Part shown: positions 1 to 64,000 of the stretch, one piece after another
Layout of the letters: the number at the start of each line of letters is the position of its first letter
How positions within the stretch are numbered: position 1 is the stretch's first letter
From: a virus
Taxonomy: Duplodnaviria; Caudoviricetes
Direction: 5' to 3' (one strand)
DNA: 64,000 nucleotides
Virus record (IMG/VR): IMGVR_UViG_3300021387_001758
Coordinates: 14,388 to 78,387 of that record
Made by a program: the position numbers and the translations under genes
Notes under the pieces: model-generated
The model's database searches: none
Seen by the model: the letters and a program-made list of their open reading frames with translations, nothing else
Told to the model about the DNA's origin: nothing

Positions 1-802
1 TGGTATAAAGACGTTGGTTCCAGCTCTGAATATTTTTAAGTGTCTCATCTACCTCATCACGAGTCGCGCCATCATAGAAACGGTTCTTAAACCCTCTCTT
101 TTCGAGCCAGCGCACTAACTCACCAGTAGATTCAAAGTCACTCGCGTTTTTTACGTTCTTTGGAGTAAATTCTCCTGTCTTAACCAGCTTATCATAAGAA
201 GAAAGAAGCTTATCAAAATCTTCTCCCTCTCTAATCCTGCAATCTATTTCATAAGAAATCTTACAAATCTTAACAGCTTGGTCGCCTTGTAGCGCGCCAT
301 TGATATTCTGAGTCAATAAAAGCCCATCATATAAATTTTCCAAATAATGAAGAGCTTCATCATCATAATTAAAACCCCATTTCTCTTGGAGTTCTCTCCT
401 TTTGTCATCGCTAACTAAAGGAATAACTTCAGATAAGCCGCCTTGATTTTTCAGGTCTATATAAGCATCATAATAATCTTTCCAACCTATTCCATCATAC
501 TCGGAAGCAAAAAACATATTTGCATAAACTGGGAAAGCATCATCGCCATTAATATTCCTTAGTCTCTCAAATTCCTCCGGAATAAAAGGAATATCAATAT
601 ACTGACAAAGCTTGTCAATAAAATCCCATTCAAAATTATGCTCTTTTAAAAGCTCCTCAATGCAATCATTACAAATTGGCAAATGCTTATCTTGATAGAA
701 AATAGATTTGGTTCTAATATAGTTGGAAGAATTTTGCGGGCGGCCGCAGTGTTCGCACATCTTAGACGAGAAAACTGGTTTCGCATCAAAATTTCTATCC
801 AT
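1..802 (-). CDS. Partial CDS running off the left edge; N-terminal CxxC...CxxC Zn-finger protein, possible terminase small subunit-like gene
   Basis: Manual translation from ATG at 802 (TAATG overlap with upstream ORF): MDRNFDAKPVFSSKMCEHCGRP...ICNDC...QEKWGFNYDDEALHYLENLY; open to position 1. The function is recalled from similar genes preceding terminases in large Firmicute phages, not shown here. Confidence 0.45.
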   Translation of the reverse strand, partial: MDRNFDAKPVFSSKMCEHCGRPQNSSNYIRTKSIFYQDKHLPICNDCIEELLKEHNFEWDFIDKLCQYIDIPFIPEEFERLRNINGDDAFPVYANMFFASEYDGIGWKDYYDAYIDLKNQGGLSEVIPLVSDDKRRELQEKWGFNYDDEALHYLENLYDGLLLTQNINGALQGDQAVKICKISYEIDCRIREGEDFDKLLSSYDKLVKTGEFTPKNVKNASDFESTGELVRWLEKRGFKNRFYDGATRDEVDETLKNIQSWNQRLYT

Positions 803-1065
803 TAATCTTTTCCTCTATCCTTATTAGCTTTTTTCATAATAAAAAGTAAGTTTCTTCTTTGGGCCTTTGACATTTTCGGAACTTTTTCAAAAAGCTCGTC
901 AAAAAGTTCTTCTGCGCTTTTCGTAATCGTTCTTTCTTCATCTTTAAAAAGCTTGATTCCGCAAACCGTCAATAAACCCAAATATTCTTGGACTGGTAAT
1001 TGTATAAGCTCTCTTGCGAACTTATCCATATACTTATTAAGCTTTCGCTCATTTTTATCTACCAT
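802..1065 (-). CDS. Hypothetical protein (87 aa)
   Basis: ORF track; translationally coupled to both neighbours. Confidence 0.7.
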   Translation of the reverse strand: MVDKNERKLNKYMDKFARELIQLPVQEYLGLLTVCGIKLFKDEERTITKSAEELFDELFEKVPKMSKAQRRNLLFIMKKANKDRGKD

Positions 1066-2462
1066 TATTTTTTCTTCTCCTTCTCTTTTTTCTTAGCATC
1101 GCGCCGTTCCTTTTCGCATCTCTTACATTTCGAGTTAAAACCTGTTGCAGATTTACTTTTCTTCACGAAATTCCTACTATGGAGAAGTAGGGTTCTCCCA
1201 CAAAAATTACATTTTCTGAAGTTTTCCGGAAAGAACAAATTTCCAATAACCTCAAAATGGTATTCTGCGGCTTCATTAATTTTTTTAATAACCTTTTGCT
1301 TAAAGATAGTACTAATATAGTTTGTTGTATAATTCTTCCCATACTTTTGATTAATGAACTTTGCTATGTCCTGATTTCGCTCCCCTTGGATTTTTAGGCG
1401 CAAAATATCTTGTTGGGCGTCGCTAAGCTCCGCAAACTCCATGTAAAAGTAAAGCGTATCAAGTAAAGCCCCACTATTAGTTTCAAAGTTGAAGTCGGCT
1501 TCTGCTCTGGCCGCAGACTCTTCCAATTCCTGTATCATGGAAATGATCTGGTAAACGTCTTCTTGGCGGCGGAAATCAAGGAAGTTGGGGGTTTGGTTTA
1601 GTTCGGAAATTTTCTGCCAGTAAAATTGGGAAATGTAAGAAAGTTCAGAAGATGTATACTGCGCGGGGTCGAAGTCCAATCGAAAAATAAGCTGGGAGTA
1701 GTCTGAGTTAATGTTGAAAAGACCCAGCGGCGCAACTAAAACGTCACAATCCCAACTTATAGAGTCGTTTGCGGGCGGGCGCAACTCGTAGGAGGAAGGA
1801 AGTAGAGTCGGCGCATAGGAGTCCTTATACGTAAATTGCTGTTTACGAAGTTCGACTAATTCGTGACGTTTTTTAAGGTAGGAGTAGGGGTTGAGGTGGA
1901 GGGAACGCTCTTCGAGGGTTTTTTGTTCCTCTTCTGTAAATCGGTTCAAAAGCTCGTCGCGCGGTGGGGTTTTGCGTTTTCCGCTTCGTAAATCGTAGTA
2001 GTTTAGGGTAAGTTCGAGTTGGTCTATCGACCTCCATAACTCTTCTAAAATCGCTAAAATCTCTGGTGGAGCCGACTTACGAGCTGCCGCACGACTAAAT
2101 GTAGCTTTGGGTTGGGTATAGTGGACCGGATCGTTCGTTAGGGTTGCTTCGTTGAAGGTGGGAGCTTCAATAAGGGCGTCAAGCGATTCAGTTTTTTCCT
2201 TTGTATCCCAAGTCCCATGACTCGTCTTAATCTCTATGCCGGCTTTAGCTGCTACGGTTTCTTTTTTGTTAAAGGTTTTTTGGGTTAGGGGTTCCTCGTT
2301 TTGGCTTGCGTTTAAGGCGCGGCCCCATAGAATGTAGTTACCCATTGTTTCGAGTTCGTCGGATGTTGGGTTGAAGTCAATACGTTGAAGATAGTCTTCG
2401 AGGAATTTTTTGCGTTCCTCGGCATCTATAATTGTAAAATCTAGGTGTAATCGGTTTGCCAT
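1065..2462 (-). CDS. 465-aa protein with sigma-region-4/LuxR-like HTH and C-terminal Zn ribbon; candidate transcription regulator
   Basis: LSDAQQDILRLKIQGERNQDIAKFINQKYGKNYTTNYISTIF (HTH-like) and CNFC...CKRC. Confidence 0.55.
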   Translation of the reverse strand: MANRLHLDFTIIDAEERKKFLEDYLQRIDFNPTSDELETMGNYILWGRALNASQNEEPLTQKTFNKKETVAAKAGIEIKTSHGTWDTKEKTESLDALIEAPTFNEATLTNDPVHYTQPKATFSRAAARKSAPPEILAILEELWRSIDQLELTLNYYDLRSGKRKTPPRDELLNRFTEEEQKTLEERSLHLNPYSYLKKRHELVELRKQQFTYKDSYAPTLLPSSYELRPPANDSISWDCDVLVAPLGLFNINSDYSQLIFRLDFDPAQYTSSELSYISQFYWQKISELNQTPNFLDFRRQEDVYQIISMIQELEESAARAEADFNFETNSGALLDTLYFYMEFAELSDAQQDILRLKIQGERNQDIAKFINQKYGKNYTTNYISTIFKQKVIKKINEAAEYHFEVIGNLFFPENFRKCNFCGRTLLLHSRNFVKKSKSATGFNSKCKRCEKERRDAKKKEKEKKK

Positions 2463-2543
2463 ATATCTAATCTATGAATACGCTCGGCTTCGATTTGGTT
2501 TGTGGAGAGGTGAAGCGAACGTTAATTTTCCTCCTATAATATA

Positions 2544-2572
2544 AGTATAGCAGATTGCGGAGGAGAAGTCAA
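2544..2572 (-). promoter_or_regulatory. sigmaA-type promoter for the leftward operon
   Basis: TTGACT-N17-TATACT on the minus strand. Confidence 0.75.
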
Positions 2573-3287
2573 ATTTTAGAAGGCATAGGTTGAAAAAAAT
2601 ATCTTGTGGGGATAATAGGTTCAGATTTTTGTTTCGTGGAGATAATGTAGGGGCCGTTTTTCTCTAACGCTTTCCAAAACCTTCCTTTTCCTAAAATAAC
2701 CCCGGCCCTTCGAGCGATTGACTTTGTTAAATTTTTAACAACCTCTTCATCAATTCTCACTCAATTTTTCCGCAAGTTACTGTCGCCCAAAAGAACATAT
2801 GTTCTTTTTTCTATTGTCAAAAAATTTTTAGAATTTCGAAAGAATTCCTAAAAGGGGCCGGTCATTTTTTATTCACCCCTCTTCAATAAAAACCACCCCT
2901 CTTTTAGTCGAACAAAGGAGATCCTATTCTGCGGGCCAGGGTCGCGAAAAAGAACATATGTTCTTTTATTTAGTCCGGACTTTGTTAAATTTTTAACAAA
3001 GTCGTAGTCCGGACTTTGTTAAATTTTTAACAGGTGATCGTCTTATCTTTGGGACGTTTTAGTCCGGCCTTTGTTAAAAATTTAACAAAGTCCCGCGCGA
3101 GTTGGGGGGCCAAACACTTTAGCGCATTAAAGTAGTAAAGCGAACCTCTTCATTTTGTATTGTGTATACAGTATACAAGGACAAAAAAATAAATTAAAAA
3201 GATAATAAAAAAATAATAAAAAGGGGTTGACAAGTTATAGTATCCATGCTATTATATATATGTAAGAAAGAGAGAGGAGAAAAGGAA

Positions 3288-3698
3288 ATGACAAAGGCTT
3301 ACTACTTCGATATGGACGGCGTGCTCGCAAACTTCCATAAGGCATATAAAGAGGATAGAATGGTTGCTCTTAAGAGAGATAAGATGGCGAACCTTGAACC
3401 GTTCGAAGCAAACGTGAAACTCGTTCGCAACCTTATCGCACATAACGAAGTAGTATATGTACTCACTAAGGCAGCCAACGAAGAGGCGATGGAAGGCAAG
3501 ATTGAATGGCTTGCAAAGTACGTTCCTGAGATGGATAAAGAACACTTCATTTGCATCGTAGGTCATGGTAAGAAAGTTGACTTCATTCGTGAAGATGGCG
3601 TACTCGTTGATGATGATATGAAGAACCTTAAGCCGTGGGCAAAGGAAGGACACGAAGTATACTACGTAGAAGAAAAGGGAATGGAAGTAGTATTCTAA
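3288..3698 (+). CDS. HAD-superfamily phosphatase, 5'(3')-deoxyribonucleotidase-like
   Basis: YFDMDGVLANF motif I and LVDDD motif IV; start moved to the RBS-preceded ATG. Confidence 0.75.
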   Translation: MTKAYYFDMDGVLANFHKAYKEDRMVALKRDKMANLEPFEANVKLVRNLIAHNEVVYVLTKAANEEAMEGKIEWLAKYVPEMDKEHFICIVGHGKKVDFIREDGVLVDDDMKNLKPWAKEGHEVYYVEEKGMEVVF

Positions 3699-3873
3699 AG
3701 ATAGAAAGAGGGTAGATAAAAGGTTTACCCTCTTCATTTATAGATAGAAAATAGATAGATAAATAGACAGTGAAAAAAGTTTAACTAATTTGTAAAAAGG
3801 GGTTGACAGTACCTCTTCATTGTGGTATATTATAGTTAAGGAAAGGGAAGATAATTGAAAGGAAGGTAAACAA

Positions 3874-4050
3874 ATGAGGAATATAAACACTGAAAACATT
3901 ATTATAGCAATTACAATAATTGCGGCAATTATCGGAACAATCATTGGTATTATTGCAATCGTAAACGGACAGATAGTAGACAGTGAAACAGTTAGCCCCG
4001 CCAACCCAGCAAGTCCCGTTCATCAGTTAATGAAGAGTGTAATGTATTAA
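3874..4050 (+). CDS. Small membrane protein (58 aa)
   Basis: Manual ORF MRNINTENIIIAITIIAAIIGTIIGIIAIV..., RBS GGAAGG, own promoter and terminator. Confidence 0.65.
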   Translation: MRNINTENIIIAITIIAAIIGTIIGIIAIVNGQIVDSETVSPANPASPVHQLMKSVMY

Positions 4051-4308
4051 AGAAGTCGAAAGACTTCTTTTCATTTACCAAGGGACGAACATACGTTCGC
4101 ACCAAGCGAACATATGTTCGTCTACTGCGGGCGGCCGCGCGCACTTTAGCACGTTAAAGCATTAAAGCATTAGTATCGAGTTTGTTTGTTAATTAACAAA
4201 CGACATATTTATACATTGAAATGAATATTTATTTTTTTAATTTGAGGGTTGACAAATATATTCAGTTGTGGTATATTATAATTGACGAAAGGAAAGGAGA
4301 AAACACAA

Positions 4309-5052
4309 ATGACAAAACTAATATTCGATACTGAGACTACTGGACTGGATAAGCCGTTCTGTTACAATGTGGGCTATATCATTGTTAATGATGAGGGTAT
4401 GGTAGAGGTAAAGAAAGAGTATGTATGCGAGCAGGTATGGCATAATCCAATGCTATTTACTACTGCATACTATGCGAACAAAAGACCAATCTATGTTAAC
4501 AGAATGAGAGCAAGACAGATAACAATGAAGAAATTCGGTTATATCTGTCAAGAGATGATTAGAGATATTGAGCGCTATAATGTTACAATGGCTTTTGCTT
4601 TCAATAGCGACTTTGACGAGAAAGTGTTCGACTTCAATTGTGAATGGTTCAAATGTAATAATCCTTTTGATAATGTGGAAATTAAGGATATTAGAGGTTT
4701 CGTTCATCACTTCTTAATTGATAACGAGTTTAAAGCATTTTGCGAAGAACACGAACTGTTTACAGAATGTGGTAACTATTCCACCACAGCCGAAACAATG
4801 TATAGATATATAACTGATGATAATACTTTTGAGGAAGAGCACACGGCGTTAAGTGATAGCATTATTGAGTGGGAAGTATTGAAGAAATGTATTGAAAGGG
4901 GCGCTGATACTACAGAGAATTATAAAGCGTATCGCTCAATTAAAAGAGATACCGAAAAGGTATTAACAATTGATAATAAAGGCGATATATATACAATTCC
5001 TTGTAAAGAGTATAAAGTTTATAAAAGCAAAAATAAAATTGTAATTAAATAA
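4309..5052 (+). CDS. DEDDh (DnaQ-like) 3'-5' exonuclease
   Basis: FDTETTG, AFNSDFD and HTALSD motifs. Confidence 0.8.
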   Translation: MTKLIFDTETTGLDKPFCYNVGYIIVNDEGMVEVKKEYVCEQVWHNPMLFTTAYYANKRPIYVNRMRARQITMKKFGYICQEMIRDIERYNVTMAFAFNSDFDEKVFDFNCEWFKCNNPFDNVEIKDIRGFVHHFLIDNEFKAFCEEHELFTECGNYSTTAETMYRYITDDNTFEEEHTALSDSIIEWEVLKKCIERGADTTENYKAYRSIKRDTEKVLTIDNKGDIYTIPCKEYKVYKSKNKIVIK

Positions 5053-5148
5053 AAAAGTTTTGAAAAAGGGGTTGACAAACCCCTTTTTCCATGTTATTAT
5101 ATGTATGTAAGAAAGAGAGAGAGTTAAAAAAAGAAAGGAAGTAAAAAA

Positions 5149-5349
5149 ATGAAGTTCTTTAAGATGATGAAGGCGGCGGTAATGATTGGTAAAATGTTCA
5201 GCGATGAGGAAAAAATCAAAGAGTTAATCGACGAATACTTTGCCGAAACCGGATTAACAGTCACTGTTGAAGAGGTAAAGGCAAACGATTCAGAAAAAGT
5301 CGACTGGTTTGCGGAATGGGTTTCTGATAAGGTTATCGCACAACTTTAA
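5149..5349 (+). CDS. Hypothetical protein
   Basis: ORF with RBS and its own promoter. Confidence 0.65.
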   Translation: MKFFKMMKAAVMIGKMFSDEEKIKELIDEYFAETGLTVTVEEVKANDSEKVDWFAEWVSDKVIAQL

Positions 5350-5452
5350 AAAATAAAATAAAAAAATAAGCGAAAGGGGTTGACAAAACCCCTTTTGTAT
5401 TGTATTATAATTATAGAAAGAGAGAGGAAGAAAAGAAAGAGAGGTAAATAAA

Positions 5453-5611
5453 ATGACAAGAAAGATGGTAGAAGAAAGAATGAAATTCGTTGAAGAAAGA
5501 CTTTTCTATATCGCGATGGTAGATATGCCGACCGCAAGAGATAAAGAACTTGAAAGAGAATTTGAACACGAACTCAAAGGACTTAAAGAACAGATGAAGG
5601 CGTTCGGTTGA
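5453..5611 (+). CDS. Hypothetical protein (52 aa)
   Basis: Manual ORF MTRKMVEERMKF..., RBS GAGG. Confidence 0.6.
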   Translation: MTRKMVEERMKFVEERLFYIAMVDMPTARDKELEREFEHELKGLKEQMKAFG

Positions 5612-5841
5612 CGGACGCTTTTTTATGTCAACCAAAAGAACATATGTTCGTCCTGGCGCGGGCGCGTCCACTTTAGCACACTAAAGCGTTAAAGTGTAGA
5701 TCTTTCGGGCGCGCTTGTTAAAAATTTAACAAAGTTCCTCTTCAAAAAATTTTAAATTTTTTAAAATAAATACTTGACAAATAAATATATTTTATATATA
5801 ATATATATAGAAAGAGAAAGGTAAAAGAAAGGAAAATAAAA

Positions 5842-6285
5842 ATGACTAAAGCAATTTACTTCGATATGGATGGAACAATCGCTAACCTTTACGGAGTTGA
5901 AAATTGGTTAGATATGCTTATCAATGGAGACGAAACACCATACAGAGTGGCGAAACCGATGATAAAAATGAATGTACTTGCAAGGTACTTAAACAAGTTA
6001 CAGAGACATGGTTATATAATCGGAATTGTTAGTTGGTTGTCTAAAGGTGGAAACACAGAATATAATAAAAAAGTAACAGAAACAAAAATCAAATGGTTGC
6101 ATACTCACTTGAAAAGTGTTGAATGGAACGAAATAAAAATCGTTGAATACGGAACACCTAAAGAAACGATTGTAAACTATCCAAAAGGTATTCTGTTCGA
6201 TGATGAAAAACAGAATAGAAAAAATTGGAAAGGTAAAGCATATAAAGAAAATCAGATTATGGAAGTGTTGAAAGCGATTGCATAA
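5842..6285 (+). CDS. HAD-superfamily phosphatase (paralog of 3288-3698)
   Basis: YFDMDGTIANL and ILFDDE motifs. Confidence 0.75.
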   Translation: MTKAIYFDMDGTIANLYGVENWLDMLINGDETPYRVAKPMIKMNVLARYLNKLQRHGYIIGIVSWLSKGGNTEYNKKVTETKIKWLHTHLKSVEWNEIKIVEYGTPKETIVNYPKGILFDDEKQNRKNWKGKAYKENQIMEVLKAIA

Positions 6286-6370
6286 AATCGCTTTCAACCT
6301 TAAAAAAGGTATTGACAAGTTAAAAATTATATGCTATAATAAAAGCAGATAAAGGAAAGGGGAAAAGAAA

Positions 6371-6664
6371 ATGACACAGAGTATTATGCAGTTGGCGGAA
6401 TTATTAGACGAGTGGAATATTCCTTATGAATTAACTGACGATGTATGCGGAAACGAAAATAATCAGTTATGGTATCCTAACTATAAACATAATATTTGTG
6501 ATGTAATTTGTCACGAATACAGTTACGGCGGAAAAGATGGCTTACTTGAAATAATGGGTTTAGTCCCTGAAGAGGTCGGCGATGATGTAGAAGGGTATTT
6601 AACAGTTGCGGAAGTATTCCACAGAATTCTGCAGGACTATTGCGAAAATAAAGTAAAAAATTAA
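6371..6664 (+). CDS. Hypothetical protein
   Basis: ORF with RBS and promoter. Confidence 0.65.
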   Translation: MTQSIMQLAELLDEWNIPYELTDDVCGNENNQLWYPNYKHNICDVICHEYSYGGKDGLLEIMGLVPEEVGDDVEGYLTVAEVFHRILQDYCENKVKN

Positions 6665-6755
6665 AAAGTTTTTTTCTAAAAAGGGTTGACAAACCCTTTT
6701 TTTCATGTTATATTATATATGTAAGAAAGAGAGAGATAAAAGAAAGGAAAAGAAA

Positions 6756-6929
6756 ATGGCTTACGTAGAAATGTTCGATTATGTGCTTTCTGTAGAACAG
6801 TATGAACGCGAACGCGCGCAGTACCACGAAGAATGGTTAGCGATGGATGATTGGGACCGTTCATGGTATGATGATGAAGAGGAATTCATCGAAGACCGTT
6901 TCCATTCCGCTTGCTATCCGGATGACTAA
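6756..6929 (+). CDS. Small acidic hypothetical protein
   Basis: MAYVEMF... after RBS; D/E-rich. Confidence 0.6.
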   Translation: MAYVEMFDYVLSVEQYERERAQYHEEWLAMDDWDRSWYDDEEEFIEDRFHSACYPDD

Positions 6930-7227
6930 AGAAAAGAAAAGTAAGCCGCAAGGCTTATTTTTTTCTATCCATCAAAAGAACATATGTTCGGGCGCGGCCG
7001 GCCGCACTTTAGCGCATTAAAGTAATAAAGTGCGCGACTTTCGCCGTCGATTGTTAAATTTTTAACAATTGATCCTATATATATATTATAATTCTCTTCC
7101 CATTATATCATACCATACAAGAGAGATAATGTCAAGGGAAAAATTAAAAAAAATTTGTTAAATTTTCCCTTGACAGATTAAAAAACTCATGCTATAATAA
7201 AGACACAAAAGGAAAGGAGAGTAAAAA

Positions 7228-7464
7228 ATGAAAGCATTTGTTACGAAAGCAAACTCGGATTATTGGTACAAAATTAAAGAATTTGACACGATGGAAGATA
7301 TTGCAAAATTTATGAAAGAGGTTGAGTGCGGATTAATTATTGAAGAAAATGATTATACTGACGATGTACTTTTTGAATTTTGGGACGGAATGAAACAGGA
7401 AGACATTCCGATTATTAAAGAATGTGCTTTACATATCACTATTTACAATGATTATGTAGAATAA
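7228..7464 (+). CDS. Hypothetical protein
   Basis: ORF with GGAG RBS and promoter. Confidence 0.65.
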   Translation: MKAFVTKANSDYWYKIKEFDTMEDIAKFMKEVECGLIIEENDYTDDVLFEFWDGMKQEDIPIIKECALHITIYNDYVE

Positions 7465-7678
7465 AAATTCTGATAAAGAGAAAAGAGTTAGTCTTTACTA
7501 ACTCTTTTCTTTTGCGCGTCCCTCTTCAAAAAAAAACTTGACAAAATAAAAAAAATATGATATAATATATATAGAAAATAAAAAAGAAAAGAAAATTTGA
7601 AAAAAAATTAGAAAAAGGGTTGACAAACAAAATTTGAGTGGTATAATAATAGTAGAAAAAGAGAAAGGAGAAAAGAAA

Positions 7679-8035
7679 ATGGCTGTTAGTAGAAAAGTAG
7701 AAAGAGAACTTTTGAGAGAAGAGTATTTGAACAAACTGATTGAGTACTTTAAAGCCGATGAAGATGTTTTGAGAGTGAAAAGTAACGAAATCGCATTTCC
7801 TGTAGTTGGTTGTAACGATAGTGAGGATTTTATCGTAATTACAGTAAAAGTGCCTACGGGTGCAAACAAAGGTACAGAGCCTTACGATGGTTACGAACTT
7901 GCCGAAGAATACGAAATGAAGTTGAAAGAGAAAGAACAGAAAAAGAAAGAAAAGGCAATCGCAAAAGAAAAGAAAATCAAGCGTGACGAAGAAGTCAGAC
8001 GCAAGAAAAAGGAAATCGCCGAAAAAGGAAAATAA
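7679..8035 (+). CDS. MAVSRKVERE-family protein with lysine-rich C-terminal tail (paralog of 13361-13720)
   Basis: Clear sequence similarity to 13361-13720 (VLRVKSNEIAFPVVGC, KVPTGANKG.EPYDGYE.AEEYEMKLK). Confidence 0.75.
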   Translation: MAVSRKVERELLREEYLNKLIEYFKADEDVLRVKSNEIAFPVVGCNDSEDFIVITVKVPTGANKGTEPYDGYELAEEYEMKLKEKEQKKKEKAIAKEKKIKRDEEVRRKKKEIAEKGK

Positions 8036-8123
8036 AAAAAATAAAAAATAAAAGAGAAAAGGGGTTGACAAAATCCCTTTTTTCATATATAATATAATTG
8101 TAAAGAGAAAGGGGAAAGAAAAA

Positions 8124-8306
8124 ATGAAAAAGAAATACAGACTGAATAAAGTAAAATTTATCCGTTTTATCTGCTTTACAATTATGCTTTTAATCATCGG
8201 TTGGTTCATGGTTTCATACATTGAAATTCTTTGTAAGAATATCACAGAAAATCCGACTTACAGCGACTGGAATTTTATCTTTGTTGCACAAAAACTTTTG
8301 AAATAA
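8124..8306 (+). CDS. Small membrane protein
   Basis: Hydrophobic segment FICFTIMLLIIGWFMVSYI. Confidence 0.6.
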   Translation: MKKKYRLNKVKFIRFICFTIMLLIIGWFMVSYIEILCKNITENPTYSDWNFIFVAQKLLK

Positions 8307-9159
8307 TCACCTTTTACCTCCTTTTTTACAATATATGGAAAAGGTCACCACTGAGTGGTGACTTTTTCCGCTCTTCAAAAAGAACATATGTTCGCCTCCG
8401 GCGCCGGACCGGAGATTGTTAAAAAATTAACAATTTCGGCACCGCGCACTTTAACGCTTTAACGTGGTAAAGTGTACGCAGACGGGCGCGCCCGCTTTAG
8501 CGCGCTAAAGTGGTAAAGGATTGTACTAAATAAAAAACATTAAAAAAGGTATTGACATTTAGGGCGGGCGGGTGTATACTATAATTGTTCCAAGGGAGGG
8601 ACAAACGAAAATAAAAAAAATAAAAAAAGTTTGAAAAATCCCTTGACAAATCAAAGCCAATGTGCTAATATATACTTGAGGGTAGGAGAGTTAAGGGTTT
8701 ACCTCACTACAAAGTAGCAAGCAGTCGCAAGTACAAGCACTACCGAAAAAACCCGAAAAAAGTTTAAAAAAAGTGTTGACAAACTAAAGCAAATGTGCTA
8801 ATATATAATCAAGGAAAGGGAGATACTTCTGAGACTGTTCCCCAATACCGAAAGGCAAGAGAACTGTGAGCCAAATAAAATTTGTAGCCGCATAGGAAGT
8901 ATCACCCGAAATCCTAAAAAAATCTAAAAAAGGTATTGACAAACTTGAAAAAGTATGTTAATATATAAATGTCAAGAGGGTCGTGGAGAGGTCGCCCCAC
9001 GAAGTAGCGTAAGAGGATAACACACAGACCTAAATCGATAAGTGAAAACCTCTTGACAATATTACAAAAGTGTGATAATATATAATCACAGAGAGGGAGA
9101 CAGGAACTCCCAAAGGTAACTAAAAAGGGTCACGACCAACGTGAGAAAGTAGGTACACT

Positions 9160-9501
9160 ATGACTAACAGAGAATTCTTCGAAATGGTAATGAATGGTAA
9201 CGTAACTGACGAGGTTAAGGCTCACGCTGAAATGTCGATTGAGAAACTCGATGCGCGCAACGCAAAGAGAGCATCTCAGCCGTCAAAGAGAGCGATTGAG
9301 AACGAACCTATCAAGGCTAACATCAGAGAGTATCTCGCTGATAAAGAGCCGACTACGGCAAGCGAAATTGCCAAGGGACTTGAACTGACTGTTCAGAAAG
9401 TTTCCGCACTGTGTAGACAGATGGTAAATGATGGTATTCTCACCGTTACCGAGGTTAAGGTAAAGGGAAAGGGCAATCAGAAAGCGTATGCTATCGGTTG
9501 A
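9160..9501 (+). CDS. Winged-helix DNA-binding protein, paralog 1 of 3
   Basis: TASEIAKGLELTVQKVSALCRQMV wHTH-like segment; similar to 12643 and 14729. Confidence 0.7.
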   Translation: MTNREFFEMVMNGNVTDEVKAHAEMSIEKLDARNAKRASQPSKRAIENEPIKANIREYLADKEPTTASEIAKGLELTVQKVSALCRQMVNDGILTVTEVKVKGKGNQKAYAIG

Positions 9502-9794
9502 CAATAATTCCCAGCCGGGAAGAGAGAGAAAATCTCTCTCTTCCTTTTTTTACCATTCCGCGGTTAACAATAACAGGTATTATGTCAACCGCGACAATAA
9601 TAATATTATTGTCAACCGGCCAAAAATCTTTATCCACAGATTGTTAAATTTTTAACAGGGCGGCCGGCCGCGCGCACTTTAGCGAGTTAAAGCGTTAAAG
9701 GATCGAGCCAAAAAAATAATTGGAAAAAAGTACTTGACAAGTCCTCTTCATTATGGTAATATATACTTGTAAGAAGGAGAAAGGAGAAATAAAA

Positions 9795-9986
9795 ATGACT
9801 TGTACTGAATGGAATAAAGGGATTAAGTTCCTCACTACTGCAGAGGTAGGCGCGTGGGTTGACCACGAAGACCGCACAGTTATTATCGAGGAGATGTGCG
9901 GAGGCAGATATTTACTCCTCGACCGCAAAGAAGTTTGCGGGGTGACCGATTCGGTCATCGAGGCGATGTCATTCCTTAGGGGATAG
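9795..9986 (+). CDS. Hypothetical protein
   Basis: ORF after GGAG RBS. Confidence 0.55.
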   Translation: MTCTEWNKGIKFLTTAEVGAWVDHEDRTVIIEEMCGGRYLLLDRKEVCGVTDSVIEAMSFLRG

Positions 9987-10140
9987 GCAACCGCCTTTTT
10001 TATTAACCAATGAACGAACGTTCGCGCGGCCGGCCGCGCGCACTTTAGTCTGCTAAAGCATTAAAGGATCGAAAAAAAGTACTTGACAAATCCTCTTCAT
10101 TATGGTAATATATGGGTAGAAAGAGAAAAGGAGATAAAAA

Positions 10141-10314
10141 ATGAAAGTGATTTTTGCAGGGTATCTTATTGTAGTCTTTTCCCTTGGCGTTCATGGGATT
10201 TTTTATGATAAAACCGATAAAAACGGAAATTTTAAAGTAAATTGGCCTTTTGGTTTATTTCTTTTCTTGTTTGGACTTACTCCCATAATTGCGAAAATAT
10301 GTAATTTAATTTGA
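10141..10314 (+). CDS. Small two-TM membrane protein
   Basis: Manual ORF MKVIFAGYLIVVFSLGVHGIF..., GGAG RBS. Confidence 0.55.
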   Translation: MKVIFAGYLIVVFSLGVHGIFYDKTDKNGNFKVNWPFGLFLFLFGLTPIIAKICNLI

Positions 10315-10383
10315 AATTGCACTTGACAAGTCCTCTTCATTGTGATATACTTATTATAGAAAGAAAGGAAAGGAGAAAGGAAA

Positions 10384-10551
10384 ATGAAAACGTACTTATT
10401 TGAAGATTTTGAAACGGGTGAGAGATTCTTTGTTGAAGAGGAAACACCGGAAAAGGCAATTGCAGTTGCCGATGAATATTTTGACCACGCTATTTTCATG
10501 TGGGAAGTATCCGAAGAATGGGCGGACTTGGCAGGATTTGACACTTACTAA
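10384..10551 (+). CDS. Small acidic hypothetical protein
   Basis: Manual ORF MKTYLFEDFETGE..., RBS. Confidence 0.6.
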   Translation: MKTYLFEDFETGERFFVEEETPEKAIAVADEYFDHAIFMWEVSEEWADLAGFDTY

Positions 10552-10655
10552 AAAAAATTAAAAAAGTTTTGAAAAAGGGTTGACAAGTTCAACCCTTTAT
10601 GGTAATATATAATCGTAAGGAAGAGAGAGTTAAAAAAAAGAGAAAGGAAAAAGAA

Positions 10656-10847
10656 ATGATGTACTTAGTAATTTTTATCGAAGAATACGTTGGCTACCAC
10701 TTTGACGAACACACCAAGTTTTTCAAGGATGAACAGTCGGCAAAGGAATATTGCCAGAAATTAAACGCCGAATTTGCCGAAGAAAATCATTGTTCGGTTG
10801 AAGATTTAGGTGACTACTACACGGTTGAGTGGGTTAAGGAAGGTTAG
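10656..10847 (+). CDS. Hypothetical protein
   Basis: ORF after RBS. Confidence 0.6.
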   Translation: MMYLVIFIEEYVGYHFDEHTKFFKDEQSAKEYCQKLNAEFAEENHCSVEDLGDYYTVEWVKEG

Positions 10848-11085
10848 AAAGGACTAACCCACCAAAAAGAGGGCAACCTCTTTTTTTTTGTTCTGCCGGC
10901 GAACATACGTTCTCGGCGGCCGCCCTCGCGCACTTTAGCGTAGTAAAGTGGTAAAGTGGACGGATCCGGCGCCCGCGCATAAACATACATGAAAATGTAT
11001 AAATATTTTTTTCAAAAAAGTATTGACAAAATTGATTATATATATTATACTATAATGGGGAAGTATGCCCAGGCGTAAAAGTGCG

Positions 11086-11109
11086 AATTTTCTGAATTGT
11101 CAGAAAATT
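11086..11109. promoter_or_regulatory. Tandem overlapping CodY boxes
   Basis: AATTTTCTGAATTGTCAGAAAATT = two AATTTTCWGAAAATT matches overlapping by 6 bp, 20 bp upstream of a -35. Confidence 0.7.
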
Positions 11110-11199
11110 AAAACTTTTTATTTTGGGGTTGACAAATTCCGTTCTATCCCTTATAATAGTAACTGTAAGGTAAAGAGAAAAGGAAAGGAACGAAACAAC

Positions 11200-11865
11200 A
11201 TGAAAATCGACAAAAGAAAAAACTATTATCTGACAATCGACACGGAAACGGCAAACGGATTTGATGACCCGATTGTATACGATTTAGGCGGATGTATACA
11301 TGACAAGAAAGGCAACGTAATGGAAACATTTTCCTTTATCATTTACGAAACCTTTTGCGGAATGAAAGATTTAATGCAGAGTGCCTACTACTCCGAAAAA
11401 ATTCCGATGTATCAGAAAGAAATTGACGAGGGAAAAAGAAAAATCGTAACCTATACCACCGCCAAAAGATATATCAATGCACTTTGTAAAAAGTACAATG
11501 TCAAGGCAATAATCGCCCACAATATGAGATTTGATTATAGGGCAACGACACGGACGCAAAGATATATCACGAAATCAAAAGTCAGATTTTTTCTTCCGTA
11601 TGGCGTTGAATTGTGGGATACAATGAAAATGGCAAATGATACAATTTGCAAACAGAAAACATATATCAAGTGGTGTAAAGAAAACGGATATATGACAAAG
11701 AACGGACAAGTCAGAAAAACGGCGGAAATCCTTTACAAGTACATTTCAGGCAACTGGGATTTTGTGGAAAATCATACAGGACTTGAAGATGTGCTAATCG
11801 AAAAGGAAATCTTTTCCAAGTGTATGGCACAACATAAGCCGATGAGAAAATTATGTTTTGACTAA
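11200..11865 (+). CDS. DEDDh 3'-5' exonuclease (paralog of 4309-5052)
   Basis: IDTETANG, AHNMRFD and HTGLEDV motifs. Confidence 0.8.
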   Translation: MKIDKRKNYYLTIDTETANGFDDPIVYDLGGCIHDKKGNVMETFSFIIYETFCGMKDLMQSAYYSEKIPMYQKEIDEGKRKIVTYTTAKRYINALCKKYNVKAIIAHNMRFDYRATTRTQRYITKSKVRFFLPYGVELWDTMKMANDTICKQKTYIKWCKENGYMTKNGQVRKTAEILYKYISGNWDFVENHTGLEDVLIEKEIFSKCMAQHKPMRKLCFD

Positions 11866-11948
11866 AAAAATTCTAAAAAAGGGGTTGACAAAGTCAGCCC
11901 CTTTTGGTATTATAATTATAGAAAGAGAGAGAAAGAAAGGTAAGAAAA

Positions 11949-12101
11949 ATGTATATGGTATGGGTATTTGATGAAGATTTATATGATGATGTGTTGATTT
12001 TTGAAGGGTCATATGAACAGTGCCAAGAGGTAGTAGCCGAAGGGCGCGCAATCGGTGAGGACCCGTATATCGTAGCCAGCGAGGACTACTACGAGGACTA
12101 A
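11949..12101 (+). CDS. Small acidic hypothetical protein
   Basis: Manual ORF MYMVWVFDEDLYDD... Confidence 0.55.
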   Translation: MYMVWVFDEDLYDDVLIFEGSYEQCQEVVAEGRAIGEDPYIVASEDYYED

Positions 12102-12642
12102 GCCGAAAAGGATAAGCCGAAAGGCTTATCTTTTTTTTTGTTCTTAAAAAGAACATATGTTCGCGGCGGGCCGGTGGCGCGCACTTTAGTCTGCTAAAGC
12201 GTTAAAGCGATCCGCGCCGCTTGTTAAAAATTTAACAATCGATCCGGTCCGCCGATTGTTAAAAAATTAACAAAGATTTTTTTCAAAAAGGGGTTGACTT
12301 TTTCCCTATGTGGGTATATACTATAATTGTCAAGGGGAGAGGAAGCCGAGGGACTCACGAGGGCGCGCACTCCACGAGAGAAGGAAAAAAATTCTCGAAA
12401 AAAAATAAAAAAACCCCTTGACACTATCACAAAAATGTGATAATATATAATTGACCCAAGGGGAGAGGTTAAAAACGAAAGTAGTAAAATATTACAACCC
12501 CGCGGGTGAAAAAAAGTTTTAAAAAGTACTTGACAAGATAGACAAAAGGTGCTATACTTAAGTCAAGGAAAGGGGAAAGACAGGAACTTTCCCAAAGGTA
12601 AATCTAAAAAGGGTTGTGACCAACACAAGAAAGAGGTGTCTT

Positions 12643-12987
12643 ATGACAAAGAGAGAATTCATGGAAATGGTTATCGCTGAGGTTACTAACGCAGAACTCA
12701 AGGCTTTTGCCCAGTCTGAAATCGAAAAGATGGACGCGCGCAACGCTAAGAGAGCCGAAACGCCTTCCAAGACGGCAATCGCTAACGAGCCTATCAAGGC
12801 ACAGATTGTCGAATTCCTGAAGGGTTGCGAGGAAAAGGTTACCGCTTCCGCTATCGCTTCCGAGGTTGAAATCTCAACGCAGAAGGCTTCCGCCCTTTGC
12901 AGACAGTTGGTAGCAGATGGTGTTCTGACCGTCGCAGATGTGAAGGTTAAGGGCAAGGGTACACAGAAGGGTTACGAAATCGCGTAG
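12643..12987 (+). CDS. Winged-helix DNA-binding protein, paralog 2 of 3
   Basis: TASAIASEVEISTQKASALCRQLV. Confidence 0.7.
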   Translation: MTKREFMEMVIAEVTNAELKAFAQSEIEKMDARNAKRAETPSKTAIANEPIKAQIVEFLKGCEEKVTASAIASEVEISTQKASALCRQLVADGVLTVADVKVKGKGTQKGYEIA

Positions 12988-13360
12988 CCTAACCCAAGCC
13001 GAGGAAGGGAAAAATTTTCCCTTCCTTTTTTTACCATTCAGACGAACATATGTTCGTGGCAGAAATTGGAAGAACATATGTTCGCGAACATACGTTCGCG
13101 GTCGATCTGGTCCGGACTTTGTTAAAAATTTAACAATCGGGGCCGGCGCCGCGCACTTTAACACACTAAAGTGCTAAAGTCTTTCGATCCGGCGCGCGGT
13201 TTACATAATATTATTATCGTTATGCGGTGCGGTTTACATAATATTATTATCGTTACGAAAAAATCCGAAAAAAATTTTTGAAAAAGGGTTGACAAATTGT
13301 GTTCTATCCCTTATACTATATATAGAAAGTAAGAGTTGAGGTTAAGGAAAGGAGTTAACT

Positions 13361-13720
13361 ATGGCAGTATCGCGCAAGGTAGAAAGAGAAATCATCCGCA
13401 AACAGTATCTCGAAATGGTAGCCGAATTCCTCAAGGAAAAGGGTGAAGATGTTCTCCGTGTTAAGTCCAACGAAATCGCTTTTCCAGTCGTTGGATGTGA
13501 AGATAGCGAAGATTTTCTCGTTATCACTTTCAAGGTGCCGACTGGCGCCAATAAGGGAATGGAACCGTATGACGGTTACGAAATGGCGGAAGAGTACGAA
13601 ATGAAACTCAAAGCCAAAGAGGAAAAGGCGAAAGCCAACGCCGAAAAAAAGGCGAAGAAAATCGCTCGCGACAAAGAAATCAGAGCGAAAAAGGCAGAAA
13701 TTGCCAACAAGGGAAAATAG
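13361..13720 (+). CDS. MAVSRKVERE-family protein (paralog of 7679-8035)
   Basis: Sequence similarity; GGAG RBS. Confidence 0.75.
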   Translation: MAVSRKVEREIIRKQYLEMVAEFLKEKGEDVLRVKSNEIAFPVVGCEDSEDFLVITFKVPTGANKGMEPYDGYEMAEEYEMKLKAKEEKAKANAEKKAKKIARDKEIRAKKAEIANKGK

Positions 13721-14035
13721 CCATTTTCTTCCAGAGGGAAGAGGGTCGGTTGACCCTCTTCTTTTATTGTAAACCGCGCAACAATAATAATATTATGTCA
13801 ACCACGAACATATGTTCGCGGCAGCCGAATTTCAAAGGCGAACATATGTTCGCGGCCGGCCGTAGTTGTCCACTTTAACACACTAAAGCGATAAAGTGCG
13901 CGCCGGCGGGCGTCCACTTTAACACGTTAAAGTAGTGAAGTGCAGAAATCCGGGCCGCTCGTTAAATTTTTAACAAAGTCAAGTTTTCTGGCAACTATTC
14001 CGAAAATTAGTTTTTTAGGAATAGTTACAACCTCT

Positions 14036-14083
14036 TCACTATATATAGTATATTTCCCTCTTCAATACCACTATATATAGTAT
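14036..14083. promoter_or_regulatory. Tandem NrdR-box pair
   Basis: CACTATATATAGTA at 14037 and 14069 (32-bp period). Confidence 0.65.
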
Positions 14084-14219
14084 GTTTTGGTCGTGCCAAC
14101 TATTCCGAAAAAATGCTTTATCGGCATAGTTATACCGCCGAATTGTCAGAATATTCCAACTATTCAGAATTGTCAGAATATTCCAGCTTTTCGCTTTAGC
14201 GTACTAAAGCGTTAAAGCG

Positions 14220-14465
14220 TTGTCAAATTTTAAAATTTTTCCAGGAGCTGCGAAAGAGCTGCGATCGAAAATTTTTTTCACGGCCGTGGGGAGCTGCGAT
14301 TTGACTTTTTTATTTCGCATCCAGGAGCTGCAAAAAATTTGACTTTAAAAGTCAAATTTCTTTTATAAAATTCAAGGAGCTGCGCTTTGGAAATTTGACA
14401 AAAAAAGTCAAATTTTTAAGGAGCTGCAACTTAGAGCTTTTGGGAATTTGACTTTAAAAGTCAAA
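14220..14465. repeat. Alternating GGAGCTGC direct repeats and TTTGAC-N7-GTCAAA palindromes
   Basis: GGAGCTGC at 14244, 14290, 14324, 14376, 14420; palindromes at 14338, 14394, 14447 (also 15195). Confidence 0.9.
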
Positions 14466-14728
14466 TTTTCAGCGCGCACCCGCACGAACCTCTTCAAATT
14501 AAAATTTGAAAAAGCTCTAAAAATCTTTTATAATATATATAGAAAGTGAGGGAAGAAAAAAATAAAAAGCTCCTCCGCTGAAGAGGAAAGGGCAAAAGAA
14601 ATTTTGACAAATCCTCAAAAATCTTATATAATATATATGTAAGATGAAGAGAGGGAAAAGTAACTTCCTTCTAAAGTAAAAACCATAACGTAACTGGGTG
14701 GTGACCTACACCAGAAAGAGAGTACAAA

Positions 14729-15070
14729 ATGACTAAGAGAGAAATGATGAACCTGATCGCTAACGGAACTATCAATGAAGAGGTTATGGCTTGGGCTGTC
14801 GGCCAGATCGAGAAGATGGATGCGGCTAACGAGAAGCGCAGAAACTCCGTTTCTAAGAAAGCGCTTGAGAACGCTCCGATCATCGACAGAATCGTGAACG
14901 AGATCCTCGGTGAGGAACCGATGACTGCTACTGATGTAGCTGGAGTTCTCGGAGTTTCTGTCCAGAAAGCATCTGCACTCCTGCGCACTGCCGTGAAGGA
15001 AGGTAGAGCTGCTGCCGAGGACGTGAAAGTTAAGGGCAAAGGCACTCAGAAGGGGTACACTCTCGCGTAG
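14729..15070 (+). CDS. Winged-helix DNA-binding protein, paralog 3 of 3
   Basis: TATDVAGVLGVSVQKASALLRTAV. Confidence 0.7.
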   Translation: MTKREMMNLIANGTINEEVMAWAVGQIEKMDAANEKRRNSVSKKALENAPIIDRIVNEILGEEPMTATDVAGVLGVSVQKASALLRTAVKEGRAAAEDVKVKGKGTQKGYTLA

Positions 15071-15119
15071 TGCCGCGCGAGCTGTAGTAAACGGCTGAAG
15101 AGGGGAAATCACCCCTCTT

Positions 15120-16290
15120 CTTTTTATTTTATACGTATACTTAGACGTATTAGAATACGTTTGAGTATTATTTTTTTAACTTTTAATAGGAAAATTTGAC
15201 TTTTTAAGTCAAATTATTAATAATTTTAAACTTTTTTAAAGAAAAAATTTGATTTTAGTCGATGTGTGCGGCACCCACCTATTTCTGACCATACCAACTT
15301 CTTTCATAATCCTCCAACTCCTTTCAAAACCCCTCAACTTCTTTCAAAAACACGCAACTTCTTTCATTTTCCCCTTCTGAACTACCCCCTTCTCCGAGAT
15401 CTACTGCGCAGGACCACCGCCCTCCCATGCCCCGTGGCAGTCTACCTCCCTATAACGTATTACTAAACTTCTACTTATACGTAAACTTATACGTAACAAC
15501 CCGTTACCAGCTGGGTTATCCTTAGTCGTATACGTATACTTATACGTAGACTTATACGTTTTACCGTTACCCTTTTCCTACCTTTTTCGTTACCCTTTTC
15601 CTTATCCGTTTACTTATCCTTTTTTGTTACCTTTTCCGGTACATTTCCCGTTATCCTTTTTCGTAAACCCTTTCCCGGTACCTTAAACATATACGTATAC
15701 GTATACGTTTATCGTATTCGTTTTCGTAGAGGTAGAAAATAAAAAAGCTCCTTCCGCTAGAGGAAGAAGCTAAGTTAATCGTAGTAGTTGACCGTTACGG
15801 CTCCCTTGTTTTTCCCCACCGTTGGTGGTAAAACCTGCGGGAGCTTCACAACTAGTAGAAGGTTTTTAGATTTGAGGTACCTTAATATTATACGTTTATA
15901 CGTATAAGTATATGTATACGTATATTTATATTTTTTCCTTATACGTATAATAAGTGATTTTAGTTAAAAGAAGCTACAATTTTTTTCGTAAAACTGCGCG
16001 AGTCCGAAATTTTTCTGCAAAATTTTTTGGAAAATTTCTGCAAAATTTTTTGGAAAATTTTTTGGAAAATTTCTGACGCTGGAAATTTTTTGGAAAAAAT
16101 TTTTTTGGAAAATTTTTTGGAAAATTTTAAGCCAGGGAAATTTTTTGGAAAATTATTTTCCCAAAATTTTTCCCAAAATTATTGATATACGTAGACTGCG
16201 CGCTGTCAAAAACCTACTGATTTTCCCAAAATTTTTTGGAGAATTTTTTGGAAAATTTTTGATTGCGCGCAGTCGAAATAAAAAAGGAAG
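15120..16290. repeat. Non-coding repeat island between convergent gene blocks
   Basis: Blocks of CAACTYCTTTCA, TATACGTA, GTTACCCTTTT-like and TTTGGAAAATTT repeats; central hairpins at about 15735-15850. Confidence 0.85.
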
Positions 16291-16304
16291 CTACAAAGCT
16301 TCCC

Positions 16305-16487
16305 TTAAATCAACCCGTATTTAACTACTGAATCTTCAAAGAGTTTCATAAACCGGTAGAACTTTCCGATCTCACTTTCATTAAAAATAAGTTCAACCTG
16401 TCTTGTCTCCTCTGGAGAAGTAGCAGTCGCGCTAATTGATAAATCATAACTCCCATCGGGAATTTCTATTGGTACTAAAATTTTCAA
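16305..16487 (-). CDS. Hypothetical protein
   Basis: ORF in coupled leftward operon. Confidence 0.55.
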   Translation of the reverse strand: MKILVPIEIPDGSYDLSISATATSPEETRQVELIFNESEIGKFYRFMKLFEDSVVKYGLI

Positions 16488-16696
16488 TTTAACAATCTCC
16501 TTTCTTCTTCCTCATCTTCCATTGATTCATCATATACTATTATATAAGAGGAAATAATTACATATCCGTCATCTTCATAATAATTATGAATATAAGCTGC
16601 GGCACTTGGTAAATCTCCTGCGCCGACTACTCCTCGCGCGTTATAAATTTTTCCCTCTTCTGACAGCATAGTTAGATCATATGCAAAGTATATCAT
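16484..16696 (-). CDS. Hypothetical protein
   Basis: ORF in coupled leftward operon. Confidence 0.55.
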   Translation of the reverse strand: MIYFAYDLTMLSEEGKIYNARGVVGAGDLPSAAAYIHNYYEDDGYVIISSYIIVYDESMEDEEEERRLLN

Positions 16697-16922
16697 TCAT
16701 TAGTTCTCCTTTTTCTATCTGCATTACATAAGCTGGAATATCAACGCTTGCAAATTCTTCGCCACCTACGATAAATGCAATATCAAAAACGTATTCGAGA
16801 ATTTTTTCCGTTGACTTAAGATCGGCTTCATTTTTATTACCAAAACCATGAACAGCGATGTAATAAATAGCAGACAGCTTTTTACCGATTTCATTCTTAT
16901 TTTTTTCAGAAATTAATTTCAT
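16677..16922 (-). CDS. Hypothetical protein
   Basis: ORF in coupled leftward operon. Confidence 0.55.
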   Translation of the reverse strand: MKLISEKNKNEIGKKLSAIYYIAVHGFGNKNEADLKSTEKILEYVFDIAFIVGGEEFASVDIPAYVMQIEKGELMNDILCI

Positions 16923-16934
16923 CGCTTATTCTCC

Positions 16935-17201
16935 CTATTCACCCCTCATATCTGCACCGCATACAGCACAATAATTTTTCACACCTGTTATATCCTGTGT
17001 ATGCAAACACTCTGAACATTTGTGATAATCTTTTCCGTTACTGCCTTTTACCAGTATCCACTTACCTTTCTTCCGTCCCGATCGCGCGGGTGGTAATTCA
17101 TCAATAACGTCGATGACCGCATCTTTCCATGATACACGATGCTCTATATTCATATCCAAAATCGCATCAATTGTTTGCTGCCTGCTAATTGAATCATCCA
17201 T
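16935..17201 (-). CDS. Small Zn-ribbon phage protein
   Basis: ISRQQTIDAI N-terminus; CSEC...CAVCGADM. Confidence 0.65.
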   Translation of the reverse strand: MDDSISRQQTIDAILDMNIEHRVSWKDAVIDVIDELPPARSGRKKGKWILVKGSNGKDYHKCSECLHTQDITGVKNYCAVCGADMRGE

Positions 17202-17437
17202 TAGTTCTCCTTGAAAGCCTTCCTAATATCATCATACTCCATCAATCCGTCTTCTTCACTAATGTAGACTAGATTAATTGACTCAATCTCCTGCTCTCCA
17301 TAATAATTTTCAATATATGTCATAGCTTCAGAAAGGGAAGACGCGCAAACAACTCCTTTTGAAGTAATCATACCTTTACCAGTTTCCTCAAAATCATATT
17401 CGCTGAAATGTGTTACCTCGTATTTAATAAACCACAT
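17201..17437 (-). CDS. Hypothetical protein
   Basis: ORF, RBS GGAGG. Confidence 0.6.
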   Translation of the reverse strand: MWFIKYEVTHFSEYDFEETGKGMITSKGVVCASSLSEAMTYIENYYGEQEIESINLVYISEEDGLMEYDDIRKAFKEN

Positions 17438-17439
17438 TA

Positions 17440-18147
17440 TTATTCCTCCCATTCTACTTCTTCAATTTTTCGATACAAAATTCTAAAATTTTCTTTAACA
17501 CTTCTATCAATATGATAATGTCCACAATACCATTTCCCATAATTAGGACAATAGTACAAAATACTATTCAACATCTGACTTGTTTTGTCAGAACGATAGT
17601 CATTACCATAAAGATACTTTTTATAATCTGTTGGCGCCGCATGAGTGATGATAAGATCTGGCTTAAAATCAATCTTTTCTAAGTTCTTTAAAGCATTATT
17701 GAACTCAGTTTCGTTAGGCTCTTCCTCTGGCCACCAGTTCTCACCTTCTGTTCGCCAATATTTATCCGTAGACTGCGCGCCACCAAAAGCAAACAGAGTT
17801 CTGCCATCTATCTCAAACACCTCTCCTCTCATAAGGTGAATTACGCTTCGCATTATACGATGAACTTTTCCACCATGCCATTTCTCTACGTCATATGCGG
17901 CCAGTCGTGGAAAACATTCATGGTTGCCATCGACAAATAAAGTTGTCCAAGGCGCGCCGTCAAGCCAATTTAATAAATCCTGCTCTCGATCTGTCATTCC
18001 TTTATAATTAAAGATGACTCCAAAATCTCCACAAATTATTAAATAGTCCTCTTTCGTGAGGTTTTTACCCTCACGAAAGGCGAACTCATACAACTTATCA
18101 AAATCTATATAACTATGTAAATCTCCTGTAACAAATATCTTTGACAT
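17440..18147 (-). CDS. Calcineurin-like metallophosphoesterase
   Basis: GDLH, GDFG, DGNHE, ITHAAP and CGHYH motifs. Confidence 0.9.
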   Translation of the reverse strand: MSKIFVTGDLHSYIDFDKLYEFAFREGKNLTKEDYLIICGDFGVIFNYKGMTDREQDLLNWLDGAPWTTLFVDGNHECFPRLAAYDVEKWHGGKVHRIMRSVIHLMRGEVFEIDGRTLFAFGGAQSTDKYWRTEGENWWPEEEPNETEFNNALKNLEKIDFKPDLIITHAAPTDYKKYLYGNDYRSDKTSQMLNSILYYCPNYGKWYCGHYHIDRSVKENFRILYRKIEEVEWEE

Positions 18148-18151
18148 TATC

Positions 18152-18742
18152 CTAACCTATTACCATTATCAAACCAAATTCTTCATTCTCATTCAATACA
18201 GCAAACTCACTAATTTCTGACACAGCTTCACTAAGCACATTACAGATATACTCAACAGAATTTCTATTTATATATCCAACATGACCATATTCTGCACGAT
18301 CTTCTGCGCCCATCTCGGCATATACTTCTGCTGGTAAAACACCTGAAAGCTCGTACTCGATTACATCAGGACTATAATCAGTTCTAATAAGCATTTCCAT
18401 TTCATTATGAGTTAAGTAACCTCTAATAACAATATCATTAGGATCAACCCATACTTCACTCATAGGAAGCCACTCACAAAGAAGATAATTCCAACCAGCT
18501 CGCGCGCCTTTGTCAGCCTTATCATAACCAACAAGTTTCTGAAGATCAGCTGACGCGATAGATACATTTATACCGATTGCTTTTTCCTCAAAATCTTCCC
18601 AATGGATAAAACTTTTAGAACGGCAATACAAACATTCTACTTTGAACTCCCCATTTTTATCTTTGTAATAAGGACCAATGACGTCTACTGCGCCAGTTTC
18701 TTTATTTCTTTTTCCTGCATAGAACATATAATAAGTACTCAT
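18152..18742 (-). CDS. Hypothetical protein
   Basis: ORF with RBS and sigmaA-like promoter. Confidence 0.7.
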   Translation of the reverse strand: MSTYYMFYAGKRNKETGAVDVIGPYYKDKNGEFKVECLYCRSKSFIHWEDFEEKAIGINVSIASADLQKLVGYDKADKGARAGWNYLLCEWLPMSEVWVDPNDIVIRGYLTHNEMEMLIRTDYSPDVIEYELSGVLPAEVYAEMGAEDRAEYGHVGYINRNSVEYICNVLSEAVSEISEFAVLNENEEFGLIMVIG

Positions 18743-18854
18743 AATTTCATCTCCTTTCCCTTTCTATATATATTATATCAAAAATTTCTAGAAAATTCAA
18801 AATACAAATAGGAGAGGGATATACCCCTCCTACCTTTATATCCCAAAATTCACT

Positions 18855-19301
18855 TTACCAACTCACCATAAGCCACACTTCTCCTTCTTTAAAGGCTTCA
18901 CGAACTGCGGCATCGGCTTCATACCAAAGAGCAACTGCATGAGCTTCCCAATCTGCACCGAGATAGTAGCTGCTACCCTCATTAAAGATTCTATCCATCG
19001 TATACTCTATAACATTATAGAGATCACCAGTCTCATCTTCCCAGTTACGATAGTTAAGAACAAAGTCACGGAAATCATCATTCTTAAAGTAAGGCTCAAT
19101 TGCTTTATAAAAAGTATTCCAATCTTCTTCGGAAATGCGGAAGTTATATTCACTTCCATCAGTGATTTCTACGTTTTCCATGAAAAAATTGGCGATTGCC
19201 CAAGTTTTTCTTCCGTAGGCAAGTTCGCTTTCAAGTTCTTCCTCTATTGACATATCATGGATGTCTTTAGTCCTCTTGTAAAGTACAAGATCAAGTCCCA
19301 T
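18855..19301 (-). CDS. Hypothetical protein (MGLD-start phage family)
   Basis: ORF; YGRKTWAIANFF motif. Confidence 0.65.
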   Translation of the reverse strand: MGLDLVLYKRTKDIHDMSIEEELESELAYGRKTWAIANFFMENVEITDGSEYNFRISEEDWNTFYKAIEPYFKNDDFRDFVLNYRNWEDETGDLYNVIEYTMDRIFNEGSSYYLGADWEAHAVALWYEADAAVREAFKEGEVWLMVSW

Positions 19302-19321
19302 ATTGATTAGTTCTCCTTTCC

Positions 19322-19531
19322 TTAAATTATCTTTCCTTTTTCATGTTCCATTACAAAAAAGAAATCTTCTAATATTCTTTCAAAGTCATCATCTTCTAAA
19401 TAGTACAGATCCCCATGTCCTGAAAATACCTTAAGATTTTCAATAAGTTGCCCAAAGCGCCAGTCCGGAACCTTAAGCCAATAGTATTCAAGCAGTTCCA
19501 TCAAATGGGGAATTCGTGAAATGTTTCTCAT
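19322..19531 (-). CDS. YihD/DUF1040-like small protein
   Basis: MRNISRIPHLMELLEYYWLKVPDWRFGQLI pattern. Confidence 0.55.
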   Translation of the reverse strand: MRNISRIPHLMELLEYYWLKVPDWRFGQLIENLKVFSGHGDLYYLEDDDFERILEDFFFVMEHEKGKII

Positions 19532-19532
19532 T

Positions 19533-19736
19533 TTATATCTCTACCTTTCGCGCATTTGCTAAATCTAACATATCAAGTATATCTTTTAAAAGAAGCTGAT
19601 CAGATGGGTGTAATATATCTCTTGAATACTCATCAAACAGACACTTATGAACAAGAAGGAATTCTACTGGAGAAAACTCAACATAAACAGAATTCACACA
19701 GTCCTCATCATTTATAGCAACCATAATTCTTTTCAT
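19533..19736 (-). CDS. Hypothetical protein
   Basis: ORF in operon. Confidence 0.55.
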   Translation of the reverse strand: MKRIMVAINDEDCVNSVYVEFSPVEFLLVHKCLFDEYSRDILHPSDQLLLKDILDMLDLANARKVEI

Positions 19737-20050
19737 CTAAACCACCCTACTACAAAACGATAACCATCTTTATTTACAACTTCATAGTTGAAATTATCTT
19801 CATTATCTATTTCCTGCTTCTCTTCAATCATCTCAATTAAGTCAGCCGCGCGCACTTGTTCGTCATATTCATTAAGAACAACATACTCGCCAGTATCAAC
19901 TTTCTCTTTAATAAACTGAAGAAACTCATTATAATCTTGAAACCATTCACAGCTGTGAAAAAGAAAGCGCCAGCCCGCGGAAGACTTCCCAATATGAATT
20001 GGTTCTTCTATTGTTGGTCTATTTTTTACTGCAAAATAATTTGTTCCCAT
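19733..20050 (-). CDS. Hypothetical phage protein
   Basis: MGTNYF...HIGKSSAGWRFLFH. Confidence 0.65.
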   Translation of the reverse strand: MGTNYFAVKNRPTIEEPIHIGKSSAGWRFLFHSCEWFQDYNEFLQFIKEKVDTGEYVVLNEYDEQVRAADLIEMIEEKQEIDNEDNFNYEVVNKDGYRFVVGWFR

Positions 20051-20064
20051 CGCTTTCTCCTTTT

Positions 20065-20685
20065 TTAATAACAACCTGCATAATCTATGATAACGGGATG
20101 ATCTCCTAAATAACCTACGTTACCTTCATGAATATCATGAAGTCCCATACCATCACAAAACTCTAATAACTTAAAAACTTTCTCTAACGGGTAATATACA
20201 CTAAAAAGATTTACAATAACTTCTGCATCATCATAACACATACCACTATTATGGAAACGAGCATCTGATTCATAAACTCCACTAGAAATATCTGATGCAA
20301 TTTCATTTTCATCTACAAATGCCTTTTCCATTAAATAGAAATCAATATTGTGGAATGTGCCACCTTTCCAACATTTAGCAAAGTACTCTTCAAATCCATC
20401 GCCTTCGGCGTCTTTAAAGAAGTTAACTTCTCTCTCGCTTGCACTTTCGGATTCATCAACAAAATCGAATTTAATAACCCAATCGAAATCATTAATAACA
20501 AGAACTCCTCTATAACAACCGCTTGCAATATGAAGCCAATCTGTTTTAGGCGAGTTCATTTCAAACTCTAACCAATCGTTATTTTTCCCACTATCAATAA
20601 AATTTTCAAAATAGGCAGAGTCTTCGTATAAACACTCGATGATTTCATAAGCTCTATCATTAATTTCTGTTAATGTCATTCCCAT
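20065..20685 (-). CDS. Protein-kinase-like fold protein
   Basis: SGCYRGV (P-loop-like), VIKF, HDIHEGNVG catalytic loop, IIDY. Confidence 0.6.
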   Translation of the reverse strand: MGMTLTEINDRAYEIIECLYEDSAYFENFIDSGKNNDWLEFEMNSPKTDWLHIASGCYRGVLVINDFDWVIKFDFVDESESASEREVNFFKDAEGDGFEEYFAKCWKGGTFHNIDFYLMEKAFVDENEIASDISSGVYESDARFHNSGMCYDDAEVIVNLFSVYYPLEKVFKLLEFCDGMGLHDIHEGNVGYLGDHPVIIDYAGCY

Positions 20686-20772
20686 TGTTAACTTCCTTTC
20701 TATATACCTTTCCTATTTTCTATATATATTATAAAAGAAATTTTAAAAAAAATCAAATTAAAAAAAAGAAGG

Positions 20773-21048
20773 CTAATAGCCTTCTTCCAAGTCATAGTTA
20801 AGTTTTTCGAGCCTCCGTTTATCAGCTATGGGCGGATCATATGCCGGTCCGTACCAACCTTTTCTTTTCCGATTTGATTTGCTTGCGCACAGAGGACAGC
20901 TACAATGGATTTTATTTTTACTGTACTGATGCAAATTGTCAAACCATTCCCAATTACTATTATTAGATGAATATAGCTCTTTTGCGAGCCTACGTTTACG
21001 GCGCGCCTTCGATACATCGTTATGGCGCCGTTCAGCTCTTGTTCTCAT
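20773..21048 (-). CDS. Basic hypothetical protein with CSCPLC motif
   Basis: ORF track. Confidence 0.6.
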   Translation of the reverse strand: MRTRAERRHNDVSKARRKRRLAKELYSSNNSNWEWFDNLHQYSKNKIHCSCPLCASKSNRKRKGWYGPAYDPPIADKRRLEKLNYDLEEGY

Positions 21049-21066
21049 AGGATACCTCCTATCTAC

Positions 21067-21540
21067 TTATTGAACTATGCCTTCCTTTAAATATTTTTTA
21101 AGAAATTCATTGAAGCAACCGCGATTACCAAAGAATTTCTTCATAAAACACATCGCAATTCCTTTTTCCTCATCGAACTCTTCATCTTCTGCGCACGTTA
21201 CAGTTGTAACTGTTTTATCTTTCCACAGAATTGTGGTTGTACGTTTTTTGTAATTGAAAAAAACTCTATCAATTGGATCTTGCGGCCGCGCCTTAACTTT
21301 TTCTTTAGGTTTATAATCTAAAATTCTTGCCAAAGCATATTCCCATTCGCTCAATGGTATCTTCACTTGTCCAACTTTTATACTATTCCAATCATTTACG
21401 TATATTGGGTCAGTGCTGTAGAATTCATACGGCATAATGTATGTGCCAGTGCCAGTACCTGTTGTATTATAAGTGATGGTGTCGCCAGTTCCGGTGGTAT
21501 AAGTGATAGGGTCGCCCGTATTTAATGTTACTTTACTCAT
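21067..21540 (-). CDS. Hypothetical protein
   Basis: ORF; TTILWKDKT...DEEKGIAMC motif seen in phage proteins. Confidence 0.65.
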   Translation of the reverse strand: MSKVTLNTGDPITYTTGTGDTITYNTTGTGTGTYIMPYEFYSTDPIYVNDWNSIKVGQVKIPLSEWEYALARILDYKPKEKVKARPQDPIDRVFFNYKKRTTTILWKDKTVTTVTCAEDEEFDEEKGIAMCFMKKFFGNRGCFNEFLKKYLKEGIVQ

Positions 21541-21571
21541 AATTAATTCCTCCTTTTAACGCTTTTATATA

Positions 21572-23335
21572 TTAGAAAAGTTCATATATTGATGTCTTAT
21601 CATCATTCTTTGGGGTTACTTGTAAGAAAGAAGCAAAATTAAGAACACTTTTAATTCTGATGTTGGCTATTAATAGCTCATAAAGTCCTGAGTTTTCAGG
21701 AGTTGGAGTCCAACTAGTTTCATCATTACCTCTCCAATATTTTGTAAATTGGGGTGGCTCACCTGTATTGAAACGTTCATCAGTTGTTTTACCTCTTTTC
21801 AATCCTGTGATTGTTGTATCTGGTTGTTTCATTAATTTATTCGCTTTATAATCTTCATCTAACCTTTTATTATTATATAATCTAAGTATAATTTCACTAA
21901 CCGGTATTAATTTGTCACCACCTAAAAAATAAAAAGTATTGGTATGCTCGGGTTTTAAGCCATCTTTTACATTAAAGTTTAAAGCTCTCCAAATATACTT
22001 TTCTACATAATCTTTTAAAAAGCCCTTCATATTACCAACTTGTGAAGCAATAGAAGCATTAAACTTATAGTTAGCTATACTTGTAACTATATCATCACCT
22101 AAATTTGGAGCAATTAATCCTAAGTCAGTATTAACTTCTATCGAGTCATATCCTTCTCTATCTACGTTTTTAACTTGTAGACCAATATCTTGTGTACCTA
22201 TATCAGCACCTAGATCTACCATAATTTGATAATCGCTACGTCCTTGACCACGATTAACTTCCACACCGCCTTTACTACTTTGTTCTACTCTATCGCCAAT
22301 TATATGTCCTAATTTTCCATCGAACTCTTTATTAGCTAAAGACGCATAATTAAGCGCGACATCAAGAGCAAATTCTCCAGGATTACCTAAAACACCTTTT
22401 ATAAGGTTATCTCCCTCAAAGAAGAAATCTGTATCTAATTTATTCCAAGCCAAGTCAAAAGCGTCTTTTAACATTCCATCATCAGATACTTCTAATCTTT
22501 GTAATAAAAAATTTTTTACTTCTTCTCTTGCTTGATTAATTTTAGCAATTACTTCTTCATTTCCTTCATCTTTAGCCCTTTTAATATCACTTTTTTTGAA
22601 TTTACTAAAGGGCAATTCTTCTTTTGGTAAATCTTGAGTAATAGTTTGTGTGGTTGAAGTGTTTTTTGGTGCGTCAGTCGACACGGTTATACCTGGAATG
22701 ATTTGTTTTGCAAAAACATCAGACTCACCTAACTCATCTCCCAACCATATAGCAAGCGCTTTTGTATTAGTAGAATCGGGATCAAATTTACTAGTATTAT
22801 ATAAGTGACTTCTATTAAATGGGTCAAAATTACGTTCAAAATTTTTAGGTATACCTTTAATGTAATTAACAATCTCCTTCATAAGACCTACGTCAGCTGT
22901 ATTATTAATACTTAAGGTCATAGTATCACTTTCAAAAGCAAAAGAGCTATTCTTCCCTTTTAATTGTATTTTCCCCGCAGCTTCTTTTGTAATCGTTATT
23001 TTATAGTTAACGGGTACAGAATTAGATGTTATTGTATAATCATTTTTTAAAGAAGCATTTTTTAATCGAGCTATCTTTTGACCTGCGCGATCAGCTTTAT
23101 TAAAAATTTCTCGCATTTTCTCTATAAAAGTTTTATAATCTGTCACTCCAGGGAAAAATTTTTGATAAAAAGCTATTTCCCTTTTTCTCGCATAGTCAAT
23201 TGCATCTTGATAATCTTGAACTATCGAAGCTACATGAAACATAGATTTAAAACTTTCAGACTTATCGTTAAAATAACCCACCGCCCCAAAATAACTACTA
23301 TTTGTATGTAATAAGCCGTTGTGATATAGACTCAT
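21572..23335 (-). CDS. Large hypothetical protein (about 587 aa)
   Basis: Long ORF; start moved to RBS-preceded ATG; preceded by candidate phage-specific promoter. Confidence 0.75.
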   Translation of the reverse strand: MSLYHNGLLHTNSSYFGAVGYFNDKSESFKSMFHVASIVQDYQDAIDYARKREIAFYQKFFPGVTDYKTFIEKMREIFNKADRAGQKIARLKNASLKNDYTITSNSVPVNYKITITKEAAGKIQLKGKNSSFAFESDTMTLSINNTADVGLMKEIVNYIKGIPKNFERNFDPFNRSHLYNTSKFDPDSTNTKALAIWLGDELGESDVFAKQIIPGITVSTDAPKNTSTTQTITQDLPKEELPFSKFKKSDIKRAKDEGNEEVIAKINQAREEVKNFLLQRLEVSDDGMLKDAFDLAWNKLDTDFFFEGDNLIKGVLGNPGEFALDVALNYASLANKEFDGKLGHIIGDRVEQSSKGGVEVNRGQGRSDYQIMVDLGADIGTQDIGLQVKNVDREGYDSIEVNTDLGLIAPNLGDDIVTSIANYKFNASIASQVGNMKGFLKDYVEKYIWRALNFNVKDGLKPEHTNTFYFLGGDKLIPVSEIILRLYNNKRLDEDYKANKLMKQPDTTITGLKRGKTTDERFNTGEPPQFTKYWRGNDETSWTPTPENSGLYELLIANIRIKSVLNFASFLQVTPKNDDKTSIYELF

Positions 23336-23533
23336 TCCTTTTCCTCCAAAATAAAAAGGGTAACTTTTTCCAAAGCTACCCAAAGATATATGTATAAAGC
23401 CACTACCAATGGGTATGACTTGAATTTAATTTACTCTATTATTAAGTAAATTAAAGAAAAGGAAAGTATAAAATTTTAAAAACTTTTTTTCAATGGAGCT
23501 GGTGGAGGGACTTGAACCCCCAACCTAGTGATT

Positions 23534-24119
23534 CATACCACTACAGTTTTCACTGCCACTAAAATGTTTGTGGTCTGGACTTTCTCTTAGCCATAGATTA
23601 ATCCTTAGGCTCTCCCTGTAAAGTCTCTACACACGACTATTTGTCTTGCTCGGGATTAGCATATAATGAATATTGTTTACGGTCTTTTCTACCCTTTCCT
23701 TTATTCGCGCCTTTGTAGGTTGCGGTTAAAGAATGACAGTTAGGACACAAAACTATTAAATTATCTTCAGAATTATTTTGATAGTTACCATCAATATGTT
23801 CAATCTCTAATGGTAAAGTATTAGTAAAAGGATTAATTTCACCCCATCCGCAACGCGCACATTTATAATTATATTTCTCAAACAAATATCGCTTCAGATG
23901 TTCGGAAATGCCATATTTCCCTCTTAATCCAGTTTCTTGACCTTTTTTCCAACGAGTTACCCATTGTTTATGTTGGTAATCCATTTGGCATTGATTGCAA
24001 CAATATTTAGTTTGTCTACCAGTTAATTCTTTTCCGCAATTTAAACATTTCATTACTTAGCCTTCCCCGAATTAGGGGAGTGTTCACTTATAAGTTTCCT
24101 TATAAGGTTGCAATAATTT
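23534..24119 (-). mobile_element. Group I intron (586 nt) with HNH ORF
   Basis: P AATTCGGGGAA, Q AATCCCGAG, R GTAGAGACT, S AAGAGAAAGTCC; terminal G; exon TTGT pairs with GCAA. Confidence 0.9.
23637..24053 (-). CDS. Intron-encoded HNH homing endonuclease
   Basis: CARC...EHIDGNYQNN...LCPNCH. Confidence 0.85.
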   Translation of the reverse strand: MKCLNCGKELTGRQTKYCCNQCQMDYQHKQWVTRWKKGQETGLRGKYGISEHLKRYLFEKYNYKCARCGWGEINPFTNTLPLEIEHIDGNYQNNSEDNLIVLCPNCHSLTATYKGANKGKGRKDRKQYSLYANPEQDK

Positions 24120-24190
24120 ACAAATCACTTGCGCTACCAATTGCGCCACACCAGCACACTTAAGGGTAAGCTAGCTACTTCCTACCCTTA

Positions 24191-24283
24191 TGGTGGTTAT
24201 TTTTACTCACTACTTGCAGAGTACCTCAACCCTGGTTTTACCGACTCCAGGGGAAACGGGTGGCTGACTTTCGTAAAATAACC
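24191..24283 (-). ncRNA. 93-nt CCA-ended tRNA-like RNA with non-canonical interior
   Basis: GGTTATTTTAC.../...GTAAAAATAACC-ACCA closing stem; internal hairpins CCCTGG/CCAGGG and TACT/AGTA. Confidence 0.4.
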
Positions 24284-24340
24284 AAACTACTTGGGGAGCC
24301 ACAACCTATCCCTAGCACAGACAAAAGTCCTACTGGGTAA

Positions 24341-24415
24341 TGGCGGGAAGGATAGGACTCGAACCTACAACCTCGTGCTTAACAGGCACTTGCTCCACCA
24401 TTGAGCTACCAACCC
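24341..24415 (-). tRNA. tRNA-Asn(GTT)
   Basis: Cloverleaf, loop CTGTTAA, CCA. Confidence 0.92.
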
Positions 24416-24425
24416 ACGCTCAAGT

Positions 24426-24566
24426 CTATTCAGACTGCGCGCCTTCAAGATTTCTAATCTGTCTCTTCAGTTTCCTCACTACACCAGAACTCTCACCGTT
24501 CTTTCCGTTCGACTGAAGAAGATGCAGCCTATGTTTAAGACCTTCAATAGATTTTCCCTTTGCCAT
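24426..24566 (-). CDS. Small basic protein (46 aa)
   Basis: Manual ORF MAKGKSIEGLKHRLHLLQ..., AAGGAG RBS. Confidence 0.6.
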   Translation of the reverse strand: MAKGKSIEGLKHRLHLLQSNGKNGESSGVVRKLKRQIRNLEGAQSE

Positions 24567-24614
24567 AAAATAAACTCCTTTCTTAAAGAGCAAACACCCT
24601 TTAATAAATATATA

Positions 24615-25200
24615 ATTAAGAGTCTTTCAACTTACTAACTACTAACGCCACTATATTTGACTAATGGGGAGACATACCCAAGCAATAAGGAGCGACCCTA
24701 TTACTATATGCCCCGCTTGCGCCAAGCCCATAGAGGACTGATTACCTCTACCTTTCAGGTGATATTCGGCAATTTTTTAGAAAAGCAATCTCTCTATCTT
24801 CCTTGCTTCATACCAAATAAATTAATATGCTTGAGTCTTCGCAGATTTACCCTACTCGGAGTTGACATACAAACGGTTATACACAGATTTCTCTGCTTCA
24901 ACTGCAAAACGAATTATTGGCATTTCTTAGGTTTGCCCCTGGGCAGCCAACCCAAAACCTAACTAAGATTCGGCGTTTGCTATTAACAAGCGCTTCTATT
25001 ATTTCGCCCGTTCGTATTCTGTCTTTAGCTCACGTTAGCAGTAGCGCTACACCTTTGGTTTCGGCTTCCAACCTACACGATAGTCGTCACCGCCTATCGC
25101 ACAGCCCCTTAACGAGTATCCCCGTTTCTATGGACTGACCGCCCTTTCGGGTTGTTTCGGTGTACCTCAGCACTGCAATCAGCAACTCTTCACTGAGTTC
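24615..25200 (-). ncRNA. Candidate large structured ncRNA (about 580 nt; ROOL/GOLLD-like context)
   Basis: No credible ORF; several GNRA-capped hairpins; sigmaA promoter upstream; lies within the tRNA array. Confidence 0.55.
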
Positions 25201-25423
25201 TTATTTATATATTTATTAAAGAGTGTTTCTCCTTTCTTTACCTTATATAAATATTATACCGAAAATTTGGATTTTCGTCAAATTTTCAGAAATATTTTTC
25301 TCTAAAAATTTTATCTTGTTTAAAGGCTTTTGTTTATCGGTACGCCACAAGAGCCTTAACTCCCGCCACTACCCTACGTTTACCGTACAGACCCTCTCAA
25401 GCGAGCGCCAGTTAGTGGATTGA

Positions 25424-25498
25424 TGGCTACGGCGGCTGGGTTCGAACCAGCGAATGACGGAGTCAAAGTCCGTTGTGTTACCACTTCACCACGCCGCA
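25424..25498 (-). tRNA. tRNA-Gln(TTG)
   Basis: Cloverleaf, loop CTTTGAC. Confidence 0.92.
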
Positions 25499-25643
25499 AT
25501 ATAAGTGGCATATTTTCCCCATATGCCGGAAGGGCGAGTTTAACGGCCCTCGCGCCGCCTATTGATTATGCCCTCAACAGGATAAGAGCTGTGGTGCGCC
25601 TGACTGGAGTCGAACCAGCACGATCTCACAATCGAGGGATTTT

Positions 25644-26381
25644 CCTGCTACTCCATGTTGCCATGGCCGCGTCACCGCGTTGTAGTCTGGACTTTCTCTT
25701 CACCATGCGTTAATACGTTTAGGTGCGCGCCGTCAAGTCTCTACACGTTCCTCATTTGAGGCTTCGCTCGGGATTGTCCACGTGGGAGTTTCCCCGAATT
25801 TGACGCGATTCACATGGGAGTTTCCAACCCAAGTGCTCTATTTTATATTTTTGGTTTTATATGTATCAGTAAAATAATGACAATTAGGACAAAGTATTTC
25901 GAGATTATCTAAATGATTATTATTTTTATTGCCATCTTTATGATGTAACTCTAATGGAATAGGATTACCCAACCACTCAGTCAAGCCACAACGGCAACAT
26001 TTTTTCTCGAAAAATCCTTCGGCAAATAATCTATTTCTTAGTTTAAAAGAAGTAATTGCTTGTTCATTATTCAAATATTTTTCTATTGGAGTTCGATATT
26101 TTCCAATATTTTTTGTGTGTGCTTGACCAGTAAAATGAGAAGTATCAAAATTATATTTCTCACACATCTCTTTTATAGTCTTAATAGCAGAACCACCATC
26201 TGGATTATATCCTACTTTATTAGCTAACTCTCTAAAAGATTCACTCTCAGCACACATTACTGATAACTGTTCAACAGTAAATTTTTCATACTTTTTCATA
26301 CCTTTTCTCCTCTTATCTCTCTACTTATAAGTAGAAAAAAGGCAGACTAAATATAAAAAATTAAACCAAACCTATATCGAA
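25644..26381 (-). mobile_element. Group I intron (738 nt) with HNH ORF in the 5' (P1-loop) region
   Basis: AAATTCGGGGAA, AATCCCGAG, GTAGAGACT and AAGAGAAAGTCC core elements all downstream of the ORF; terminal G. Confidence 0.88.
25838..26299 (-). CDS. Intron-encoded HNH homing endonuclease
   Basis: CCRC...LELHHKDGNKNNN...LCPNCH. Confidence 0.85.
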   Translation of the reverse strand: MKKYEKFTVEQLSVMCAESESFRELANKVGYNPDGGSAIKTIKEMCEKYNFDTSHFTGQAHTKNIGKYRTPIEKYLNNEQAITSFKLRNRLFAEGFFEKKCCRCGLTEWLGNPIPLELHHKDGNKNNNHLDNLEILCPNCHYFTDTYKTKNIK

Positions 26382-26422
26382 AAGTCCCTTGCGTCTGCCT
26401 ATTCCGCCACAAGCGCGCAGTT

Positions 26423-26671
26423 CTATTCATCAAAGAACTTCCAAATCGGATTCACAAAATCATAATCCCGATTAGAAACTCTATAATTGCCAAACAACTT
26501 TACCAACTCGTCAAGCGTTCCACCGATTTTCAAATAATCTTTCATGGCTTCAAAAGCCTTACTCTGCGCGGCGATCTTATTCTTTTCCTTGTCTTTGAAC
26601 TGCTTTTCTGCAGCAAGGCAATCCTCAACTGTATCGTACTTCTTTCCGGTAATTTCACTTACAACATACAT
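26423..26671 (-). CDS. Hypothetical protein (82 aa)
   Basis: MYVVSEITGKKY... after GAGGAG RBS. Confidence 0.65.
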   Translation of the reverse strand: MYVVSEITGKKYDTVEDCLAAEKQFKDKEKNKIAAQSKAFEAMKDYLKIGGTLDELVKLFGNYRVSNRDYDFVNPIWKFFDE

Positions 26672-26705
26672 ATTGGTTTTCTCCTCACTAACAAGACAAT
26701 AATAC

Positions 26706-26786
26706 TGGTGGAGTCGATGGGAATCGAACCCATGTCCGAAACACTGCACTTTGGCCTTGATGCCCCGTCGAAACCATTCCGACCCC
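26706..26786 (-). ncRNA. ssrA: Miniature tmRNA: tRNA-like domain only (81 nt)
   Basis: 5' GGGGTCGGAATGGTTTCGACGGGG and 3' TTTCGGACATGGGTTCGATTCCCATCGACTCCACCA; G3:U70 pair; short loop in place of the mRNA-like domain. Confidence 0.8.
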
Positions 26787-26844
26787 ATAGAAGAAGGAGC
26801 TGAACGCTCCTTTCTTATATACCATATAGACAATGGTACGTAGG

Positions 26845-27265
26845 TGGTGAAACCTAAGAAATAAAAAATGGTTTAATTCTGATTCCGTAAGGTGGGTCGC
26901 AGTATCCTTCTGCGACTAAACCAATAGGTTACTTTGCCTTCTTATTTGGTCAAGGTGCGTTTGCCACAAGGCCACATATCAATCAATGAAAGCATAGTCG
27001 AACTAACTAAATCTTATGAGACAATTGCCGGTGGTAGTTTACCTATTAAAATCCATGTTAACGCATCTGCTACTGACCATCTGAGTAGCGCAGGGCTTGA
27101 CTTACATCGGCTCAAGCATACCTTGGAGAATTTAAGAACTAATCCTCAACCGCAATTCTCCTTACGATTACGTTCCGTCCGTAGACAACGCTTAGCCAGA
27201 TTAGTAATTTGCTGAATTTATATCGTTAGTCAGCGACTCCGTACACGTTTAGGGTCGAGTAAAGA
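26845..27265 (-). ncRNA. Candidate structured ncRNA block (about 420 nt)
   Basis: No credible ORF; hairpins GCTTGA/TCAAGC, GCTACT/AGTAGC, GTCGCAG/CTGCGAC. Confidence 0.4.
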
Positions 27266-27269
27266 CCAA

Positions 27270-27344
27270 TGGTTGCGGAAGTAGGATTCGAACCTACGAC
27301 TTTTAGGTTATGAGCCTAAATTGCTACCGCTGCATCATTCCGCC
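27270..27344 (-). tRNA. tRNA-Met(CAT), 1:72 mismatch (initiator-like)
   Basis: Loop CTCATAA; G1:A72 mismatch. Confidence 0.85.
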
Positions 27345-27349
27345 ATAAA

Positions 27350-27735
27350 GGAACTTTGGACGCATCCTTAGTTCCTAGGCTTACTCCGAAGAGATAGGCC
27401 TCTATTCTTCATTTGCTACAACTTCGAGTTCGTTCCACGGATCCTTTCTCTATATTTCCGAAATTCTTGTGGTGATCAAATCCACGGTGAGTATTGTTGT
27501 ATCGCATCCGTCCCTTTCGGAGACGCGACCTGTTGCTTCAGGCGACTCTCTCATAGACATTGTTCCGGAACTGCCTATGTTGGATTGTTGTATTTTATTG
27601 CAAACGCACTCCCACTTTACTCAAGGCTTGTGACTTGCACGGCCTAAACCTCTGTTTAAGCTTGATGGCGTGGTTACGTTTAGCATCGAGAGGGGAGAAA
27701 AGGAAAGGAAGTAAGATTTATCTCCCCTCTCTTAA
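27350..27735 (-). ncRNA. Candidate structured ncRNA block (about 380 nt)
   Basis: Follows a TTGACA-N17-TATAAT promoter; 5' hairpin GAGAGGGGAG/CTCCCCTCTC; GNRA hairpin GTCTCC-GAAA-GGGAC. Confidence 0.4.
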
Positions 27736-27786
27736 CTTTCTATATATATTATAGCAAAGTTTTATAATTTTGTCAAAATTTCTTTC

Positions 27787-28017
27787 TTAGAGTGCGGCCC
27801 ACTCATTACAAGCATCATATCTATCGTCAGCTTGATCTTCCCAAGCGAACCGAATTCTCGCGCGAAGGTCTTCAATGTCCTGTGCGAGTTCACCGATGAT
27901 CCATTCATCATCTTCATCTCCACGACCCCTTGCATCCTCAAGTGCAAACTCGAACTCTTCTTCCTTCATTTCAAGTTCCTTCTGGAGCATTATCGGATCT
28001 TCATAGTCTCTATACAT
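27787..28017 (-). CDS. Small acidic hypothetical protein
   Basis: ORF with AGAAGG RBS. Confidence 0.6.
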   Translation of the reverse strand: MYRDYEDPIMLQKELEMKEEEFEFALEDARGRGDEDDEWIIGELAQDIEDLRARIRFAWEDQADDRYDACNEWAAL

Positions 28018-28210
28018 TTATAACCTTCTTTCTTAGTTTAATTTTGAGAGTTGAACGCGGCGTCTCGTTCGGATTAGTGGGAATTGAACCCTTGGCTCTT
28101 ACCTACCATAAGTTTTTAACTTCGAGCCTTCTCTTACTTTTTCCTCTCTCTTAACTTTCTATATATATTATATAAGAAAATTATAAATATTTCAAATTAT
28201 TTTTTATAAA

Positions 28211-28287
28211 TGGCGACGCTGACGGGACTCGAACCCGTGACCTTCAGCGTGACAGGCTGACATTCTAACCAACTGAACTACAGCGCC
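28211..28287 (-). tRNA. tRNA-Asp(GTC)
   Basis: Cloverleaf with CCA. Confidence 0.93.
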
Positions 28288-28347
28288 AAATAATGGGAGG
28301 GGTCCTACATCTCCCGCTTTTCCACAGAACAATTCTCTGGCAGGACC

Positions 28348-28421
28348 TGGAGCGGATAACGAGAATCGAACTCGTATTCTCAGCTTGGAAGGCTGACGCT
28401 CTACCATTAAACTACATCCGC
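28348..28421 (-). tRNA. tRNA-Gly(TCC)
   Basis: Cloverleaf with CCA. Confidence 0.93.
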
Positions 28422-28430
28422 ATATAAGTT

Positions 28431-28507
28431 TGGTACTGCGACTGAGACTCGAACTCAGAACCTACGGATTAGAAGTCCGTTGCGCTCTCCAATTACGCTA
28501 CCGCAGC
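28431..28507 (-). tRNA. tRNA-Arg(TCT)
   Basis: Cloverleaf with CCA. Confidence 0.92.
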
Positions 28508-28510
28508 ATA

Positions 28511-28585
28511 TGGCATAGGCTCAAGGACTTGAACCTCAATTAGTAGTTTTGGAGACTACCGTGCTACCAATTACACTAAGCCTAC
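28511..28585 (-). tRNA. tRNA-Trp(CCA)
   Basis: Cloverleaf with CCA. Confidence 0.92.
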
Positions 28586-28589
28586 ACAA

Positions 28590-28665
28590 TGGTGGAGAAT
28601 AGGAGACTCGAACTCCTGACCCCCTGCGTGCAAAGCAGGTGCTCTCCCATCTGAGCTAATTCCCC
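28590..28665 (-). tRNA. tRNA-Ala(TGC)
   Basis: Cloverleaf, G3:U70. Confidence 0.93.
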
Positions 28666-28671
28666 AAAAAA

Positions 28672-28747
28672 TGGTGCGGGTGACACGACTTGAACGTGCG
28701 GCCCCTTAGTCCCAAACCAAGCGCTCTACCAACTGAGCTACACCCAC
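28672..28747 (-). tRNA. tRNA-Pro(TGG)
   Basis: Cloverleaf with CCA. Confidence 0.92.
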
Positions 28748-28751
28748 AAAA

Positions 28752-28840
28752 TGGCGGAGGATGTAGGATTCGAACCCACGGGGCTTTCGCCACAACAGAT
28801 TTCAAGTCTGCGCCGTTATGACCAACTTCGGTAATCCTCC
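28752..28840 (-). tRNA. tRNA-Ser(TGA)
   Basis: Cloverleaf with long variable arm. Confidence 0.92.
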
Positions 28841-28843
28841 AAA

Positions 28844-28924
28844 TGGTGGGCAACCAGGGACTCGAACCCTGACCCGAAGACTAGTTCCTAAGACTAGCGC
28901 GCCTGCCAATTACGCCAGTTGCCC
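28844..28924 (-). tRNA. tRNA-Leu(TAG)
   Basis: Cloverleaf with variable arm. Confidence 0.92.
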
Positions 28925-28938
28925 AAATTAATTTTTAA

Positions 28939-29015
28939 TGGTGGGCATGGATGGATTTGAACCATCGACCTTCCGCTTATCAGACGGATGCGCTAACCAA
29001 CTGCGCTACACGCCC
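28939..29015 (-). tRNA. tRNA-Ile(GAT)
   Basis: Cloverleaf with CCA. Confidence 0.93.
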
Positions 29016-29018
29016 ACA

Positions 29019-29093
29019 TGGTAGGGGGAGAAGGAGTTGAACCTTCCTCAAACGCTTATAAGACGCTTAGACTAACCGATGTCCTATCCCCCC
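29019..29093 (-). tRNA. tRNA-Ile(TAT)
   Basis: Loop CTTATAA, A73, CCA. Confidence 0.85.
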
Positions 29094-29103
29094 GTCAGAT
29101 TTT

Positions 29104-29179
29104 TGGTGCGCCGCCCGAGACTCGAACTCGGCACGCCGTGATTAAAAGTCACGTGCTCTTCCTGATGAGCTAGCGGCGC
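29104..29179 (-). tRNA. tRNA-Lys(TTT)
   Basis: Cloverleaf with CCA. Confidence 0.92.
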
Positions 29180-29339
29180 ATAAATTCCCAGACGCTAATC
29201 TGAGAATTAAGTTTAATTTGTTAGCGCAAATTAAACTTTTTCGTGTTATTTCGGGAAACACCGAAAGCTATCTACTTCGTTGTAGCGTCACTTCCAAAAC
29301 CCGCTAGTACTAACTACTACATCTTTTACGATGTAGAAA

Positions 29340-29416
29340 TGGTGACGGTACACGGACTCGAACCGTGACTCTACAGGATGAAAACCTGTTGTGTTGACCT
29401 GTTACACTATACCGCC
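29340..29416 (-). tRNA. tRNA-Glu(TTC)
   Basis: Cloverleaf with CCA. Confidence 0.92.
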
Positions 29417-29480
29417 ATAACTTTCTTTTTTCATCGTATATATATTATATATAAAATTTTTCAGAAAATCAAATTATAAA

Positions 29481-29567
29481 TGGTGGAGGGAAGTGGATTT
29501 GAACCACTGAAGGCATAGCCAACGGATTTACAGTCCGCCCCTTTTGACCAGACTTAGGTATCCCTCC
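29481..29567 (-). tRNA. tRNA-Tyr(GTA)
   Basis: Cloverleaf with variable arm. Confidence 0.92.
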
Positions 29568-29576
29568 TTATTCTAA

Positions 29577-29651
29577 TGGGTGGATGTAACGGTAACGCTC
29601 CGTTGTCTCCTGGGCCACAACCAGGCGCTCTACTTTTGAGCTAACAACCAC
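29577..29651 (-). tRNA. tRNA-His(GTG) with G-1 and atypical T-loop
   Basis: Loop TTGTGGC, C73, T-loop AGCGTTA. Confidence 0.8.
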
Positions 29652-29656
29652 ATAAC

Positions 29657-29732
29657 TGGTGGCTTAGGGTGGAGTCGAACCACCGACGCGCGGATTTTCA
29701 GTCCACCGCTCTACCTCCTGAGCTACCAAGCC
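29657..29732 (-). tRNA. tRNA-Phe(GAA)
   Basis: Cloverleaf with CCA. Confidence 0.92.
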
Positions 29733-29736
29733 ACGA

Positions 29737-29812
29737 TGGTGCGCGATACAGGACTTGAACCTGTGACTTTCTGCTTGTAAGGCAGGTACTCTCCCAGCTG
29801 AGTTAATCGCGC
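29737..29812 (-). tRNA. tRNA-Val(TAC)
   Basis: Cloverleaf with CCA. Confidence 0.93.
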
Positions 29813-29815
29813 ATA

Positions 29816-29890
29816 TGGTACTCCGTGTAGGATTCGAACCCACGTAAACTGCATCCGTAGTGCAGCGCCCATCCTCTAGACCAACGGAGC
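29816..29890 (-). tRNA. tRNA-Arg(ACG)
   Basis: Cloverleaf with CCA. Confidence 0.9.
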
Positions 29891-29894
29891 AAAA

Positions 29895-29989
29895 TGGCGG
29901 GAAGAGAGGGATTCGAACCCTCGCGCCGTATCTCTACGACCTAATCGCTTAGCAGGCGATCCTCTTAAGCCAGACTTGAGTATCTCCCC
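29895..29989 (-). tRNA. tRNA-Ser(GCT)
   Basis: Cloverleaf with long variable arm. Confidence 0.92.
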
Positions 29990-30295
29990 TTATTTTCTAC
30001 GACAACATTTCTCCCAATAATTTAACCAATCTTCGAGAGTAGGATAGTTAGTATAAATATAACCACTCAAAGCCCAACTTTCGTATTCTCGCTTAGCTTC
30101 TTCTTTTGTCCAACGCCAGCAATAATCAGAAATATCATATGACTCTGTAATTCGCTTATAGTAGGACGGAGACTGCGCGCCGTCAGAATTTTTATTCATG
30201 CGTCTAACTCGTCTACTTGCAAGCTTTTTATTCTGATGTGTTGAGTTTCTTTTATGGTCATTAACCCAGGGATTTTTCTTATAGCTCCGAGACAT
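29990..30295 (-). CDS. Hypothetical phage protein (MSRSYKK family)
   Basis: ORF track; start at second Met. Confidence 0.65.
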   Translation of the reverse strand: MSRSYKKNPWVNDHKRNSTHQNKKLASRRVRRMNKNSDGAQSPSYYKRITESYDISDYCWRWTKEEAKREYESWALSGYIYTNYPTLEDWLNYWEKCCRRK

Positions 30296-30300
30296 TAAAC

Positions 30301-30807
30301 TCACTCCAATCTATGAATAAAATATACAATAGGACTATTATAAATCCATCCATAAAGATACCAAGGATCGTCCGCTTCTAGTTCTATGTCAGTTTCTATA
30401 GGGCCTCGTCCACATTTTTCCTGCCATTTTCCATTACGAAAAACTCGAAAATGAAAATCGGTAGAGATGTAGAAAGAGTCGTTATCATATAAACCGACTC
30501 TAAAAGCAATTAACTCCTCATTCTCTTTTTCCTTATACTGAGAAGGATTATCAATAAAAATTATCTCATCTCCAAAATCTTTATCTATTCCTTCAGTACA
30601 CCTATCTAAAAGCTCGATCAACAACTCATCTAAGGTGTAATCACCAGTATCCCAAAGATCATTCACAAAATCATCATTAGGCTCATCCATCCCATCATCG
30701 GGTTGGTACCATTCTTCAATGTTGAGGGCAAAGCTGCCGCAATTAGTATCTTTTTGATTTTTTCTAAAAAAATTTTTGTCTGTATTAGTCGTGTAGTATA
30801 AACTCAT
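30301..30807 (-). CDS. Hypothetical protein, possible papain/NlpC-like Cys-His fold
   Basis: TNCGSFALN...DFHFRV...W.EKCG pattern. Confidence 0.4.
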   Translation of the reverse strand: MSLYYTTNTDKNFFRKNQKDTNCGSFALNIEEWYQPDDGMDEPNDDFVNDLWDTGDYTLDELLIELLDRCTEGIDKDFGDEIIFIDNPSQYKEKENEELIAFRVGLYDNDSFYISTDFHFRVFRNGKWQEKCGRGPIETDIELEADDPWYLYGWIYNSPIVYFIHRLE

Positions 30808-31345
30808 TATATGCCTTCCTAAAATTAGCGTTCAGCAGCTTTAAGGTCTTCCGCACATCAATGGTGTCTTTAAAGTAAGTAGCTGCGTATCTTGCTCCTT
30901 CTTGACGAAGCATTTCTGCTCCTAAACATTCCTTACAAAAAACAAGATATTCCTCATAGTCCATATTCAGAAGGCGCGCTTCCAAAACATGATAGGAAAC
31001 CTTTAAAGTTGGAATGGGTATCTGATCGAAGTTATTTGTAATAATATATCTATCCTTGACTGTCGGGTGAGCATCCAAATAAAAAGCATCAATGTTAGGA
31101 TTGTACTTCGCATCGCAAGTCCACCTATCAATACTATCTTCCATGAAGTCGACTTTCGGCTCCGCGCCCAGTACGTGCCAATCAATCGGTTTCAGCTCTA
31201 CTTCTTCAATCGTAAAGTTGGGATCGATGTATCTTTTGACCGTACCTGGCGATCTACCCACTTCTTTCGCGACAGCGGAATAAGTATGGTATATAAGATA
31301 CAACTCATTCATTCTTTTTATTTCAGATTCAGTAACTCTTCCCAT
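30785..31345 (-). CDS. Hypothetical protein with N-terminal HTH
   Basis: TYSAVAKEVGRSPGTVKRY. Confidence 0.55.
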   Translation of the reverse strand: MGRVTESEIKRMNELYLIYHTYSAVAKEVGRSPGTVKRYIDPNFTIEEVELKPIDWHVLGAEPKVDFMEDSIDRWTCDAKYNPNIDAFYLDAHPTVKDRYIITNNFDQIPIPTLKVSYHVLEARLLNMDYEEYLVFCKECLGAEMLRQEGARYAATYFKDTIDVRKTLKLLNANFRKAYNEFILHD

Positions 31346-31539
31346 TACAGTCCTTTTTCATCCTTCCATCTTTTAAATCTTTCTGGAAGCTCCGCCCGCA
31401 TCAGGCAAGTCTGATCTTCCATCCTCAAATAACAATCGTTGCATGAGTTCCAAGCGTTCTGATTGCAGAAATTCGATACAATCTGCAGGGCTTCAACCAC
31501 CAACGAATTAGGTATCTCTTTCAAAGGTTTTCTCGGCAT
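31345..31539 (-). CDS. Small Cys-containing hypothetical protein
   Basis: ORF with RBS and promoter. Confidence 0.55.
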   Translation of the reverse strand: MPRKPLKEIPNSLVVEALQIVSNFCNQNAWNSCNDCYLRMEDQTCLMRAELPERFKRWKDEKGL

Positions 31540-31760
31540 ATTATTCTCCTCTCTTTCATTCTATATATATTATATAAAAAAATTATAAAAAAATCAATTT
31601 TTAAAAATTTTCCAAATCCCTTCCTTTTATTAATCGCGCGCCTGCGCACGCGTGATTTTATCATAATTTTATTTTTAATTCAAACTTTCTCATTTATAGG
31701 AATTTTGATTTTCCAAGAAAAATTTGATATAATATATATAGAATTAGAGGAGGTTTAGAA

Positions 31761-32132
31761 ATGTCTGATTATGATTTATATGATAAAATAGTGGCTAGAA
31801 CTCTTCAAGAATTTATTTGTAAAGGTGTTAATGGCGGAGCTGCTATTAACAACTATACAGAAAGAGAGCATAATAAGTTCTTTATTGAAGTAGGCAAAAT
31901 GGCTAGTCATATAATGAAAATGTCCTTCTATGTCCAGATGGGGTGGTTTTCATTTATTATTTATAAGTTAAGTAACTGGAGATTAATGAAAGGAGTCAAA
32001 CGCTACCATGAATCAAAGGGAATAAAATTAATATCGGTTACAGCATTAACTAATCAAATTAAAGAAGAGTTTAATTTAGAGGATGACACTATTTTCCAAG
32101 ATATTTATGAGGAGTATTACAATATCAAATGA
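31761..32132 (+). CDS. Hypothetical protein
   Basis: GGAGG RBS, sigmaA promoter. Confidence 0.65.
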   Translation: MSDYDLYDKIVARTLQEFICKGVNGGAAINNYTEREHNKFFIEVGKMASHIMKMSFYVQMGWFSFIIYKLSNWRLMKGVKRYHESKGIKLISVTALTNQIKEEFNLEDDTIFQDIYEEYYNIK

Positions 32133-32617
32133 GTAAATACGAAATGTGGGTTGATGGTTCCACAAAGAATAACGGACAAGAAGACACTTACGGCGGCTGG
32201 GGCGTTTATTGCCTTAAAGATGGAGAGTATGAGGTTTCTTGGAATGGTGGATCTTATGATACTACCAACCAGAGAATGGAACTAACTGCCGCGGTTGAAG
32301 CTACAAAGATGTTTCACAGAAGTAAGGAGAAAGAAGATAAATTAGTTATCTATACCGATAGTGCCTATCTTTATAATTGTTGGAAAGAAAGATGGTATAA
32401 AAAATGGGTTGAAAAGAAATGGCTTAATTCAAAGTCTCAACCTGTAGCTAATCGTGATTTGTGGGAACTATTAATTCCTTTCTTCAAAGATAAATCAATT
32501 CGTTTCGTTAAAGTTAAAGGTCATGCCGATAATGAGGGTAATATTGAAGCTGATCGACTGGCCACGGAAGCAGCAGCAAGAGTGGAGGCTTTTGAGAATG
32601 AAAATCGTAGTAATTAA
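32129..32617 (+). CDS. rnhA: Ribonuclease HI
   Basis: VDGS, TNQRMELTAA, IYTDSAY, KVKGH and GNIEADRLA motifs. Confidence 0.92.
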   Translation: MSKYEMWVDGSTKNNGQEDTYGGWGVYCLKDGEYEVSWNGGSYDTTNQRMELTAAVEATKMFHRSKEKEDKLVIYTDSAYLYNCWKERWYKKWVEKKWLNSKSQPVANRDLWELLIPFFKDKSIRFVKVKGHADNEGNIEADRLATEAAARVEAFENENRSN

Positions 32618-33185
32618 TGGACAAGGCGGCGCAGGTAAAGACACATTTGTAAACTTTTGTAAAGAAGGTGAAAGAGATATTTTTATCCATAACTATTCAA
32701 TGGTAGATTTTGTGAAAATGATTGCAAAGGAATGTGAATGGGATGGAGAAAAGACTCAAAAAGCAAGACGTTTTCTTTCTGATCTTAAAGACGCTATGGC
32801 GAGATATAATGATATGCCTTTTTATTTCGTAGTAGAAGAGATCGAAAGAGCTTTATATGATTATAGGTCTTATGATATTGATACTAAAGATTTAGTTATC
32901 TTTATCCATGCGCGCGAGCCTGAAGACATTAGAAGATGGGTTAAAGATTTTAAAGCAAAAACACTTTTAATCCATCGTTCAAGTGAAGAGATTTTTAAGA
33001 ATCATGCCGACCAAGAAGTATACACGATAGATTATGACTATACGATTGTCAACAACGAAGATTTAGAAAGCTTGAAAAAGAAAGCAAAAGAATTTATTAC
33101 AAATATCAGAAAAGAAAATTGGGAAAGTGCAGGATATAATGAATTTTTTGAACTAATGCAGGAAAGGAGATTTGGTAGTAAATGA
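32598..33185 (+). CDS. P-loop (deoxy)nucleoside monophosphate kinase-like protein
   Basis: VINGQGGAGKDT Walker A; R..L..LKD; H.RE. Confidence 0.7.
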   Translation: MKIVVINGQGGAGKDTFVNFCKEGERDIFIHNYSMVDFVKMIAKECEWDGEKTQKARRFLSDLKDAMARYNDMPFYFVVEEIERALYDYRSYDIDTKDLVIFIHAREPEDIRRWVKDFKAKTLLIHRSSEEIFKNHADQEVYTIDYDYTIVNNEDLESLKKKAKEFITNIRKENWESAGYNEFFELMQERRFGSK

Positions 33186-34276
33186 CAATGATGATTGACG
33201 GTATTGATTTTCATAATATTGATATTATGAAATATTGGAGTTTTCCTTCTACTTGGGAGCAAGAGAAGAAAAAGAAAACAGTTAATGAAAGAGTTTTCAG
33301 CGGCGAGTGGTACGGCGCGCTTAAGCGTGATGGAGCGTTTTATAAATTTACCAAAGATATGGATGGCAATATGGAACTGACCGGCCGCAGTAAAAGTGTG
33401 AGTGGGGACTATCTTAATAAGTATGATTGGGTTCCTCATCTTCATAGCTTTTTTGAAAGTCTTCCGAATGGGACTTGCTTTCTTGGAGAACTCTACCTAC
33501 CAAGTAAAGAAGAAGCAAAATCCACAACTTCTATAATGAATTGCCTTGTTAATAAGGCAATTAAGCGTCAAGAGAAAGAGCCTCTTCGTTACTATATCTT
33601 TGATGTACTTGCCTGGGGAGGTAAATCTTATATAGACGTTCCGGCTCTGGTTCGTTTCGACCAGCTAAATGAATGTTGGAAAACGTATGGAGAAGACTTC
33701 TATGAATGGGCGGAATATTTTTCTGGAAAAGAATTGTGGCACTGGCTTCAGATGTATTTGGAAAGAGGCTTGGAAGGAATTGTAATTACAAAGGGTGACG
33801 CGCCATATCGTCCTGGTAAGCGCCCATCGAAAGAAACTCTTAAAATTAAGAAAGAGCTTCAAGATACTATTGATTGTATTATAATTGGGGCGAATCCGCC
33901 TACAAAAGAATATACTGGTAAAGAGATTGAAAGCTGGGAATATTGGTATAATGAACAGACCAATACAAAGATCAATAAGAATATGTATAAGTCCTACGCT
34001 GAGGGCGCGCCAGTGATTCCAGTTACGAAAAACTGGTATTATGGTTGGGCAGGATCGCTTAAGCTTGGAATGTATAAAGATGGAAAGGTGGTTCAAGTTG
34101 GTAATCTTTCCGGAATAAGTGATGATATTAAAGAGAATTGGAAAGATTATGTAGGTCAGGTTGCGGAAGTAGCTGCGATGGAGATCATGGATACTGGTGG
34201 TATCCGACATCCTAAGTTCGTCCAGTTTAGACCAGACAAAGACCCCAAAGATTGTGTATATGAGAATTTGAAATAA
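33182..34276 (+). CDS. ATP-dependent DNA ligase
   Basis: KRDG adenylation motif, GELY, FDVL, EGIVIT, LKIK, RHPKFVQFRPDK. Confidence 0.88.
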   Translation: MTMMIDGIDFHNIDIMKYWSFPSTWEQEKKKKTVNERVFSGEWYGALKRDGAFYKFTKDMDGNMELTGRSKSVSGDYLNKYDWVPHLHSFFESLPNGTCFLGELYLPSKEEAKSTTSIMNCLVNKAIKRQEKEPLRYYIFDVLAWGGKSYIDVPALVRFDQLNECWKTYGEDFYEWAEYFSGKELWHWLQMYLERGLEGIVITKGDAPYRPGKRPSKETLKIKKELQDTIDCIIIGANPPTKEYTGKEIESWEYWYNEQTNTKINKNMYKSYAEGAPVIPVTKNWYYGWAGSLKLGMYKDGKVVQVGNLSGISDDIKENWKDYVGQVAEVAAMEIMDTGGIRHPKFVQFRPDKDPKDCVYENLK

Positions 34277-34277
34277 A

Positions 34278-34309
34278 AAAAAAGAGAGGATATAACTCCT
34301 CTCTTTTTT
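34278..34309. terminator. Bidirectional intrinsic terminator
   Basis: A-tract, GAGAGG/CCTCTC hairpin, T-tract between convergent genes. Confidence 0.8.
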
Positions 34310-34321
34310 ATTACTCAGTTT

Positions 34322-34648
34322 TTATTCAGTAACTTCGTCTTCTTCCTCTACCTCTGGAAGCTCCACATCATCTAAGTCATCAATGTAGACTGTGTCTCCG
34401 CCTTCAATGAGCTGCTTAAACACCTGATGAAGTCCAGTAGAAGCCAAACCAGTTACTGCGCCGGCGCCAACACTCATAAGAGTAATTTCTTGCTTAGCTA
34501 CACAACCAAGAATAGCACCAAGAACTAACATAATTGTAGGAATCCATTTGTCATCAGCTGGAACCCATTTCTTAAAAACAAATCCCACACAAAGACAAAT
34601 AACTAATACGATAGGGATATATAAATCCTTAATAAAACTTAAATCCAT
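34322..34648 (-). CDS. Holin
   Basis: Multiple TM segments; KWIP...GLASTGLHQ..KQ holin motif; adjacent to cell-wall hydrolase. Confidence 0.8.
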   Translation of the reverse strand: MDLSFIKDLYIPIVLVICLCVGFVFKKWVPADDKWIPTIMLVLGAILGCVAKQEITLMSVGAGAVTGLASTGLHQVFKQLIEGGDTVYIDDLDDVELPEVEEEDEVTE

Positions 34649-34663
34649 TATACTACGCCTCCA

Positions 34664-35620
34664 TTATAACTTTTCTAAAAATCTCGTCTTACCATCAGAA
34701 CTCTTTACACATATAAATCCAGGTTTATTCAACCCTTTTTGCTTTGGAAAGTATGCCCATCTACCACGTTGTTTAGTAGATTTAAGCGTTACTCCTTTAG
34801 GTACACCACCAATTATATCTGCCTTAGTAGTATAACCCGCTCTAACATTCATGTTTTCTAAAGTTTTATATTTTAAAACTCTTTGTCTATATTTAGAGAA
34901 ATTTCCTTTATGGATGAAATATCCCTTATATTTTCCTTTTGCAATTTTATACCAATTATCGCTATAAGGAATTAAAGTCATTTTCGTATTGAATTTGACT
35001 TGTCCAACCTTATCAGCTTTTAAACTTGGTTTCTTTCGTACATTTACAACCTTTTTACTTACATAAAGTAAGGCTTTTTTAGAACCTTTAGTTTTCTTTT
35101 TCTTATATTGCGCCGGGTTGATAATCAGCCACTCTTGTCTATCAGCTGCTGCATAAGCAGACCACGGTGCTTTTTGTTGATAGTTAGAATATGAATATGG
35201 ATCGCTGATATAAACTGTTCCATTATCATATCCATAAAGTAAAATGAAGTGGCCGCCATGTGTCCAACGACTAGGTCCTACTAAACCAATAACCCAGTAG
35301 CCTTTCTTTAATGCTGTTTTAGCAGCTTCAGCGCTACCAGTTTGTTCTACATTAGTAATACCACCATGTTTTAAGATGGCTTTAATTCCTGTCCAGTATA
35401 AACCAGAATTGGCTGTCATATACCCATTCTGACAAGCCCATTTGAAGGTAGTTTTAGGTGTCCAAGTTGAATGAGTCAGCGCGCTGATGACGTTTACGCA
35501 TGAGGTTGGCCCGCAACCAGATCCACCAATTGTTGGCCTACCTCCGCTTACTGGATAGGAATATGATGCCCATCGAGGGTCAATTTGTTTATAAAAGTTT
35601 GGTTTCATCATATATCCCAT
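34664..35620 (-). CDS. Endolysin-like cell-wall hydrolase: C39-like peptidase plus two SH3b domains
   Basis: YKQ.D..W, SGCGPTS, GGHFILL, DP; SH3-like VNVRKKP and MNVRAG. Confidence 0.8.
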   Translation of the reverse strand: MGYMMKPNFYKQIDPRWASYSYPVSGGRPTIGGSGCGPTSCVNVISALTHSTWTPKTTFKWACQNGYMTANSGLYWTGIKAILKHGGITNVEQTGSAEAAKTALKKGYWVIGLVGPSRWTHGGHFILLYGYDNGTVYISDPYSYSNYQQKAPWSAYAAADRQEWLIINPAQYKKKKTKGSKKALLYVSKKVVNVRKKPSLKADKVGQVKFNTKMTLIPYSDNWYKIAKGKYKGYFIHKGNFSKYRQRVLKYKTLENMNVRAGYTTKADIIGGVPKGVTLKSTKQRGRWAYFPKQKGLNKPGFICVKSSDGKTRFLEKL

Positions 35621-35628
35621 TCATCTCC

Positions 35629-36219
35629 TTATTCAAGAATTTTCCATATGTGAGTAACTTCACCACTTAGAGCTGGAGTATAATTCATATCTCCCATTAC
35701 TCGGCAATCGTTATTAATGTAATTAACATCAACTAAGATTTCAAGTAAATTACCATAAGGATCAAGCCACCCTTCCCCATATAAAGTGTCGCAATATTTC
35801 TTCTGATCTGCAATAATGCATTTGACCTTTTTGTCACCTATTTGGATAATGAATTTGTCGCCTACCGCGCCGTAGCTCTGTCCAAGAGCTATGCAAATGT
35901 AGTCGCCATAACGAAGAATACCATCGTCGCCTACCCAACCACTACGAGTTATTGCCCATTGAGGACTTGATGTATCGGTAATTGCGTGATAGTCCATCCA
36001 TAGTTTTTGGGAGGTTATATTGTAGAGAGGAAGCTCTTCTACGTTTAGATTTCTTTCATGTTCTTTTACTATTTTAGATGTTTCTTTTAAGGTTTTTTTG
36101 GCATGATCTGTTACCGCGCTGATTAGCATATCGGCTTCCGCAGCATAGGTGAAATTTGGCAGAAACATTAGTATTACAATAACGGGTATTAATGTTTTTT
36201 TCTTGAAAAAATTTCGCAT
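35629..36219 (-). CDS. Exported protein, possible 3D/double-psi lytic domain
   Basis: Signal-peptide-like N-terminus; CIALGQSYG.VGD...IIADQK. Confidence 0.45.
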   Translation of the reverse strand: MRNFFKKKTLIPVIVILMFLPNFTYAAEADMLISAVTDHAKKTLKETSKIVKEHERNLNVEELPLYNITSQKLWMDYHAITDTSSPQWAITRSGWVGDDGILRYGDYICIALGQSYGAVGDKFIIQIGDKKVKCIIADQKKYCDTLYGEGWLDPYGNLLEILVDVNYINNDCRVMGDMNYTPALSGEVTHIWKILE

Positions 36220-36230
36220 ATAAACTCCTT

Positions 36231-36737
36231 TTATTTAATTCTAACGGCTTTTAATGTCCCAGATCGATCTGAAGTATTTGTACTAGGTAACATAGTACTT
36301 GATGCGGCTAAAGTACACCAAGTATTTTTAGTAACAATTTGTATATCTTGAACTGGAATTACCGCCCACCAACTATTACTCATATGGAAACGTGTTAACG
36401 TAAGCGGAGTAGTCAATGCCTGTTCTTGATTTCCAAAATATAATCTCGCACACAGCCCTCTTGTTCCACTAGTTCCACCACTTCTAAAAGCCACACGACC
36501 AGAAAGAATCCATACTCCTGGAGTCAATAATATAGAAGGACCTGCAACATAACTATCTAAATCTGCAGTGATAATATTTATGTCTCTTTTATCTGTTAAC
36601 ATCTCTCCAATTGGACCAGAATGACTAGCTAAATATAAATCTCCCTCTTTCGTGAGTTGAAAAGTTGGGTTTGCGATAGATGGCTTTTCATTGGTAAGAT
36701 CTATAGAGGCTGTTTTTGTATTAGTAATGGTACTCAT
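36231..36737 (-). CDS. Tail-associated beta-sandwich protein
   Basis: Similar to 50389-50820 (GVW, TR, ..A.RIK); lies in tail cluster. Confidence 0.5.
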   Translation of the reverse strand: MSTITNTKTASIDLTNEKPSIANPTFQLTKEGDLYLASHSGPIGEMLTDKRDINIITADLDSYVAGPSILLTPGVWILSGRVAFRSGGTSGTRGLCARLYFGNQEQALTTPLTLTRFHMSNSWWAVIPVQDIQIVTKNTWCTLAASSTMLPSTNTSDRSGTLKAVRIK

Positions 36738-36752
36738 TTTCTCCCCCTTAAT

Positions 36753-39065
36753 TTAAACTGAATCTTTAATTGTATGGTTTACCGCTATTTTTTTATTAGC
36801 AGCTGCATCAAAAACACTTTCATCTATTTTAAAGTTAATTCGATAAGCCTTTCTATTTGATTCTAAAATTTCTATAGGATCAATTATTATATCGCGTGTT
36901 ATTGTTTGGTCATTAAATTCAACTGAAAAATTGTCAATCCAACCGCTAGGTATATTATTTTTAAATATAACTGCTGTTATAGTAATAGATAATGTTGTTC
37001 CATTAGGAGAGAATATACCGTTTGAATCAACTCGTTTTATAGAATTTAAACCAACAGTTGGGGTCCCGGTACTAAAAGCATTATAATGTAAGTAAGGACT
37101 AGAATTAATTATAAAATACCATCCTCTTGGAATGGACCGTCCTTTCAAAACAAGTGAATTATATGGATCAATTATGTATATATGATTATTTATATCCAAA
37201 AACATATTTTCATAAGCTATAGCGTCCTGTTCTGTACTGTCGATATAAATATTTCCTTTTAAATTAATACATCCTGCAAACGTATATTGTAAATGCGCAG
37301 CTTTTATAACAAAATTTGCAGGTAAATTTTCTAATTTTTTACAATTATAAAACATATAATCCATATTAACTACGTGCGATGTATCAAAATTAGTTAAGTT
37401 AAATGATAAGTTCTGACAGTTATAAAACATATATTGCATACGATAAGCACTAGATGTATTAAAGTTACCTAAATTTAGTTCTGTTAAATTTTCGCAGTTA
37501 TAAAATACATAGATCATGTCAACCATTGATGCCGTATTAAAATTACTTATATTTAACTTTACTAAATTTATACAATTATAAAACATAAAAGATATGTCAC
37601 CTACATTAGTAAAATTGCTTAAGTCTAATTCTGTTAAACCTAAACAAGAATAAAACATATTATTTGCAAGTTCAACATTAGATGTGTCAAAATTACTTAA
37701 ATCTAACTCTGTCAAACTTTGGCAATCCTTAAACATATTATTCATATATTCAACATTAGATGTCCTAAAACTACTAATGTTTAAAGTAATTAAATTTATA
37801 CAGCCCTCAAATAGATAGCTCATATCAGTAACATTAGATGTATTAAAATTACTTAAGTCCAATTCTGTCAAACTTTGACAGCTATTAAACATTTCACACA
37901 TACTAGTAACATTAGATGTGTCAAAAGAACTTAAATTTAATTCCTTCAAATCTGTACAACACGCAAATACTCCGTCCATTCCATAAACATTAGATGTATC
38001 TAAATTATCTAAGTTATAAATTTTTTCTAAAGACCAACAATTTGAAAACAGGTAATCTATACTATAATCATTTAATGGGGCTTTGGTAGTTTTTTCAAAA
38101 TAAAGATGTAAAGATTCTTCTTTTGGATCAGTTACTATTTTAAGCTCTCCACGTTCATACTCATAATATGTTTTTTCTTCATCTATTTCAGAATCTAAAG
38201 TTAAAATATATTTTGCTCCTAACTGTATTTCTACTAAACTCATACACCCTTCAAATGTATTCTGCGCGTGAGTCAAGGAAGATAAGTTTGAATTTGATAA
38301 AAAAGGTACGTTATGTAAATTTTGACAATTATAAAACATTTCACTCATATGGATTAAATAATCAAAATATATATCTGTATCTACGCTATATAGATTAGTA
38401 CAACCAGAGAACATACCTGTAGTATACATAACGTCATTTCGTGGCTCTTCCTGCCGAAAAATTAGATCTCTTAAACCTGTACAATTTTCAAACATATAAG
38501 AAACATCTGTTATTCCAGGTTGAATAATATTAATCAATTCTAATTCGTGGTCTTCTAGATATGAATAAATGGAGTCTTCAATAATAGATCCACTAAATAG
38601 ATGACTTAGCGAAGTAGCTTCAGACCAATCTATATTTTCTAATCCCATCATTTTTCCTTGCTCTACAGTAGAAAAACTATTCATTCCACTAAAGGTTCTG
38701 GCAGTAACAACTTGTGACAATCCTGAGAAAAGACATTTCATATCACCTATTGCTTTAATAGGCATATCATTTTCTCCCAATTCTGCAAAAACTTCTTTAA
38801 TAGAAGAACTATAAAGTTGCCATGGAAAATATACTGTTGATAGTACAGTATGATTAATATCACCTTGTGGTAATTTACCATAGTCTTCTGAGTTAATTGG
38901 CTGCCTACTTGGTAACATACCTAAATTTTGGTCACCTAAGTCTTTAGATATTAAATTATGTTGGGTTGTCCTATCGTAATCACTACTCTTAATCGGGCGA
39001 AGCACTAAACGACCCGTATCAGAAATCGACCACCGTACTCCGCCCCAAGCTCCATAATCTATCAT
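36753..39065 (-). CDS. BspA/DUF285-type leucine-rich repeat protein (likely adhesin/receptor-binding)
   Basis: More than 10 repeats of LDLSNFDTSNVT.M..MF..C. Confidence 0.85.
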   Translation of the reverse strand: MIDYGAWGGVRWSISDTGRLVLRPIKSSDYDRTTQHNLISKDLGDQNLGMLPSRQPINSEDYGKLPQGDINHTVLSTVYFPWQLYSSSIKEVFAELGENDMPIKAIGDMKCLFSGLSQVVTARTFSGMNSFSTVEQGKMMGLENIDWSEATSLSHLFSGSIIEDSIYSYLEDHELELINIIQPGITDVSYMFENCTGLRDLIFRQEEPRNDVMYTTGMFSGCTNLYSVDTDIYFDYLIHMSEMFYNCQNLHNVPFLSNSNLSSLTHAQNTFEGCMSLVEIQLGAKYILTLDSEIDEEKTYYEYERGELKIVTDPKEESLHLYFEKTTKAPLNDYSIDYLFSNCWSLEKIYNLDNLDTSNVYGMDGVFACCTDLKELNLSSFDTSNVTSMCEMFNSCQSLTELDLSNFNTSNVTDMSYLFEGCINLITLNISSFRTSNVEYMNNMFKDCQSLTELDLSNFDTSNVELANNMFYSCLGLTELDLSNFTNVGDISFMFYNCINLVKLNISNFNTASMVDMIYVFYNCENLTELNLGNFNTSSAYRMQYMFYNCQNLSFNLTNFDTSHVVNMDYMFYNCKKLENLPANFVIKAAHLQYTFAGCINLKGNIYIDSTEQDAIAYENMFLDINNHIYIIDPYNSLVLKGRSIPRGWYFIINSSPYLHYNAFSTGTPTVGLNSIKRVDSNGIFSPNGTTLSITITAVIFKNNIPSGWIDNFSVEFNDQTITRDIIIDPIEILESNRKAYRINFKIDESVFDAAANKKIAVNHTIKDSV

Positions 39066-41162
39066 TTAACTTTCCTCCTCTTCTGCGCCCATATAGAAAA
39101 ATGAAATTGTACCAGTATCGTTTTGTTGTATAAACCAATCTTTTAGGAAAATACTTCCATCTCTATTAAGAACTATATTTTTACTTTGATCTTTAATAAT
39201 AAAATTACCACTAAGCTCTACTTCATTTTCTTGTATTTCTTCGGCTTTAGTATCTGATAAATCTTCAATCGGTTGGAAAATACCAATTCTATCTCCATTA
39301 GCTGAAAAATCTATTGTGAAAACTGCACGAGAAATAAAATCGGTTAAATTAATAGCATTTCCAGTTAAATCAATAGTATAATCGTTACTAACTTTTTTAG
39401 CTTCACCATTAATTATTATATCATATTTAGTATCTAAATCAAAAATATTTCTGGCAGCATCAACATCATTTTCATTATCAGTTACCCAACCTTTTTCAAT
39501 AGAAAGATTCGAGTCAGTAAAAGTCATGGTAAAAGTTTTTGTTAAATCACTGGAAATTGCTTTAACTTCATAAGTGGGATCAATATAATTGATTATTGGA
39601 CTTTGATATACTTCTTCTCCAGTTGTTTCATTAGTAGTATATAAATACTTAAAAATATATGGCGCGCCTTCTATAAATAATCGTATTAAGGCACTTGTGC
39701 CAGTGTCATTTTGTTTATAAGTCCATGTACCCGCATCTTCTATAGCATCTGCTCTTACTATATTATTTGAAGTTATATTTAAAAGCTGCGACCCAGTCCA
39801 TACTGGGTTAATTGTTAAATTTTTAGCTGGCATTTTATCGTTCAGCTCAATAGTTTCACCACTATCAGTATCCCATATTTGCCATTCTTTTAAGCTATAA
39901 TGAGAATAATAAGCATTATCATTAATTTGTTCATAATATTGTGATAAATTAGCTTTTATTGGAACAGAGACAACTTCATAACTATCACTACTTTCGTTAT
40001 AAATGTAATAAGTTTTAGAACTATCAACTTCAGTATCAGAAGTTTTATTATATATAACATTTAAAACTTTTATATAATTTATAATAGGATAATTTGGCAA
40101 AAAAGTTATAGGAGTATTATAACTCCATGAAAATTGATTTGTACTAAAATTTTCAATAGGGGGATAATTTATACATCTATTCCCATCTCGATGTGGATCA
40201 TCAACAGTTATGATAAAATCTTTCTGCCAAATAGCCTTTAGAGTAATTGATTCAGTAGAATTGGCTACATTTATCGTGTCTCCTGGTTTATATTTTACAT
40301 TTCCTTCTGTTCTTAACCAATACATAAAAGCATATTCTTCATCTTCGTATACTCGCGCGGGAGTTGTGATTGGTATTGTATAAGAAGAAGTATATTTTCT
40401 AGTTCCATTTGGTGGTATATTGGATGTACCGTCACCATTCGCATCAAATGTTACTGGATAAGAATTTTCAGACCAGTTGGCTGTTAAAGTCCTAGATGTG
40501 TTGCCGAGTATATTATTTGGTATAGTATTATTAGCAACGTATTTATTTGTACCTAACGTCCAATTTTGAAAAGTATACCCCATTTTCGTTGGTGTCGCAT
40601 TAGATGGTATTGTATAAGAATAATCATAATAATATGAACCAGAGGTAATTGCTGTCGCTCCCGCGCCACTATTATATGTTATTGCATACTTTGGCCTTGC
40701 TGGAATAGTTATTGTTGCATTTGAAGTAACAGAAAAGGTTTCTGTAGCTCCAAGACCAGATACATTACCACCAGAAGATATACTATATGTATCAAAATGA
40801 CCACTAACTGTTTGAGAAAAACTAAGTACAATATCGGAAGTTCCTCTGGTATAGGTATGAGTATGTTTACTGTATGGACCATACGTATAAGTATGGGTCT
40901 TAGTATCGTCAAAACCTTTAGCAGAATATGTTCCATTCTGCATATAATAGTTTCCCTTACTATCTTTAACATTGGCTGTTAGTTTTTTATGCTCCATTAT
41001 ATGTCTAGTAGTACCGGATCTTTTAGTGGTATGTACCTCATATCCATTCTGAACAGTTACCGTTCTTGTGGTATTTGTGGTTTCTGTTACAGTAAATACT
41101 ATAAACGCTCTAATTTTTATATTTGTCGTTAAAGTTTTCCAATTTCCATAACTTGTTGCCAT
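39066..41162 (-). CDS. Tail-associated protein with InlB-B/Listeria-Bacteroides-type repeats
   Basis: ITYNSG...PTKMGYTFQNW...LTANW; VTFDANG...F..W...LKAIW. Confidence 0.7.
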   Translation of the reverse strand: MATSYGNWKTLTTNIKIRAFIVFTVTETTNTTRTVTVQNGYEVHTTKRSGTTRHIMEHKKLTANVKDSKGNYYMQNGTYSAKGFDDTKTHTYTYGPYSKHTHTYTRGTSDIVLSFSQTVSGHFDTYSISSGGNVSGLGATETFSVTSNATITIPARPKYAITYNSGAGATAITSGSYYYDYSYTIPSNATPTKMGYTFQNWTLGTNKYVANNTIPNNILGNTSRTLTANWSENSYPVTFDANGDGTSNIPPNGTRKYTSSYTIPITTPARVYEDEEYAFMYWLRTEGNVKYKPGDTINVANSTESITLKAIWQKDFIITVDDPHRDGNRCINYPPIENFSTNQFSWSYNTPITFLPNYPIINYIKVLNVIYNKTSDTEVDSSKTYYIYNESSDSYEVVSVPIKANLSQYYEQINDNAYYSHYSLKEWQIWDTDSGETIELNDKMPAKNLTINPVWTGSQLLNITSNNIVRADAIEDAGTWTYKQNDTGTSALIRLFIEGAPYIFKYLYTTNETTGEEVYQSPIINYIDPTYEVKAISSDLTKTFTMTFTDSNLSIEKGWVTDNENDVDAARNIFDLDTKYDIIINGEAKKVSNDYTIDLTGNAINLTDFISRAVFTIDFSANGDRIGIFQPIEDLSDTKAEEIQENEVELSGNFIIKDQSKNIVLNRDGSIFLKDWFIQQNDTGTISFFYMGAEEEES

Positions 41163-41175
41163 ACCTTTTCTCCTT

Positions 41176-44100
41176 TTACCTTATATTTTTAATAGTCAAA
41201 TGACCATTGTCTCTTGCATATATAATCAAATTACCGGTTCCATTTTCTTCATCCGGACGTTTTGCTGCCTCATATCTTGGATAAGCGTTAGAGAAATATA
41301 AATCATCACTATTTAATGATGTTGCATTTACCCAAGTGTGAGCAAATTCAGTTTCTACTTCCGTATTAAAGAATTCAATTCTATCGGCTGTTAAATTAAC
41401 ATAACTTTGAAGTACCGGTTTCTCCGCGCCTTCAGGGGTTATCCCCTTAAATAACCTTACGTATTCGGGTTTTATTTCTATTGCGGCGTTAATTTCTCCC
41501 GCAGTTTCCACAACATTATTTATTTGTGTTATTAAAGATCCCTTTACTAAATCTTCTTCTCCACCAATAATGTCAATATCCTTAACTCTAATTGCTAGTG
41601 TTTTGTTACCATTATTAGTGTAATAAGCTATATATTGCTCATCATTACCAAGGTACATATTATCTGTAAATATACCTTGGGTTCCGCGCATATAATTATA
41701 AATATCATCATTGACTTTATTTTCCGGTTGAGTTGTCATATCTGGTAATGTACCAAATACGCCCTTATAATTGAGTCCTACACCTTGAAAGCGATCTTCG
41801 TCAATATTTCCTTCATATTCAAAAAGAGTAATAGCTTTTTCTGGCGCCATTGTATCGCTATTAGAACTATTAATAGCAATCCCATAATTATCTGATACGG
41901 TTGAAGTTTCAAAGTCAAAGTGCGCTAATGAGACAATAGCTGAACCTATTATATCTTCAAAAACCACTGGCTGTAAAGCCTTCTCATAGTAAGATTGAAT
42001 ATATTCAATGCTGGGTTCTGAAACTAAATCATAAGTTTGGGTTTCATTATTATAAATATAATATTCTTTTCCCTCAACGATAGTTTCATCTTCGGTCTTA
42101 ATATATCCATCAATACCTAATTCAAAACCTTCTAAAATATAATGACCATCTTCTTTTATTAATGTATAATAGCCACCATCATAACCTAATTTACAATAAT
42201 CTCCAGAGTTAAATATATCAGGATTTTCTATAATAACTTCTGTACCTACAACATCACCATTATGATAAGATCCTACAATATCTTTAATCGTAGAGCTTGG
42301 TCTAACAACTACTATACCACCAATAGCATTTATTTCTTCATATTCAAATACTGCTGCCTTAATCGAACCTTTAATGCTTACATTATTAAATACAGCATTA
42401 CCGTCATCATCAGTTTTAAATACTTCTAAATCAGCATCATTTCTAATTGACATTCCATAGCGAGTAGGGTAGTGGTCCTCATCGAATTCTAACGCACCAA
42501 TCTTAATTTTAGTTATCTCATCATTCGGTCCTAAAACTTTAACTACTCTAATGTCATTATCTTTAGAAATTGAAACATAGCCGCCAAGCTGTTTTACTAA
42601 TTCATAATAACTATCTATTTCACTTTGCTTATATGGTTTTTGAACAGGAACATATTGATTATCACTATTTAATTGATAATAGGTTTTCGAATCATCTGGT
42701 GCAGCATCAGAAGTTTTCTCATATATATCTTTAGTATAAGAATTTCTAATAAAGAATCCATTCCAAGTTAGTCCAAATGAAGCTTCATTTTCAATATCTT
42801 CCGGCGAAGATGGCACGAAGTCAAGATTATTATCAATCCCATATAAACCATATTTATCTAATCTAACATAGGTTGATAAATCATACAAATTATCATCTTC
42901 TGTTCTTTCATAATAATTTGCTATATCTTCATCTTTTGGGTTCTCAACTGGAACATATTCTTCCCCATCTTGTTCATAATAGGTCTTAGATGGATTAACT
43001 GTTTGGTCCGTAGTTTTGGTATAAACATAATTCTCACTTTGATCAAATGAATAAGCTGTAATACCATCCTTATCCCATCTAAATGAAGGGTAATTCCCAT
43101 CCATTATATTGATAGTACCAGCATCAATAATACCAGCCTTTATATATTTAATATCAATACCATCTGGTGAAACGATTGTGCGCCATGTGACTCCTGCATC
43201 TTCTGAAACCATTAACCCTTTCGGACTTAACTTCATTTGATTAATAGTTCTAGTAATATCAGTAACTACAATACCATCTCTATCAACATAAGCCGCGCCA
43301 ATGGCAGAAATACCAAATCTTGAACCACTAATATTATTTAAAGAAGCTGTAAGTAAGTTTGAATTAATCAATCCATTACTATCCAACATACTGGCCGCGC
43401 GCTGATAAGCTCCTTGGTTATATTCAACCGATTGAACTGCCGCGCCAATGCGTTGGAACAAATCTTCAAATTGTGTTTTATAATTTTGAATTGTAATTTG
43501 ATTTTCTTCGGGTTGATCTAAGTTCCAAACAACCTCAGAAACAATTACCTCTTCCTTAATCGGGGTTTTTAATCCACTTTGTAGGGTCCAACCAAAGAAT
43601 TCTGTATCTTCGATATAAGTTTTATCTCCTACATCGAATAAATAATTCTCTAATCCTTCTAACTCGCTAACCTCAACTACATTAATCGTATAAGTAACTT
43701 TCGGCTGCGCGCTAGTATTAGAAACTTGTAACGCATCGAGGTAATATAAATTATTATCCACGTAGTCTTCAGAAGTCCAAGTTCCTTCTTGAATAAAACG
43801 CCCATATTTTTCAAAAAAGTTTTTCTCTAACGCATCTTTCTCTTTTTGTTTTTCTTCTATTTGAGCTTTAATACTTTCATTATCTGTTTCAGTATTTGGT
43901 AATAAGTAGAAAAGGTGTGCTTGATTTGCGGCTAAATTTACAGTACCATTTATAACCTTATCCTTCTTACCATCATATATCTTATATTTACTACTTAATA
44001 TATCACTTAATTGGAACTCAACCTGGCAAGGACCAGTAAGATCTGTATAAGAATAGGTTTTATTAGATAAATTTAACTTAGCTATTTTTGTAGTCGTCCC

Positions 44101-47100
44101 ATTGGTTAAAGTACAAGTAAGACCACCCACAAAATCATCACTACTAACAATCGTTTGTTCATCCGATAAGCTAATAGTAATTTCGTACACTTGCGCGCCG
44201 TCTGCTTTTAACTGAAGATTCTTATATTCATTTAGTAACTGAGTAGTAATTCCGCCATAGTTTCCTTGAACCTGCTCCGCGGTTAAAATTTCCGCCAAGT
44301 AGTCCATAACAACTTCATCAGATTTATCTGTACGTTTGGTACTATTGATATAATTCTCATATGAAGTTGCTCCAGTAATTTTTTCCAGGTCATCTTCAGC
44401 ATCTTGGGCAAACTCTGGCGCGACATCCATAGTTATAGAATAAACTGTTAAGGTACTATCTATTCTAGTCATGGCGGCTTGAATATCTTCATATTCTTTG
44501 CTTAGCCTATCTATTTCAATATTCTTTTCTTTTAAATCTTTTTGGAACTGAGTGAACTCTTCATAGAAAGAACCATCAATTAATCCTTGATTTAAATAAT
44601 AAGAGAAATTAAGAATGTAACTTTCTCCACTAGGATTCGCGTCTGCTTTTCTAATAGTTAATACTCCACCATCTACATATTCACTAGCTGGTTGTGCAAC
44701 TATCATTTTACTAACAAACTCATTAGAATCTAAAGTCCTTTGAATAGAACTTAAATTAATACCATATTTAAATCCTGCAAAATTATCTTTGCCAGCATAT
44801 TCGTGGAAAGAAACTTTCTTAATTGCCTTTCCGTCTTTTGTCGTTGCAATACTACCATTTTCATTATGTGCAACAGTAAATTTTGCCCAACATTCAAACT
44901 TTTCACAAAGCTCTTGAATTATATTGAAATAATTAGATTCTTTAACTTCTATAGAAGTTATTTTATCATAATCATTATTATAAACTTGGATAATATTATC
45001 TACACTCACTCCTAAATCAGTTGCTAAAGCGTCAAGAGTGAAATAGGTTTTTACTTTTTCCTTATCTTTTAAAGTGTCATCTTTAATATAGTAATAATCT
45101 ACTTCATTGTTTGTCGCTTCCGGCGCGCTGCCAGGAATTAGGGTATGGCCATTACTATCTTGTCTGTATTTAAAGAATTCTATGTCTCTGACCCAATAAG
45201 ATTTTGCTGTATTTGCACAGTTAATAACAAAAAGACCAATATTCTTAGCCTTCAATTCTTCTGCACTAATTGATCTCAAGCAATCAGCCTTAATGCTCCA
45301 ATAATTAACCCCACTTTTCTGCGGCGCGTCTGGACCATTTTTTGATACATATTGATCTTCAACATTAGACCATACATATTCTTTATTTTGCCCTTCTTCT
45401 TCTGCTATATACACATATTTTCTAGAAGGAGGAATTGTATCTTTTCCCCAAGGCATTTCTTTAACATAAGTTTTATGGGTATTATCAAGGAAATAACCGC
45501 CAGTTATTTCATTATTACTTTTCTCATAATTTACAGGCTCATTATTTCCACTTGGCTTAAATTCAAAATATTTTTTTGAAAGGTCGGGCTGATAATATGT
45601 TACTTTATCACCATTAATTTCTATTGTTTTTACTTCATAATCAGCTACAACAAGGCCTAAAACCGGCACGGTAGCTGGCTGACTTTGATCAGTTTGGTCG
45701 GGATTCGGATTATACTTCGCGCGGAAGATATATTCTTCCCCTTTAGAGAACCCTCCAATTAAACTAGCATTATCTCGAATACCAGAGTTAAAAATAGCAT
45801 TGTCAATACCTGTTCCTTTAAAAGTCATTAATAAACAAGCATCAGTATCACCTAACTCTTGTAAATTTTTAGGGAATTTATCATATCCTTCTTCTTCTGG
45901 ACCGAAAATATCTTTTGGATAAGTAGAAAACTGTATATTGTTTGAATCCGCTATTGAAGCTTTTATTGACCCCCTATTACCATAAGGCGACCAACCCGAA
46001 ATACTTGATTTAAAAATATCAAAGTCAGTACCATTAGTAAAACTATTAAATAATATATCAGAAGTCAGATATTCGTAATCTTTATAATGGTATATATATT
46101 TCGTGATTGTTTCTTCATAAGTAACTTGATACAGATCCACATATTTTTCTGTTAATGGATCCCATTTACTTACTGGCGCATAGTTTAAACGATAGCCTTG
46201 AAATTCTAAATTAATGATAAAACCTGGCTGTCTATCTAATTCAAAGTAAGTAGGTAAATCAGCTGAAACTGGATTTTCTACTTCTACATAATCATTATTT
46301 TGTTTTATATAATAAGTTTTATTAGGATTTATTTCTGTATCAGTTGTATGAAAATATATATCAATATTATTACTTACAATATCAGGCTTATCACCTGTAT
46401 AAGTAAGCGAATTTCGTAACATATAATTAGAGCCTTTAACTACATTATTATCATCAAAAACCCACTTACCTTCTTCTCTATCTAAATCTCTTAAAACCTG
46501 TATATTTTCAGTTCTTTTTTGAATTATATCACTATAAAAGAAATAAATAACTTCACCCTTAGCTAAAGTTACTTCTTCTTTTTCAAGCATTTCATCAGTC
46601 TTAATGTTTTGAATTAGCTGTGCCTTATATAAGGGTTCTTGCACCCACTGCCTAATAGATTCAGAAGCTTTTTTATCAACTTCCCAATCCGTAGATTCTA
46701 AAACCCTTTCTGCCAGTTCTGTAACAGTTCCTTGATTATTCCCAAGTTCCTGCGCCAGCTCGACATTATATCCCGTTTTAGCTAACTCGTTTACCCATAA
46801 ATCAGTACAAGAATACTGGAAGGTATCAGCTTCGGAAGACTCTTCACAATTTTTTATAATAAAATCATACCATTCATCACCATACTTAAGTTTAACTTTA
46901 CGTTCATTAACCATATATGGAATAAGTGGATTGAAAATTTCTTCTCCCAAGTCATTATCAAAATAACGATGTAGCATTGAAAAAGTAAAAGTCACTTCTC
47001 CATTTACATTTTTAGTAAGCTGTGGAGAAAATGCTCTACTAGGAGAAGTCATAGTATCACTACCAATAATAGCAATCATTTCTTCATTAAAACGATTGTC

Positions 47101-47160
47101 ATTAGTAGGGACATCTTTCCATATTGAAATTTGATATGGTTTTTTAAGCTGTTCGTTCAT
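41176..47160 (-). CDS. Large tail protein (Tal/baseplate hub-spike type, 1994 aa)
   Basis: Follows Dit-like gene; N-terminal prophage-tail-endopeptidase-like region, coiled coil, IDAGTINI motifs. Confidence 0.75.
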   Translation of the reverse strand: MNEQLKKPYQISIWKDVPTNDNRFNEEMIAIIGSDTMTSPSRAFSPQLTKNVNGEVTFTFSMLHRYFDNDLGEEIFNPLIPYMVNERKVKLKYGDEWYDFIIKNCEESSEADTFQYSCTDLWVNELAKTGYNVELAQELGNNQGTVTELAERVLESTDWEVDKKASESIRQWVQEPLYKAQLIQNIKTDEMLEKEEVTLAKGEVIYFFYSDIIQKRTENIQVLRDLDREEGKWVFDDNNVVKGSNYMLRNSLTYTGDKPDIVSNNIDIYFHTTDTEINPNKTYYIKQNNDYVEVENPVSADLPTYFELDRQPGFIINLEFQGYRLNYAPVSKWDPLTEKYVDLYQVTYEETITKYIYHYKDYEYLTSDILFNSFTNGTDFDIFKSSISGWSPYGNRGSIKASIADSNNIQFSTYPKDIFGPEEEGYDKFPKNLQELGDTDACLLMTFKGTGIDNAIFNSGIRDNASLIGGFSKGEEYIFRAKYNPNPDQTDQSQPATVPVLGLVVADYEVKTIEINGDKVTYYQPDLSKKYFEFKPSGNNEPVNYEKSNNEITGGYFLDNTHKTYVKEMPWGKDTIPPSRKYVYIAEEEGQNKEYVWSNVEDQYVSKNGPDAPQKSGVNYWSIKADCLRSISAEELKAKNIGLFVINCANTAKSYWVRDIEFFKYRQDSNGHTLIPGSAPEATNNEVDYYYIKDDTLKDKEKVKTYFTLDALATDLGVSVDNIIQVYNNDYDKITSIEVKESNYFNIIQELCEKFECWAKFTVAHNENGSIATTKDGKAIKKVSFHEYAGKDNFAGFKYGINLSSIQRTLDSNEFVSKMIVAQPASEYVDGGVLTIRKADANPSGESYILNFSYYLNQGLIDGSFYEEFTQFQKDLKEKNIEIDRLSKEYEDIQAAMTRIDSTLTVYSITMDVAPEFAQDAEDDLEKITGATSYENYINSTKRTDKSDEVVMDYLAEILTAEQVQGNYGGITTQLLNEYKNLQLKADGAQVYEITISLSDEQTIVSSDDFVGGLTCTLTNGTTTKIAKLNLSNKTYSYTDLTGPCQVEFQLSDILSSKYKIYDGKKDKVINGTVNLAANQAHLFYLLPNTETDNESIKAQIEEKQKEKDALEKNFFEKYGRFIQEGTWTSEDYVDNNLYYLDALQVSNTSAQPKVTYTINVVEVSELEGLENYLFDVGDKTYIEDTEFFGWTLQSGLKTPIKEEVIVSEVVWNLDQPEENQITIQNYKTQFEDLFQRIGAAVQSVEYNQGAYQRAASMLDSNGLINSNLLTASLNNISGSRFGISAIGAAYVDRDGIVVTDITRTINQMKLSPKGLMVSEDAGVTWRTIVSPDGIDIKYIKAGIIDAGTINIMDGNYPSFRWDKDGITAYSFDQSENYVYTKTTDQTVNPSKTYYEQDGEEYVPVENPKDEDIANYYERTEDDNLYDLSTYVRLDKYGLYGIDNNLDFVPSSPEDIENEASFGLTWNGFFIRNSYTKDIYEKTSDAAPDDSKTYYQLNSDNQYVPVQKPYKQSEIDSYYELVKQLGGYVSISKDNDIRVVKVLGPNDEITKIKIGALEFDEDHYPTRYGMSIRNDADLEVFKTDDDGNAVFNNVSIKGSIKAAVFEYEEINAIGGIVVVRPSSTIKDIVGSYHNGDVVGTEVIIENPDIFNSGDYCKLGYDGGYYTLIKEDGHYILEGFELGIDGYIKTEDETIVEGKEYYIYNNETQTYDLVSEPSIEYIQSYYEKALQPVVFEDIIGSAIVSLAHFDFETSTVSDNYGIAINSSNSDTMAPEKAITLFEYEGNIDEDRFQGVGLNYKGVFGTLPDMTTQPENKVNDDIYNYMRGTQGIFTDNMYLGNDEQYIAYYTNNGNKTLAIRVKDIDIIGGEEDLVKGSLITQINNVVETAGEINAAIEIKPEYVRLFKGITPEGAEKPVLQSYVNLTADRIEFFNTEVETEFAHTWVNATSLNSDDLYFSNAYPRYEAAKRPDEENGTGNLIIYARDNGHLTIKNIR

Positions 47161-47169
47161 AACTCCTCC

Positions 47170-48612
47170 TTAGAAATAAAGATAATCATACATAATTTTT
47201 GGCGCGCCATTACCTGATAAGGTTGTACTAAATTTAATTTGTCCTTCAAAAGCGCCGCAACTATCTTCCATATCTTCATCATATTCTTCTAAGTTACGAC
47301 TACTATTTATTGTAAAGAAGTTGCCGCCTTCTATAAAATTATTATATAATGTACCTGTAGTTTTATAACTATTATCATCAGTTTTTTGAACACCTTCAAC
47401 TAATTGATTTTTGGTATTAATAATAATACCATCGTCTAAATTCTTAGTAGCAATATCTACCATTTTCTTCAATGCTGAGTTCCATGTTTTTGTGACTCTG
47501 GTTATAGTACCAAATCTCAGCTGCGCGCCTTCGACGGCAATATAGCTATCTTCATCTTCATTATATTCTTCTAACGTCATAGAAAAAGCATCAATAGTAT
47601 CACTAGTAAAAGGTATATAAAGTAAGAAAGGTGTGTCTATATCTCCTGGATTATATACTTTCATTTGGCTTATACCTGTTTTTTTATAGTAAGTAGTTCC
47701 TTGTATCGGATCTTTATCTATTGTTAAAACATATGTACTACCATTTAGTACATAAAGCTTTAATTTTTGAGGGTTATCCCCCTGCTGTGTGGTATATGCC
47801 TCATATTCTACATCCGTTTCATCATATGTATCATACCCTTCTAACGAATTTTTCAATCCAGAGGTGTCTTTCCACTCTTCTATATTATCATAATCTACAT
47901 ATTCAGCTAATGTTTTAGAAGGCGCGTGAGCAAAAGGTTCATAAGCTACTAAATTAATTTCACCTTCACCCTTATAAATACGTTCTGTTTTATCGGTATA
48001 AGTATGAGGATAAATTTTTTCCCTAGTAATTGTTGTCACTTTTTTATAATAATCTTTATTAGCTTGAACTTCTTCGTCCTCAGTCAATAAATATTCGTCA
48101 TCTATTAATACATACCACGTATGCTCTTTAGGATTGATTGGCGCTGTATAATCTTGCATATTTATTTTTTCAAAAGAAACTTCTCTATCTGCTACGCGGA
48201 GTCCATCTTGTCCTTCTTGTTCTTCATCAACGACAATTTGTTTTTCATCGAAACAAATTGTATCCAAAGAAATAGGACTCTCTAATTTGACCTTATAGCA
48301 CTTATACGGCGCCTCATCGTAAATTAAAGTCCCAGGTTTTCTCGTACTAAAAATCCTTCTGATTTTTCTATACTGCATTTCAGTAAGATGATCGAAGGCA
48401 ATATTTATAGTAAATTTTTTACTTTTATAATAACTGCCAAAATAATAAATGCCATCTCCACCTGGAATATCCACAGTAGCATCATCAAATTCTGGCGTTA
48501 ATTCATCTTTATATCTATCTCCATCACTAACTCTAACAATTCCCAAATCTTTACTATGGAAACCATTAAAAGAGAATCCAGTAAAATCTCCCATTTTATA
48601 ACTCCTAAACAA
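47170..48612 (-). CDS. Distal tail protein (Dit)-like
   Basis: GFSFNG.HS.DLGI...V.IPGGDG.YYFGS.Y...F.I.IAF typical of siphovirus Dit. Confidence 0.75.
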   Translation of the reverse strand: MFRSYKMGDFTGFSFNGFHSKDLGIVRVSDGDRYKDELTPEFDDATVDIPGGDGIYYFGSYYKSKKFTINIAFDHLTEMQYRKIRRIFSTRKPGTLIYDEAPYKCYKVKLESPISLDTICFDEKQIVVDEEQEGQDGLRVADREVSFEKINMQDYTAPINPKEHTWYVLIDDEYLLTEDEEVQANKDYYKKVTTITREKIYPHTYTDKTERIYKGEGEINLVAYEPFAHAPSKTLAEYVDYDNIEEWKDTSGLKNSLEGYDTYDETDVEYEAYTTQQGDNPQKLKLYVLNGSTYVLTIDKDPIQGTTYYKKTGISQMKVYNPGDIDTPFLLYIPFTSDTIDAFSMTLEEYNEDEDSYIAVEGAQLRFGTITRVTKTWNSALKKMVDIATKNLDDGIIINTKNQLVEGVQKTDDNSYKTTGTLYNNFIEGGNFFTINSSRNLEEYDEDMEDSCGAFEGQIKFSTTLSGNGAPKIMYDYLYF

Positions 48613-48775
48613 AATGCGCCCGTTTGACCGCGCGCAATTATAGTAATATTCTAATTTATCAAATTACGCCTTTCTCACCTATATTATAATTATACTCCTT
48701 TTCTATAATTAAGTCAAGTTTTTGGACATAACATATATGTTTTTAATGTAATAAAAAAGAAGTACATATGTACTT

Positions 48776-49627
48776 CTATATCTCAAAGCGTGATTTATCC
48801 GGGAAGCTTTCTCTAATATAATCACCTATAACTCCATTAAGAAAACTTCCTTCTTCAGTAGATACATAAGGTAAAGTTTTGTCTATTGGGCGACTATTAT
48901 CAGAATATTTAACATCATTAATAAGCTTTGCTTCTACTCCTGCATAATTTCCATAGATATTTTTAAAATTAGAAATATTAGGATATAAATTTAAAACCTC
49001 TAAAGCTTTTTCTTTATTAATTAACATTGGTAAATGTAAAGCATAATTAACTGTTGAAAGACCTTGACGTTTTAAAAACATCAAACACTCTCTTAAAAGA
49101 TTCGAATAAGAGCTTCTTTTCTTCAGCCTATCCTCCAACATTAAAACTCTAAAGGCTAAATCTCCATCAGTATAAGCGGGGTACTGCTTATTCGGCGCCA
49201 TTACGAAAAAATCATCATTGAATAGCCAAAAATTCTCAGAAATCTCTTCATTCTCACAAATTTTCCTCAAAGTATAACATACTTTATCCCATTTAGTATT
49301 ACCTTTTTGGTCTATTGGTAGCGCGCAATCTGGTCGTAAAAACTTCGGCTGGCCGCCCGCAAACCAAACCTTATTATACCTAAAATTTTCTAATGAGCGA
49401 AGAGAATAACGAAGTTCTTCCGGACTATCGTCAATATCATTTCGCAATACGTATACTATATCCCATAATGGTTCTTCTTCTTTTTGATTTAAAAAATTTT
49501 CTATTGCCGGATTTTCAAATTTTTCACGAACCTCTGGCGTTTGTCTTTTTTTATCTATAAGTCCTCTAATAGCAATACCAATAGCAAATCCTACTATTAA
49601 TAAAACTATTCCAATAATATATTCCAT
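48776..49627 (-). CDS. Membrane-anchored Stealth-like (CR2) sugar-phosphotransferase
   Basis: N-terminal TM; DIVYV, EELRYSLRSL and FWLFNDDFF motifs. Confidence 0.6.
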   Translation of the reverse strand: MEYIIGIVLLIVGFAIGIAIRGLIDKKRQTPEVREKFENPAIENFLNQKEEEPLWDIVYVLRNDIDDSPEELRYSLRSLENFRYNKVWFAGGQPKFLRPDCALPIDQKGNTKWDKVCYTLRKICENEEISENFWLFNDDFFVMAPNKQYPAYTDGDLAFRVLMLEDRLKKRSSYSNLLRECLMFLKRQGLSTVNYALHLPMLINKEKALEVLNLYPNISNFKNIYGNYAGVEAKLINDVKYSDNSRPIDKTLPYVSTEEGSFLNGVIGDYIRESFPDKSRFEI

Positions 49628-49654
49628 TGTTTCCCCTTTCGACTCCAAATAAAC

Positions 49655-50377
49655 CTAAGCAATACGTTTCCAAATATTAGCTGCTAAAAATGGCATTGTA
49701 TTATTATGTGCAGCTGAAGCACTGGCCGCAGTTGAAGTACCAACACTTCCACCAGAAACTGTGCAGCTCTCACCAGCAGCTATTGTTGGAGCAGACCTAC
49801 CTAAATTGTATCCACTATTTTCGCATCGAAGATACCTATAATTGCCACCCGATGGTAAAGAGCCTAACTGCACATTATACCCAGTCACAATAGTTGCAGA
49901 AGTAACATAGTGAGAATTGCTTGCTGTTAGTTTGGGAGTTGTAACCGTTGGTTTAGTAAAGCCATGTCCATGTGCAGTTGTACCAGATTCTGCGGCTGTT
50001 GATAAATGTGAATATTCTCCACCGGTATCACCAATCGATATTTCCCATGTACTTGGATTAGAATCTGATGTCATTCTACTACCAAAACCACTATTGCTAT
50101 TTACTTGATTAGAACTAGTTAATTCTCCTGCATCAAACGCCCCAAGAATAACTCGGCCAATAACTCGATCCCAAACACCGCCCCATGCTGTATTCGGATC
50201 AAAGGTCGAATCAAGTGTTTCATAAATTGTCCCAACTGGATAAAATTTATCTAAAAACCCATCTGGAGTAAAGTATAATTGATCTTCATCAATTTCATCA
50301 TTAGCTATAGCAGCATCATATTGCGCTTGAGTCAAATAATTGATTTTTAATTGAGGTAAATTAGTTATAGTTGGCAT
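49655..50377 (-). CDS. Tail fibre/collar-type protein
   Basis: FYPVGTIY...DPNTAWGGVW...GGEYSH...HNN.MPF.A..IWKRIA. Confidence 0.75.
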   Translation of the reverse strand: MPTITNLPQLKINYLTQAQYDAAIANDEIDEDQLYFTPDGFLDKFYPVGTIYETLDSTFDPNTAWGGVWDRVIGRVILGAFDAGELTSSNQVNSNSGFGSRMTSDSNPSTWEISIGDTGGEYSHLSTAAESGTTAHGHGFTKPTVTTPKLTASNSHYVTSATIVTGYNVQLGSLPSGGNYRYLRCENSGYNLGRSAPTIAAGESCTVSGGSVGTSTAASASAAHNNTMPFLAANIWKRIA

Positions 50378-50388
50378 TTTATTATCTC

Positions 50389-50820
50389 CTATTTTATTTT
50401 AACTGCTCTAAAACCATTAACGGTACCATCAGTACTACTACCTGCACCCATTGTGAGAGTAGAACCTGAATTTTGATAAGCTCTTAAATAAAAAGTAGTA
50501 TCTTCAGTTAGTGTCTTTATCGAGGTAAATTCGATTTGACAGGTATCATTAGAATTAGGAGCCACACTATAGTTCCAATAACTACCCGTGTCGACGGATG
50601 CAATATGTCCCACTCTTGTACCTGTAACGTTACCAGACCACCTTAAATAACAAGTTATCATCCAAACGCCCGCACTTAACTCTGCTTCACATATAGTATA
50701 CCATGTTTTATCATTTGCACTTAAAGTATTTGGCATATATGTTGTAACCACAGTACCGATACTTGTTAATCGAGTTAAAATTTTCTCTAATATTTTTTTT
50801 ATATATAATATACCTGTCAT
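50389..50820 (-). CDS. Tail-associated beta-sandwich protein
   Basis: Paralog-like to 36231-36737. Confidence 0.5.
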   Translation of the reverse strand: MTGILYIKKILEKILTRLTSIGTVVTTYMPNTLSANDKTWYTICEAELSAGVWMITCYLRWSGNVTGTRVGHIASVDTGSYWNYSVAPNSNDTCQIEFTSIKTLTEDTTFYLRAYQNSGSTLTMGAGSSTDGTVNGFRAVKIK

Positions 50821-50832
50821 TTTCCTCTCCTA

Positions 50833-50985
50833 TCAATCACTAGTATAACAATCAGTCCAACCTAATTCATCCAAGGCATTTATAATATTGTCATCAACTG
50901 TTTCAGATGTATCGTATCTTAATTCCTCTTGAATTACACAGTCGGTTATAAGTTCTACCTTATTTGAACCTAAATAAATTGCCAT
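50833..50985 (-). CDS. Small structural-cluster protein (50 aa)
   Basis: Manual ORF MAIYLGSNKVEL..., GGTAGG RBS. Confidence 0.5.
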   Translation of the reverse strand: MAIYLGSNKVELITDCVIQEELRYDTSETVDDNIINALDELGWTDCYTSD

Positions 50986-50988
50986 TTC

Positions 50989-51822
50989 CTACCACCTCAC
51001 TATTTGCGCACCATATACTTGCGCCCAAGTCGGCGCCCCAGAACCATTTGATTTTAAGTAATAACCACTTGTTCCAGTGGTTGTTGGTGCATAGAAACGT
51101 GGATTTGTTGTACCACTTCCATTAAGAGTAATTGTCGGGACAGTCGGGATAGATGGAATTGAAGCATCTACATACCCTTTTGTTGCAGCATCATCATCTG
51201 CGGTAGGCGTAACTAAATCGTGAATATAAATACTACCAGACGTAGAACTTATAGTAGTATTTCCATCTGAAGTTATATTAATTGCATCATCTGAAGCTAT
51301 TTGTAACTTATGTGTAGAGGATAAAGAAAGTTCAGCAACCATGGTTCCATTTTCGGTATATGTGCTGCATATAACTTTACTATTTGCGCCATTATTCCAA
51401 TAATCTATTGCGCTCATCATACTTCTTATATAAGTACCATCGCTTTCCTCTGCGTTTATAGAAAATCTTCCTATCTGTCCTCCACCAGTAGTAATTCCTT
51501 CCATATATACGCTAGGCTCACTTCCTCCTAAAGCGTAGTTTATGGCAAAGTCTCCATAAGAACTTAGTGTGTTAGATGTATCAACCTTCCCACTAATATC
51601 TTGATGAGACGTAAGTACTGTTCCTAAGTTTACAACTCCACTAGTACCTTTTGATACTCCATTCATTGTTATACCAGTTATTGTACCAATATTTGTTGTA
51701 TATCCTGCATCATTTGTCAAATCAGAAACTTTTGTAGGTATTGAAATAGCTCCAATGGAATCATCTACATATTTTTTTGTGGCTATATCTAAATTATCAT
51801 TAATTCCTGATAAATTTTTCAT
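50989..51822 (-). CDS. Tail fibre-like protein
   Basis: ATKKYVD, PTKVSDLTNDAGY and AATKGYVD fibre repeats. Confidence 0.7.
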   Translation of the reverse strand: MKNLSGINDNLDIATKKYVDDSIGAISIPTKVSDLTNDAGYTTNIGTITGITMNGVSKGTSGVVNLGTVLTSHQDISGKVDTSNTLSSYGDFAINYALGGSEPSVYMEGITTGGGQIGRFSINAEESDGTYIRSMMSAIDYWNNGANSKVICSTYTENGTMVAELSLSSTHKLQIASDDAINITSDGNTTISSTSGSIYIHDLVTPTADDDAATKGYVDASIPSIPTVPTITLNGSGTTNPRFYAPTTTGTSGYYLKSNGSGAPTWAQVYGAQIVRW

Positions 51823-51929
51823 ATCTACTCCATCTACTTAAACGCCCTTCCCTTAGAAGAGGAAGGGCGTTTAATCTATTATTTTCCTCTATTATTATTA
51901 TAACCTAAACAATAGAAAAAGTCAAATTC

Positions 51930-53381
51930 TTAAACTGTAACTACACATTTAATTGTAATCGCACTAGCTGCTGCCGAAGCTACTTCAAAAGCAGTTCCAT
52001 CATAATCTACTACAACCGCTTCTCCGCCTTGATAAGCTTGGAAAGTTATTAACTTACTTGCCACACCAGATGCGCTGACTGACGTTTGCCCTTGCGCGAT
52101 TGTAAGTGTTGTATATGTAATAGCTCCTTGTGATGCTGCTTCTAAGTTATCAAGTGTGGTTTTATCAGCCGCCGTCATTAAACCATCATTGGTTTGCGTA
52201 ACAGCTGGTATTGTAACCTCACCAGTTAAAGCAGTAGCAGATGCACCAAGTTTAATACCTGTTACATAATTTCCAAGTAAACCAGTAATATCCGCTTTAG
52301 TTGCTTCTGCTTTACCATTAACATGACCGAATTTATCAGTCATAATTTTATAAAGTTTAGCTGTAGCTACTGCGGAAGCCCCACTTGGTATAGTGTGATT
52401 TACTGTAAATGTTCCGGATGTAGTAATCGGACCCCCACTTACAGTGATTCCTCCATCTGTATTACTAATTCCCACGCTAGTAACTGTACCACTTGGTTCG
52501 TCACCGGATGGAATCAGTACCCACGCAGATCCATCGGAAATAAATGTATCGCCTACATCTGCAGCCTGTGAAGCATATGTTCCAGCTGTTATAACCTTAT
52601 ATGTCCAGCCTTCATTAGAAGATGAAGCGGTTGGAAGAGTAGTAATTGTACCACCGGTACCGAGCGAACCCTTGAATACCATCGGTTCTGGAAGAGCATC
52701 AACAGCATCATCTACATATTTTTTAGTTGCAGCATGAAGATTCGCTGTCGGCGCGCCGCTTAAGGTTAATGCACCAGTTAAAGTACCACCACTTAAAGGT
52801 AAATAAGAAGCAAGTGCCGCATTAGTTATATAACCTGCGTCGTTGGTAAATGCAGAAACATCCGTTGGCACGGTTGGTATTTGTAGTGTGTTACTTCCCA
52901 AAGTAATTGTGTCATTCTGAATTTTTGCATCAGTAATCCCATACCCAGCAAGTGTTGTAGCTGCAGTAGCTTTGGCCTCGATAGCCGCTTTAACTGTGGT
53001 GCTGTCACTAGATGACATTGTTAGGTCAGATGCATAAGCAGCTCCTGTGGTTTTAATATGACCATGACCATCTGTAGTAATCTTTTTTATTCCGGCGGTA
53101 CTAACAGCTGATGTTGTTTCAATATCGCTATGATTAATTGTAATCGCACCCGTTGAAGCAGAAACAGAAATATCTGTTCCACCTGTTATACTCGTAACAC
53201 CGCCATCATCTACAACTGGAACCCACTTAGTTCCATTATAGTAGTAAAATACATGATCTGCGGTATTATGATAAATTTGACCTTCTACCGGATTAGACGG
53301 CGCGGCCGCGAGATTTTGTACCCTCGCATTTTGTAATTCATTCTTATTTAAATTAAGATTAACTAAATAATCCATTCTCAA
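51930..53381 (-). CDS. Tail fibre-like protein
   Basis: L.LNKNELQNARVQNL N-terminus; YLPLSGGTLTG; AATKKYVD. Confidence 0.7.
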   Translation of the reverse strand: MRMDYLVNLNLNKNELQNARVQNLAAAPSNPVEGQIYHNTADHVFYYYNGTKWVPVVDDGGVTSITGGTDISVSASTGAITINHSDIETTSAVSTAGIKKITTDGHGHIKTTGAAYASDLTMSSSDSTTVKAAIEAKATAATTLAGYGITDAKIQNDTITLGSNTLQIPTVPTDVSAFTNDAGYITNAALASYLPLSGGTLTGALTLSGAPTANLHAATKKYVDDAVDALPEPMVFKGSLGTGGTITTLPTASSSNEGWTYKVITAGTYASQAADVGDTFISDGSAWVLIPSGDEPSGTVTSVGISNTDGGITVSGGPITTSGTFTVNHTIPSGASAVATAKLYKIMTDKFGHVNGKAEATKADITGLLGNYVTGIKLGASATALTGEVTIPAVTQTNDGLMTAADKTTLDNLEAASQGAITYTTLTIAQGQTSVSASGVASKLITFQAYQGGEAVVVDYDGTAFEVASAAASAITIKCVVTV

Positions 53382-53387
53382 ACCTCC

Positions 53388-53975
53388 TTAGTTACAATAT
53401 GCTTTTCCGCTAAAAGCTCCATTGAAACTAATAACGGCTTGCTCTGTTGTTTGTAAGATGATTTCTCCAACTACTACAGTACCGGCACTATCAACTACGG
53501 TAATAGACGGATATTTGCCCAAATTATGAACTACCGTCCATGTATCTGAAGCGACTTGTTGCTTATGAACATAATTCTTATCTGCCCCTTGCTTAACTTC
53601 TTCTTCAAGTGCCGCAATTTTTTCGGAATTTGTAGTAATTCGATTATCTAATTCGCCAATGGAACTACTTTCCATTTCTATAAACTGATCATCTTTCCAG
53701 AGGTGTGCTGTTCCATCGGTCTTGTTTATATAAAGTCGATCTTCTTGACCTTCTATCCCATCAAGACTATCAACAAATTCAACCTGCTCATCTACATTCG
53801 CATTAATATAATCTAATTCTAACCAAGGTTTCTTTCCATCACCAATTTTAATTTGGTTAGTATCTGTAGAAAAAGCTGGCTCGCCTAATCTTAAAATCGG
53901 ATTGGCTTGAATCCATTCATTTTCGGTGGCGCGCCGAAAACGTATTATTGCCTTTACATGTTTAGTTGTAGCCAT
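53388..53975 (-). CDS. Mtd-N/hyaluronidase-N-like tail protein
   Basis: RRATENEW...NPIL..GEP...DT..IKIGDG; C-terminal HNLGKYPS.TVVD. Confidence 0.7.
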   Translation of the reverse strand: MATTKHVKAIIRFRRATENEWIQANPILRLGEPAFSTDTNQIKIGDGKKPWLELDYINANVDEQVEFVDSLDGIEGQEDRLYINKTDGTAHLWKDDQFIEMESSSIGELDNRITTNSEKIAALEEEVKQGADKNYVHKQQVASDTWTVVHNLGKYPSITVVDSAGTVVVGEIILQTTEQAVISFNGAFSGKAYCN

Positions 53976-54147
53976 ATCCTTCCACACCTCCTCCGTCATA
54001 GTCTATTATATAATCATAATAGATGTCTTTATCTTCCGAAGAAGGCTCAAATTTTGGTTTCATTTCGTTTTTTGACTTCTTGAATTTTATGTTGCCAAAA
54101 TTATGAGAGGAAGAATCAAACTTTATCGAAAAAGTTTTGTTGTCCAT
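53962..54147 (-). CDS. Small hypothetical protein
   Basis: ORF with GGAGG RBS. Confidence 0.55.
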   Translation of the reverse strand: MDNKTFSIKFDSSSHNFGNIKFKKSKNEMKPKFEPSSEDKDIYYDYIIDYDGGGVEGYGYN

Positions 54148-54159
54148 TAACTTCCTCCT

Positions 54160-54549
54160 TTATATTTCTCCATCTTTTAAAACACCAAAAATTCGCTCTT
54201 TTACCGGAAGAGAAGCATAAGCCTCTCCGCTTGTATCAAGAATTCTAATTTGAATAACAGCAATATTACGTTTTGCAGCGGGATAGAAAGTAAATTTTAA
54301 TGTATCATCTTGAGTTAAATGAACAGTAAGCTGCGAACTATTTAACTGTTCTTCTGATAATTCTACTTCTTCCATTTCCGCATTTTCGTAATCGTCTGCT
54401 ACGTCTTCTAAAGTAACTCCATCATCTGTTAACGACTTCTCTAAAACTACCGCACCATTCTGAAAATATGTAACATATAATTCTGCTATATCTTCCGACT
54501 TCATCGGTAATGTGAAGTTATGATATGGAGTAGTTCCTCTTGTTAACAT
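54160..54549 (-). CDS. BppU-N-like baseplate protein
   Basis: RGTTP...F.LP...YVTYFQ...LEK...LTQDDTL pattern. Confidence 0.55.
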   Translation of the reverse strand: MLTRGTTPYHNFTLPMKSEDIAELYVTYFQNGAVVLEKSLTDDGVTLEDVADDYENAEMEEVELSEEQLNSSQLTVHLTQDDTLKFTFYPAAKRNIAVIQIRILDTSGEAYASLPVKERIFGVLKDGEI

Positions 54550-54568
54550 TTCGTCACCATTCCTTTAC

Positions 54569-54877
54569 TTATTTTTTCGGTAATTTACAATATTCTTCAT
54601 AAAGTTTCTTACCTGTACCATTACCTCCTATTTTAGCATAAACCGAATAAAGTGAGGTAATATTATCAAACTCATCAAAGGTTGTATAACCTCTTTTAAT
54701 AGCTTCTTTACAATATCTGTAAATTAAATCATGAAGTATAACTAAATCCGCTTGAGTCTTTAGATCGTATGCTTCATCTTTCTTTTGTTTTTTATATAAA
54801 ATATAAGTCCACATTCCTTGGGACGCAAGGATAGCTGGGACCACACAAATAATAAACTGCATTAAAAATTCATTCAT
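54569..54877 (-). CDS. Small membrane protein of tail/lysis module
   Basis: N-terminal TM; Y..GGNGTG motif. Confidence 0.6.
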   Translation of the reverse strand: MNEFLMQFIICVVPAILASQGMWTYILYKKQKKDEAYDLKTQADLVILHDLIYRYCKEAIKRGYTTFDEFDNITSLYSVYAKIGGNGTGKKLYEEYCKLPKK

Positions 54878-54952
54878 AGATTAGTCCTCCACTTCTCTTT
54901 TAAAAAGTAAAGTTTCACCTAGATAACTCTACTTTTATGCGGAGGCGATTCA

Positions 54953-55363
54953 ATGAGTAGTTATGAAGAGAAAATTATTACAATTTTAAAGCAAGCAAAA
55001 CTTGATTTTCTTAGAGAAAAAAGTTATAATAATCTTAAGAAGGGAAAATATAGGTTTGATTTTGAGATTTTCTACAAAGGACGGAAGGTTCTTGTGGAAG
55101 TCCAAGGTCAGCAACACTACCAAAAAGTTTCCAGATTTCAAAAGAAAAGAGGAGATTTTCTTGCACAACAAGAGCGCGATCGCAGAAAAATTCGTTATTG
55201 TCTTGTCAATAACATTCCTCTTTATATAATCCCATATTGGGAAGTTGAAAACCTACGGCGCGCCAGTGATATTTTCCAAGAAAAGTTTCTTGCCAAAGAC
55301 ATTTGGAAAAACAACAAGGACTGGATCAACTATCAAAATTTGACAAAACGATCAAAATTTTAG
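54953..55363 (+). CDS. Vsr/DUF559-like PD-(D/E)XK nuclease
   Basis: YRFDF...LVEVQGQQHY...RDRRK..YC. Confidence 0.75.
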   Translation: MSSYEEKIITILKQAKLDFLREKSYNNLKKGKYRFDFEIFYKGRKVLVEVQGQQHYQKVSRFQKKRGDFLAQQERDRRKIRYCLVNNIPLYIIPYWEVENLRRASDIFQEKFLAKDIWKNNKDWINYQNLTKRSKF

Positions 55364-55456
55364 TATAATTAAGGCGGAGCCGAAAAGAAAAAAAAAGTCC
55401 AAAAAAACAAAACAAAAATTTTATTATATTATATTATTTTTATAAGGCGGTCAATA

Positions 55457-56455
55457 ATGATTACAAATTATATGGAAGAACTATTGTTCGCCTTTCTTTT
55501 TATTATTGGTATTTTACTTATATTAAATAATAGAAAAAGAAAACAAATTAAACGATTAAGAAATATAAAAGAAGAAGAAATAAAAGAAGAATTTAAAGAA
55601 AGGTGGATACAAGAAGAGCGAAAATTTGAAATTTATCAGTCAGAATTAACAGTTAAAGCACGAGAATTTGAAGAACAAATTTCTCAACTTCAAAAAGAGT
55701 TAAAAGAAAAAGAATTACGATACAATGAAGTTAATCAAGATTTAGAATTATATCGTACTGGAAAGTTAGAAGAGATTAATAAATTTGTTACTAACGAAAG
55801 GGCGCACCAATTAGAGATTTTACACACTTCTTTTAAAGAGAAAGAAAAGAATTTCCAAACGGCTTATGAGAAAGAAAAAGAAGAACTTACTACTGATATA
55901 AATAAAATAAAAGAAGAATTAGAGGATATACGTAGTAAGCGCGCCGCCGTAAATGAAGAGATTCTACGTCAAAGAAAAATTGTAGATAACGAAGATTTCT
56001 ATAAAATTCAGATTGACAAAAATTCTCTATCTGATATATCACTATTACAAAGTATAGCTCCGCGCCTAATACATCCAGAAGCAGTTAATAAACTTATATG
56101 GTCAGGTTACTATCAAAAACCATTAGCAGAACTTAGAAAGCGCGCAGCTATAGAGGGAAGTGGTATTTATAAAATAACTCGTTTAAAAACTGGAGAAGTC
56201 TACATCGGACAGGCTGTAAATATTTCTACAAGATGGGCGGAACATTGTAAGTCAGCTTTAGGCGTCGGAACATTAGCTTCATCTACTCTTCATAGATTGA
56301 TGGCACAAGACGGACCGGAAAACTTCTCTTTTGAAGTAATAGAAGCGGTAGATAAAGATAAATTGAAAGAAAAAGAATCATTTTATATTGACTTTTATGA
56401 TAGTAAAAATTATGGTATGAATAGTATAAGTGGAGTTAAGAATGGAACTAAATAA
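55457..56455 (+). CDS. TM plus coiled-coil plus GIY-YIG nuclease domain protein
   Basis: GIYKIT...VYIGQAVN...RWAEH. Confidence 0.75.
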   Translation: MITNYMEELLFAFLFIIGILLILNNRKRKQIKRLRNIKEEEIKEEFKERWIQEERKFEIYQSELTVKAREFEEQISQLQKELKEKELRYNEVNQDLELYRTGKLEEINKFVTNERAHQLEILHTSFKEKEKNFQTAYEKEKEELTTDINKIKEELEDIRSKRAAVNEEILRQRKIVDNEDFYKIQIDKNSLSDISLLQSIAPRLIHPEAVNKLIWSGYYQKPLAELRKRAAIEGSGIYKITRLKTGEVYIGQAVNISTRWAEHCKSALGVGTLASSTLHRLMAQDGPENFSFEVIEAVDKDKLKEKESFYIDFYDSKNYGMNSISGVKNGTK

Positions 56456-57500
56456 AATTCAAGAACAGATTGTAAAAACAGACAAAAGTAAAGTATTAGT
56501 TGATAGCGCTGCTGCGAGTGGAAAAACAGCGCTTATTGTAGAGCGTATTCGTTATTTATTAAGTAGCGGAGTTGAGCCTTCAAAAATAGTAGCTATAACT
56601 TTTACAAATAATGCTGCTAATGAAATGTTGGAACGTTTAGGGCGGCCGAGTGGTCTTTTTATCGGAACAGTTCATTCTTATTGTAACTACCTTTTACGTA
56701 GTAATGCCATTGATACAAGCTCTTACATCGAAAAAGAAGATTTTGATGAATTGTTCCACCTTGTAAGAGAAAATCCATCTTGTATTAAACCAATAGATCA
56801 TTTAATCGTTGATGAGGCGCAAGACAGTACCGATCCGCAATTTGACTTCTTTGAACTTCTAAAACCAAAGAATTTTATGTACTGCTATGATCCACGCCAA
56901 TCTATCTATGGATTTGCAGATGCGAACCCAGAACGGATTCTACAAATGGAACATCAGCCAGATGTTACTGTTTATGAAATGAATCAAAACTATCGTAATG
57001 GTTATAATATTTTGAATTTCGCAAAAAACCTACTATATAATTTAGGAAGCGATTTTGAAGATAGAAGTATTGCAGTCCGCGCTGAAGATGGCTACGTATA
57101 CCATACCCACTGGAGCTATAGTGATGTAGTTGATTTCTTTGCAGGACTTAGTAATAAAGAATATGATAAGTGGTTTTTGCTTTGCCGAACAAATCAAGAA
57201 ATTAGTATTTTAGCTGATATGTTTGATAAGGCTGGTATACCATATACAACTTTTAAACAAGCACAACTTACTACAAAAGAAATTGAAGAAGAATTAGAAA
57301 GTAATAAAGTAAAAATTCTCACAATCCATTCTGCAAAAGGACTGGAATCTGATAATGTACTTGTTCTTAACTCTCAATTATATAATAATGAAGAAAGACG
57401 ATTATACTATGTAGCTGCTACACGGGCAAGAAATACATTGGTATGGAATAAATTACAAAAGAAAAAGAAACCGAAAATTAGAACAATGAATTGGGAATAA
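56442..57500 (+). CDS. Compact UvrD/PcrA-family SF1 helicase
   Basis: AAASGKT, ITFTN.AA, VDEAQD, DPRQSIYGF, NYRN, TIHSAKGLE, YVAATRAR. Confidence 0.88.
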   Translation: MELNKIQEQIVKTDKSKVLVDSAAASGKTALIVERIRYLLSSGVEPSKIVAITFTNNAANEMLERLGRPSGLFIGTVHSYCNYLLRSNAIDTSSYIEKEDFDELFHLVRENPSCIKPIDHLIVDEAQDSTDPQFDFFELLKPKNFMYCYDPRQSIYGFADANPERILQMEHQPDVTVYEMNQNYRNGYNILNFAKNLLYNLGSDFEDRSIAVRAEDGYVYHTHWSYSDVVDFFAGLSNKEYDKWFLLCRTNQEISILADMFDKAGIPYTTFKQAQLTTKEIEEELESNKVKILTIHSAKGLESDNVLVLNSQLYNNEERRLYYVAATRARNTLVWNKLQKKKKPKIRTMNWE

Positions 57501-57529
57501 AAAAGAGAGGTATTAACCTCTCTTTTTTT
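57500..57529. terminator. Bidirectional intrinsic terminator
   Basis: AAAAGAGAGG-TATTAA-CCTCTCTTTT. Confidence 0.8.
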
Positions 57530-57956
57530 ATTGCGATTCTTCAAGTATAAATGTTATTATTATTGTCTCAGCTTCAGAGTCAAGAAGTGGTCTTAAGTCC
57601 ATCCATCCATTACTATCGACTTCAGAATAGTGGGTATTATCAATAGTCCCATAAAGAGTTTTTCCACTCGGCAGCTGGTCATGAGAAACTTTAATGTGAG
57701 TCCAAGATGCTGGTATATAACCTTTATTAAGTGTAGTGGTATTTTCTGCTTGGCCAACAAACGCGCGAGTCTCATCTTTATTCGTAAAAGGAACAAGGAT
57801 ATTTAAACCAGTTGTTCCACTGTTAACACGAATCTCTAAATGTATCGGTTCTTCTTTTTCTTCACCACCATCTTCTAACATTGTATCTAATACCGCTCTA
57901 TTACTATTATAAGGGGTATTATCTATATAATCTAAAATTTCTTGTTTTGTAGCCAT
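57528..57956 (-). CDS. Hypothetical protein
   Basis: ORF with GAGG RBS. Confidence 0.6.
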   Translation of the reverse strand: MATKQEILDYIDNTPYNSNRAVLDTMLEDGGEEKEEPIHLEIRVNSGTTGLNILVPFTNKDETRAFVGQAENTTTLNKGYIPASWTHIKVSHDQLPSGKTLYGTIDNTHYSEVDSNGWMDLRPLLDSEAETIIITFILEESQ

Positions 57957-57965
57957 TATAACCTC

Positions 57966-58862
57966 CTACTTCATTAATTTATTAACGATTTTTTGAATTG
58001 CTGTGGGATCATAGCCAGCTGCTTTTAATTTCTTAGTGCGGGTTTCTCCATTACCCCACTTACCCTCAATAACCTCTTTAGCTATTTGAGTATTAGTTTT
58101 TTTCTTTGTTTTTTTAACTCCTAAAATTTGATTAACTTTAGCCTGAACTTTATCATAGTTATAACCAGCTTTAGTTAATCTCTTTTCGCGAGTCTTACCA
58201 GTACCCCATTTTCCTGCAATAACTTCTCTAGCAACTTCTGTTATTGCTTTCTTAACGATTGGTTTAACTTCCGCTTTCTTAACAGTAAAAGTACTAAGTG
58301 GTACATAAATTACATCTTTATCAAGTGGTCTACTAGTATATTGATGCATTACGCCTAAATCGGATTTGTATCTCTGAAGATTTCCATTATTAGTACCCCA
58401 ACTTGCAACCCATTTAGGATAGTTGACTCCTTTAATTATATTTGTAAGCCAAGATTCACTTGCATATACACCTGCATAGAAGCCAGCCGCAGTAATTGTT
58501 TTGCAGAAAGTATTACACATATTTGAAATGGTTTTGGCTGAAGGAAATCCATTTCTTCTCTTCCAACCATCGGCGTCTTCCATATCGAACCAAACACCAA
58601 CCTTAATATCTCTTCCTTTAATTAAACTAAGGCAAGTTTGTGCTTCTTGTTTAGCTCTAGTCGTTGTTAAGGCGTAAGAATACCAATAAATTCCATAAGG
58701 TATATTTAGTTTTTCACATAGATCCATGTTGCGTTTTGCTTTTTTGTCAATTGTAGTGGAATAACCTCCACGAATTATGACAAATTGTTTCGTATACGGC
58801 GCGAGGTTAATATTTCCATTGTGTTCAGAAATATCAATACCGTATTTATATATTTTAGCCAT
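57966..58862 (-). CDS. GH25 muramidase endolysin with two CW_7 repeats
   Basis: GIDISEHNG, WFDMED; AREVIAGKWG.G..R...L..AGY.Y..VQ..VN repeated twice. Confidence 0.9.
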   Translation of the reverse strand: MAKIYKYGIDISEHNGNINLAPYTKQFVIIRGGYSTTIDKKAKRNMDLCEKLNIPYGIYWYSYALTTTRAKQEAQTCLSLIKGRDIKVGVWFDMEDADGWKRRNGFPSAKTISNMCNTFCKTITAAGFYAGVYASESWLTNIIKGVNYPKWVASWGTNNGNLQRYKSDLGVMHQYTSRPLDKDVIYVPLSTFTVKKAEVKPIVKKAITEVAREVIAGKWGTGKTREKRLTKAGYNYDKVQAKVNQILGVKKTKKKTNTQIAKEVIEGKWGNGETRTKKLKAAGYDPTAIQKIVNKLMK

Positions 58863-58996
58863 ATTAATTCCTCCATTTGTCTATTATTAAATTCTACCAC
58901 CTATATAATAAGTAAAAAAATATGCTGCCCCAACTTCAAATTTGCTTTTTTATAAAAATTTTGGTATACTTATTATAGAATAGAAAAGGAGTACCT

Positions 58997-59161
58997 ATGT
59001 TTAAAGTAAAAAGAAAAGAAACTGGAAAGATTTATTTAGTGTTGGATACTTTCTTCGATCCAACATTCCATTTCACTTATTTTCTAATTTGGGAAAATGA
59101 TGGATGGAGATGGCGGCCCGCGGATAAATATGTACCACCGAATTATATAATAGGAGATTAA
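58997..59161 (+). CDS. Small hypothetical protein (54 aa)
   Basis: Manual ORF MFKVKRKETGKIY..., AAGGAG RBS, sigmaA-like promoter. Confidence 0.6.
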   Translation: MFKVKRKETGKIYLVLDTFFDPTFHFTYFLIWENDGWRWRPADKYVPPNYIIGD

Positions 59162-59162
59162 A

Positions 59163-59432
59163 ATGCAGATTACAGAAGAAGAACGTATTTTGCTCGCAAC
59201 GCAAAATAACTATTTATTACTTTTAGATGCCTTATATAGTAGAGCTGAACTTACTACAGATAGAGAGGAACTTTTTATTCCTACTAACGACGTTCGTGAA
59301 ATTTTAAAAGTAATAACACCAGACGCATATTATGGAAAATTACAAGAACTTCAAGAGAGAGCGAGAATTAGAGATGAACAAAGATATAAAACAGAAGAAA
59401 AAACGGAGAATGATGAATCGAGAACTCTGTAA
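59163..59432 (+). CDS. Hypothetical protein
   Basis: ORF with RBS. Confidence 0.6.
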   Translation: MQITEEERILLATQNNYLLLLDALYSRAELTTDREELFIPTNDVREILKVITPDAYYGKLQELQERARIRDEQRYKTEEKTENDESRTL

Positions 59433-59862
59433 ACGATACCCTTTTCTTACTATAAGAGATTGGAGAACTGGAAAACCATTAAAAGAATGGAAATATGCTT
59501 TTACAGAGCTTGATAATCTTCCTCATGGTTGGCGCAAAGCTTTTGGGTATCAAATGCTGGAAGAAATTAGAGATACACTTATTAAAGGCAATTATCTCTA
59601 TAAATATCGCATTACTCAAATAAAAGAAAAGTATGGTGGCCTTCGTTGGTATGATTACTGCGTGCCGGCGTCGATTTATGATGAACTGCAAAGCATAATT
59701 AACAAATATGAAGACCTCTCTTATCATACTTGTATAAAATGTGGCCGGCCCGCAACAAAAATTTCAAGAGGATGGATTAGTCCATTTTGTGACAAATGTG
59801 CGGAAAAACTGAGTGGTTATATGAAATTTGAAAATATAGAAGAATTTTATCATAATAAATAG
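59410..59862 (+). CDS. Hypothetical phage protein (QIKEKYGGLR family, C-terminal Zn finger)
   Basis: QIKEKYGGLRWY...TCIKCG...PFCDKC. Confidence 0.7.
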   Translation: MMNRELCKRYPFLTIRDWRTGKPLKEWKYAFTELDNLPHGWRKAFGYQMLEEIRDTLIKGNYLYKYRITQIKEKYGGLRWYDYCVPASIYDELQSIINKYEDLSYHTCIKCGRPATKISRGWISPFCDKCAEKLSGYMKFENIEEFYHNK

Positions 59863-59876
59863 AGTAGGAGATATGA

Positions 59877-61730
59877 ATGACATATAACGCAAATGATATA
59901 AAAACACTCTCTTTCAGAGATGCTGTGAGAGAGCGTGTTGCTATGTATATGGGTAGCGCAGACAATCAAGGCGTGCTACAATGCGTGCGAGAAATTATTA
60001 CTAACTCAATAGATGAAGCTACGATGGGTTATGGTAATTGTATTATTGTAGAATTAGATAAGGATAATATGGTTACTGTTACTGATAATGCAAGAGGCGT
60101 ACCATTTGGGAAAAGAACAGATGGTATTGAAGCGATGGAAGCTATCTATACAATGCCGCATACTGGTGGTAAATTTGATGAAAAAGTTTACCAAAATGTA
60201 GCAGGAATGAATGGAATTGGAAGTAAGGGTGTTGCCCTTTCTTCTTCCTATTTCCAAGCAGATTCTTTTAGAGATGGCAAACACGCAACACTAACTTTGG
60301 AAAATGGAATTAAAAAAGATTTTACTATTGTAGACGATAAAGAAAATAAACATGGCACAGTAGTAACATTTATTCCTTCACAAGAAGTTTATAATCTTGA
60401 ACCAATTAGAATTGAATACGAAGACTTGATAGAAATGTGCCGAAATTGGTCATATCTTACTAAAGGAGTCGAATTCATAGTAAAAGATAATGTGAATAAT
60501 AAAACTCAATCTTTTCTTTCTAAGAAAGGAATTGTTGACTTTTTAAATGACTCAATTACAAAACCGATTCATAAAACTCCTCTATTTATAAAAGTAGAAG
60601 AAAATGGGGTCGAATGTGAAGTTGCTATGCAGTGGGCGGCCGACCGAAAAGAACATTGGTATGTATTTACTAATGGACTTGCAAATTCAGAAGGCGGCAC
60701 CTCACTGACTGGAGTCAAAACGGCTATTACTAATTTCTTCAAAAAGAAATTCAAAGGAGAATTTAGTGCCGATACAGCTCGTAATGGTTTATTTTATGTC
60801 GTGAATTGTAAAGTTCCTAATCCGAGTTTTGCAAATCAGACAAAGACAAAAGTCAATAATCCAGAACTTCGTGGACTCGCGCAGCGTGCGACCGGACAGA
60901 TGCTGGAAGATTTTAGTAGACGAAATACAGTAGAGTTTGAACAAATTCTAAATCTTCTGACAAAAGAGCTAAAAGCTGAACGTGCGGCAGAGCGGGCGCG
61001 CAAACAGGTCCTTGAAGCTTCTAAAGAGGTTGAGAAAAACCAAAAGAAAAAAGTTTTTTCATCAGATAAACTAAAGGATGCCGAATTTCTTGGAGAAAAA
61101 TCTACTCTGCTTTTGGTAGAGGGAAATTCTGCGGCAGCTTCAATGGCTGTCGCCCGTGATGTTACTCGATATGGTATTCTCGCACTTCGTGGTAAAATGA
61201 TTAACTGTTTGAGTAACCCCGATGAAAAGATTTTTCAGAATGAGGAAATTAAGCTTTTCCTTAGTGCTATGAATATAGTACCAGGGAAATACAATGCTAA
61301 TAAATTGAGATATGGTAAGGTTGCTATTTGTACTGATGCGGATAGTGACGGTAGCCACATTGGACTTCTTATAATGGCAGCCTTGCGCTATCTCGCACCA
61401 GAATTTTTAAATGAGGGAAGACTATATTGGCTTCGTTCGCCATTGTATATAGTCAAACAAGGAAAAAATGAATCATACTTCTTTACCGATGAAGAATTTA
61501 ACAAAAACAAAAATAAAGTTAAAGGTGAAGTACAGCGTAACAAAGGACTTGGCGCTTTATCTGAAGTACAGGCGCGCAGGTCAATGTTTACCGAAGAGTT
61601 CCAGCGTATGGAACAGCTTATACCTAATAAAGAAAGCCTCTACTTACTCGAAGATTTAATGGGTGAAAGCGTAGAACCAAGACGAAACTTCATTATGAAA
61701 AATATTGATTTTAGTAAAGTGAGGGAATAG
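59877..61730 (+). CDS. gyrB: Type IIA topoisomerase subunit B (GyrB/ParE)
   Basis: EIITNSIDE, DNARGVP, GMNGIG, EGNSA, LRGK..N, DADSDG, RNKGLG. Confidence 0.9.
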   Translation: MTYNANDIKTLSFRDAVRERVAMYMGSADNQGVLQCVREIITNSIDEATMGYGNCIIVELDKDNMVTVTDNARGVPFGKRTDGIEAMEAIYTMPHTGGKFDEKVYQNVAGMNGIGSKGVALSSSYFQADSFRDGKHATLTLENGIKKDFTIVDDKENKHGTVVTFIPSQEVYNLEPIRIEYEDLIEMCRNWSYLTKGVEFIVKDNVNNKTQSFLSKKGIVDFLNDSITKPIHKTPLFIKVEENGVECEVAMQWAADRKEHWYVFTNGLANSEGGTSLTGVKTAITNFFKKKFKGEFSADTARNGLFYVVNCKVPNPSFANQTKTKVNNPELRGLAQRATGQMLEDFSRRNTVEFEQILNLLTKELKAERAAERARKQVLEASKEVEKNQKKKVFSSDKLKDAEFLGEKSTLLLVEGNSAAASMAVARDVTRYGILALRGKMINCLSNPDEKIFQNEEIKLFLSAMNIVPGKYNANKLRYGKVAICTDADSDGSHIGLLIMAALRYLAPEFLNEGRLYWLRSPLYIVKQGKNESYFFTDEEFNKNKNKVKGEVQRNKGLGALSEVQARRSMFTEEFQRMEQLIPNKESLYLLEDLMGESVEPRRNFIMKNIDFSKVRE

Positions 61731-61949
61731 ATGAGCAGAGAAAAAAGGATTATTGATTTCTTGAAAAATAGTCATTTTTTTGAAGAGCCAGCCAATTATA
61801 ATGTCTGGCAAATAAATCATTTCAGTGCAGGACCAAAATATAATGATCCCATCAATACCACTGATGAAGAAATGCTTTTGTTAGAGCGAAAAGGTAAAAT
61901 AAAACATTATTATACGAAAGATCATGGAAATTGTTATTATGTAGTTTAA
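61731..61949 (+). CDS. Hypothetical protein between topoisomerase genes
   Basis: ORF track. Confidence 0.55.
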   Translation: MSREKRIIDFLKNSHFFEEPANYNVWQINHFSAGPKYNDPINTTDEEMLLLERKGKIKHYYTKDHGNCYYVV

Positions 61950-61959
61950 GGGGAGATAA

Positions 61960-64000
61960 ATGGCTAATTTAAAACCAATAATAGAAGAAAGCTTTACACA
62001 ATATGCAGGAGCAGTACTTCAATCGAGAGCATTAGTCGACGCGCGTGATTGTCTTAAGCCGTCTGCACGCCAGATCTTTTATTGTCTTTATACAGATAAG
62101 TTCCTCCATTCTAAACCTTTTAAGAAAACTCTTAAAGCTATTGGGTCAGCTATGAGGGTTTATATCCATGGAGATTCGAGTTGTGAAGGAGTTATAATGC
62201 GCGCAGGTCAGCCGTTTGCGATGCGTTATCCTCTTGTTGAGGTAGAAGGATCTTATGGAAATTTGATGGAGTCTGGCAACTGGTCTGCACCGAGATATAC
62301 TTCAGCTAGACTCTCTCGCCTATCAGAGTATTTGTTTGAAGATTTAGAGAAAGAAACTATTGTTGAATGGCGAGATAACTATGATGATACAGAGCAATAT
62401 CCTGCGGTATTGCCAACTAAGGGTTTCTTTAATGTAGTGAATGGAACTTTTGGAATTGGTATTGGCGCAGCTTCATCAATTCCCCAGTTTAACATAAAAG
62501 ATTTGAATAATGCGCTTATTACATTAATTAAAAATCCCGATTGTTATTTTGAGGATATTTATTGTGAACCGGATTTTGCAACGGGCGCGCAGTTACTTAA
62601 TAATTCAGAAGTTAAAGAAGCCTTAAAAACAGGATATGGTGCTTCTTGTAAGCTCCGTTCTGTTATAGAATATAATAAGGCAGACCATACGCTGGTTGTA
62701 AAAGAGATTCCATATGGAGTATATACCAATACAATTTGTAAGCAACTGGAAGAATTGTTAGATAGTGAAGAAAATCCTGGTATTGAAAGGTTTAACGATC
62801 TTACTGGTTCAACTCCAAATATTAAGATTTATTTGAAGAAAAAGACCAGTCCAGAGCGAGTTCTGAAATATTTGTATAAAAATACTGCGCTTCAGTCTTA
62901 CTATGGAATTAATTTAACGATACTTGAAAATGGACGTTATCCAAAGACAATTGGATGGAAAGAACTTCTTCAAAACCATATCAACCATGAAAAAGAAGTC
63001 TATCGTAGAGGATATGAGTTTGACCTGCGTAAAATGCGCGGGCGTGTACATATTATTGATGGATTGCTTATTTGTTTGGCATCTATTGAAGAAGTTGTAC
63101 AGACAATTAAAAATTCAGCTACAACTGCCGCAGCGAATAAGGCTCTTCAAGAACAATTCTTACTTGATGGCGCGCAGGCTAAAGCGGTACTGGATCTGAA
63201 ACTTTCCCGCTTGGCGCACCTGGAAGTGGAAAAATTAGAAAACGAAAAAGCTAAACTATTAGACCAAATTGCAGAGATTGAAGACATTTTAAATAATGAA
63301 GAAAAGTTTAATCAACAGTTAATTAATAAGTGGCAAGAAGTAATAGATAAGTTTGGTGATGCTCGTCGTACTCAGATTCTCGATATAGAAGATGAAGATG
63401 ATGAACCAAAAGAGCTAAGAAAAATTTCTGTAAATCTTTCTAATCAGAACAATATCTATGTAACAGAAGTTACTACACTTTACTCACAATCTCGCGGCGG
63501 CGTTGGTAAAAAGTTTAAAATGAGTAAGGGAGAATATATTGTATCTACTCAGCAAGGAGATAATAATAGTACAATTCTCTTCTTTACTAAAAATGGAAAC
63601 TGCTACCACGCAAAAGTTGGAGAAGTTCCTTATGGAGAAGTAACTCCAATTGAAAGTATTAGTGCGATGCCGCCTACAGAAGAAGCTTGTTATATGACGA
63701 TTGTCAACAAAGAAAAGCTGAAAGATAACAACAATAATATAATCTTCTTTACTAAAAAAGGTTATATGAAGAAGAGTAAGCTTAGTGAGTATAATGTGAC
63801 TCGTCAAACTGGAGTAAAAGCTTTGAATCTCGAACCTGGAGATACGATCTGTTCGGTTGTAATTACTAATGATGATAAGGTTGGTATGCTGACTGCGCGC
63901 GGTCAGTTCGTAATGTGTGAGACCAAGAATGTGCGTTCGATCGGTAGAGTCGCAAGAGGGGTTAAAGGAATTTCCTTAAATGAAGGAGACGAACTTGTAT
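61960..64000 (+). CDS. gyrA: Type IIA topoisomerase subunit A (GyrA/ParC), partial, with beta-pinwheel CTD
   Basis: Manual translation: RALVDARDCLKPSARQI, HGDSS, APRYT (catalytic Tyr), QSRGGVG, VKGISLNEGDELV. Confidence 0.9.
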   Translation, partial: MANLKPIIEESFTQYAGAVLQSRALVDARDCLKPSARQIFYCLYTDKFLHSKPFKKTLKAIGSAMRVYIHGDSSCEGVIMRAGQPFAMRYPLVEVEGSYGNLMESGNWSAPRYTSARLSRLSEYLFEDLEKETIVEWRDNYDDTEQYPAVLPTKGFFNVVNGTFGIGIGAASSIPQFNIKDLNNALITLIKNPDCYFEDIYCEPDFATGAQLLNNSEVKEALKTGYGASCKLRSVIEYNKADHTLVVKEIPYGVYTNTICKQLEELLDSEENPGIERFNDLTGSTPNIKIYLKKKTSPERVLKYLYKNTALQSYYGINLTILENGRYPKTIGWKELLQNHINHEKEVYRRGYEFDLRKMRGRVHIIDGLLICLASIEEVVQTIKNSATTAAANKALQEQFLLDGAQAKAVLDLKLSRLAHLEVEKLENEKAKLLDQIAEIEDILNNEEKFNQQLINKWQEVIDKFGDARRTQILDIEDEDDEPKELRKISVNLSNQNNIYVTEVTTLYSQSRGGVGKKFKMSKGEYIVSTQQGDNNSTILFFTKNGNCYHAKVGEVPYGEVTPIESISAMPPTEEACYMTIVNKEKLKDNNNNIIFFTKKGYMKKSKLSEYNVTRQTGVKALNLEPGDTICSVVITNDDKVGMLTARGQFVMCETKNVRSIGRVARGVKGISLNEGDELV

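Follow-up and report, generated by a model that had tools for sequence, protein, structure and literature searches.

The window analysed here comprises 64,000 nucleotides of a large gut or rumen phage, taken from a record of 78,387 bp whose completeness of 66% places 34% of the genome outside the record and gives an estimated genome size of ~119 kb. The terminase clusters with those of large Firmicute siphophages (Geobacillus E3, SPbeta-like) and not with that of T5, and no lysogeny genes were seen in the 78-kb record. The early gene block is served by near-consensus promoters (TTGACA-17-TATAAT, one per small gene, ~35 in total) and contains paralog pairs of an NT5C-type deoxyribonucleotidase, an exonuclease-like protein, a winged-helix protein and a 119-aa K/E-tailed protein, with two or three weakly MarR-like winged-helix proteins in all and further small proteins without function assignment; at its end lies a repeat-rich zone (13738-16300). 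The gaps between these genes, with an island on either side, form an operator-bearing block of ~11.5 kb, in which the following features are found, the intergenic ones being given without strand:

3227-13720, plus strand: early gene block of ~20 small genes
2720-3226: left island, flanked by divergent promoters; Rex-type 2724-2741, 2982-2999, 3016-3033, 3071-3088; LexA-type 2793-2804, 2952-2963; HisR-type 3115-3140; CCTCTTCA at 2742, 2878, 3145
4051-4248: cassette 2; terminator; LexA-type 4087-4098, 4108-4119; GC spacer; HisR-type 4142-4167; Rex-like zero-spacer palindrome 4186-4199
5600-5773: cassette 3; terminator; LexA-type 5638-5649; GC spacer; HisR-type 5669-5694; Rex-type 5715-5732; CCTCTTCA at 5737
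6940-7169: cassette 4; terminator; LexA-type 6978-6989; GC spacer; HisR-type 7005-7030; Rex-type 7051-7068
8340-8551: cassette 5; terminator; LexA-type 8382-8393; Rex-type 8416-8433; HisR-type 8449-8474 (inverted), 8493-8518
9517-9733: cassette 6; terminator; two copies of a ~25-bp motif (9562-9620); one perfect 9-mer DnaA-box at 9630; Rex-type 9641-9658; HisR-type 9675-9700
9987-10082: cassette 7; LexA-type 10012-10023 (GAACGAACGTTC); GC palindrome spacer; HisR-type 10041-10066
10864-11128: cassette 8; terminator; LexA-type 10901-10912; HisR-type 10931-10956; promoter 11023; CodY-like overlapping pair 11086-11109 (best copy one mismatch)
12105-12293: cassette 9; terminator; LexA-type 12151-12162; HisR-type 12182-12207; Rex-type 12221-12238, 12256-12273
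13001-13288: cassette 10; terminator; three LexA-type (13044, 13072, 13086, the last two separated by 2 bp); Rex-type 13119-13136; HisR-type 13154-13179; two copies of the ~25-bp motif (13198-13255)
13738-14220: right promoter-poor island; terminator; ~25-bp motif 13769-13805; LexA-type 13806, 13840; HisR-type 13871-13896, 13915-13940, 14192-14217; Rex-type 13959-13976 (one mismatch); AACTATTCC inverted repeats; NrdR-type box pair 14036-14051 / 14068-14083; two copies of AATTGTCAGAATATT (14141, 14168)

The LexA-type motif GAAC-N4-GTTC occurs 16 times in the 64 kb, with 15 of these within 2793-13851 (mean of 0.70 in shuffled sequences, at most 5), and 11 of the LexA-type sites are the perfect 12-mer GAACATATGTTC. 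Similarly, a scan for the Rex-type motif TTGTTAA-N4-TTAACAA that allowed up to two mismatches returned 13 matches, all at 2724-13976, against 1.46 expected from shuffles; nine are perfect, three carry one mismatch, and the remaining match (4182) fits a zero-spacer variant better. The TAAAG motif, written here as HisR-type CTTTA-N6-TAAAG-N3-TAAAG, stands at 14 places (3117-14194; 0.17 expected from shuffles), and the counts of 15, 13 and 14 that the initial annotation gave for 2720-14220 are thereby reproduced. Beyond the block, the 78-kb record has only three GAAC-N4-GTTC and no Rex- or HisR-type sites. The NrdR-type pair (CACTATATATAGTA) likewise stood, with a canonical 16-bp spacer, and CodY-like sites were found at 11095 (one mismatch), 14141 and 14168 (two mismatches each). 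The doublets earlier ascribed to ArgR find no support as such, TGAAT-N4-ATTCA having zero occurrences anywhere in the window; they belong to the separate ~25-bp motif, with core ATAATAATATTAT at 9597, 13205, 13238 and 13784.

Every operator-type site lies in a non-coding gap, and none of the 42 consensus-grade sites covers a promoter element (-35 or -10) or a transcription start. The initial annotation had placed most of the sites behind terminators and away from the -35, which proves correct for all ten internal cassettes: each is preceded by a hairpin and T-run, and 17-110 bp separate its end from the next -35 downstream (17 bp for cassette 7). CCTCTTCA is a different motif, which is found in promoter spacers.

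The Gram-positive LexA box is CGAAC-N4-GTTCG (PMC4551915), the Rex site is TTGTTAANNNNTTAACAA in Clostridiaceae (PMC9600882) and TTGTGAA-N4-TTCACAA in its Bacilli-type form (PMC2883068), and NrdR boxes are paired with a spacer of 15-16 bp (PMC12051234). Of the host operators proposed at the outset, those of LexA, clostridial Rex and NrdR agree with the published consensus, that of CodY is weak in the window while perfect CodY 15-mers are present in relatives, and that of ArgR is not supported. The TAAAG motif is newly identified here, by its sequence, as the published operator of the histidine repressor HisR, cacTTTA-N6-TAAAgtg, for which in vitro binding was shown with histidine (PMC9413887). 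The exact HisR-type motif gave ~80 matches, mostly in Clostridia MAGs, many of them directly past a -10 and upstream of hisZ or amino-acid-binding lipoprotein genes, and a TrpR-family protein is encoded in 6/6 genomes with a hisZ- or transporter-linked motif. Because HisR regulons are small, comprising the his operon and one or two transporters (PMC9413887), the 14 three-half-site operators of the phage exceed the host's own targets. Five host-type genomes (9.3 Mb) contained no perfect Rex site and a single LexA 12-mer, which is intragenic, and the boxes at host lexA genes are imperfect.

Conservation in related phages is also borne out, since complete relatives of 122-140 kb carry such sites restricted to one 5-12 kb block each, with a differing regulator mix. 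For instance, the cultured relative Enterococcus phage H1 has five Bacilli-type Rex sites and four perfect CcpA cre sites, all non-coding and inside one 10-kb stretch of 138 kb, and L037 has eight identical Rex sites in ~700 bp; doublets, triplets and promoter-poor islands occur in the source phage, L037 and phage H1. Enterocloster phage PMBT24 (100 kb, 32% GC), used as a negative control, has no such sites. In sister phages and close relatives, a single palindrome without host assignment occupies the same slot at most early promoters, ahead of the -35 by ~9 bp (range 8-20 bp). As the sites of the source phage lie far above chance, equal published operators, recur in relatives and follow the host lineage, the modules are very likely host-repressor operators, which host repressors presumably occupy, and the phage probably either soaks up host regulators or reads the host state through them.

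The reading tentatively preferred to cis sensing, at a probability of roughly 0.4, is that the array sequesters host repressors as a DNA sponge; that selection favours the array for titrating the host pool, and not for acting in cis on the phage genome, is the less secure step. The early-block gaps would form a docking array for host LexA, Rex, HisR and NrdR, perhaps also CodY and others, in which idealised operators of maximum affinity would be set between a terminator and the following promoter and the GC-rich spacers (71-95% GC) may insulate neighbouring sites. All four repressors bind DNA in their "healthy, replete cell" form, LexA uncleaved, Rex at low NADH, HisR with histidine and NrdR with dATP and ATP. 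At entry, and more so with phage DNA replication, the array could pull repressors from their few chromosomal operators and derepress low-abundance regulons (histidine supply, ribonucleotide reductase, NAD+-regenerating fermentation and SOS functions) without any phage protein. Sequestration is favoured by the distance from core promoters, the perfect-consensus sites and the promoter-poor islands, and the perfect LexA 12-mers (11) and Rex 18-mers (9) of the 11.5 kb, rare as both are in host-type genomes, suggest a decoy-like design. Against the sponge, repressors generally outnumber their operators, so a single genome copy may titrate little; replication-dependent titration leaves the early-block location unexplained; and host derepression would be pointless if host DNA were degraded early, as in T5. 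The two deoxyribonucleotidase-like and two exonuclease-like early proteins bear on possible early host-DNA degradation.

Host repressors could instead bind with a selected effect on the phage's own DNA, as a cis host-state sensor or insulator. In replete, undamaged cells the bound repressors would gate early transcription, either by stopping read-through behind each terminator or by modulating the promoter that follows, and starved, reduced or damaged hosts would see another early programme. Such a role is possible, if somewhat less probable than the sponge, and is suggested by the position of sites immediately behind terminators and ahead of promoters; because one and the same physiological state brings all candidate regulators onto DNA, an array in cis could integrate several signals. 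In hosts, however, these repressors act over the -35, the -10 or the transcription start, with host HisR sites directly past the -10, a position that no site takes here; the distance to the -35 varies from 17 to 110 bp, the multiplicity (triplets, islands of 8 identical sites) goes beyond the needs of a switch, and CCTCTTCA in the promoter spacers looks like the true promoter-level signal. The cis role nevertheless stays alive through the promoter-coupled palindrome in the same slot of sister phages, which looks like cis regulation, and through the precedents of Spo0A in phi29/Nf (PMC2731898), CtrA (PMC9437464) and LexA with gp7 in GIL01 (PMC4551915).

An unlikely alternative, drawn by analogy with T5, is an entry or landing pad for DNA that enters first: on its way into the cell, the early block would pick up DNA-binding proteins of the host that help to hold or ratchet it, make it pause or shield it. 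An ~11.5 kb block of a ~119 kb genome, with small early genes including deoxyribonucleotidase-like ones and a repeat-rich end, resembles in outline the left terminal repeat of T5, with its dmp and annotated iss, and one Fur-like 19-mer is present in the T5 iss; however, the terminase lineage is not that of T5, the deoxyribonucleotidase has no detectable relation to T5 Dmp, and the sites lie throughout the block and are not restricted to its end. It is slightly less likely still that some or even all palindromes are targets of phage-encoded winged-helix or K/E-tailed paralogs, with host likeness as mimicry or coincidence. The weakly MarR-like and other small early proteins, the third of the genome outside the record and the relatives' palindrome arrays without host assignment would suit such binders, but four to six motifs each equal the consensus of another host regulator, the Rex half-site changes with host lineage, and the HisR motif is common to unrelated 13-kb phi29-like phages that have no detectable protein in common with the source phage. 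Moreover, the 78-kb record has no gene for a DNA-binding domain of the LexA, Rex or TrpR type, and a fold search with the K/E-tailed paralog gave no informative match. Most improbable is a selfish or merely duplicated MITE-like repeat cassette with no protein docking. Duplication has occurred, as the paralog-rich block and the common cassette order (LexA, HisR, Rex) with similar spacing indicate, yet order and content differ among cassettes, the spacers share neither sequence nor length (17-24 nt), and the operator cores, which alone are exact, equal the host consensus and shift with the host.

Literature searches, in agreement with the initial annotation, turned up no earlier description of a multi-regulator phage array, and no natural phage-borne multi-regulator decoy array was found in the searchable literature; single-regulator precedents exist. 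The proposed mechanism is that of engineered decoy arrays or DNA sponges in E. coli (PMC7826281, PMC7686491) and of titration theory (PMC8599769), in which repeated high-affinity, promoter-uncoupled operators draw off a regulator and so relieve the repression of its targets, although those sites are synthetic or chromosomal. The T5 first-step-transfer region with its injection stop signal (NC_005859 annotation) is likewise a ~10 kb early block whose small genes include a deoxyribonucleotidase function and which has a repeat-rich non-coding zone at its end; it differs in terminase lineage, and the comparison with T5 Dmp showed no homology. Tectivirus GIL01, with its co-repressor gp7, carries the same Gram-positive LexA box on phage DNA, and its dinBoxes are bound by host LexA (PMC4551915), but one or two boxes lie there over promoter P1 for lysogeny control, whereas the source phage has 15 boxes outside promoters. 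CtrA sites in alphaproteobacterial phages ("lytic deferment", PMC9437464) are a further case, from comparative genomics, of enriched sites for a host global regulator; they concern a single regulator, are promoter-associated with a proposed role in the timing of expression, and belong to another phage group and host phylum. In phi29/Nf, a virulent Firmicute phage also bears several sites, Spo0A boxes and parS-like sites, for an unencoded host regulator and reads host physiology directly on its DNA, but a single regulator acts there, over early promoters and origins and with demonstrated repression (PMC2731898), whereas the source phage has site types for at least four regulators and 42 consensus-grade sites, none of them over a core promoter. 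Finally, Firmicute HisR operators (PMC9413887) share with the phage the 20-bp palindrome, followed 8 bp downstream by an additional half-site as at Clostridia hisZ and transporter promoters; hosts have one or few such sites per genome, over the transcription start, whereas the source phage has 14 in 11.5 kb, upstream of or far from promoters.

The early block is a real, strongly non-random and conserved feature, in which candidate operators of host repressors crowd the intergenic gaps of a tailed phage whose tail module is of the siphovirus type and whose biology is of the Firmicute type. The record is 78,387 bp long, of which the window covers bases 14388-78387, and is rated 66% complete (CheckV), implying a whole genome of about 119 kb; it encodes gyrase A and B, an ATP-dependent ligase, a Sipho_tail protein, an SH3/C39-type lysin and 21 tRNA genes. 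The nearest terminases belong to Geobacillus virus E3, an Alicyclobacillus phage, Enterococcus phages of 134-140 kb and SPbeta-like phages. When 20 kb was compared with cultured phages by megablast, the only matches were to tRNAs. The block products include two NT5C-type deoxyribonucleotidases, two exonuclease-like proteins and two weakly MarR-like winged-helix proteins.

Early block and operator-type motifs, with the number expected from shuffled sequence
Window 2720-14220, + strand: early block, ~20 small genes and ~35 near-consensus TTGACA-17-TATAAT promoters
GAAC-N4-GTTC (LexA type): 16 in the window, 15 in the block; 0.70 expected
TTGTTAA-N4-TTAACAA with <=2 mismatches (Rex type): 13 in the window, 13 in the block; 1.46 expected
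CTTTA-N6-TAAAG-N3-TAAAG (HisR type): 14 places in the window, 14 in the block; 0.17 expected

The tallies of the initial annotation for the block (about 15 GAAC-N4-GTTC, 13 Rex-type and 14 TAAAG-motif copies) hold and lie far above shuffled sequence, and the block is also enriched relative to the remaining 66 kb of the record, where three LexA-like matches and no Rex- or HisR-type site were found. Its further claim, that most copies sit just after terminators and away from any -35, is equally borne out: of the eleven cassettes that the sites form, each of the ten internal ones begins after a hairpin and T-run and stops 17-110 bp short of the following -35, and none of them covers a core promoter. 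The most frequent order within a cassette is LexA, HisR, Rex, with inter-operator spacers of 17-24 nt that reach 71-95% GC in a block averaging 37% and show no sequence conservation. The sites match operator families in sequence, yet none lies over a promoter of its own, and they are therefore operators by sequence in a non-canonical context; their identity as putative host-type operators is well supported. Many sites of high-affinity type are uncoupled from a regulated promoter, as is expected of decoy or sponge placement.

For the LexA type, CGAAC-N4-GTTCG is the consensus in B. subtilis (PMC4551915); 11 of the 15 cores in the block are perfect GAACATATGTTC and 4 of 15 are the full 14-mer, all boxes standing upstream of -35 and behind terminators, with no promoter overlap. 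By comparison, lexA upstream regions in four candidate-host Clostridia MAGs carry imperfect boxes (GAACAACTGTTT, GAACAAAGGTTT and AAAC-N4-GTTT variants). The Rex motif of Clostridiaceae is TTGTTAANNNNTTAACAA (PMC9600882; see also PMC5886521), and the block holds nine perfect 18-mers and three with one mismatch; upstream of the rex genes in host MAGs no clear Rex site was found. Across five Clostridia MAGs, 9.3 Mb in all, there is not one perfect Rex 18-mer and only a single perfect LexA 12-mer, and the phage sites are, as far as motif matching goes, better matches than the putative operators of the host itself. The lone LexA 12-mer lies within a TrkH-like gene and was set aside as a chance match.

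The TAAAG motif, which the initial annotation had counted correctly and left unassigned, is by consensus and genome context a predicted HisR operator. The HisR consensus is cacTTTAnnnnnnTAAAgtg, a 20-bp palindrome of the form cacTTTA-N6-TAAAgtg, and Ruminococcus gnavus HisR with histidine binds its own operator in vitro (PMC9413887). Among the 14 copies in the block, CA precedes most and TG follows some. Searching one genome from each prokaryote species for the exact pattern gave 82 occurrences at 80 loci, mostly in Clostridia MAGs from guts and rumens, and many of these follow a TTGACA/TATAAT promoter by a few bases and precede a ribosome-binding site. The gene downstream is hisZ in at least seven cases, about 27 copies precede genes for family-3 amino-acid (solute)-binding lipoproteins of 260-290 aa, and a TrpR-family protein of ~100-130 aa is present in all six HisR-motif MAGs checked; these target genes correspond to the HisR regulon as published. 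The palindrome is followed, 8 bp downstream, by an additional TAAAG half-site, which fits the tandem mode in which TrpR-family dimers bind.

The same motif occurs in linear phi29-like contigs of ~11.5-14 kb (L008, L011, L016, L022, L026, L032, L047, L058, L059, L074, L082 and L088), which encode an upper collar connector, a major head protein, a protein-primed-type DNA polymerase and a packaging ATPase. The inverted terminal repeats of these contigs are longer than 170 bp, begin AAAGTA... and carry the HisR operator ~40 nt from each end, extended to at most ~8 TAAAG half-sites that recur every 8 bp. No protein is common to these 13-kb phages and the window's phage at E<1e-3.

The remaining assignments proposed for the block fared unevenly. 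NrdR boxes are pairs of 16-bp boxes spaced 15-16 bp (PMC12051234), and the claimed pair is indeed present at 14036-14051 and 14068-14083, with the canonical 16-bp spacer and two mismatches in each box against the idealised palindrome. It sits in a gene-free island rather than over an RNR promoter, and no RNR gene was found in the record. As regards a possible anticorrelation of NrdR boxes with a phage-encoded RNR, NrdD is encoded by 8 of 10 relatives, and NrdR-like pairs occur only in this (incomplete) record and in the relative G012, which is without NrdD and whose class I/II-like RNR match is broken by stop codons. The candidate CodY operators are weak in the window, where the best match to AATTTTCWGAAAATT has one mismatch and two others have two; four relatives (L192, L193, L201 and L202) hold 2-3 perfect 15-mers each. 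The ArgR reading was dropped: TGAAT-N4-ATTCA, the ARG-box core that usually comes in tandem, has no match in the window, and the supposed ARG-like doublets are another motif of ~25 bp. Patterns for cre, Spo0A, CIRCE, CtsR, Fur, PerR, TnrA, PurR and BirA gave none or one chance-level match in the block.

Several other features accompany the cassettes. The element CCTCTTCA(T) occurs in 20 copies at window 2742-15103 (1.8 expected) and also in contigs L190 and L205; four copies (3812, 9743, 10092 and 10332) fall between -35 and -10 and others just behind terminators. In relatives, CCTCTTCATC immediately precedes LexA boxes and also lies within promoter spacers. The element is likely the true promoter-level control signal. 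Strong promoters run in series at 8552, 8643, 8776, 8936 and 9053 (stretch 8552-9160) and again at 12294, 12418 and 12530 (stretch 12294-12640), and are followed by 60-130 nt free of ORFs before the two winged-helix genes; these runs may yield small RNAs or structured leaders, and Rfam gave no match on either run and no relevant match across window 2500-16500. Terminator and promoter are fused into single elements at 5062-5089, 5370-5398 and 6678-6701, where the loop of a terminator-like hairpin holds the TTGACA of the next promoter. Directly past the block, the zone 14220-16300 is repeat-rich and mostly non-coding, with GGAGCTGC repeats, four AATTTGAC-N6-GTCAAATT palindromes (14336, 14392, 14445 and 15193), arrays of TATACGTA-type and GTTACCCTTTTCC-type units at a 12-bp period, CAACTTCTTTCA at a 20-bp period, and AAATTTTTTGGAAAAT arrays at 16003-16260; such repeats may be iterons, an origin or further docking sites.

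Conservation in related phages was examined, and such sites recur across the clade. Many of the IMG/VR contigs in which the HisR motif occurs are related to the phage at the protein level, with early proteins 40-76% identical. Where a relative is complete, at 122-140 kb, its HisR, LexA and Rex sites all fall within one block of 5-12 kb, again with GC-rich spacers. The regulator mix varies between these genomes: for instance, nine GAACATTTGTTC boxes accompany HisR sites in G013, which lacks Rex sites; in G009 the HisR sites are joined by eight identical Rex sites, and its block is free of LexA boxes; G012 has LexA and HisR sites. The Rex half-site is TTGTTAA in all Clostridia-phage relatives. 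The cultured Enterococcus phage H1 (138 kb), which has its terminase and an exonuclease-like early protein in common with the window's phage, carries no site of that type and five TTGTGAA-N4-TTCACAA sites, the Bacilli-type Rex site (PMC2883068), together with four cre sites, three of them perfect TGTAAGCGCTTACA; all lie within 90.4-100.4 kb of its record, most in two non-coding islands, at 90.4-91.5 kb and 99.8-100.5 kb. The feature is clade-wide, and the predicted site type tracks the host, the Rex half-site following lineage. The AT-rich Enterocloster phage PMBT24 (100 kb), a negative control, has none of these sites and no arrays.

Some relatives carry additional palindromes. The H1 islands (380-1580 and 9790-10630 of L178, from that phage) contain, besides Rex and cre sites, many AAATAACA-N2-TGTTATTT-type palindromes, several ARG-box-like TGAATA-N-TGTTCA sites and one CodY-like site, and a 700-bp island in contig L037 (40-720) combines eight identical Rex and three HisR sites with about six copies of GTTAGTTATAACTAAC, another perfect palindrome. 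The NrdD genes of relatives G009 and G006 each hold a single in-frame TAG or TGA; the related phage phAss-1 is reported to recode TAG (PMC10607447), and parts of the clade may use an alternative genetic code.

Host LexA, Rex and HisR very probably occupy the sites. A phage-encoded binder is unlikely on the sequence available. The record, searched in six frames, showed no DNA-binding domain of LexA, Rex or TrpR even with E relaxed to 1; this is not final, since one third of the genome is missing. One candidate phage binder was considered and set aside, a pair of 119-aa paralogs (7679-8035 and 13361-13720), kept in relatives at 51-76% identity and modelled (pLDDT 79) as a small helix and three-strand domain with a long lysine/glutamate-rich C-terminal helix; Foldseek comparison of the AlphaFold model with the PDB gave no match at E<0.05.

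What occupancy would achieve is less certain. Sequestration of host repressors by the array, as a DNA sponge, is given a probability of roughly 0.4; it is favoured by consensus-grade sites, by doublets, triplets and islands with few or no promoters, by variable promoter distance, and by the choice of gaps where RNA polymerase should neither dislodge bound proteins nor be blocked. The HisR and NrdR regulons are small, and phage sites would therefore outnumber those of the host. However, repressors usually exceed their operators in number, host DNA is possibly destroyed early by the phage, and the early-block location is left unexplained. Sister phages also speak against sequestration: L196, L198, L206, L195, L200 and L191 are equally close relatives without LexA, Rex or HisR sites, and have instead a 19-bp palindrome (TTAGACGT-N3-ACGTCTAA in the first four, TTAGATGT-N3-ACATCTAA in the last two) in 15-19 copies, each behind a terminator and mostly ending ~9 bp (8-20 bp) upstream of the -35 of an early promoter. 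This arrangement has the look of a cis-regulatory design in the same slot as the operator cassettes, and it makes a cis-acting sensor of host state, or an insulator, a serious rival, somewhat less probable than the sponge; precedents are the phi29 Spo0A boxes (PMC2731898), CtrA sites (PMC9437464) and GIL01 LexA boxes (PMC4551915). A landing pad like that of T5, proposed by analogy, is improbable. The T5 iss (injection stop signal) holds one Fur-like 19-mer only, and the deoxyribonucleotidases of T5 and of the window's phage are not detectably related.

In its fullest and more tentative form, the sponge reading describes a natural, protein-free device for host takeover, multiplexed on LexA, Rex, HisR and NrdR (CcpA in the Enterococcus relatives). 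Non-transcribed early gaps would titrate several host repressors simultaneously, repair, fermentation, and histidine and dNTP supply would be switched on for the phage, and each phage lineage would retune the operator set to its own host. Function can be tested at the bench now, because cultured Enterococcus relatives carry Rex and CcpA sites.

As sponges, the arrays would represent a new protein-free route to cell takeover; as sensors, they would show a virulent phage integrating DNA-damage, redox, amino-acid and nucleotide signals. On either reading, the operator repertoire could predict the hosts of uncultured phages, and the arrays could supply maximum-affinity operators for regulators of unculturable Clostridia. 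The initial annotation knew of no multi-regulator array in a phage, and the literature searched agrees: it yielded synthetic decoy arrays (PMC7826281, PMC7686491) and single-regulator cases only, with no account of idealised operators of several unrelated host repressors packed into dense arrays that a large clade of gut and rumen phages maintains and retunes to the host, and the paper on phAss-1 leaves such sites unmentioned. In the phi29 Spo0A, CtrA and GIL01 LexA cases one host regulator is read by the phage, whereas the window's phage would engage several.

Follow-up and report, generated by a model that had tools for sequence, protein, structure and literature searches.

Consensus LexA-type boxes at a fixed distance behind intrinsic terminators in the early region of a virulent-type gut or rumen phage

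The Cheo or SOS boxes of Firmicutes, as described for Bacillus subtilis, the prophage SPbeta and the Clostridium genes recA, lexA and uvrB, share with the phage boxes analyzed here the palindrome GAAC-N4-GTTC and, according to PMC8270828 (Table 1), PMC2248561 and PMC4234289, the extended consensus CGAACATATGTTCG. The latter was published by Au et al. 2005 and is listed in PMC8270828; for Firmicute lexA promoters the consensus is TACGAACATATGTTCGTA (PMC2248561). Natural Firmicute boxes are usually imperfect: the sites of Clostridioides difficile often read GAAC-N4-GTTT, and the ten SOS boxes of SPbeta carry 3 to 5 mismatches (PMC8270828). They overlap or adjoin promoters, whereas the phage boxes all lie outside them, the first box of a spacer following a terminator stem by 14 to 18 nt. 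The tectivirus GIL01, a phage of a Gram-positive host, likewise carries host LexA boxes and lacks a CI repressor; its switch relies on LexA together with gp7, it encodes the LexA homologue gp6, and the boxes lie inside promoters P1 and P3, which are repressed (PMC6182141). However, GIL01 is temperate, whereas the phage described here has a virulent-type gene content, and we found neither LexA boxes inside lytic promoters of the window nor a LexA homologue in the viral record.

The window, that is, the whole stretch of 64,000 nt analyzed here, belongs to a viral record of 78,387 nt which is about 66% complete. The phage is an uncultured, virulent-type and apparently lytic siphophage of roughly 120 kb from gut or rumen, whose host would be an anaerobic Bacillota bacterium, and its relatives form a clade of large phages, 110 to 135 kb in size, from gut and rumen. 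Its virulent build is indicated by 21 tRNAs, genes for 5'-nucleotidases and a dNMP kinase, and roughly 30 host promoters of consensus type. Its early region contains 15 boxes between positions 2793 and 13851, as the first-pass annotation had reported, including the doublets 4087/4108 and 13806/13840 and the triplet 13044/13072/13086. Fourteen are exact matches to GAACATAYGTTC (seven starting from 2793 to 8382 and seven from 10901 to 13840), where dinucleotide-preserving shuffles give an expectation of 0.00, and one, at 10012, is GAACGAACGTTC. The features are as follows, with the strand given where one was assigned.

2793..2804: LexA-type box AGAACATATGTTCT, two flank mismatches; left boundary array, no upstream terminator
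2952..2963: LexA-type box AGAACATATGTTCT; left boundary array, first early -35 element 263 nt downstream
4051..4071, + strand: intrinsic terminator, stem and T-run, directly ahead of a box (example)
4087..4098: LexA-type box CGAACATACGTTCG, starting 17 nt past terminator stem 4051-4068
4108..4119: LexA-type box, perfect 14-mer CGAACATATGTTCG; second of the doublet, 21 nt centre to centre
5638..5649: LexA-type box AGAACATATGTTCG, 17 nt past stem 5599-5619; next -35 at 124 nt
6978..6989: LexA-type box AGAACATATGTTCG, 18 nt past terminator stem 6941-6958
8382..8393: LexA-type box AGAACATATGTTCG, 17 nt past terminator stem 8343-8363
10012..10023: degenerate box TGAACGAACGTTCG, arms intact, four mismatches to the 14-mer; 14 nt past terminator stem 9961-9996, next -35 at 59 nt
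10901..10912: LexA-type box CGAACATACGTTCT, 18 nt past terminator stem 10843-10881
12151..12162: LexA-type box AGAACATATGTTCG, 18 nt past terminator stem 12095-12131
13044..13055: LexA-type box, perfect 14-mer; first of the triplet, 16 nt past stem 13002-13026
13072..13083: LexA-type box AGAACATATGTTCG; second of the triplet
13086..13097: LexA-type box CGAACATACGTTCG; third of the triplet
13737-13762, + strand: further terminator stem ahead of boxes, as are the stems named above (all + strand)
13806..13817: LexA-type box, perfect 14-mer; promoter-less right boundary island
13840..13851: LexA-type box, perfect 14-mer; right boundary island
3227..14632, + strand: early block with about 30 consensus sigma-A promoters of the type TTGACAA-N14-TGNTATAAT

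A looser search for GAAC-N4-GTTC, which yielded 16 sites in the whole window where 0.7 are expected by chance, added to the exact copies the box at 10012 and a single site outside the early block, GAACTATTGTTC at 55478, which is located inside an ORF. No further copy was detected in the remainder of the viral record. All 15 early-block boxes are intergenic with respect to the predicted genes and have the palindrome intact, and at this density (15 copies per 11 kb) most of them are at or near the consensus. Compared with the 14-bp Firmicute LexA consensus CGAACATATGTTCG, four boxes are perfect, seven have one mismatch, three have two and the one at 10012 has four, so that 11 of the 15 are within one mismatch. 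They also agree with the extended 14-bp form CGAACRNRYGTTCG (flanking C/G, centre R-N-R-Y): of the 15 window boxes, 7 have the C flank, 12 have the G flank and 14 have ATAT or ATAC at the centre.

When the window was considered together with 30 related uncultured phages, 331 boxes were found, whose centre reads A-T-A-Y; the C flank is present in 85% of them and the G flank in 72%, although neither base belonged to the search pattern. Exact boxes are kept even where the coding DNA of a relative has diverged to about 70% identity, and in the complete relatives they are restricted to one early region. Since the unsearched flanks follow the consensus and 11 of the 15 window boxes are within one base of the 14-mer, the boxes are, judged by their sequence, real and selected near-consensus LexA-type (Cheo/SOS) sites, which LexA may bind. 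Their earlier identification as Firmicute LexA sites is upheld by the consensus match including the flanks and by retention in dozens of diverged relatives, and several consensus sites of what is by sequence a host global regulator appear to be carried by a lytic-type phage genome.

The promoters of the early block are found on the + strand only and drive small genes ending in intrinsic terminators. No box overlaps any of these approximately 30 promoters, the gap from box to next -35 element being 59 to 786 nt in the window, and among 274 boxes of the clade not one overlaps a sigma-A core promoter, the median gap being 98 nt. Neither in the window nor in the clade did we find a LexA box placed on or beside a promoter so as to block initiation: the boxes are not promoter operators.

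Their position is instead tied to terminators. In eight of the nine internal spacers the box starts 14 to 18 nt past the stem of the preceding intrinsic terminator (17, 17, 18, 17, 14, 18, 18 and 16 nt), a constant distance despite terminator and spacer sequences that are mutually unrelated. In the clade, the median distance is 18 nt (IQR, 17 to 20), and 96 of 155 boxes fall at 15 to 19 nt. A palindromic, putatively protein-binding site follows the T-rich release element at a fixed short distance in eight window spacers and across the clade. In relatives without LexA boxes, the same post-terminator slot is occupied by an unrelated palindrome, TTAGACG-N5-CGTCTAA (D), at a median of 17 nt from the stem; the slot is generic, holding either the box or the D palindrome.

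Two further motifs and a family of early proteins are found in the same region.

3117..14209: motif B, about 15 copies of CACTTTAG-N4-CTAAAG with additional TAAAG half-sites after it
2724..13136: motif C, TTGTTAAA-N2-TTTAACAA, about 12 copies
9160..9501, + strand: winged-helix (MarR-like) early protein, paralog 1
12643..12987, + strand: winged-helix early protein, paralog 2
14729..15070, + strand: winged-helix early protein, paralog 3

Motif B is usually located downstream of the box within one spacer, while motif C is identical to the Clostridiaceae Rex consensus TTGTTAANNNNTTAACAA. The first motif past the terminator is the box in 133 cases, motif B in 43 and motif C in 20. The terminator coupling and the co-occurring motifs were absent from the first-pass annotation. 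Most early proteins are unannotated; the profile of the winged-helix protein matches MarR-like structures and not LexA, and we rejected it as a specific box binder, its recognition helix being the same in box-rich and box-free phages.

Our preferred, though tentative, explanation is that host LexA serves as a terminator-coupled roadblock or insulator. DNA-bound proteins are known to halt both elongating RNA polymerase and polymerase that slides after termination (PMC11364550), and it is to such roadblocks that we liken the boxes. The sequences show that the boxes match the consensus, are conserved and are coupled in position to terminators; LexA binding and a roadblock effect are what we infer. 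Host LexA, already in the cell before any phage protein, would dock on the boxes. Where an early transcription unit ends at its intrinsic terminator, the first box, 14 to 18 nt past the stem, would start about 8 to 11 nt past the expected RNA release point and well ahead of the next very strong sigma-A promoter. Polymerase stalls roughly 10 to 14 nt ahead of other bound proteins; extrapolated to a LexA dimer, box-bound LexA could hold the polymerase on the U-tract and halt read-through or post-termination sliding polymerases ahead of the next promoter. The tightly spaced early units would in this way be separated by insulators reinforced with protein, which LexA cleavage during SOS would loosen. 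The additional boxes in tandem sets and at the boundaries would make the block stronger and, incidentally, increase the LexA-binding load.

A pure roadblock role fails to cover every copy, as about 58% of the clade boxes have no detected terminator within 75 nt, among them second and third tandem members and the window boundary arrays (2793, 2952, 13806 and 13840). Roadblocks can be overrun by polymerases from strong promoters, the need for reinforcement is assumed, every unit already having a good hairpin terminator, and modified bases in the phage DNA, if present, might prevent LexA binding. Constant order and spacing could partly derive from recombinational spread of whole spacer modules. 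A wider proposal, which we regard as doubtful, is that the clade builds composite punctuation between early genes from an intrinsic terminator and a host-repressor site 17 to 18 nt further on, which is a LexA box in this phage and a different palindrome in each sister lineage concerned. Resident host proteins would then act as roadblocks or insulators, insulation would track the host state (SOS and perhaps, via Rex, redox), and the arrays would become multi-repressor sponges after replication.

In a classical SOS-gated switch, bound LexA would silence the early block until the DNA is damaged, either in a prophage or carrier state, as the first-pass annotation had suggested, or in a plasmid prophage. 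The sites would appear dense and strong enough by consensus match to suit it, and GIL01 shows that host LexA can stand in for a phage CI (PMC6182141). Nevertheless, we deem it highly improbable: the promoter cores are neither overlapped nor directly adjoined by boxes, about 30 consensus promoters would remain accessible, and the tRNAs and nucleotide-salvage genes fit a virulent phage. Four complete relatives contained no integrase (tyrosine or serine), resolvase, LexA_DNA_bind, Peptidase_S24 or HTH_3 above the cut-off, and this, together with the lack of promoter overlap, leaves the silent-prophage reading unsupported. A plasmid prophage needs no integrase. The same searches bear on the idea, in our view quite unlikely, that the binder is a phage-encoded or other non-LexA protein of LexA-like specificity, perhaps a middle-gene product shutting off or punctuating early transcription, with LexA binding incidental or a case of mimicry. 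Lineage-specific dominance of one palindrome per slot, box or D, is what co-evolving factors predict, gp6 of GIL01 is a truncated DNA-binding LexA homologue (PMC6182141), and mostly unannotated early proteins in an incomplete record leave room for such a factor. Six-frame searches, however, gave no LexA_DNA_bind (PF01726) over the cut-off (best E 0.01, 13 bits) and no match to Peptidase_S24 (PF00717) in the record and five complete relatives, and no HTH_3 or CI/Cro-type repressor above the cut-off in the record and complete relatives, although a very diverged LexA homologue may be present. Moreover, the sole conserved DNA-binding candidate, the MarR-like winged-helix protein, is the same in box-type and D-type phages, no gene family within 8 kb is common to all box-rich loci (the best occurs in 16/30), and a 14-position match to a host-type consensus would be a large coincidence, with host LexA competing anyway.

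Titration of LexA, which the first-pass annotation had also proposed, is a rather unlikely main role. The hundreds to thousands of sites on replicated genomes would draw LexA off host SOS promoters, so that RecA and the repair genes would be induced and division arrested although the DNA is undamaged, with the Rex-type sites acting likewise on the redox regulon. By consensus match many sites would be stronger than natural operators (11/15 with 0 or 1 mismatch, versus 3 to 5 in SPbeta), numerous consensus sites appear to have no promoter to regulate, tandem doublets, a triplet and promoter-less boundary arrays (2793-2963 and 13806-13851) are present, about 12 perfect Clostridiaceae-type Rex sites lie alongside, and decoy sites titrate transcription factors in engineered systems, as cited in PMC8457756. 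For a sponge, however, position should not matter, whereas here the first box lies 14 to 18 nt past the stem and almost always precedes the other motifs; a single infecting genome brings only 15 sites; and the 5'-nucleotidases and dNMP kinase suggest a T5-like breakdown of host DNA, which would make host derepression pointless. Since close relatives place a non-LexA palindrome in the same slot, the slot seems to matter more than LexA physiology. It is improbable that the boxes are mainly parts of repeated spacer cassettes for recombination and shuffling of early genes, protein binding being secondary. T4-type phages offer an analogy in their promoter-stem-loop cassettes, the relatives' early regions are highly mosaic (L026 and L027 share 91 to 94% identical segments amid unrelated ones), and the spacers repeat a terminator-motif-promoter layout. 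Against this, conservation is limited to the short palindromes, while the GC-rich DNA between them and the terminators varies in sequence and length, and the unselected flanks obey the LexA consensus; with remaining identities of just 12 to 19 bp, efficient homologous recombination is unlikely.

To our knowledge, host-regulator sites on lytic phages are few (phi29 Spo0A, CtrA, GIL01 LexA), and all are promoter operators. The virulent Bacillus phages phi29 and Nf likewise carry multiple sites of a host regulator, Spo0A (PMC2731898), and CtrA sites in phages of Alphaproteobacteria tie infection to the host state in what was called "lytic deferment" (PMC9437464). The Spo0A and CtrA sites are repressive and coincide with early promoters or origins, whereas the boxes follow terminators and stay off promoter cores; promoter- or origin-overlapping repressive sites of the phi29 Spo0A type were not found among them. 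A likeness in layout is eukaryotic Pol I termination, where Reb1 or TTF-I is bound a fixed short distance past a T-rich release element: both have a T-rich element and a palindrome at a fixed short gap between transcription units. We know of no description of a LexA roadblock at bacterial intrinsic terminators or as a repeated phage design, nor of a demonstrated natural phage LexA sponge. Engineered decoy arrays (Wang et al. 2021, as cited in PMC8457756) likewise place many consensus sites outside promoters, but they are synthetic and need no positional rule, whereas the phage boxes have one. Should the arrays prove to be sponges instead, no earlier case of a natural DNA decoy controlling SOS would be known. 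If LexA binds and reinforces termination, the boxes would provide a portable repressor-gated terminator or insulator for synthetic biology and a new route from DNA damage to altered lytic infection. Composite punctuation, if true, would add a class to the bacterial terminators, one assisted by protein, and would mean that lytic phages can sense the host in a way not described before. What distinguishes this clade of 110- to 135-kb phages from the known systems is that its consensus LexA sites are fixed past terminators and off promoters, in a slot where another palindrome can replace them.

According to our search, GAACATAYGTTC occurs at 14 positions of the window, between 2793 and 13851, and 0 times in dinucleotide-preserving shuffles. 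With the looser pattern GAAC-N4-GTTC, two more sites are found, GAACGAACGTTC at 10012 and one beyond this block, located within an ORF at 55478, which brings the total to 16 versus 0.7 expected. The doublets and the triplet of boxes are arranged as the first-pass annotation had described. No box was detected in the other 14 kb of the 78,387-nt IMG/VR record, of which the window represents bases 14388 to 78387 and which is ~66% complete. Among 74 related loci gathered by searching with a phage winged-helix protein (contigs of at most 170 kb), 30 contain at least five boxes; the complete genomes in this set measure 115 to 135 kb, and the box-bearing region in complete relatives is single and spans 0.3 to 16 kb. 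Exact boxes are kept in relatives whose genes are only ~70% identical.

The LexA consensus is CGAACATATGTTCG in B. subtilis (Au et al. 2005, as tabulated in PMC8270828) and TACGAACATATGTTCGTA when derived from Firmicute lexA promoters (PMC2248561), and the same Cheo box is used in Clostridia (PMC4234289). Compared with the 14-bp consensus, four of the 15 boxes in the window have no mismatch, seven have one, three have two, and one has four; the ten experimentally supported boxes of SPbeta have three to five each (PMC8270828). In the clade set of 331 boxes, comprising those of the 30 box-rich loci and of the window, the preceding base is C in 85% and the following base is G in 72%, neither being part of the search pattern, and the center, likewise outside the pattern, reads A, T, A, T/C. 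Since flanks and center follow the LexA consensus and exact boxes persist in diverged relatives, we conclude from sequence comparison that selection maintains the boxes. They are predicted to be bound by any canonical Firmicute LexA.

The record encodes terminase, portal, tape-measure protein, Dit, and lysins, together with topoisomerase II subunits, an ATP-dependent ligase, RNase H, a dNMP kinase, two NT5C-like 5'-nucleotidases, and 21 tRNAs. The nucleotidases and the kinase are reminiscent of the pre-early dmp gene of T5 and of nucleotide salvage after host DNA breakdown. A 1994-aa protein (41176 to 47160) adjoins Dit in a second tail-gene block, and the record itself begins inside a tape-measure-like gene (L006, positions 2 to 2743). 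No near DNA match to the phage was found among 50,697 phage records, and its portal shares only 23 to 31% identity with the portals of large Firmicute siphophages; an SPbeta-like prophage and an SPO1-like myovirus were rejected on these grounds. The cultured phage Phass-1 was also discarded as a box-bearing relative, since its match is a chance occurrence within a gene of this code-15 phage. The lysins gave no lead to the host: for the SH3/C39 lysin, no relative was found in the genome contigs searched, and the second endolysin shares 33 to 39% identity with endolysins from phages of Erysipelothrix, Streptococcus, and Lachnospiraceae.

Features of the window, by position
2724-13136: motif C, TTGTTAAA-N2-TTTAACAA, ~12 sites (e.g., 2982, 3016, 3071, 5715, 7051, 12221, 13119)
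3117-14209: motif B, CACTTTAG-N4-CTAAAG with one or two further TAAAG half-sites behind it as direct repeats (8-nt period), ~15 copies
3288-3698 and 5842-6285: two NT5C-like 5'-nucleotidases, in the early block
4120-4143, 10024-10041, and 12163-12183: examples of GC-rich stretches between motifs
8552-9081 (five) and 12294-12558 (three): stacked tandem consensus sigma-A promoters, ahead of winged-helix genes at 9160 and 12643
14230-14480: four iteron-like units, each AGGAGCTGC and then the palindrome AATTTGAC-N7-GTCAAATT, within an island that lacks promoters and closes the early block on the right
15100-16300: 1.2-kb non-coding repeat region with CAACTTCTTTCA four times, TATACGTA runs, and GTTACCCTTTTCC-like units
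24341-29989, minus strand: cluster of 21 tRNA genes
32523-33185: dNMP kinase, outside the early block

The early block (3.2 to 14.6 kb of the window) carries ~30 consensus sigma-A promoters, all on the plus strand and built of TTGACAA, a 17-nt spacer, often TGN, and TATAAT. Each serves one or a few small genes closed by a hairpin-plus-T-run terminator. In the spacers, the terminator is followed first by the box, then by a stretch that is rich in GC and in many cases palindromic, by motifs B and C, and finally by the promoter; box, motif B, and motif C are restricted to the early block. The inter-motif stretches are nearly pure GC (e.g., GCGCGGCCGGCCGCGCGC) in a genome of ~35% GC, and vary in sequence while retaining their composition. 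Motif B, whose clade consensus is CACTTTAGCGCATTAAAGTGTTAAAGT, occurs alike in relatives in which the array is formed by the box (box-type) and in those in which it is formed by another palindrome, D (D-type), and we know of no operator that matches it. Motif C is identical to the Clostridiaceae consensus of the redox repressor Rex, TTGTTAANNNNTTAACAA (PMC8457756), which at the sequence level fits a clostridial host; in relatives from another source it is replaced by the variant TTGTGAA-N4-TTCACAA. Two NrdR-box-like palindromes (CACTATATATAGTAT) at 14036 to 14083 lie 32 nt apart, the usual tandem NrdR layout, and CodY-box-like words are present at 11095, 14141, and 14168 (AATTGTCAGAAAATT once and AATTGTCAGAATATT twice), both being too few for statistics. 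The iteron-like units may constitute an origin or an injection-stop-type element, and for the repeat region at 15100 to 16300, which includes about ten AATTTTTTGGAAAAT palindromes at 16009 to 16257, the candidate roles are origin, terminus, and packaging.

The position of the box relative to the terminator is nearly fixed. In eight of the nine internal box-bearing spacers of the window, the 3' end of the stem and the start of the 14-bp box are separated by 17, 17, 18, 17, 14, 18, 18, and 16 nt, and the terminators and the bases between stem and box are unrelated in sequence across these spacers. For the 155 clade boxes that are preceded by a hairpin and T-run, the median distance is 18 nt (interquartile range, 17 to 20), and 96 of them lie at 15 to 19 nt. 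The first motif past a terminator is a box in 133 cases, motif B in 43, and motif C in 20, and, counted from where the T-run stops, 99 of these 133 boxes start at 10 to 19 nt. A function of the box in RNA was set aside, since its hairpin would have only 5 bp and is positioned past the terminators.

Many relatives without any box instead bear D, TTAGACG-N5-CGTCTAA (19 bp), in 8 to 19 copies per locus, for example:
L026 (a D-type relative), 5313-13141: D array
L038 (another relative), 4307-11212: D array
In these box-free relatives D fills the post-terminator slot, at a median of 17 nt, just upstream of promoters, and the half-site TTAGACGTCAAAA frequently comes after it in L026. The box-type locus L027 holds eight boxes and one D module, so that box and D can coexist; the idea that D is a lineage-specific LexA motif adopted after a host switch was rejected for this reason. 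A scan of 185,579 genomes returned single scattered D matches near chance level, and arrays on no contigs other than short, phage-like ones that had been assigned to MAGs of Acutalibacteraceae, Ruminococcus, and Clostridia. These contigs probably belong to phages, their binning hints at Oscillospirales hosts for the D lineage, and D as a common chromosomal operator is not supported. In two Clostridiales MAG chromosomes, D sites immediately precede Xre-family HTH genes that are homologous to each other (L155, 2820-2880, in tandem; L118, 3100-3140) and look like autoregulated operators; no homologues of these genes were found in the phage loci.

As to the protein which binds the box, the three winged-helix paralogs are MarR-like, not LexA, by weak Pfam and PDB-profile matches. 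Their recognition helix and wing are alike in box-type, D-type, and motif-poor phages, the proteins of L026 and L027 being almost identical, and they were therefore rejected as its binder. Of the gene families within 8 kb, none occurs at every box-rich locus (the best is found in 16 of 30 and is absent from the window), and the checked families associated with D-type or box-type loci have no Pfam match. With the paralogs and a universal gene family ruled out, host LexA is left as the simplest candidate. A phage factor that is very diverged, or whose gene lies in the third of the genome missing from the record, is a possible binder, and we consider it unlikely overall that the box is bound by a protein other than LexA.

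Intrinsic terminators release their RNA ~7 to 9 nt past the stem, so the box edge would lie ~8 to 11 nt beyond the release point, within the downstream DNA which RNA polymerase must occupy. A dimer on the box would stall the polymerase at the U-tract, the stall distances being carried over from other proteins, and would also keep read-through and post-termination sliding complexes from the next strong promoter. LacI has been shown to block both kinds of polymerase as a DNA-bound protein (PMC11364550). We thus lean, tentatively and with less than even confidence, toward boxes that act as a LexA roadblock or insulator after terminators, which explains the constant spacing, the first place that the box always takes, its swap with another palindrome, and its confinement to the region transcribed by the host polymerase. 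Boundary arrays and tandem extra copies are left over by the roadblock; they fit better with a sponge titrating LexA, which we regard as possible but doubtful. That the units are recombination cassettes appears improbable. The first-pass annotation had also suggested that the boxes keep the early block silent in a prophage or carrier state. Such a state is not supported, since none of the 274 clade boxes with a downstream promoter overlaps its core (median gap to the -35 element, 98 nt; 59 to 786 nt in the window) and four complete relatives encode no tyrosine or serine recombinase, LexA_DNA_bind, Peptidase_S24, or HTH_3 protein above cut-off; a classical SOS switch is accordingly very hard to credit.

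Phage LexA boxes are known from SPbeta and GIL01, where they act as promoter operators, whereas those described here are promoter-distal. The same contrast holds for host-regulator sites of other phages: the Spo0A sites of the lytic phage phi29 (PMC2731898) are promoter operators, while the boxes are terminator-coupled, and the CtrA sites on lytic phages (PMC9437464) are promoter operators as well, while the boxes lie off promoter cores. What is new here, judging from sequence, are terminator-coupled, promoter-distal arrays of consensus strength that are common to a large uncultured clade.

Follow-up and report, generated by a model that had tools for sequence, protein, structure and literature searches.

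The conserved inverted repeats of phiC31 and the stoperators of mycobacteriophage L5 are phage-private sites that a phage repressor reads. The array described here resembles them in the number of copies of one short site (ten to thirty), in their intergenic location in the early region and in the variation of site type between related phages. It differs in that its sites equal host consensus sequences and that no cognate phage gene was found.

Sites for host regulators are known on phages as isolated cases: Spo0A on phi29, LexA on GIL01 and CtrA on phiCbK-like phages. In the virulent Bacillus phages phi29 and Nf, host Spo0A boxes tie phage development to the state of the host (PMC2731898), and a lytic phage genome thus bears several sites for a host global regulator, as in the present case. 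The Spo0A sites of phi29 overlap early promoters and origins and repress transcription and replication, whereas the sites of the array lie outside core promoters, correspond to three or four different putative host repressors and reach a far higher copy number. The tectivirus GIL01 is controlled by host LexA with the phage co-factor gp7 (PMC4551915); it lacks a classical phage repressor and relies on host LexA boxes, which is the point of likeness, but its SOS boxes are few and confined to the promoter P1, where a small phage protein stabilises LexA, compared with about 15 boxes over 11 spacers in the array. CtrA sites in phages of Alphaproteobacteria gave rise to the proposal of 'lytic deferment' (PMC9437464). 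There too, dense sites for a host transcription factor were inferred in virulent phage genomes by comparative genomics, but the regulator (a response regulator acting as activator or repressor), the host phylum and the single-factor logic are different. A literature search returned no paper on Rex sites on phage DNA; narrow searches gave no report of HisR sites there, nor of a virulent-type phage in which operators of consensus grade for several unrelated host repressors tile the early region.

Rex-type palindromes of the early region

The window is a 64,000-nucleotide stretch of a 78.4-kb viral record, and its origin from a phage, as proposed in a preliminary description, is supported; the source is a large uncultured phage. 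The same description had reported thirteen palindromes, nine of them perfect, of the form TTGTTAA-N4-TTAACAA (TTGTTAANNNNTTAACAA), and both counts were reproduced. The perfect copies start at 2724, 2982, 3071, 5715, 7051, 8416, 12221, 12256 and 13119; they are the only ones in the whole record, and none occurred in any of 100 dinucleotide-preserving shuffles. When up to two mismatches were allowed, 13 sites were found compared with 1.46 expected, including three with one mismatch each (3016, 9641 and 13959) and a doubtful one with two (TTGTTTGTTAATTAACAA, at 4182). Four copies are indeed packed into 2724-3088, three of them embedded in the direct repeat TAGTCCGG(A/C)CTTTGTTAA.

The motif had been ascribed to the clostridial variant of the Rex operator, and TTGTTAANNNNTTAACAA is the Clostridiaceae-type Rex operator (ROP site) consensus of Ravcheev 2012, as cited in PMC8457756. 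The nine perfect copies and the three with one mismatch have the 18-bp inverted repeat of a Rex operator and are putative Rex sites. They share with clostridial Rex operators the conserved arms and the variable, W-rich centre; a fixed AAAT/AAAA centre distinguishing phage from host sites was withdrawn, as family-wide counts show variable W-rich centres. In host genomes, Rex operators occur singly or in pairs at the promoters of NADH-reoxidising genes, whereas the phage has nine perfect sites in 11 kb, placed in spacers upstream of promoters. Unlike host operators, the Rex-type sites of the phage are always beside LexA and HisR sites, in non-transcribed spacers.

Small operons, each with near-consensus sigma-A promoters, follow one another along the early region (about 2.7-14.3 kb) and are parted by about 11 spacers. 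All 13 Rex-type sites (2724-13976) lie in this plus-strand early-gene block, in non-coding spacers outside likely genes, and all 13 are placed between terminators and promoters. In the window, the distance from a Rex-type site to the next -35 is 38 to 645 bp; every site lies upstream, and none of the 13 overlaps a promoter or occupies the position of a repressor, at or over the promoter of the regulated gene. Classical repression via these sites is unlikely, because they lie upstream of promoters and never over them, and a simple NADH-gated repression switch is not suggested by this geometry.

LexA-, HisR- and NrdR-type sites in the same spacers

The same 11 spacers hold about 15 LexA-type boxes (CGAACATATGTTCG) and about 14 copies of CACTTTA-N6-TAAAGTG. 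We take CGAAC-N4-GTTCG to be the LexA (Cheo) box of Firmicutes, a sequence that the putative LexA sites of the array match. With the pattern CGAACNNNNGTTCG and at most one mismatch, 13 matches were found in the array, compared with 0.84 expected for the whole window. The second palindrome, searched as CACTTTANNNNNNTAAAGTG with at most two mismatches, gave 19 matches compared with 0.63 expected, every one within 3115-14211. These sites bear a third TAAAG exactly 8 bp on, the offset at which dimers of the TrpR family bind in tandem. The 20-bp palindrome cacTTTAnnnnnnTAAAgtg is the operator consensus of Firmicute HisR, a TrpR-family protein, and was validated with R. gnavus HisR (PMC9413887); the putative HisR sites of the array conform to it.

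In a typical spacer, the terminator is followed by a LexA box just downstream, a GC-rich block, a HisR site with its 8-bp-offset half-site, a second GC-rich block, a Rex site and the promoter. The Rex-type sites are therefore one component of a composite spacer module, predicted to carry LexA, HisR and Rex operators. By pattern match, eleven modules were delimited, all on the plus strand. Module 1 (2724-3140), the head of the array, separates the first early promoter (3227) from a divergent sigma-like gene; it contains Rex-type sites at 2724-2741, 2982-2999, 3016-3033 (one mismatch) and 3071-3088, LexA-type sites at 2793-2804 and 2952-2963, and a HisR-type site at 3115-3140. Module 2 (4086-4199; next promoter 4249) has LexA boxes at 4086-4099 and 4107-4120, a HisR-type site at 4142-4167 and the doubtful, degenerate Rex-like site with two mismatches (4182-4199). 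Module 3 (5637-5732; next promoter 5774) combines LexA 5637-5650, two overlapping HisR-type matches with an 8-bp offset (5669-5696) and Rex-type 5715-5732. In module 4 (6977-7068; next promoter 7170), the LexA box (6977-6990) lies about 12 nt past the terminator T-tract, upstream of HisR-type 7005-7032 and Rex-type 7051-7068. The order differs in module 5 (8381-8512; next promoter 8552), with LexA 8381-8394, Rex-type 8416-8433 and HisR-type 8447-8474 and 8493-8512, and in module 6 (9641-9700; next promoter 9734), where Rex-type 9641-9658 (one mismatch) precedes HisR-type 9675-9700. Two modules are devoid of a Rex-type site: module 7 (10011-10060; next promoter 10083), with LexA-like 10011-10024 (one mismatch) and HisR-type 10041-10060, and module 8 (10900-10950; next promoter 11023), with LexA 10900-10913 and a perfect HisR-type site at 10931-10950. 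Module 9 (12150-12273) has LexA 12150-12163, HisR-type 12182-12209 and Rex-type 12221-12238 and 12256-12273. Module 10 (13043-13181; next promoter 13289) is again permuted, with LexA 13043-13056, 13071-13084 and 13085-13098, Rex-type 13119-13136 and HisR-type 13154-13181. Module 11 (13805-13976) comprises LexA 13805-13818 and 13839-13852, HisR-type 13871-13898 and 13915-13942, and Rex-type 13959-13976 (one mismatch); the next 550 bp or so contain no promoter.

After the last module, one pair of NrdR-box-like 16-mers was found on the plus strand (14036-14083), TCACTATATATAGTAT and CCACTATATATAGTAT, with a 16-bp linker. These boxes, at 14036-14051 and 14068-14083, resemble the NrdR box consensus. 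The putative pair has the architecture of an NrdR operator, described in PMC13584703 as two 16-bp partially palindromic boxes with a linker of 15-16 bp. An isolated HisR-type site (CGCTTTAGCGTACTAAAGCG, 14192-14219, plus strand) also has TAAAG at the 8-bp offset. Six other host motifs (DnaA box, CodY, cre, Fur, PerR and Spo0A) showed no enrichment in the array, and an Rfam search of the array gave no matches. A role at the RNA level is not supported, on the latter ground and because the sites sit between terminators and promoters.

The shared spacers bear on the redox-linked element of the preliminary description: the match to the Rex consensus stands, but not a self-standing redox element, since LexA and HisR sites occupy the same spacers. 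A dedicated switch would have Rex repress early transcription at low NADH and release it at high NADH, tying the launch of infection to redox. We consider it improbable, although the Rex consensus is exact and two relatives, L205 and L061, have a Rex-type site immediately downstream of the promoter that comes first in the early region (at about +1 and +15), with others just upstream. A further point in its favour is a 38-bp offset from the -35 that recurs in three phages: between the start of the second Rex-type site of module 9 (12256-12273) and the -35 at 12294 there are 38 bp, and L008 and L211 have the same offset. In the window, however, no Rex-type site overlaps or follows a core promoter, most of the approximately 35 near-consensus promoters that serve the early block have no Rex-type site nearby, and the constant company of LexA and HisR sites means that redox is not the sole input.

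When seven modules were aligned, only the three motif cores were invariant while the linkers drifted. It is very improbable that the modules (about 110 bp) serve chiefly as recombination substrates or as structural DNA that shuffles and duplicates gene cassettes, with palindromes to which no particular protein binds. Such modules would resemble the PeSL cassettes known from T4-type phages, and several features agree with this reading: the modules align as units, cassette content varies among relatives, and the block contains paralog pairs (3288-3698/5842-6285, 4309-5052/11065-11865 and 7679-8035/13361-13720) as well as a trio of winged-helix (wHTH) genes. Divergent linkers around invariant cores, the permuted order in modules 5, 6 and 10, the identity of the cores to host operator consensus sequences and the tandem head clusters that relatives carry without cassettes are all at odds with it. 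Duplication of whole modules accounts for part of the motif copy number, a point against titration of host repressors.

Related phages and the search for a phage-encoded binder

Dozens of related rumen and gut phages bear the same sites in mix-and-match sets; a search of IMG/VR for the triad pattern gave no exact match, and megablast against GenBank phages gave none. Head clusters in these relatives contain 10 Rex-type sites at an exact 24-bp period (L208), 11 (L205), 12 (L158), or 10 Rex-type and 8 LexA-type sites (L061). Throughout the family, the arms of the Rex-type sites are kept and the W-rich centre varies; in the LexA-type sites of L061, variation is limited to the central 4 bp.

Some relatives have private palindromes, in 10-17 copies at fixed promoter-proximal positions, and their type switches between close relatives. 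In L009, TTAGATGT-N3-ACATCTAA sits 10 bp upstream of every early -35. In 100 Clostridia genomes this motif shows no enrichment (7 matches compared with 24 in the control), so that phage proteins may be the readers of some of the palindromes in the family. That equivalent places hold other palindromes in close relatives is an observation that runs against reading by host repressors.

These palindromes are an argument for an early circuit of the phage's own, in which dimeric phage DNA-binding proteins would shut off or tune strong early promoters and identity to host operators would reflect mimicry or competition. The candidates are the three wHTH paralogs (9160-9501, 12616-12987 and 14729-15070) or a protein in unseen DNA, as the phage records are all 20-82% complete. 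The wHTH proteins have a generic MarR/PadR-like fold of DNA-binding type, and 2-5 paralogs lie inside the array in every phage of the group. Among 115 family members from about 55 loci, the recognition helix is almost the same even where the phages differ in their palindrome sets; the wHTH proteins were rejected as palindrome binders because the helix does not covary with these sets. No Rex, LexA or TrpR/HisR (Trp_repressor) DNA-binding domain was found in four partial family genomes (G000, G001, G002 and G005). In three rounds of gene-motif association, no ORF cluster co-occurred with Rex-type arrays, the best covering 11 of 38 positive loci. Comparison of the whole records of G000, G001 and G002 with G005 left a homing endonuclease (54953-55363) as the sole carrier-specific ORF. 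A network of the phiC31 or L5 type, with a repressor that tracks the site type, was thus not found in these 20-82% complete records, nor are the sites phage-private in sequence, the three types in the window being host consensus sequences. Since chance identity of three motif families with such sequences is very unlikely, we regard a circuit of the phage's own as rather unlikely.

Host repressors as candidate readers of the sites

A Clostridia-type host, as first suggested from the motif, is plausible. Such a host is predicted in the phAss-1 paper, and relatives occur in rumen and gut MAG bins, although binning is weak evidence. The Rex N-terminal domain (PF06971) was found in one of four such bins, where binning is unreliable. 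The best bin with this domain, G006, consists visibly of phage fragments, with pieces of many different phage arrays, and host assignment via MAG bins was rejected for this reason. The comparison with host genomes called for in the preliminary description shows the Rex pattern to be a genuine motif of hosts, with 45 forward matches compared with 10 in the control in 201 Clostridia genomes; perfect sites number at most three per genome, compared with nine in 11 kb of phage DNA. The HisR-type motif had been considered phage-private from 7 matches compared with 3 in the control (201 Clostridia genomes outside the G006 bin), an idea dropped since the motif equals the HisR consensus. HisR regulons cover few operons only (PMC9413887), so this count had no power.

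We infer, with moderate confidence, that the putative sites dock or titrate several host repressors rather than serving redox sensing alone. Each of the three motif families that share the spacers equals a host operator consensus (published in the case of Rex and HisR), and their cores alone are invariant in the aligned modules. The third TAAAG fits the tandem offset of TrpR-family dimers, the NrdR-like pair has the canonical 16-bp linker, and the Rex pattern is enriched in Clostridia genomes. Conserved arms with a variable centre, found in Rex-type sites family-wide and likewise in the LexA-type sites of L061, argue in the same direction, as do the absence of Rex, LexA and Trp_repressor domains from the four family genomes, the lack of an ORF that tracks the Rex-type arrays and the failure of the wHTH helix to covary.

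Host Rex, LexA and HisR dimers would occupy the predicted sites once the DNA is in the cell. Repressor sequestration would be the likeliest consequence, since the sites are consensus-perfect and outside core promoters, their copy number at least equals that of a whole host regulon, and the head clusters of relatives, which are free of genes, contain 10-12 stacked Rex-type sites. Titration would lift repression from fermentation and NAD+ regeneration, from histidine supply, from SOS genes and perhaps from dNTP genes. As a second or alternative role, bound repressors might form roadblocks or insulators between early operons, with occupancy tracking host state. Some Rex-type sites keep a constant distance of 38 bp to the -35, which points to a function coupled to the promoter and speaks against a pure sponge.

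Occupancy of the sites would mean that the phage either senses three or four independent signals of host state (DNA damage, histidine, NADH/NAD+ and dNTPs) or neutralises the repressors with DNA alone. More tentatively, the spacers may be a protein-free host-takeover device in which phage DNA acts as a multi-regulon sponge for Rex, HisR, LexA and NrdR. Such a sponge would titrate as the genome enters and replicates, turning on fermentation and NAD+ recycling, histidine and dNTP synthesis and the SOS response without a phage effector, and related phages would choose differing sets of host regulators to soak up. For uncultured rumen and gut phages, the operator set would, if the sites are occupied, provide a new, sequence-readable clue to the host.

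Palindromes of the early region

The TTGTTAA-N4-TTAACAA array of the preliminary description is real: nine perfect copies are present, against none in 100 shuffled sequences, and 13 copies are found when up to two mismatches are allowed, against 1.46 expected. The copy at 4182, which has two mismatches, is doubtful, and the entire viral record holds no perfect copy beyond these nine. Three of the four copies at the head of the array are surrounded by the direct repeat TAGTCCGG(A/C)CTTTGTTAA, as had been described, and the identification of the motif as the clostridial Rex consensus is confirmed by a published account (PMC8457756).

The early block consists of about 20 small genes on the + strand (2.7–14.6 kb), flanked by minus-strand genes. 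Its promoters, about 35 in number and of near-consensus sigma-A type (TTGACA-17-TATAAT), are accompanied by several intrinsic terminators. The Rex-type sites are confined to nine of the approximately 11 spacers between small operons; these spacers start 10–16 nt past the T-tract of a terminator and end at the following promoter. No Rex-type site in the window overlaps a core promoter, the distance to the following -35, measured start-to-start, ranging from 38 to 645 bp. At 5062–5089, 5370–5398 and 6678–6701, the terminator hairpin has the -35 TTGACA of the next promoter in its loop (GAAAAAGGGGTTGACAAACCCCTTTTTC); terminator and promoter are there one fused element. Five successive strong promoter-like sites are found at 8552–9160, upstream of a winged-helix gene, each preceding about 100–130 nt that contain no ORF; these units possibly represent small RNAs or structured leader sequences.

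The Rex-type palindromes are not the sole element, as two further palindrome families share their spacers. Family A, CGAACATATGTTCG, the Firmicute LexA (Cheo) box, has 13 matches in the array with at most one mismatch, compared with 0.84 expected window-wide. Family B, CACTTTA-N6-TAAAGTG, has 19 matches with at most two mismatches, compared with 0.63 expected, all within 3115–14211. Many sites of family B have a further TAAAG, the third, at an offset of exactly 8 bp; TrpR-family dimers bind in tandem, and the spacing of the extra TAAAG fits such an arrangement. Family B is identical, letter for letter, to the common Firmicute HisR operator consensus cacTTTAnnnnnnTAAAgtg, a motif validated in vitro with the HisR protein of Ruminococcus gnavus, the binding of which is stimulated by histidine (PMC9413887). 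DnaA, CodY, cre, Fur, PerR and Spo0A motifs were not enriched in the array.

An alignment of seven of the palindrome-bearing spacer units (modules) gives a composite of about 110 bp; the GC-rich linkers have drifted apart, and nothing but the three palindrome cores is invariant. Modules 5, 6 and 10 have their motifs in permuted order. Invariant cores and permuted order together argue that the cores act as independent, selected units and are not merely copies of one duplicated block. The linkers (4127–13912) contain pure G/C runs of 12–19 nt, with GGCCGGCC, GCGGCCGC or GCGCGC, flanking HisR-type sites; the longest G/C runs of the window all lie inside the array, in a genome of 36% GC. An AT-rich 21-bp palindrome, GACAATAATAATATTATTGTC, and a degenerate second copy lie shortly before modules 6 and 11 (9590–9612 and 13781–13800).

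After the last module, a promoter-poor non-coding island contains a pair of NrdR-box-like 16-mers, (T/C)CACTATATATAGTAT, separated by a linker of exactly 16 bp (14036–14083), a layout that matches the canonical NrdR operator described in PMC13584703. An origin-like repeat field at 14220–14470 contains the palindrome AATTTGAC-N7-GTCAAATT four times, interspersed with GGAGCTGC(G/A), of which there are about six copies; a related phage locus, L014, has a similar ATTTGA-N9-TCAAAT repeat.

The phage and its relatives

The source record (78.4 kb, of which the window is bases 14388–78387) is 66% complete according to CheckV. The window encodes a minor tail protein, a topoisomerase II large subunit, a sigma-factor-like protein and a homing endonuclease, and a minus-strand cluster (24341–29989) of 21 tRNA genes together with a full-length ROOL RNA (24602–25221, minus strand, 306 bits) and a mini-tmRNA reduced to the tRNA-like domain (26706–26786, minus strand). 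Related proteins occur in Enterococcus Herelleviridae-like phages, in phAss-1 (a gut phage) and in unannotated scaffolds of faecal phages. Used as a query, the marker protein encoded at 11065–11865 recovered 54 IMG/VR loci, as well as nine contigs in rumen or gut MAG bins assigned to Acutalibacteraceae, Clostridia, Erysipelotrichaceae and others. One such bin, G006 (Acutalibacteraceae, holding the relative L075), contains many small contigs with different palindrome arrays of this phage family (types B, C, D, E and J); several phages contaminate it, and it was rejected as evidence for the host.

The architecture is widespread in relatives, with palindrome sets that are mixed and matched. Rex-type sites are carried by L008, L061, L005, L122, L158, L205, L208, L211, L225, L231 and many other loci, in combination with LexA-type sites (L211, L061), with HisR-type sites (L231, L005) or alone (L205, L208). 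Across the family their arms are fixed and their central 4 bp are variable and W-rich; Rex operators likewise combine constant arms with a variable W-rich centre. Closely spaced perfect pairs were found in 46 IMG/VR contigs, the majority of which have ORFs in common with this phage family, the remainder being mostly short loci or phages of another group, about 50 kb in size. Phages of that group (GC 0.46, sharing no ORFs in the locus) have one conserved intergenic pair, 17 bp apart (L214:10762–10814; also L216, L221, L224, L227 and L233).

In several relatives, a gene-free head cluster directly precedes the first early promoter: 10 Rex-type sites in tandem with an exact 24-bp period in L208 (920–1153), 11 sites in L205, 12 in L158 and, in L061, 10 Rex-type sites among which 8 LexA-type sites are interspersed. 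The start of a Rex-type site is 38 bp from a downstream -35 in L211, in L008 and, at 12256, in the window. Other relatives carry 10–17 copies of different palindromes (TTAGATGT-N3-ACATCTAA, TTAGACGT-N3-ACGTCTAA, TTCGTACGT-N3-ACGTACGAA, AGTTAG-N6-CTAACT, TGTATAC-N-GTATACA or AATTGTC-N-GACAATT). In L009 (6063–13932) and L013 (4343–9148), a 19–21 bp palindrome of the first or third kind is found at essentially every early promoter, preceding the -35 by about 10 bp and following straight on the terminator before it; this motif showed no enrichment in 100 Clostridia genomes.

Candidate binding proteins

Each of the three motif families in the window equals an operator, published or textbook, of a host repressor unrelated to the other two, and the last module is followed by an NrdR-type pair. 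Such agreement cannot reasonably be chance, and the simplest account would be binding by the host proteins themselves. As a motif, the Rex pattern does genuinely belong to hosts, with 45 matches in 201 Clostridia genomes compared with 10 for the control, and at most three perfect copies per genome. By contrast, the palindrome TTAGAYGT-N3-ACRTCTAA was not enriched in 100 Clostridia genomes (7 matches compared with 24 for the control), its perfect copies all being in one MAG bin plainly full of phage fragments.

It is rather unlikely, in our view, that a phage-encoded protein binds the sites. The private palindromes of relatives and the incompleteness of the phage genomes leave some room for it. 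Four partial genomes of the family contain no DNA-binding domain of Rex (PF06971), LexA (PF01726) or Trp_repressor (PF01371). Three winged-helix paralogs are encoded in the array (9160–9501, 12616–12987 and 14729–15070). They belong to a family of 115 members, two to five per phage, with a predicted generic MarR/PadR-like winged-helix fold (pLDDT 88), and their recognition helix, QKASALCRQ, is nearly constant among phages with quite different palindrome sets. No ORF cluster tracked the Rex-type sites, the best being present in 11 of 38 positive loci, and the homing endonuclease was the sole ORF common to three carrier genomes and missing from a non-carrier.

Possible roles of the array

The nearest known parallels are the Spo0A boxes of phages phi29 and Nf (PMC2731898), LexA with gp7 on GIL01 (PMC4551915) and CtrA sites in Alphaproteobacteria phages (PMC9437464); no report of dense arrays of operators for multiple regulators, Rex and HisR among them, was found in the literature searched. 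The sites of the window are at least as numerous as a whole host regulon, HisR regulons comprising only a few operators (PMC9413887). Because the sites are consensus-perfect, lie outside promoters, equal or exceed a host regulon in number and form tandem head clusters in relatives, we consider classical promoter occlusion less likely than models in which host repressors would be sequestered on the array or would act between operons as state-dependent roadblocks. Room should be left for a promoter-coupled role of the Rex-type sites, since in L205 and L061 they lie on both sides of the first promoter and since the 38-bp offset recurs. LexA, histidine-bound HisR and Rex at low NADH are all DNA-bound in an undamaged, replete cell; occupancy of the sites would therefore be expected to be highest in a healthy host.

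Follow-up and report, generated by a model that had tools for sequence, protein, structure and literature searches.

In E. coli, the datA locus serves as a titration site for DnaA, and the accessory proteins of the cer and psi recombination sites are the host proteins ArgR/ArcA and PepA. Phage takeover of a host is known to proceed through proteins and, in a few cases, through a single host regulator that is read at the phage's own promoters. Spo0A is read in this way by phi29 and Nf (PMC2731898), and LexA has been co-opted by GIL01, CTX, 186 and other temperate phages (PMC9437464); these cases involve few, single-factor sites that overlap and repress early promoters or origins. A region dense in CtrA sites, linked to 'lytic deferment', is found in the virulent Brevundimonas phage Delta and in pili- and flagellotropic phages, where it arose repeatedly; a single factor is involved, the sites lie at promoters and regulation of phage genes has been shown (PMC9437464). 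The injection-stop region of T5, which carries 8 DnaA boxes only and neither repressor operators nor dif, has been proposed to act in membrane tethering and injection stop (bioRxiv 10.1101/866236). On bacterial chromosomes, clusters of sites for a single response regulator govern no promoter but lower the free pool of that regulator and serve cell homeostasis (PMC8599769). The 31-bp difSL site, which adjoins xerS, is single-copy in bacteria, and dif-like sites are carried by mobile elements without an integrase of their own, such as IMEX (PMC5357621).

The locus described here lies in a 78,387-bp virus record from IMG/VR, of which bases 14388-78387 were analyzed as one 64-kb stretch, hereafter the window. 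The record has a GC content of 36%, is classed as linear by IMG/VR and has a CheckV completeness of ~66%. Relatives in IMG/VR and in metagenomes measure ~115-135 kb, and the source is a large phage (about 120 kb) from the gut or rumen. Among isolated phages we found no close DNA relative, the sole match being 65 bp to a repeat of a Staphylococcus phage. The record contains genes for a sigma factor, for the two subunits of topoisomerase II, for a DNA ligase and a helicase, and for tail proteins and endolysins. It also carries 21 tRNAs as well as ROOL RNA and tmRNA-like genes, the latter minimal. The sigma factor, the topoisomerase II and the tRNAs make the phage look virulent. We found no integrase domain in the 78-kb record, nor any homologue of LexA, TrpR/HisR, Rex or NrdR.

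A 12-kb early block (window positions 2700-14700) is made up of small genes whose sigma-A promoters come close to consensus, separated in part by ~11 extended spacers. In most of these spacers the order varied little: a terminator came first, followed by a LexA box, a GC-rich spacer, a HisR box, a Rex box and an A-rich tract, with the promoter last. The cores of the sites were invariant and their flanks variable and GC-rich. The remaining junctions were compact and PeSL-like, with terminator hairpins that carry a -35 element in the loop. One of the extended spacers holds the segment 13770-14220, hereafter the island (Table 1). Every element that the original prediction had listed for this segment was recovered in place, but its count of five motif types was too low, as the island contains at least six: two LexA, three HisR, one Rex, two NrdR-like and two dif-like sites, and a weak CodY-like repeat in two copies. 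The named sites occupy 260 of the 451 bases (58%) and are separated by spacers of 9-20 bp, three of which have 72%, 94% and 69% GC compared with 36% for the genome. The short GC-rich spacers sit in the first third of the island.

Table 1. Features of the island and its surroundings (positions in the window)
Feature	Position	Strand	Details
Upstream early gene	13361..13720	+	119 aa, no Pfam family
Intrinsic terminator of upstream gene	13733..13768	+	GC-rich hairpin then T-run, read from sequence
LexA (SOS) box 1	13805-13818		CGAACATATGTTCG; 14/14 to Firmicute consensus
LexA box 2	13839-13852		Identical to box 1, 34 bp downstream; 14/14
HisR operator 1	13871..13898	+	CACTTTA-N6-TAAAG plus third TAAAG half-site 8 bp on; TAAAG motif starts at 13873
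HisR operator 2	13915..13942	+	44 bp past operator 1; TAAAG motif starts at 13917
Clostridial-type Rex box	13959..13976		TCGTTAAATTTTTAACAA, TCGTTAA-N4-TTAACAA; one mismatch
dif-like site 1	13993..14026	+	34-bp palindrome AACTATTCC-N16-GGAATAGTT; 13-8-13: AACTATTCCGAAA / ATTAGTTT / TTTAGGAATAGTT
Two tandem NrdR-like boxes	14036-14051, 14068-14083		CACTATATATAGTA; start-to-start 32 bp
dif-like site 2	14098..14131	+	Left arm as in site 1, degenerate right arm TATCGGCATAGTT
CodY-like direct repeat, two copies	14140..14192	+	AATTGTCAGAATATT, 2 mismatches; copies at 14141 and 14168
HisR operator 3	14192..14219	+	TAAAG motif starts at 14194
Lineage-specific repeats, outside the island	14244..14465	+	GGAGCTGC x5; TTTGAC-N7-GTCAAA x3 (14338, 14394, 14447)
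Two tandem sigma-A promoters	14506-14534, 14604-14632	+	11/12 and 12/12
Winged-helix-like early gene	14729..15070	+	113 aa, one of three paralogues

The island had been described as free of ORFs and of promoters, and it indeed held no credible ORF and no strong forward promoter. The reading frames within it were just 38-46 codons long, most began with TTG or GTG, none had a Shine-Dalgarno sequence, and these small ORFs were rejected; Rfam gave no RNA family. The best forward promoter match inside the island reached at most 9/12, and the next promoter-like element, expected at about 14505, was found as the first of the two tandem sigma-A promoters. On the reverse strand, a promoter-like match of 10/12 (14099..14070) overlaps the second NrdR-like box. 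The terminator of the upstream gene was missed by a simple terminator scan. The island is non-coding and, to judge from its location after this terminator, probably untranscribed. Although it does lie between a terminator and promoters, it is not a free-standing unit. Upstream of the winged-helix gene lies a conserved intergenic region of ~1 kb (13721-14728); the island is its distal half, and the proximal half holds the lineage-specific repeats and the two promoters.

The LexA boxes of the island both carry the palindrome CGAAC-N4-GTTCG and match the Bacillus-type consensus, which was also recovered for clostridial LexA by DAP-seq (PMC8457756). The Rex box follows the clostridial consensus TTGTTAANNNNTTAACAA (TTGTTAA-N4-TTAACAA; PMC9600882), of which nine perfect copies occur elsewhere in the early block. 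The motif CTTTA-N6-TAAAG-N3-TAAAG had been left unassigned by the original prediction; we assign it to the operator of the histidine repressor HisR, because its gene context in bacteria is that of the published HisR regulon and its sequence agrees with the published consensus. This consensus, cacTTTAnnnnnnTAAAgtg, is a 20-bp palindrome, and in vitro binding to it needs histidine, as reported for HisR of R. gnavus on its own operator (PMC9413887). We scanned one genome per species (185,579 species) with the pattern CACTTTA-N6-TAAAG-N3-TAAAG and obtained at least 120 loci, mostly in Bacillota from animal guts. Among the listed loci, the bacterial motif fills the spacer between -35 and -10 or directly trails TATAAT. 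About half of the 83 downstream ORFs called at these loci resemble binding lipoproteins of family-3 amino-acid ABC transporters, ~10 are hisZ, with which the his operon begins, and one is a TrpR-like YerC/YecD gene (candidate hisR); NCBIfam confirmed three of the lipoproteins, four hisZ and the YerC/YecD ORF. The third half-site, 8 bp on, was likewise present in the bacterial operators, which had been picked by a three-half-site pattern.

We compared the number of sites in the 64-kb window with expectations from dinucleotide shuffles. LexA matches with up to two mismatches numbered 14 against 0.26 expected, HisR matches at the same stringency 19 (14 sites) against 0.63, and Rex matches with up to one mismatch 12 against 0.15. 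No shuffle attained any of these counts, and a chance origin of the matches is excluded. Nearly all of them fall in the early block. At equal stringency, four Clostridia genomes (1.5-3.2 Mb) that share the dif type described below gave 4-10 LexA, 2-17 HisR and 0-2 Rex matches, about as many as reversed-pattern controls, and none of these matches was perfect. In consensus-grade sites for LexA, HisR and Rex, the one phage genome surpasses such a Clostridia chromosome, in a comparison that extends to the same class only and to genomes that may not represent the phage host. To judge from their sequence, it is all but certain that the sites in the island are genuine recognition sequences of host proteins.

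The lineage-specific repeats that follow the island are of another kind. The TTTGAC-N7-GTCAAA palindrome was rejected as a host operator, with 4 matches in 301 Clostridia genomes and 4 in the control, and these repeats are probably operators of a phage protein. The same could be proposed for the island itself, whose sites would then be operators of phage proteins such as the three winged-helix paralogues, or linkers for PeSL-like shuffling as in T4-type phages. The presence of the three paralogues and of lineage-specific repeats is in line with the former, and the PeSL-like compact junctions, together with a module order that suggests duplication, are in line with the latter. On the other hand, exact matches to four independently defined host consensus motifs and to a single-copy recombination site of the host would be a very unlikely coincidence, and the record yielded no homologue of the cognate proteins. 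Shuffling driven by homology would need the reverse of what we observed, where cores are conserved and flanks are not. We consider this explanation very improbable in either form; with the record ~66% complete, a phage-encoded binder could sit in the missing third.

No LexA, HisR or Rex match overlaps a core promoter anywhere in the early block, and the LexA copies, clear of any -35, -10 or start site, all lie just after terminators. Elsewhere in the block, the site closest to the promoter ends 16-41 bp before the -35 element (centered at about -64 to -85) in several spacers, and the promoters downstream of the island are at least 285 bp from its sites. Because the sites sit where bound proteins could not block a promoter, the island would most likely work through occupancy. 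The original prediction had argued that repression in cis from such a distance is unlikely. For the classical form of repression the argument holds, given this distance and the lack of core-promoter overlap, but it does not extend to effects in cis on UP elements elsewhere in the block. Off-promoter placement, the lack of phage homologues and the excess of sites together make classical repression in cis unlikely and titration physically plausible.

Another explanation is that the array senses the state of the host in cis. The bound repressors would be roadblocks behind leaky terminators or would occlude UP elements, and expression of the early cassettes and of the winged-helix gene would follow the SOS, histidine, redox and dNTP state of the cell. 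There are precedents for such a role in phi29 with Spo0A (PMC2731898) and in the CtrA-site arrays of phages of Alphaproteobacteria (PMC9437464). The position of the sites directly behind terminators in a fixed order, the closeness of the last site to the -35 element in some spacers, and the putative regulator gene downstream of the island in all relatives would also fit a sensor. However, none of the ~40 sites overlaps a -35 element, a -10 element or a start site, where these repressors act in host genes; the HisR boxes of bacteria, for instance, lie inside promoters. Moreover, the distances between sites and promoters are not fixed, this island is far from its nearest promoter, and the identity of the boxes differs at orthologous positions. 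Since the repressors bind in healthy cells, a lytic phage would also be silenced when its host is most productive. We therefore regard regulation of this type as unlikely.

The NrdR-like boxes lie between the two dif-like sites and agree with the canonical tandem spacing of 31-32 bp (PMC2892513). A pattern search in five genomes returned mostly chance-level matches, the clear case being found only in Clostridium algifaecis, where an NrdR-type box lies just past the -10 element of an nrdD-like ORF (recognized by eye from its N-terminal residues). There was neither an nrd gene nor a forward promoter near the boxes of the island. Of the CodY-like elements that had been proposed, those at 14141 and 14168 were retained as a weak candidate, both with the same two mismatches to the CodY box AATTTTCWGAAAATT, whereas the one at 13994 lies within the 34-bp palindrome and the one at 14159 has five mismatches. 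CodY-like matches with two mismatches numbered 17 genome-wide, many of them in an unrelated repeat. The core AATTGTCAGAAT was retained beside the dif pair in relatives.

The 34-bp palindrome is likely to be a dif site of the XerS type. The left arm of difSL, TTTCCGAAAA, includes TTCCGAAAA (PMC5357621), and TTCCGAAAA is also found in the arm of the phage site, whose 13-8-13 layout likewise resembles difSL. A metagenome scan for the dif-like palindrome gave at least 120 loci. Among the listed loci, the site directly adjoins a XerS-like gene in four bacterial contigs (L204, L245, L290 and L231) and in one locus from a genome (L294), and such a gene lies 2-6 kb away in 10 more listed bacterial loci; the remaining listed bacterial loci had no XerS-like gene within the stretch inspected. 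On contigs with such a gene 2-6 kb away, the site was near a LexA-controlled LysM (yneA-like) gene, ruvX, ireB and alaS. The neighboring recombinases are of the tyrosine type and had NF003462 (XerS) as their best NCBIfam model, with 132-186 bits against a cut-off of 267 bits; three of the four align to it nearly full length, all of them below the cut-off. In all six bacterial genomes that have the dif-like site it is single-copy; the exact search, repeated with the pattern reversed as a control, returned none. PurR, ArgR, sigma-54, Fur and CtrS/HrcA were rejected as binders of the 34-bp palindrome and of the other repeats, as spacing or arms did not fit.

The dif-like pair occurs at one locus only in the phage genome, and it was the part of the island that relatives preserved. 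Arrays of LexA and HisR sites were present in seven IMG/VR contigs, with the 44-bp phasing of the HisR operators likewise found in L005, and orthologues of the winged-helix gene were present at 21 IMG/VR loci. In at least 10 relatives the island again has an orthologue of the upstream early gene at its side. In the closest relative (L158), which has a winged-helix orthologue of 73% amino-acid identity and a homologous intergenic region, the alignment showed conservation of the LexA box that comes first, of the two dif-like sites and the CodY-like core, and of the GGAGCTGC repeats, a TTTGA-N9-TCAAA palindrome and the promoters. Even the degenerate arm of dif-like site 2 was identical base for base, while further LexA boxes and other palindromes replaced the HisR, Rex and NrdR boxes. 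The dif-like site recurred in at least 25 phage-like metagenome loci, usually as a pair whose copies, where both were called, were 73-75 or 103-105 bp apart. Between the copies lay NrdR boxes or a TTGAAATTTCAA palindrome, and LexA, HisR or cre-like boxes stood tightly, often symmetrically, on both sides, as in cre-dif-dif-cre and HisR-dif-NrdR-dif-HisR. Synteny with the two flanking genes was retained in at least 7-10 of the phage-like loci, and at six other listed loci a dif-like site lies beside a terminase gene. Relatives keep the dif pair and the synteny and exchange the repressor boxes; position is conserved for the dif pair and the CodY-like repeat, and not for repressor boxes generally. 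This exchange of boxes is more easily reconciled with a need for strong host sites of whatever kind than with precise control in cis.

These observations bear on a further explanation, in which the island is a Xer recombination locus with the dif pair as its functional core and the repressor boxes shape or gate the synapse according to the state of the host. Such a locus could resolve multimers, as cer and psi do, or be an attP for integration at the dif of the host, as in IMEX. The single locus with its near base-for-base conservation in L158, the recurrence of the pair with tightly and often symmetrically placed boxes, the single-copy bacterial sites beside XerS-like genes with their shared difSL motif, and the sites beside terminase genes all argue for it. 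No integrase was found in the record, as would be the case for an element relying on the Xer system of its host. Against it, we saw no integrated copy or att junction in the loci fetched, the phage appears virulent, and the central regions of the two dif-like sites differ from one another. In addition, the type of flanking box varies among relatives, with the NrdR boxes missing in L158, and ten other spacers hold the same repressor boxes without a dif site. We consider a recombination locus of this kind possible but rather unlikely. It is compatible with a sink function of the other spacers. The island had been put forward as the best test case for a decoy function, and this did not hold up, since its conserved core is the dif-like recombinase pair and the repressor boxes turn over, which makes it a mixed element.

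The reading that we tentatively favor is that the island serves as a sink, with an array of docking sites for host proteins. It would offer host DNA-binding proteins a platform of predicted high-affinity sites. In an undamaged, well-fed cell, the four repressors concerned would all be DNA-bound: LexA, histidine-loaded HisR, Rex when NADH is low, and NrdR with dATP/ATP. The island together with ~40 further site copies in the other early spacers could form the sink. As the phage DNA enters and multiplies, the repressors would be drawn off the chromosome, and such titration would de-repress the SOS, histidine, ribonucleotide-reductase and fermentation regulons and in this way provide for the needs of the phage. 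The pair of dif-like sites may additionally recruit the host recombinase. We favor a sink because the sites are numerous and of maximal strength, lie in spacers that run from terminator to promoter, carry interchangeable boxes and are predicted to attract repressors that are bound in a healthy cell. Both the binding of the proteins and the titration that would result are inferred from sequence, and a decoy role is plausible on this basis. Titration would be buffered because LexA, and HisR in about half of the genomes, are autoregulated, and de-repression would be pointless if the phage shuts off host transcription.

A more specific proposal, which we hold to be doubtful, is that a family of large phages of gut and rumen has a multiplexed sponge for LexA, HisR, Rex, NrdR and others that works without a protein effector and is joined to a borrowed dif site gated by the host. 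If this is true, non-coding early DNA switches on the repair, amino-acid, dNTP and fermentation regulons of the host, and host physiology gates the action of the host recombinase on the phage genome. An off-promoter array for five or six host factors would constitute a DNA-level device for takeover or sensing. It would also allow the identity and physiology of a host to be read from phage sequence alone and would link Xer/dif biology to large tailed phages.

We found no description of such multi-factor arrays in the literature on phage decoy and titration arrays. The CtrA phages differ from this one in that their sites answer to one factor at promoters, while here at least five host proteins (predicted) are addressed off promoters in 11 spacers. 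In the phages that co-opted Spo0A or LexA the regulators are read and none is phage-encoded, as would be the case here. The T5 region resembles the island in being conserved, untranslated DNA of the early, first-entering part of a virulent phage that is rich in palindromes and host boxes and has a role other than promoter control. The bacterial decoy clusters are not virus-borne; the island, where predicted high-affinity sites lie clustered and none governs a promoter, has the defining feature of a decoy locus. The XerS/difSL module and Xer-exploiting elements share with the phage site the inverted arms, the single-copy state in bacteria, an XerS-like gene as neighbor and a carrier without an integrase, but the phage site is longer, at 34 bp with longer arms, and stands as a tandem pair on a virulent-looking phage of ~120 kb. 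In none of the known systems that we compared do many host factors, placement off promoters and a dif pair come together, and we class the finding as a form of host-factor co-option by phages.

The dif-like palindrome, which occurs as a pair in the gene-free operator island of the window, was also found ~0.3-1.1 kb from a large-terminase gene in six unrelated-looking metagenome loci (L215, L261, L264, L272, L280 and L284). These loci may represent other phages or prophages that exploit the host dif site. The one terminase gene scanned among the six, that of L264, was found to bear an intein. When the dif pair was inspected in the relatives L207, L213, L202, L269 and L239 (metagenome loci), it was flanked symmetrically by CGAAAACGTTTTCG, a cre/LacI-family-type palindrome, adding one more host-type box to the repertoire of the island-bearing phage family.

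Further palindromes and repeats were identified in the early block (Table). The directly repeated GCGGTTTACATAATATTATTATCGTTA holds a 6-3-6 palindrome (ATAATA/TATTAT) that looks similar to a Fur-family box, but we rejected this assignment since the spacing is wrong. The perfect palindrome TTTGTTAATTAACAAA, also present in a relative (L006), resembles a Rex box lacking its 4-bp spacer, while TGTATACAGTATACA is common to the first early spacer of the window and the island of L158, a relative whose intergenic region is homologous. The DNA separating the AT-rich sites reached a GC content of 94% (13853-13958, and other early spacers such as 10024-10041) and was frequently palindromic as well (GCGCGGCCGGCCGCGC). 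Composition of these GC-rich spacers was kept while their sequence was not, and they may serve to exclude RNA polymerase and nucleoid proteins.

Features of the window and of two relatives (window coordinates unless a relative is named)
Feature	Position	Strand
Palindrome TGTATACAGTATACA	3157-3176; L158, about 1598-1612 and 1842-1856	
Perfect palindrome TTTGTTAATTAACAAA	4184-4199; L006, 2040, 5939 and 10387	
Compact gene junctions, next promoter's -35 (TTGACA) in loop of terminator hairpin	5062-5089, 5370-5398, 6678-6701	
Tandem promoters before winged-helix paralogues	8552-9081 (five), 12294-12558 (three), 14506-14632 (two)	
Direct repeat of GCGGTTTACATAATATTATTATCGTTA (x2)	13188-13260	
Promoter-like match, TTGGCA-18-TATAGT (10/12)	14099..14070	minus
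tRNA genes (n=21)	24341-29989	minus (all)
ROOL RNA (306 bits)	24602-25221	minus
tmRNA-like gene (81 nt)	26706-26786	minus

A 15-bp unit (ATTTTTTGGAAAATT with its partner ATTTTTCCCAAAATT) was repeated nine times within ~240 bp (16022-16257), immediately beyond the early block. These repeats resemble iterons, and an origin of replication may be located here. Among the RNA genes, the match of the tmRNA-like gene was limited to the tRNA-like ends of the model.

The minus-strand promoter-like match shares bases with two elements of the island, NrdR box 2 and dif-like site 2 (its left arm), and no ORF was found downstream of the match. Near-consensus promoters were arranged in tandem upstream of each of the three winged-helix paralogues (early genes of the record) at a spacing of 90-160 bp; the intervening segments are GC-richer and might encode small RNAs. 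The compact gene junctions, with their terminator hairpins carrying a -35 element in the loop, resemble the PeSL cassettes of T4-type phages.
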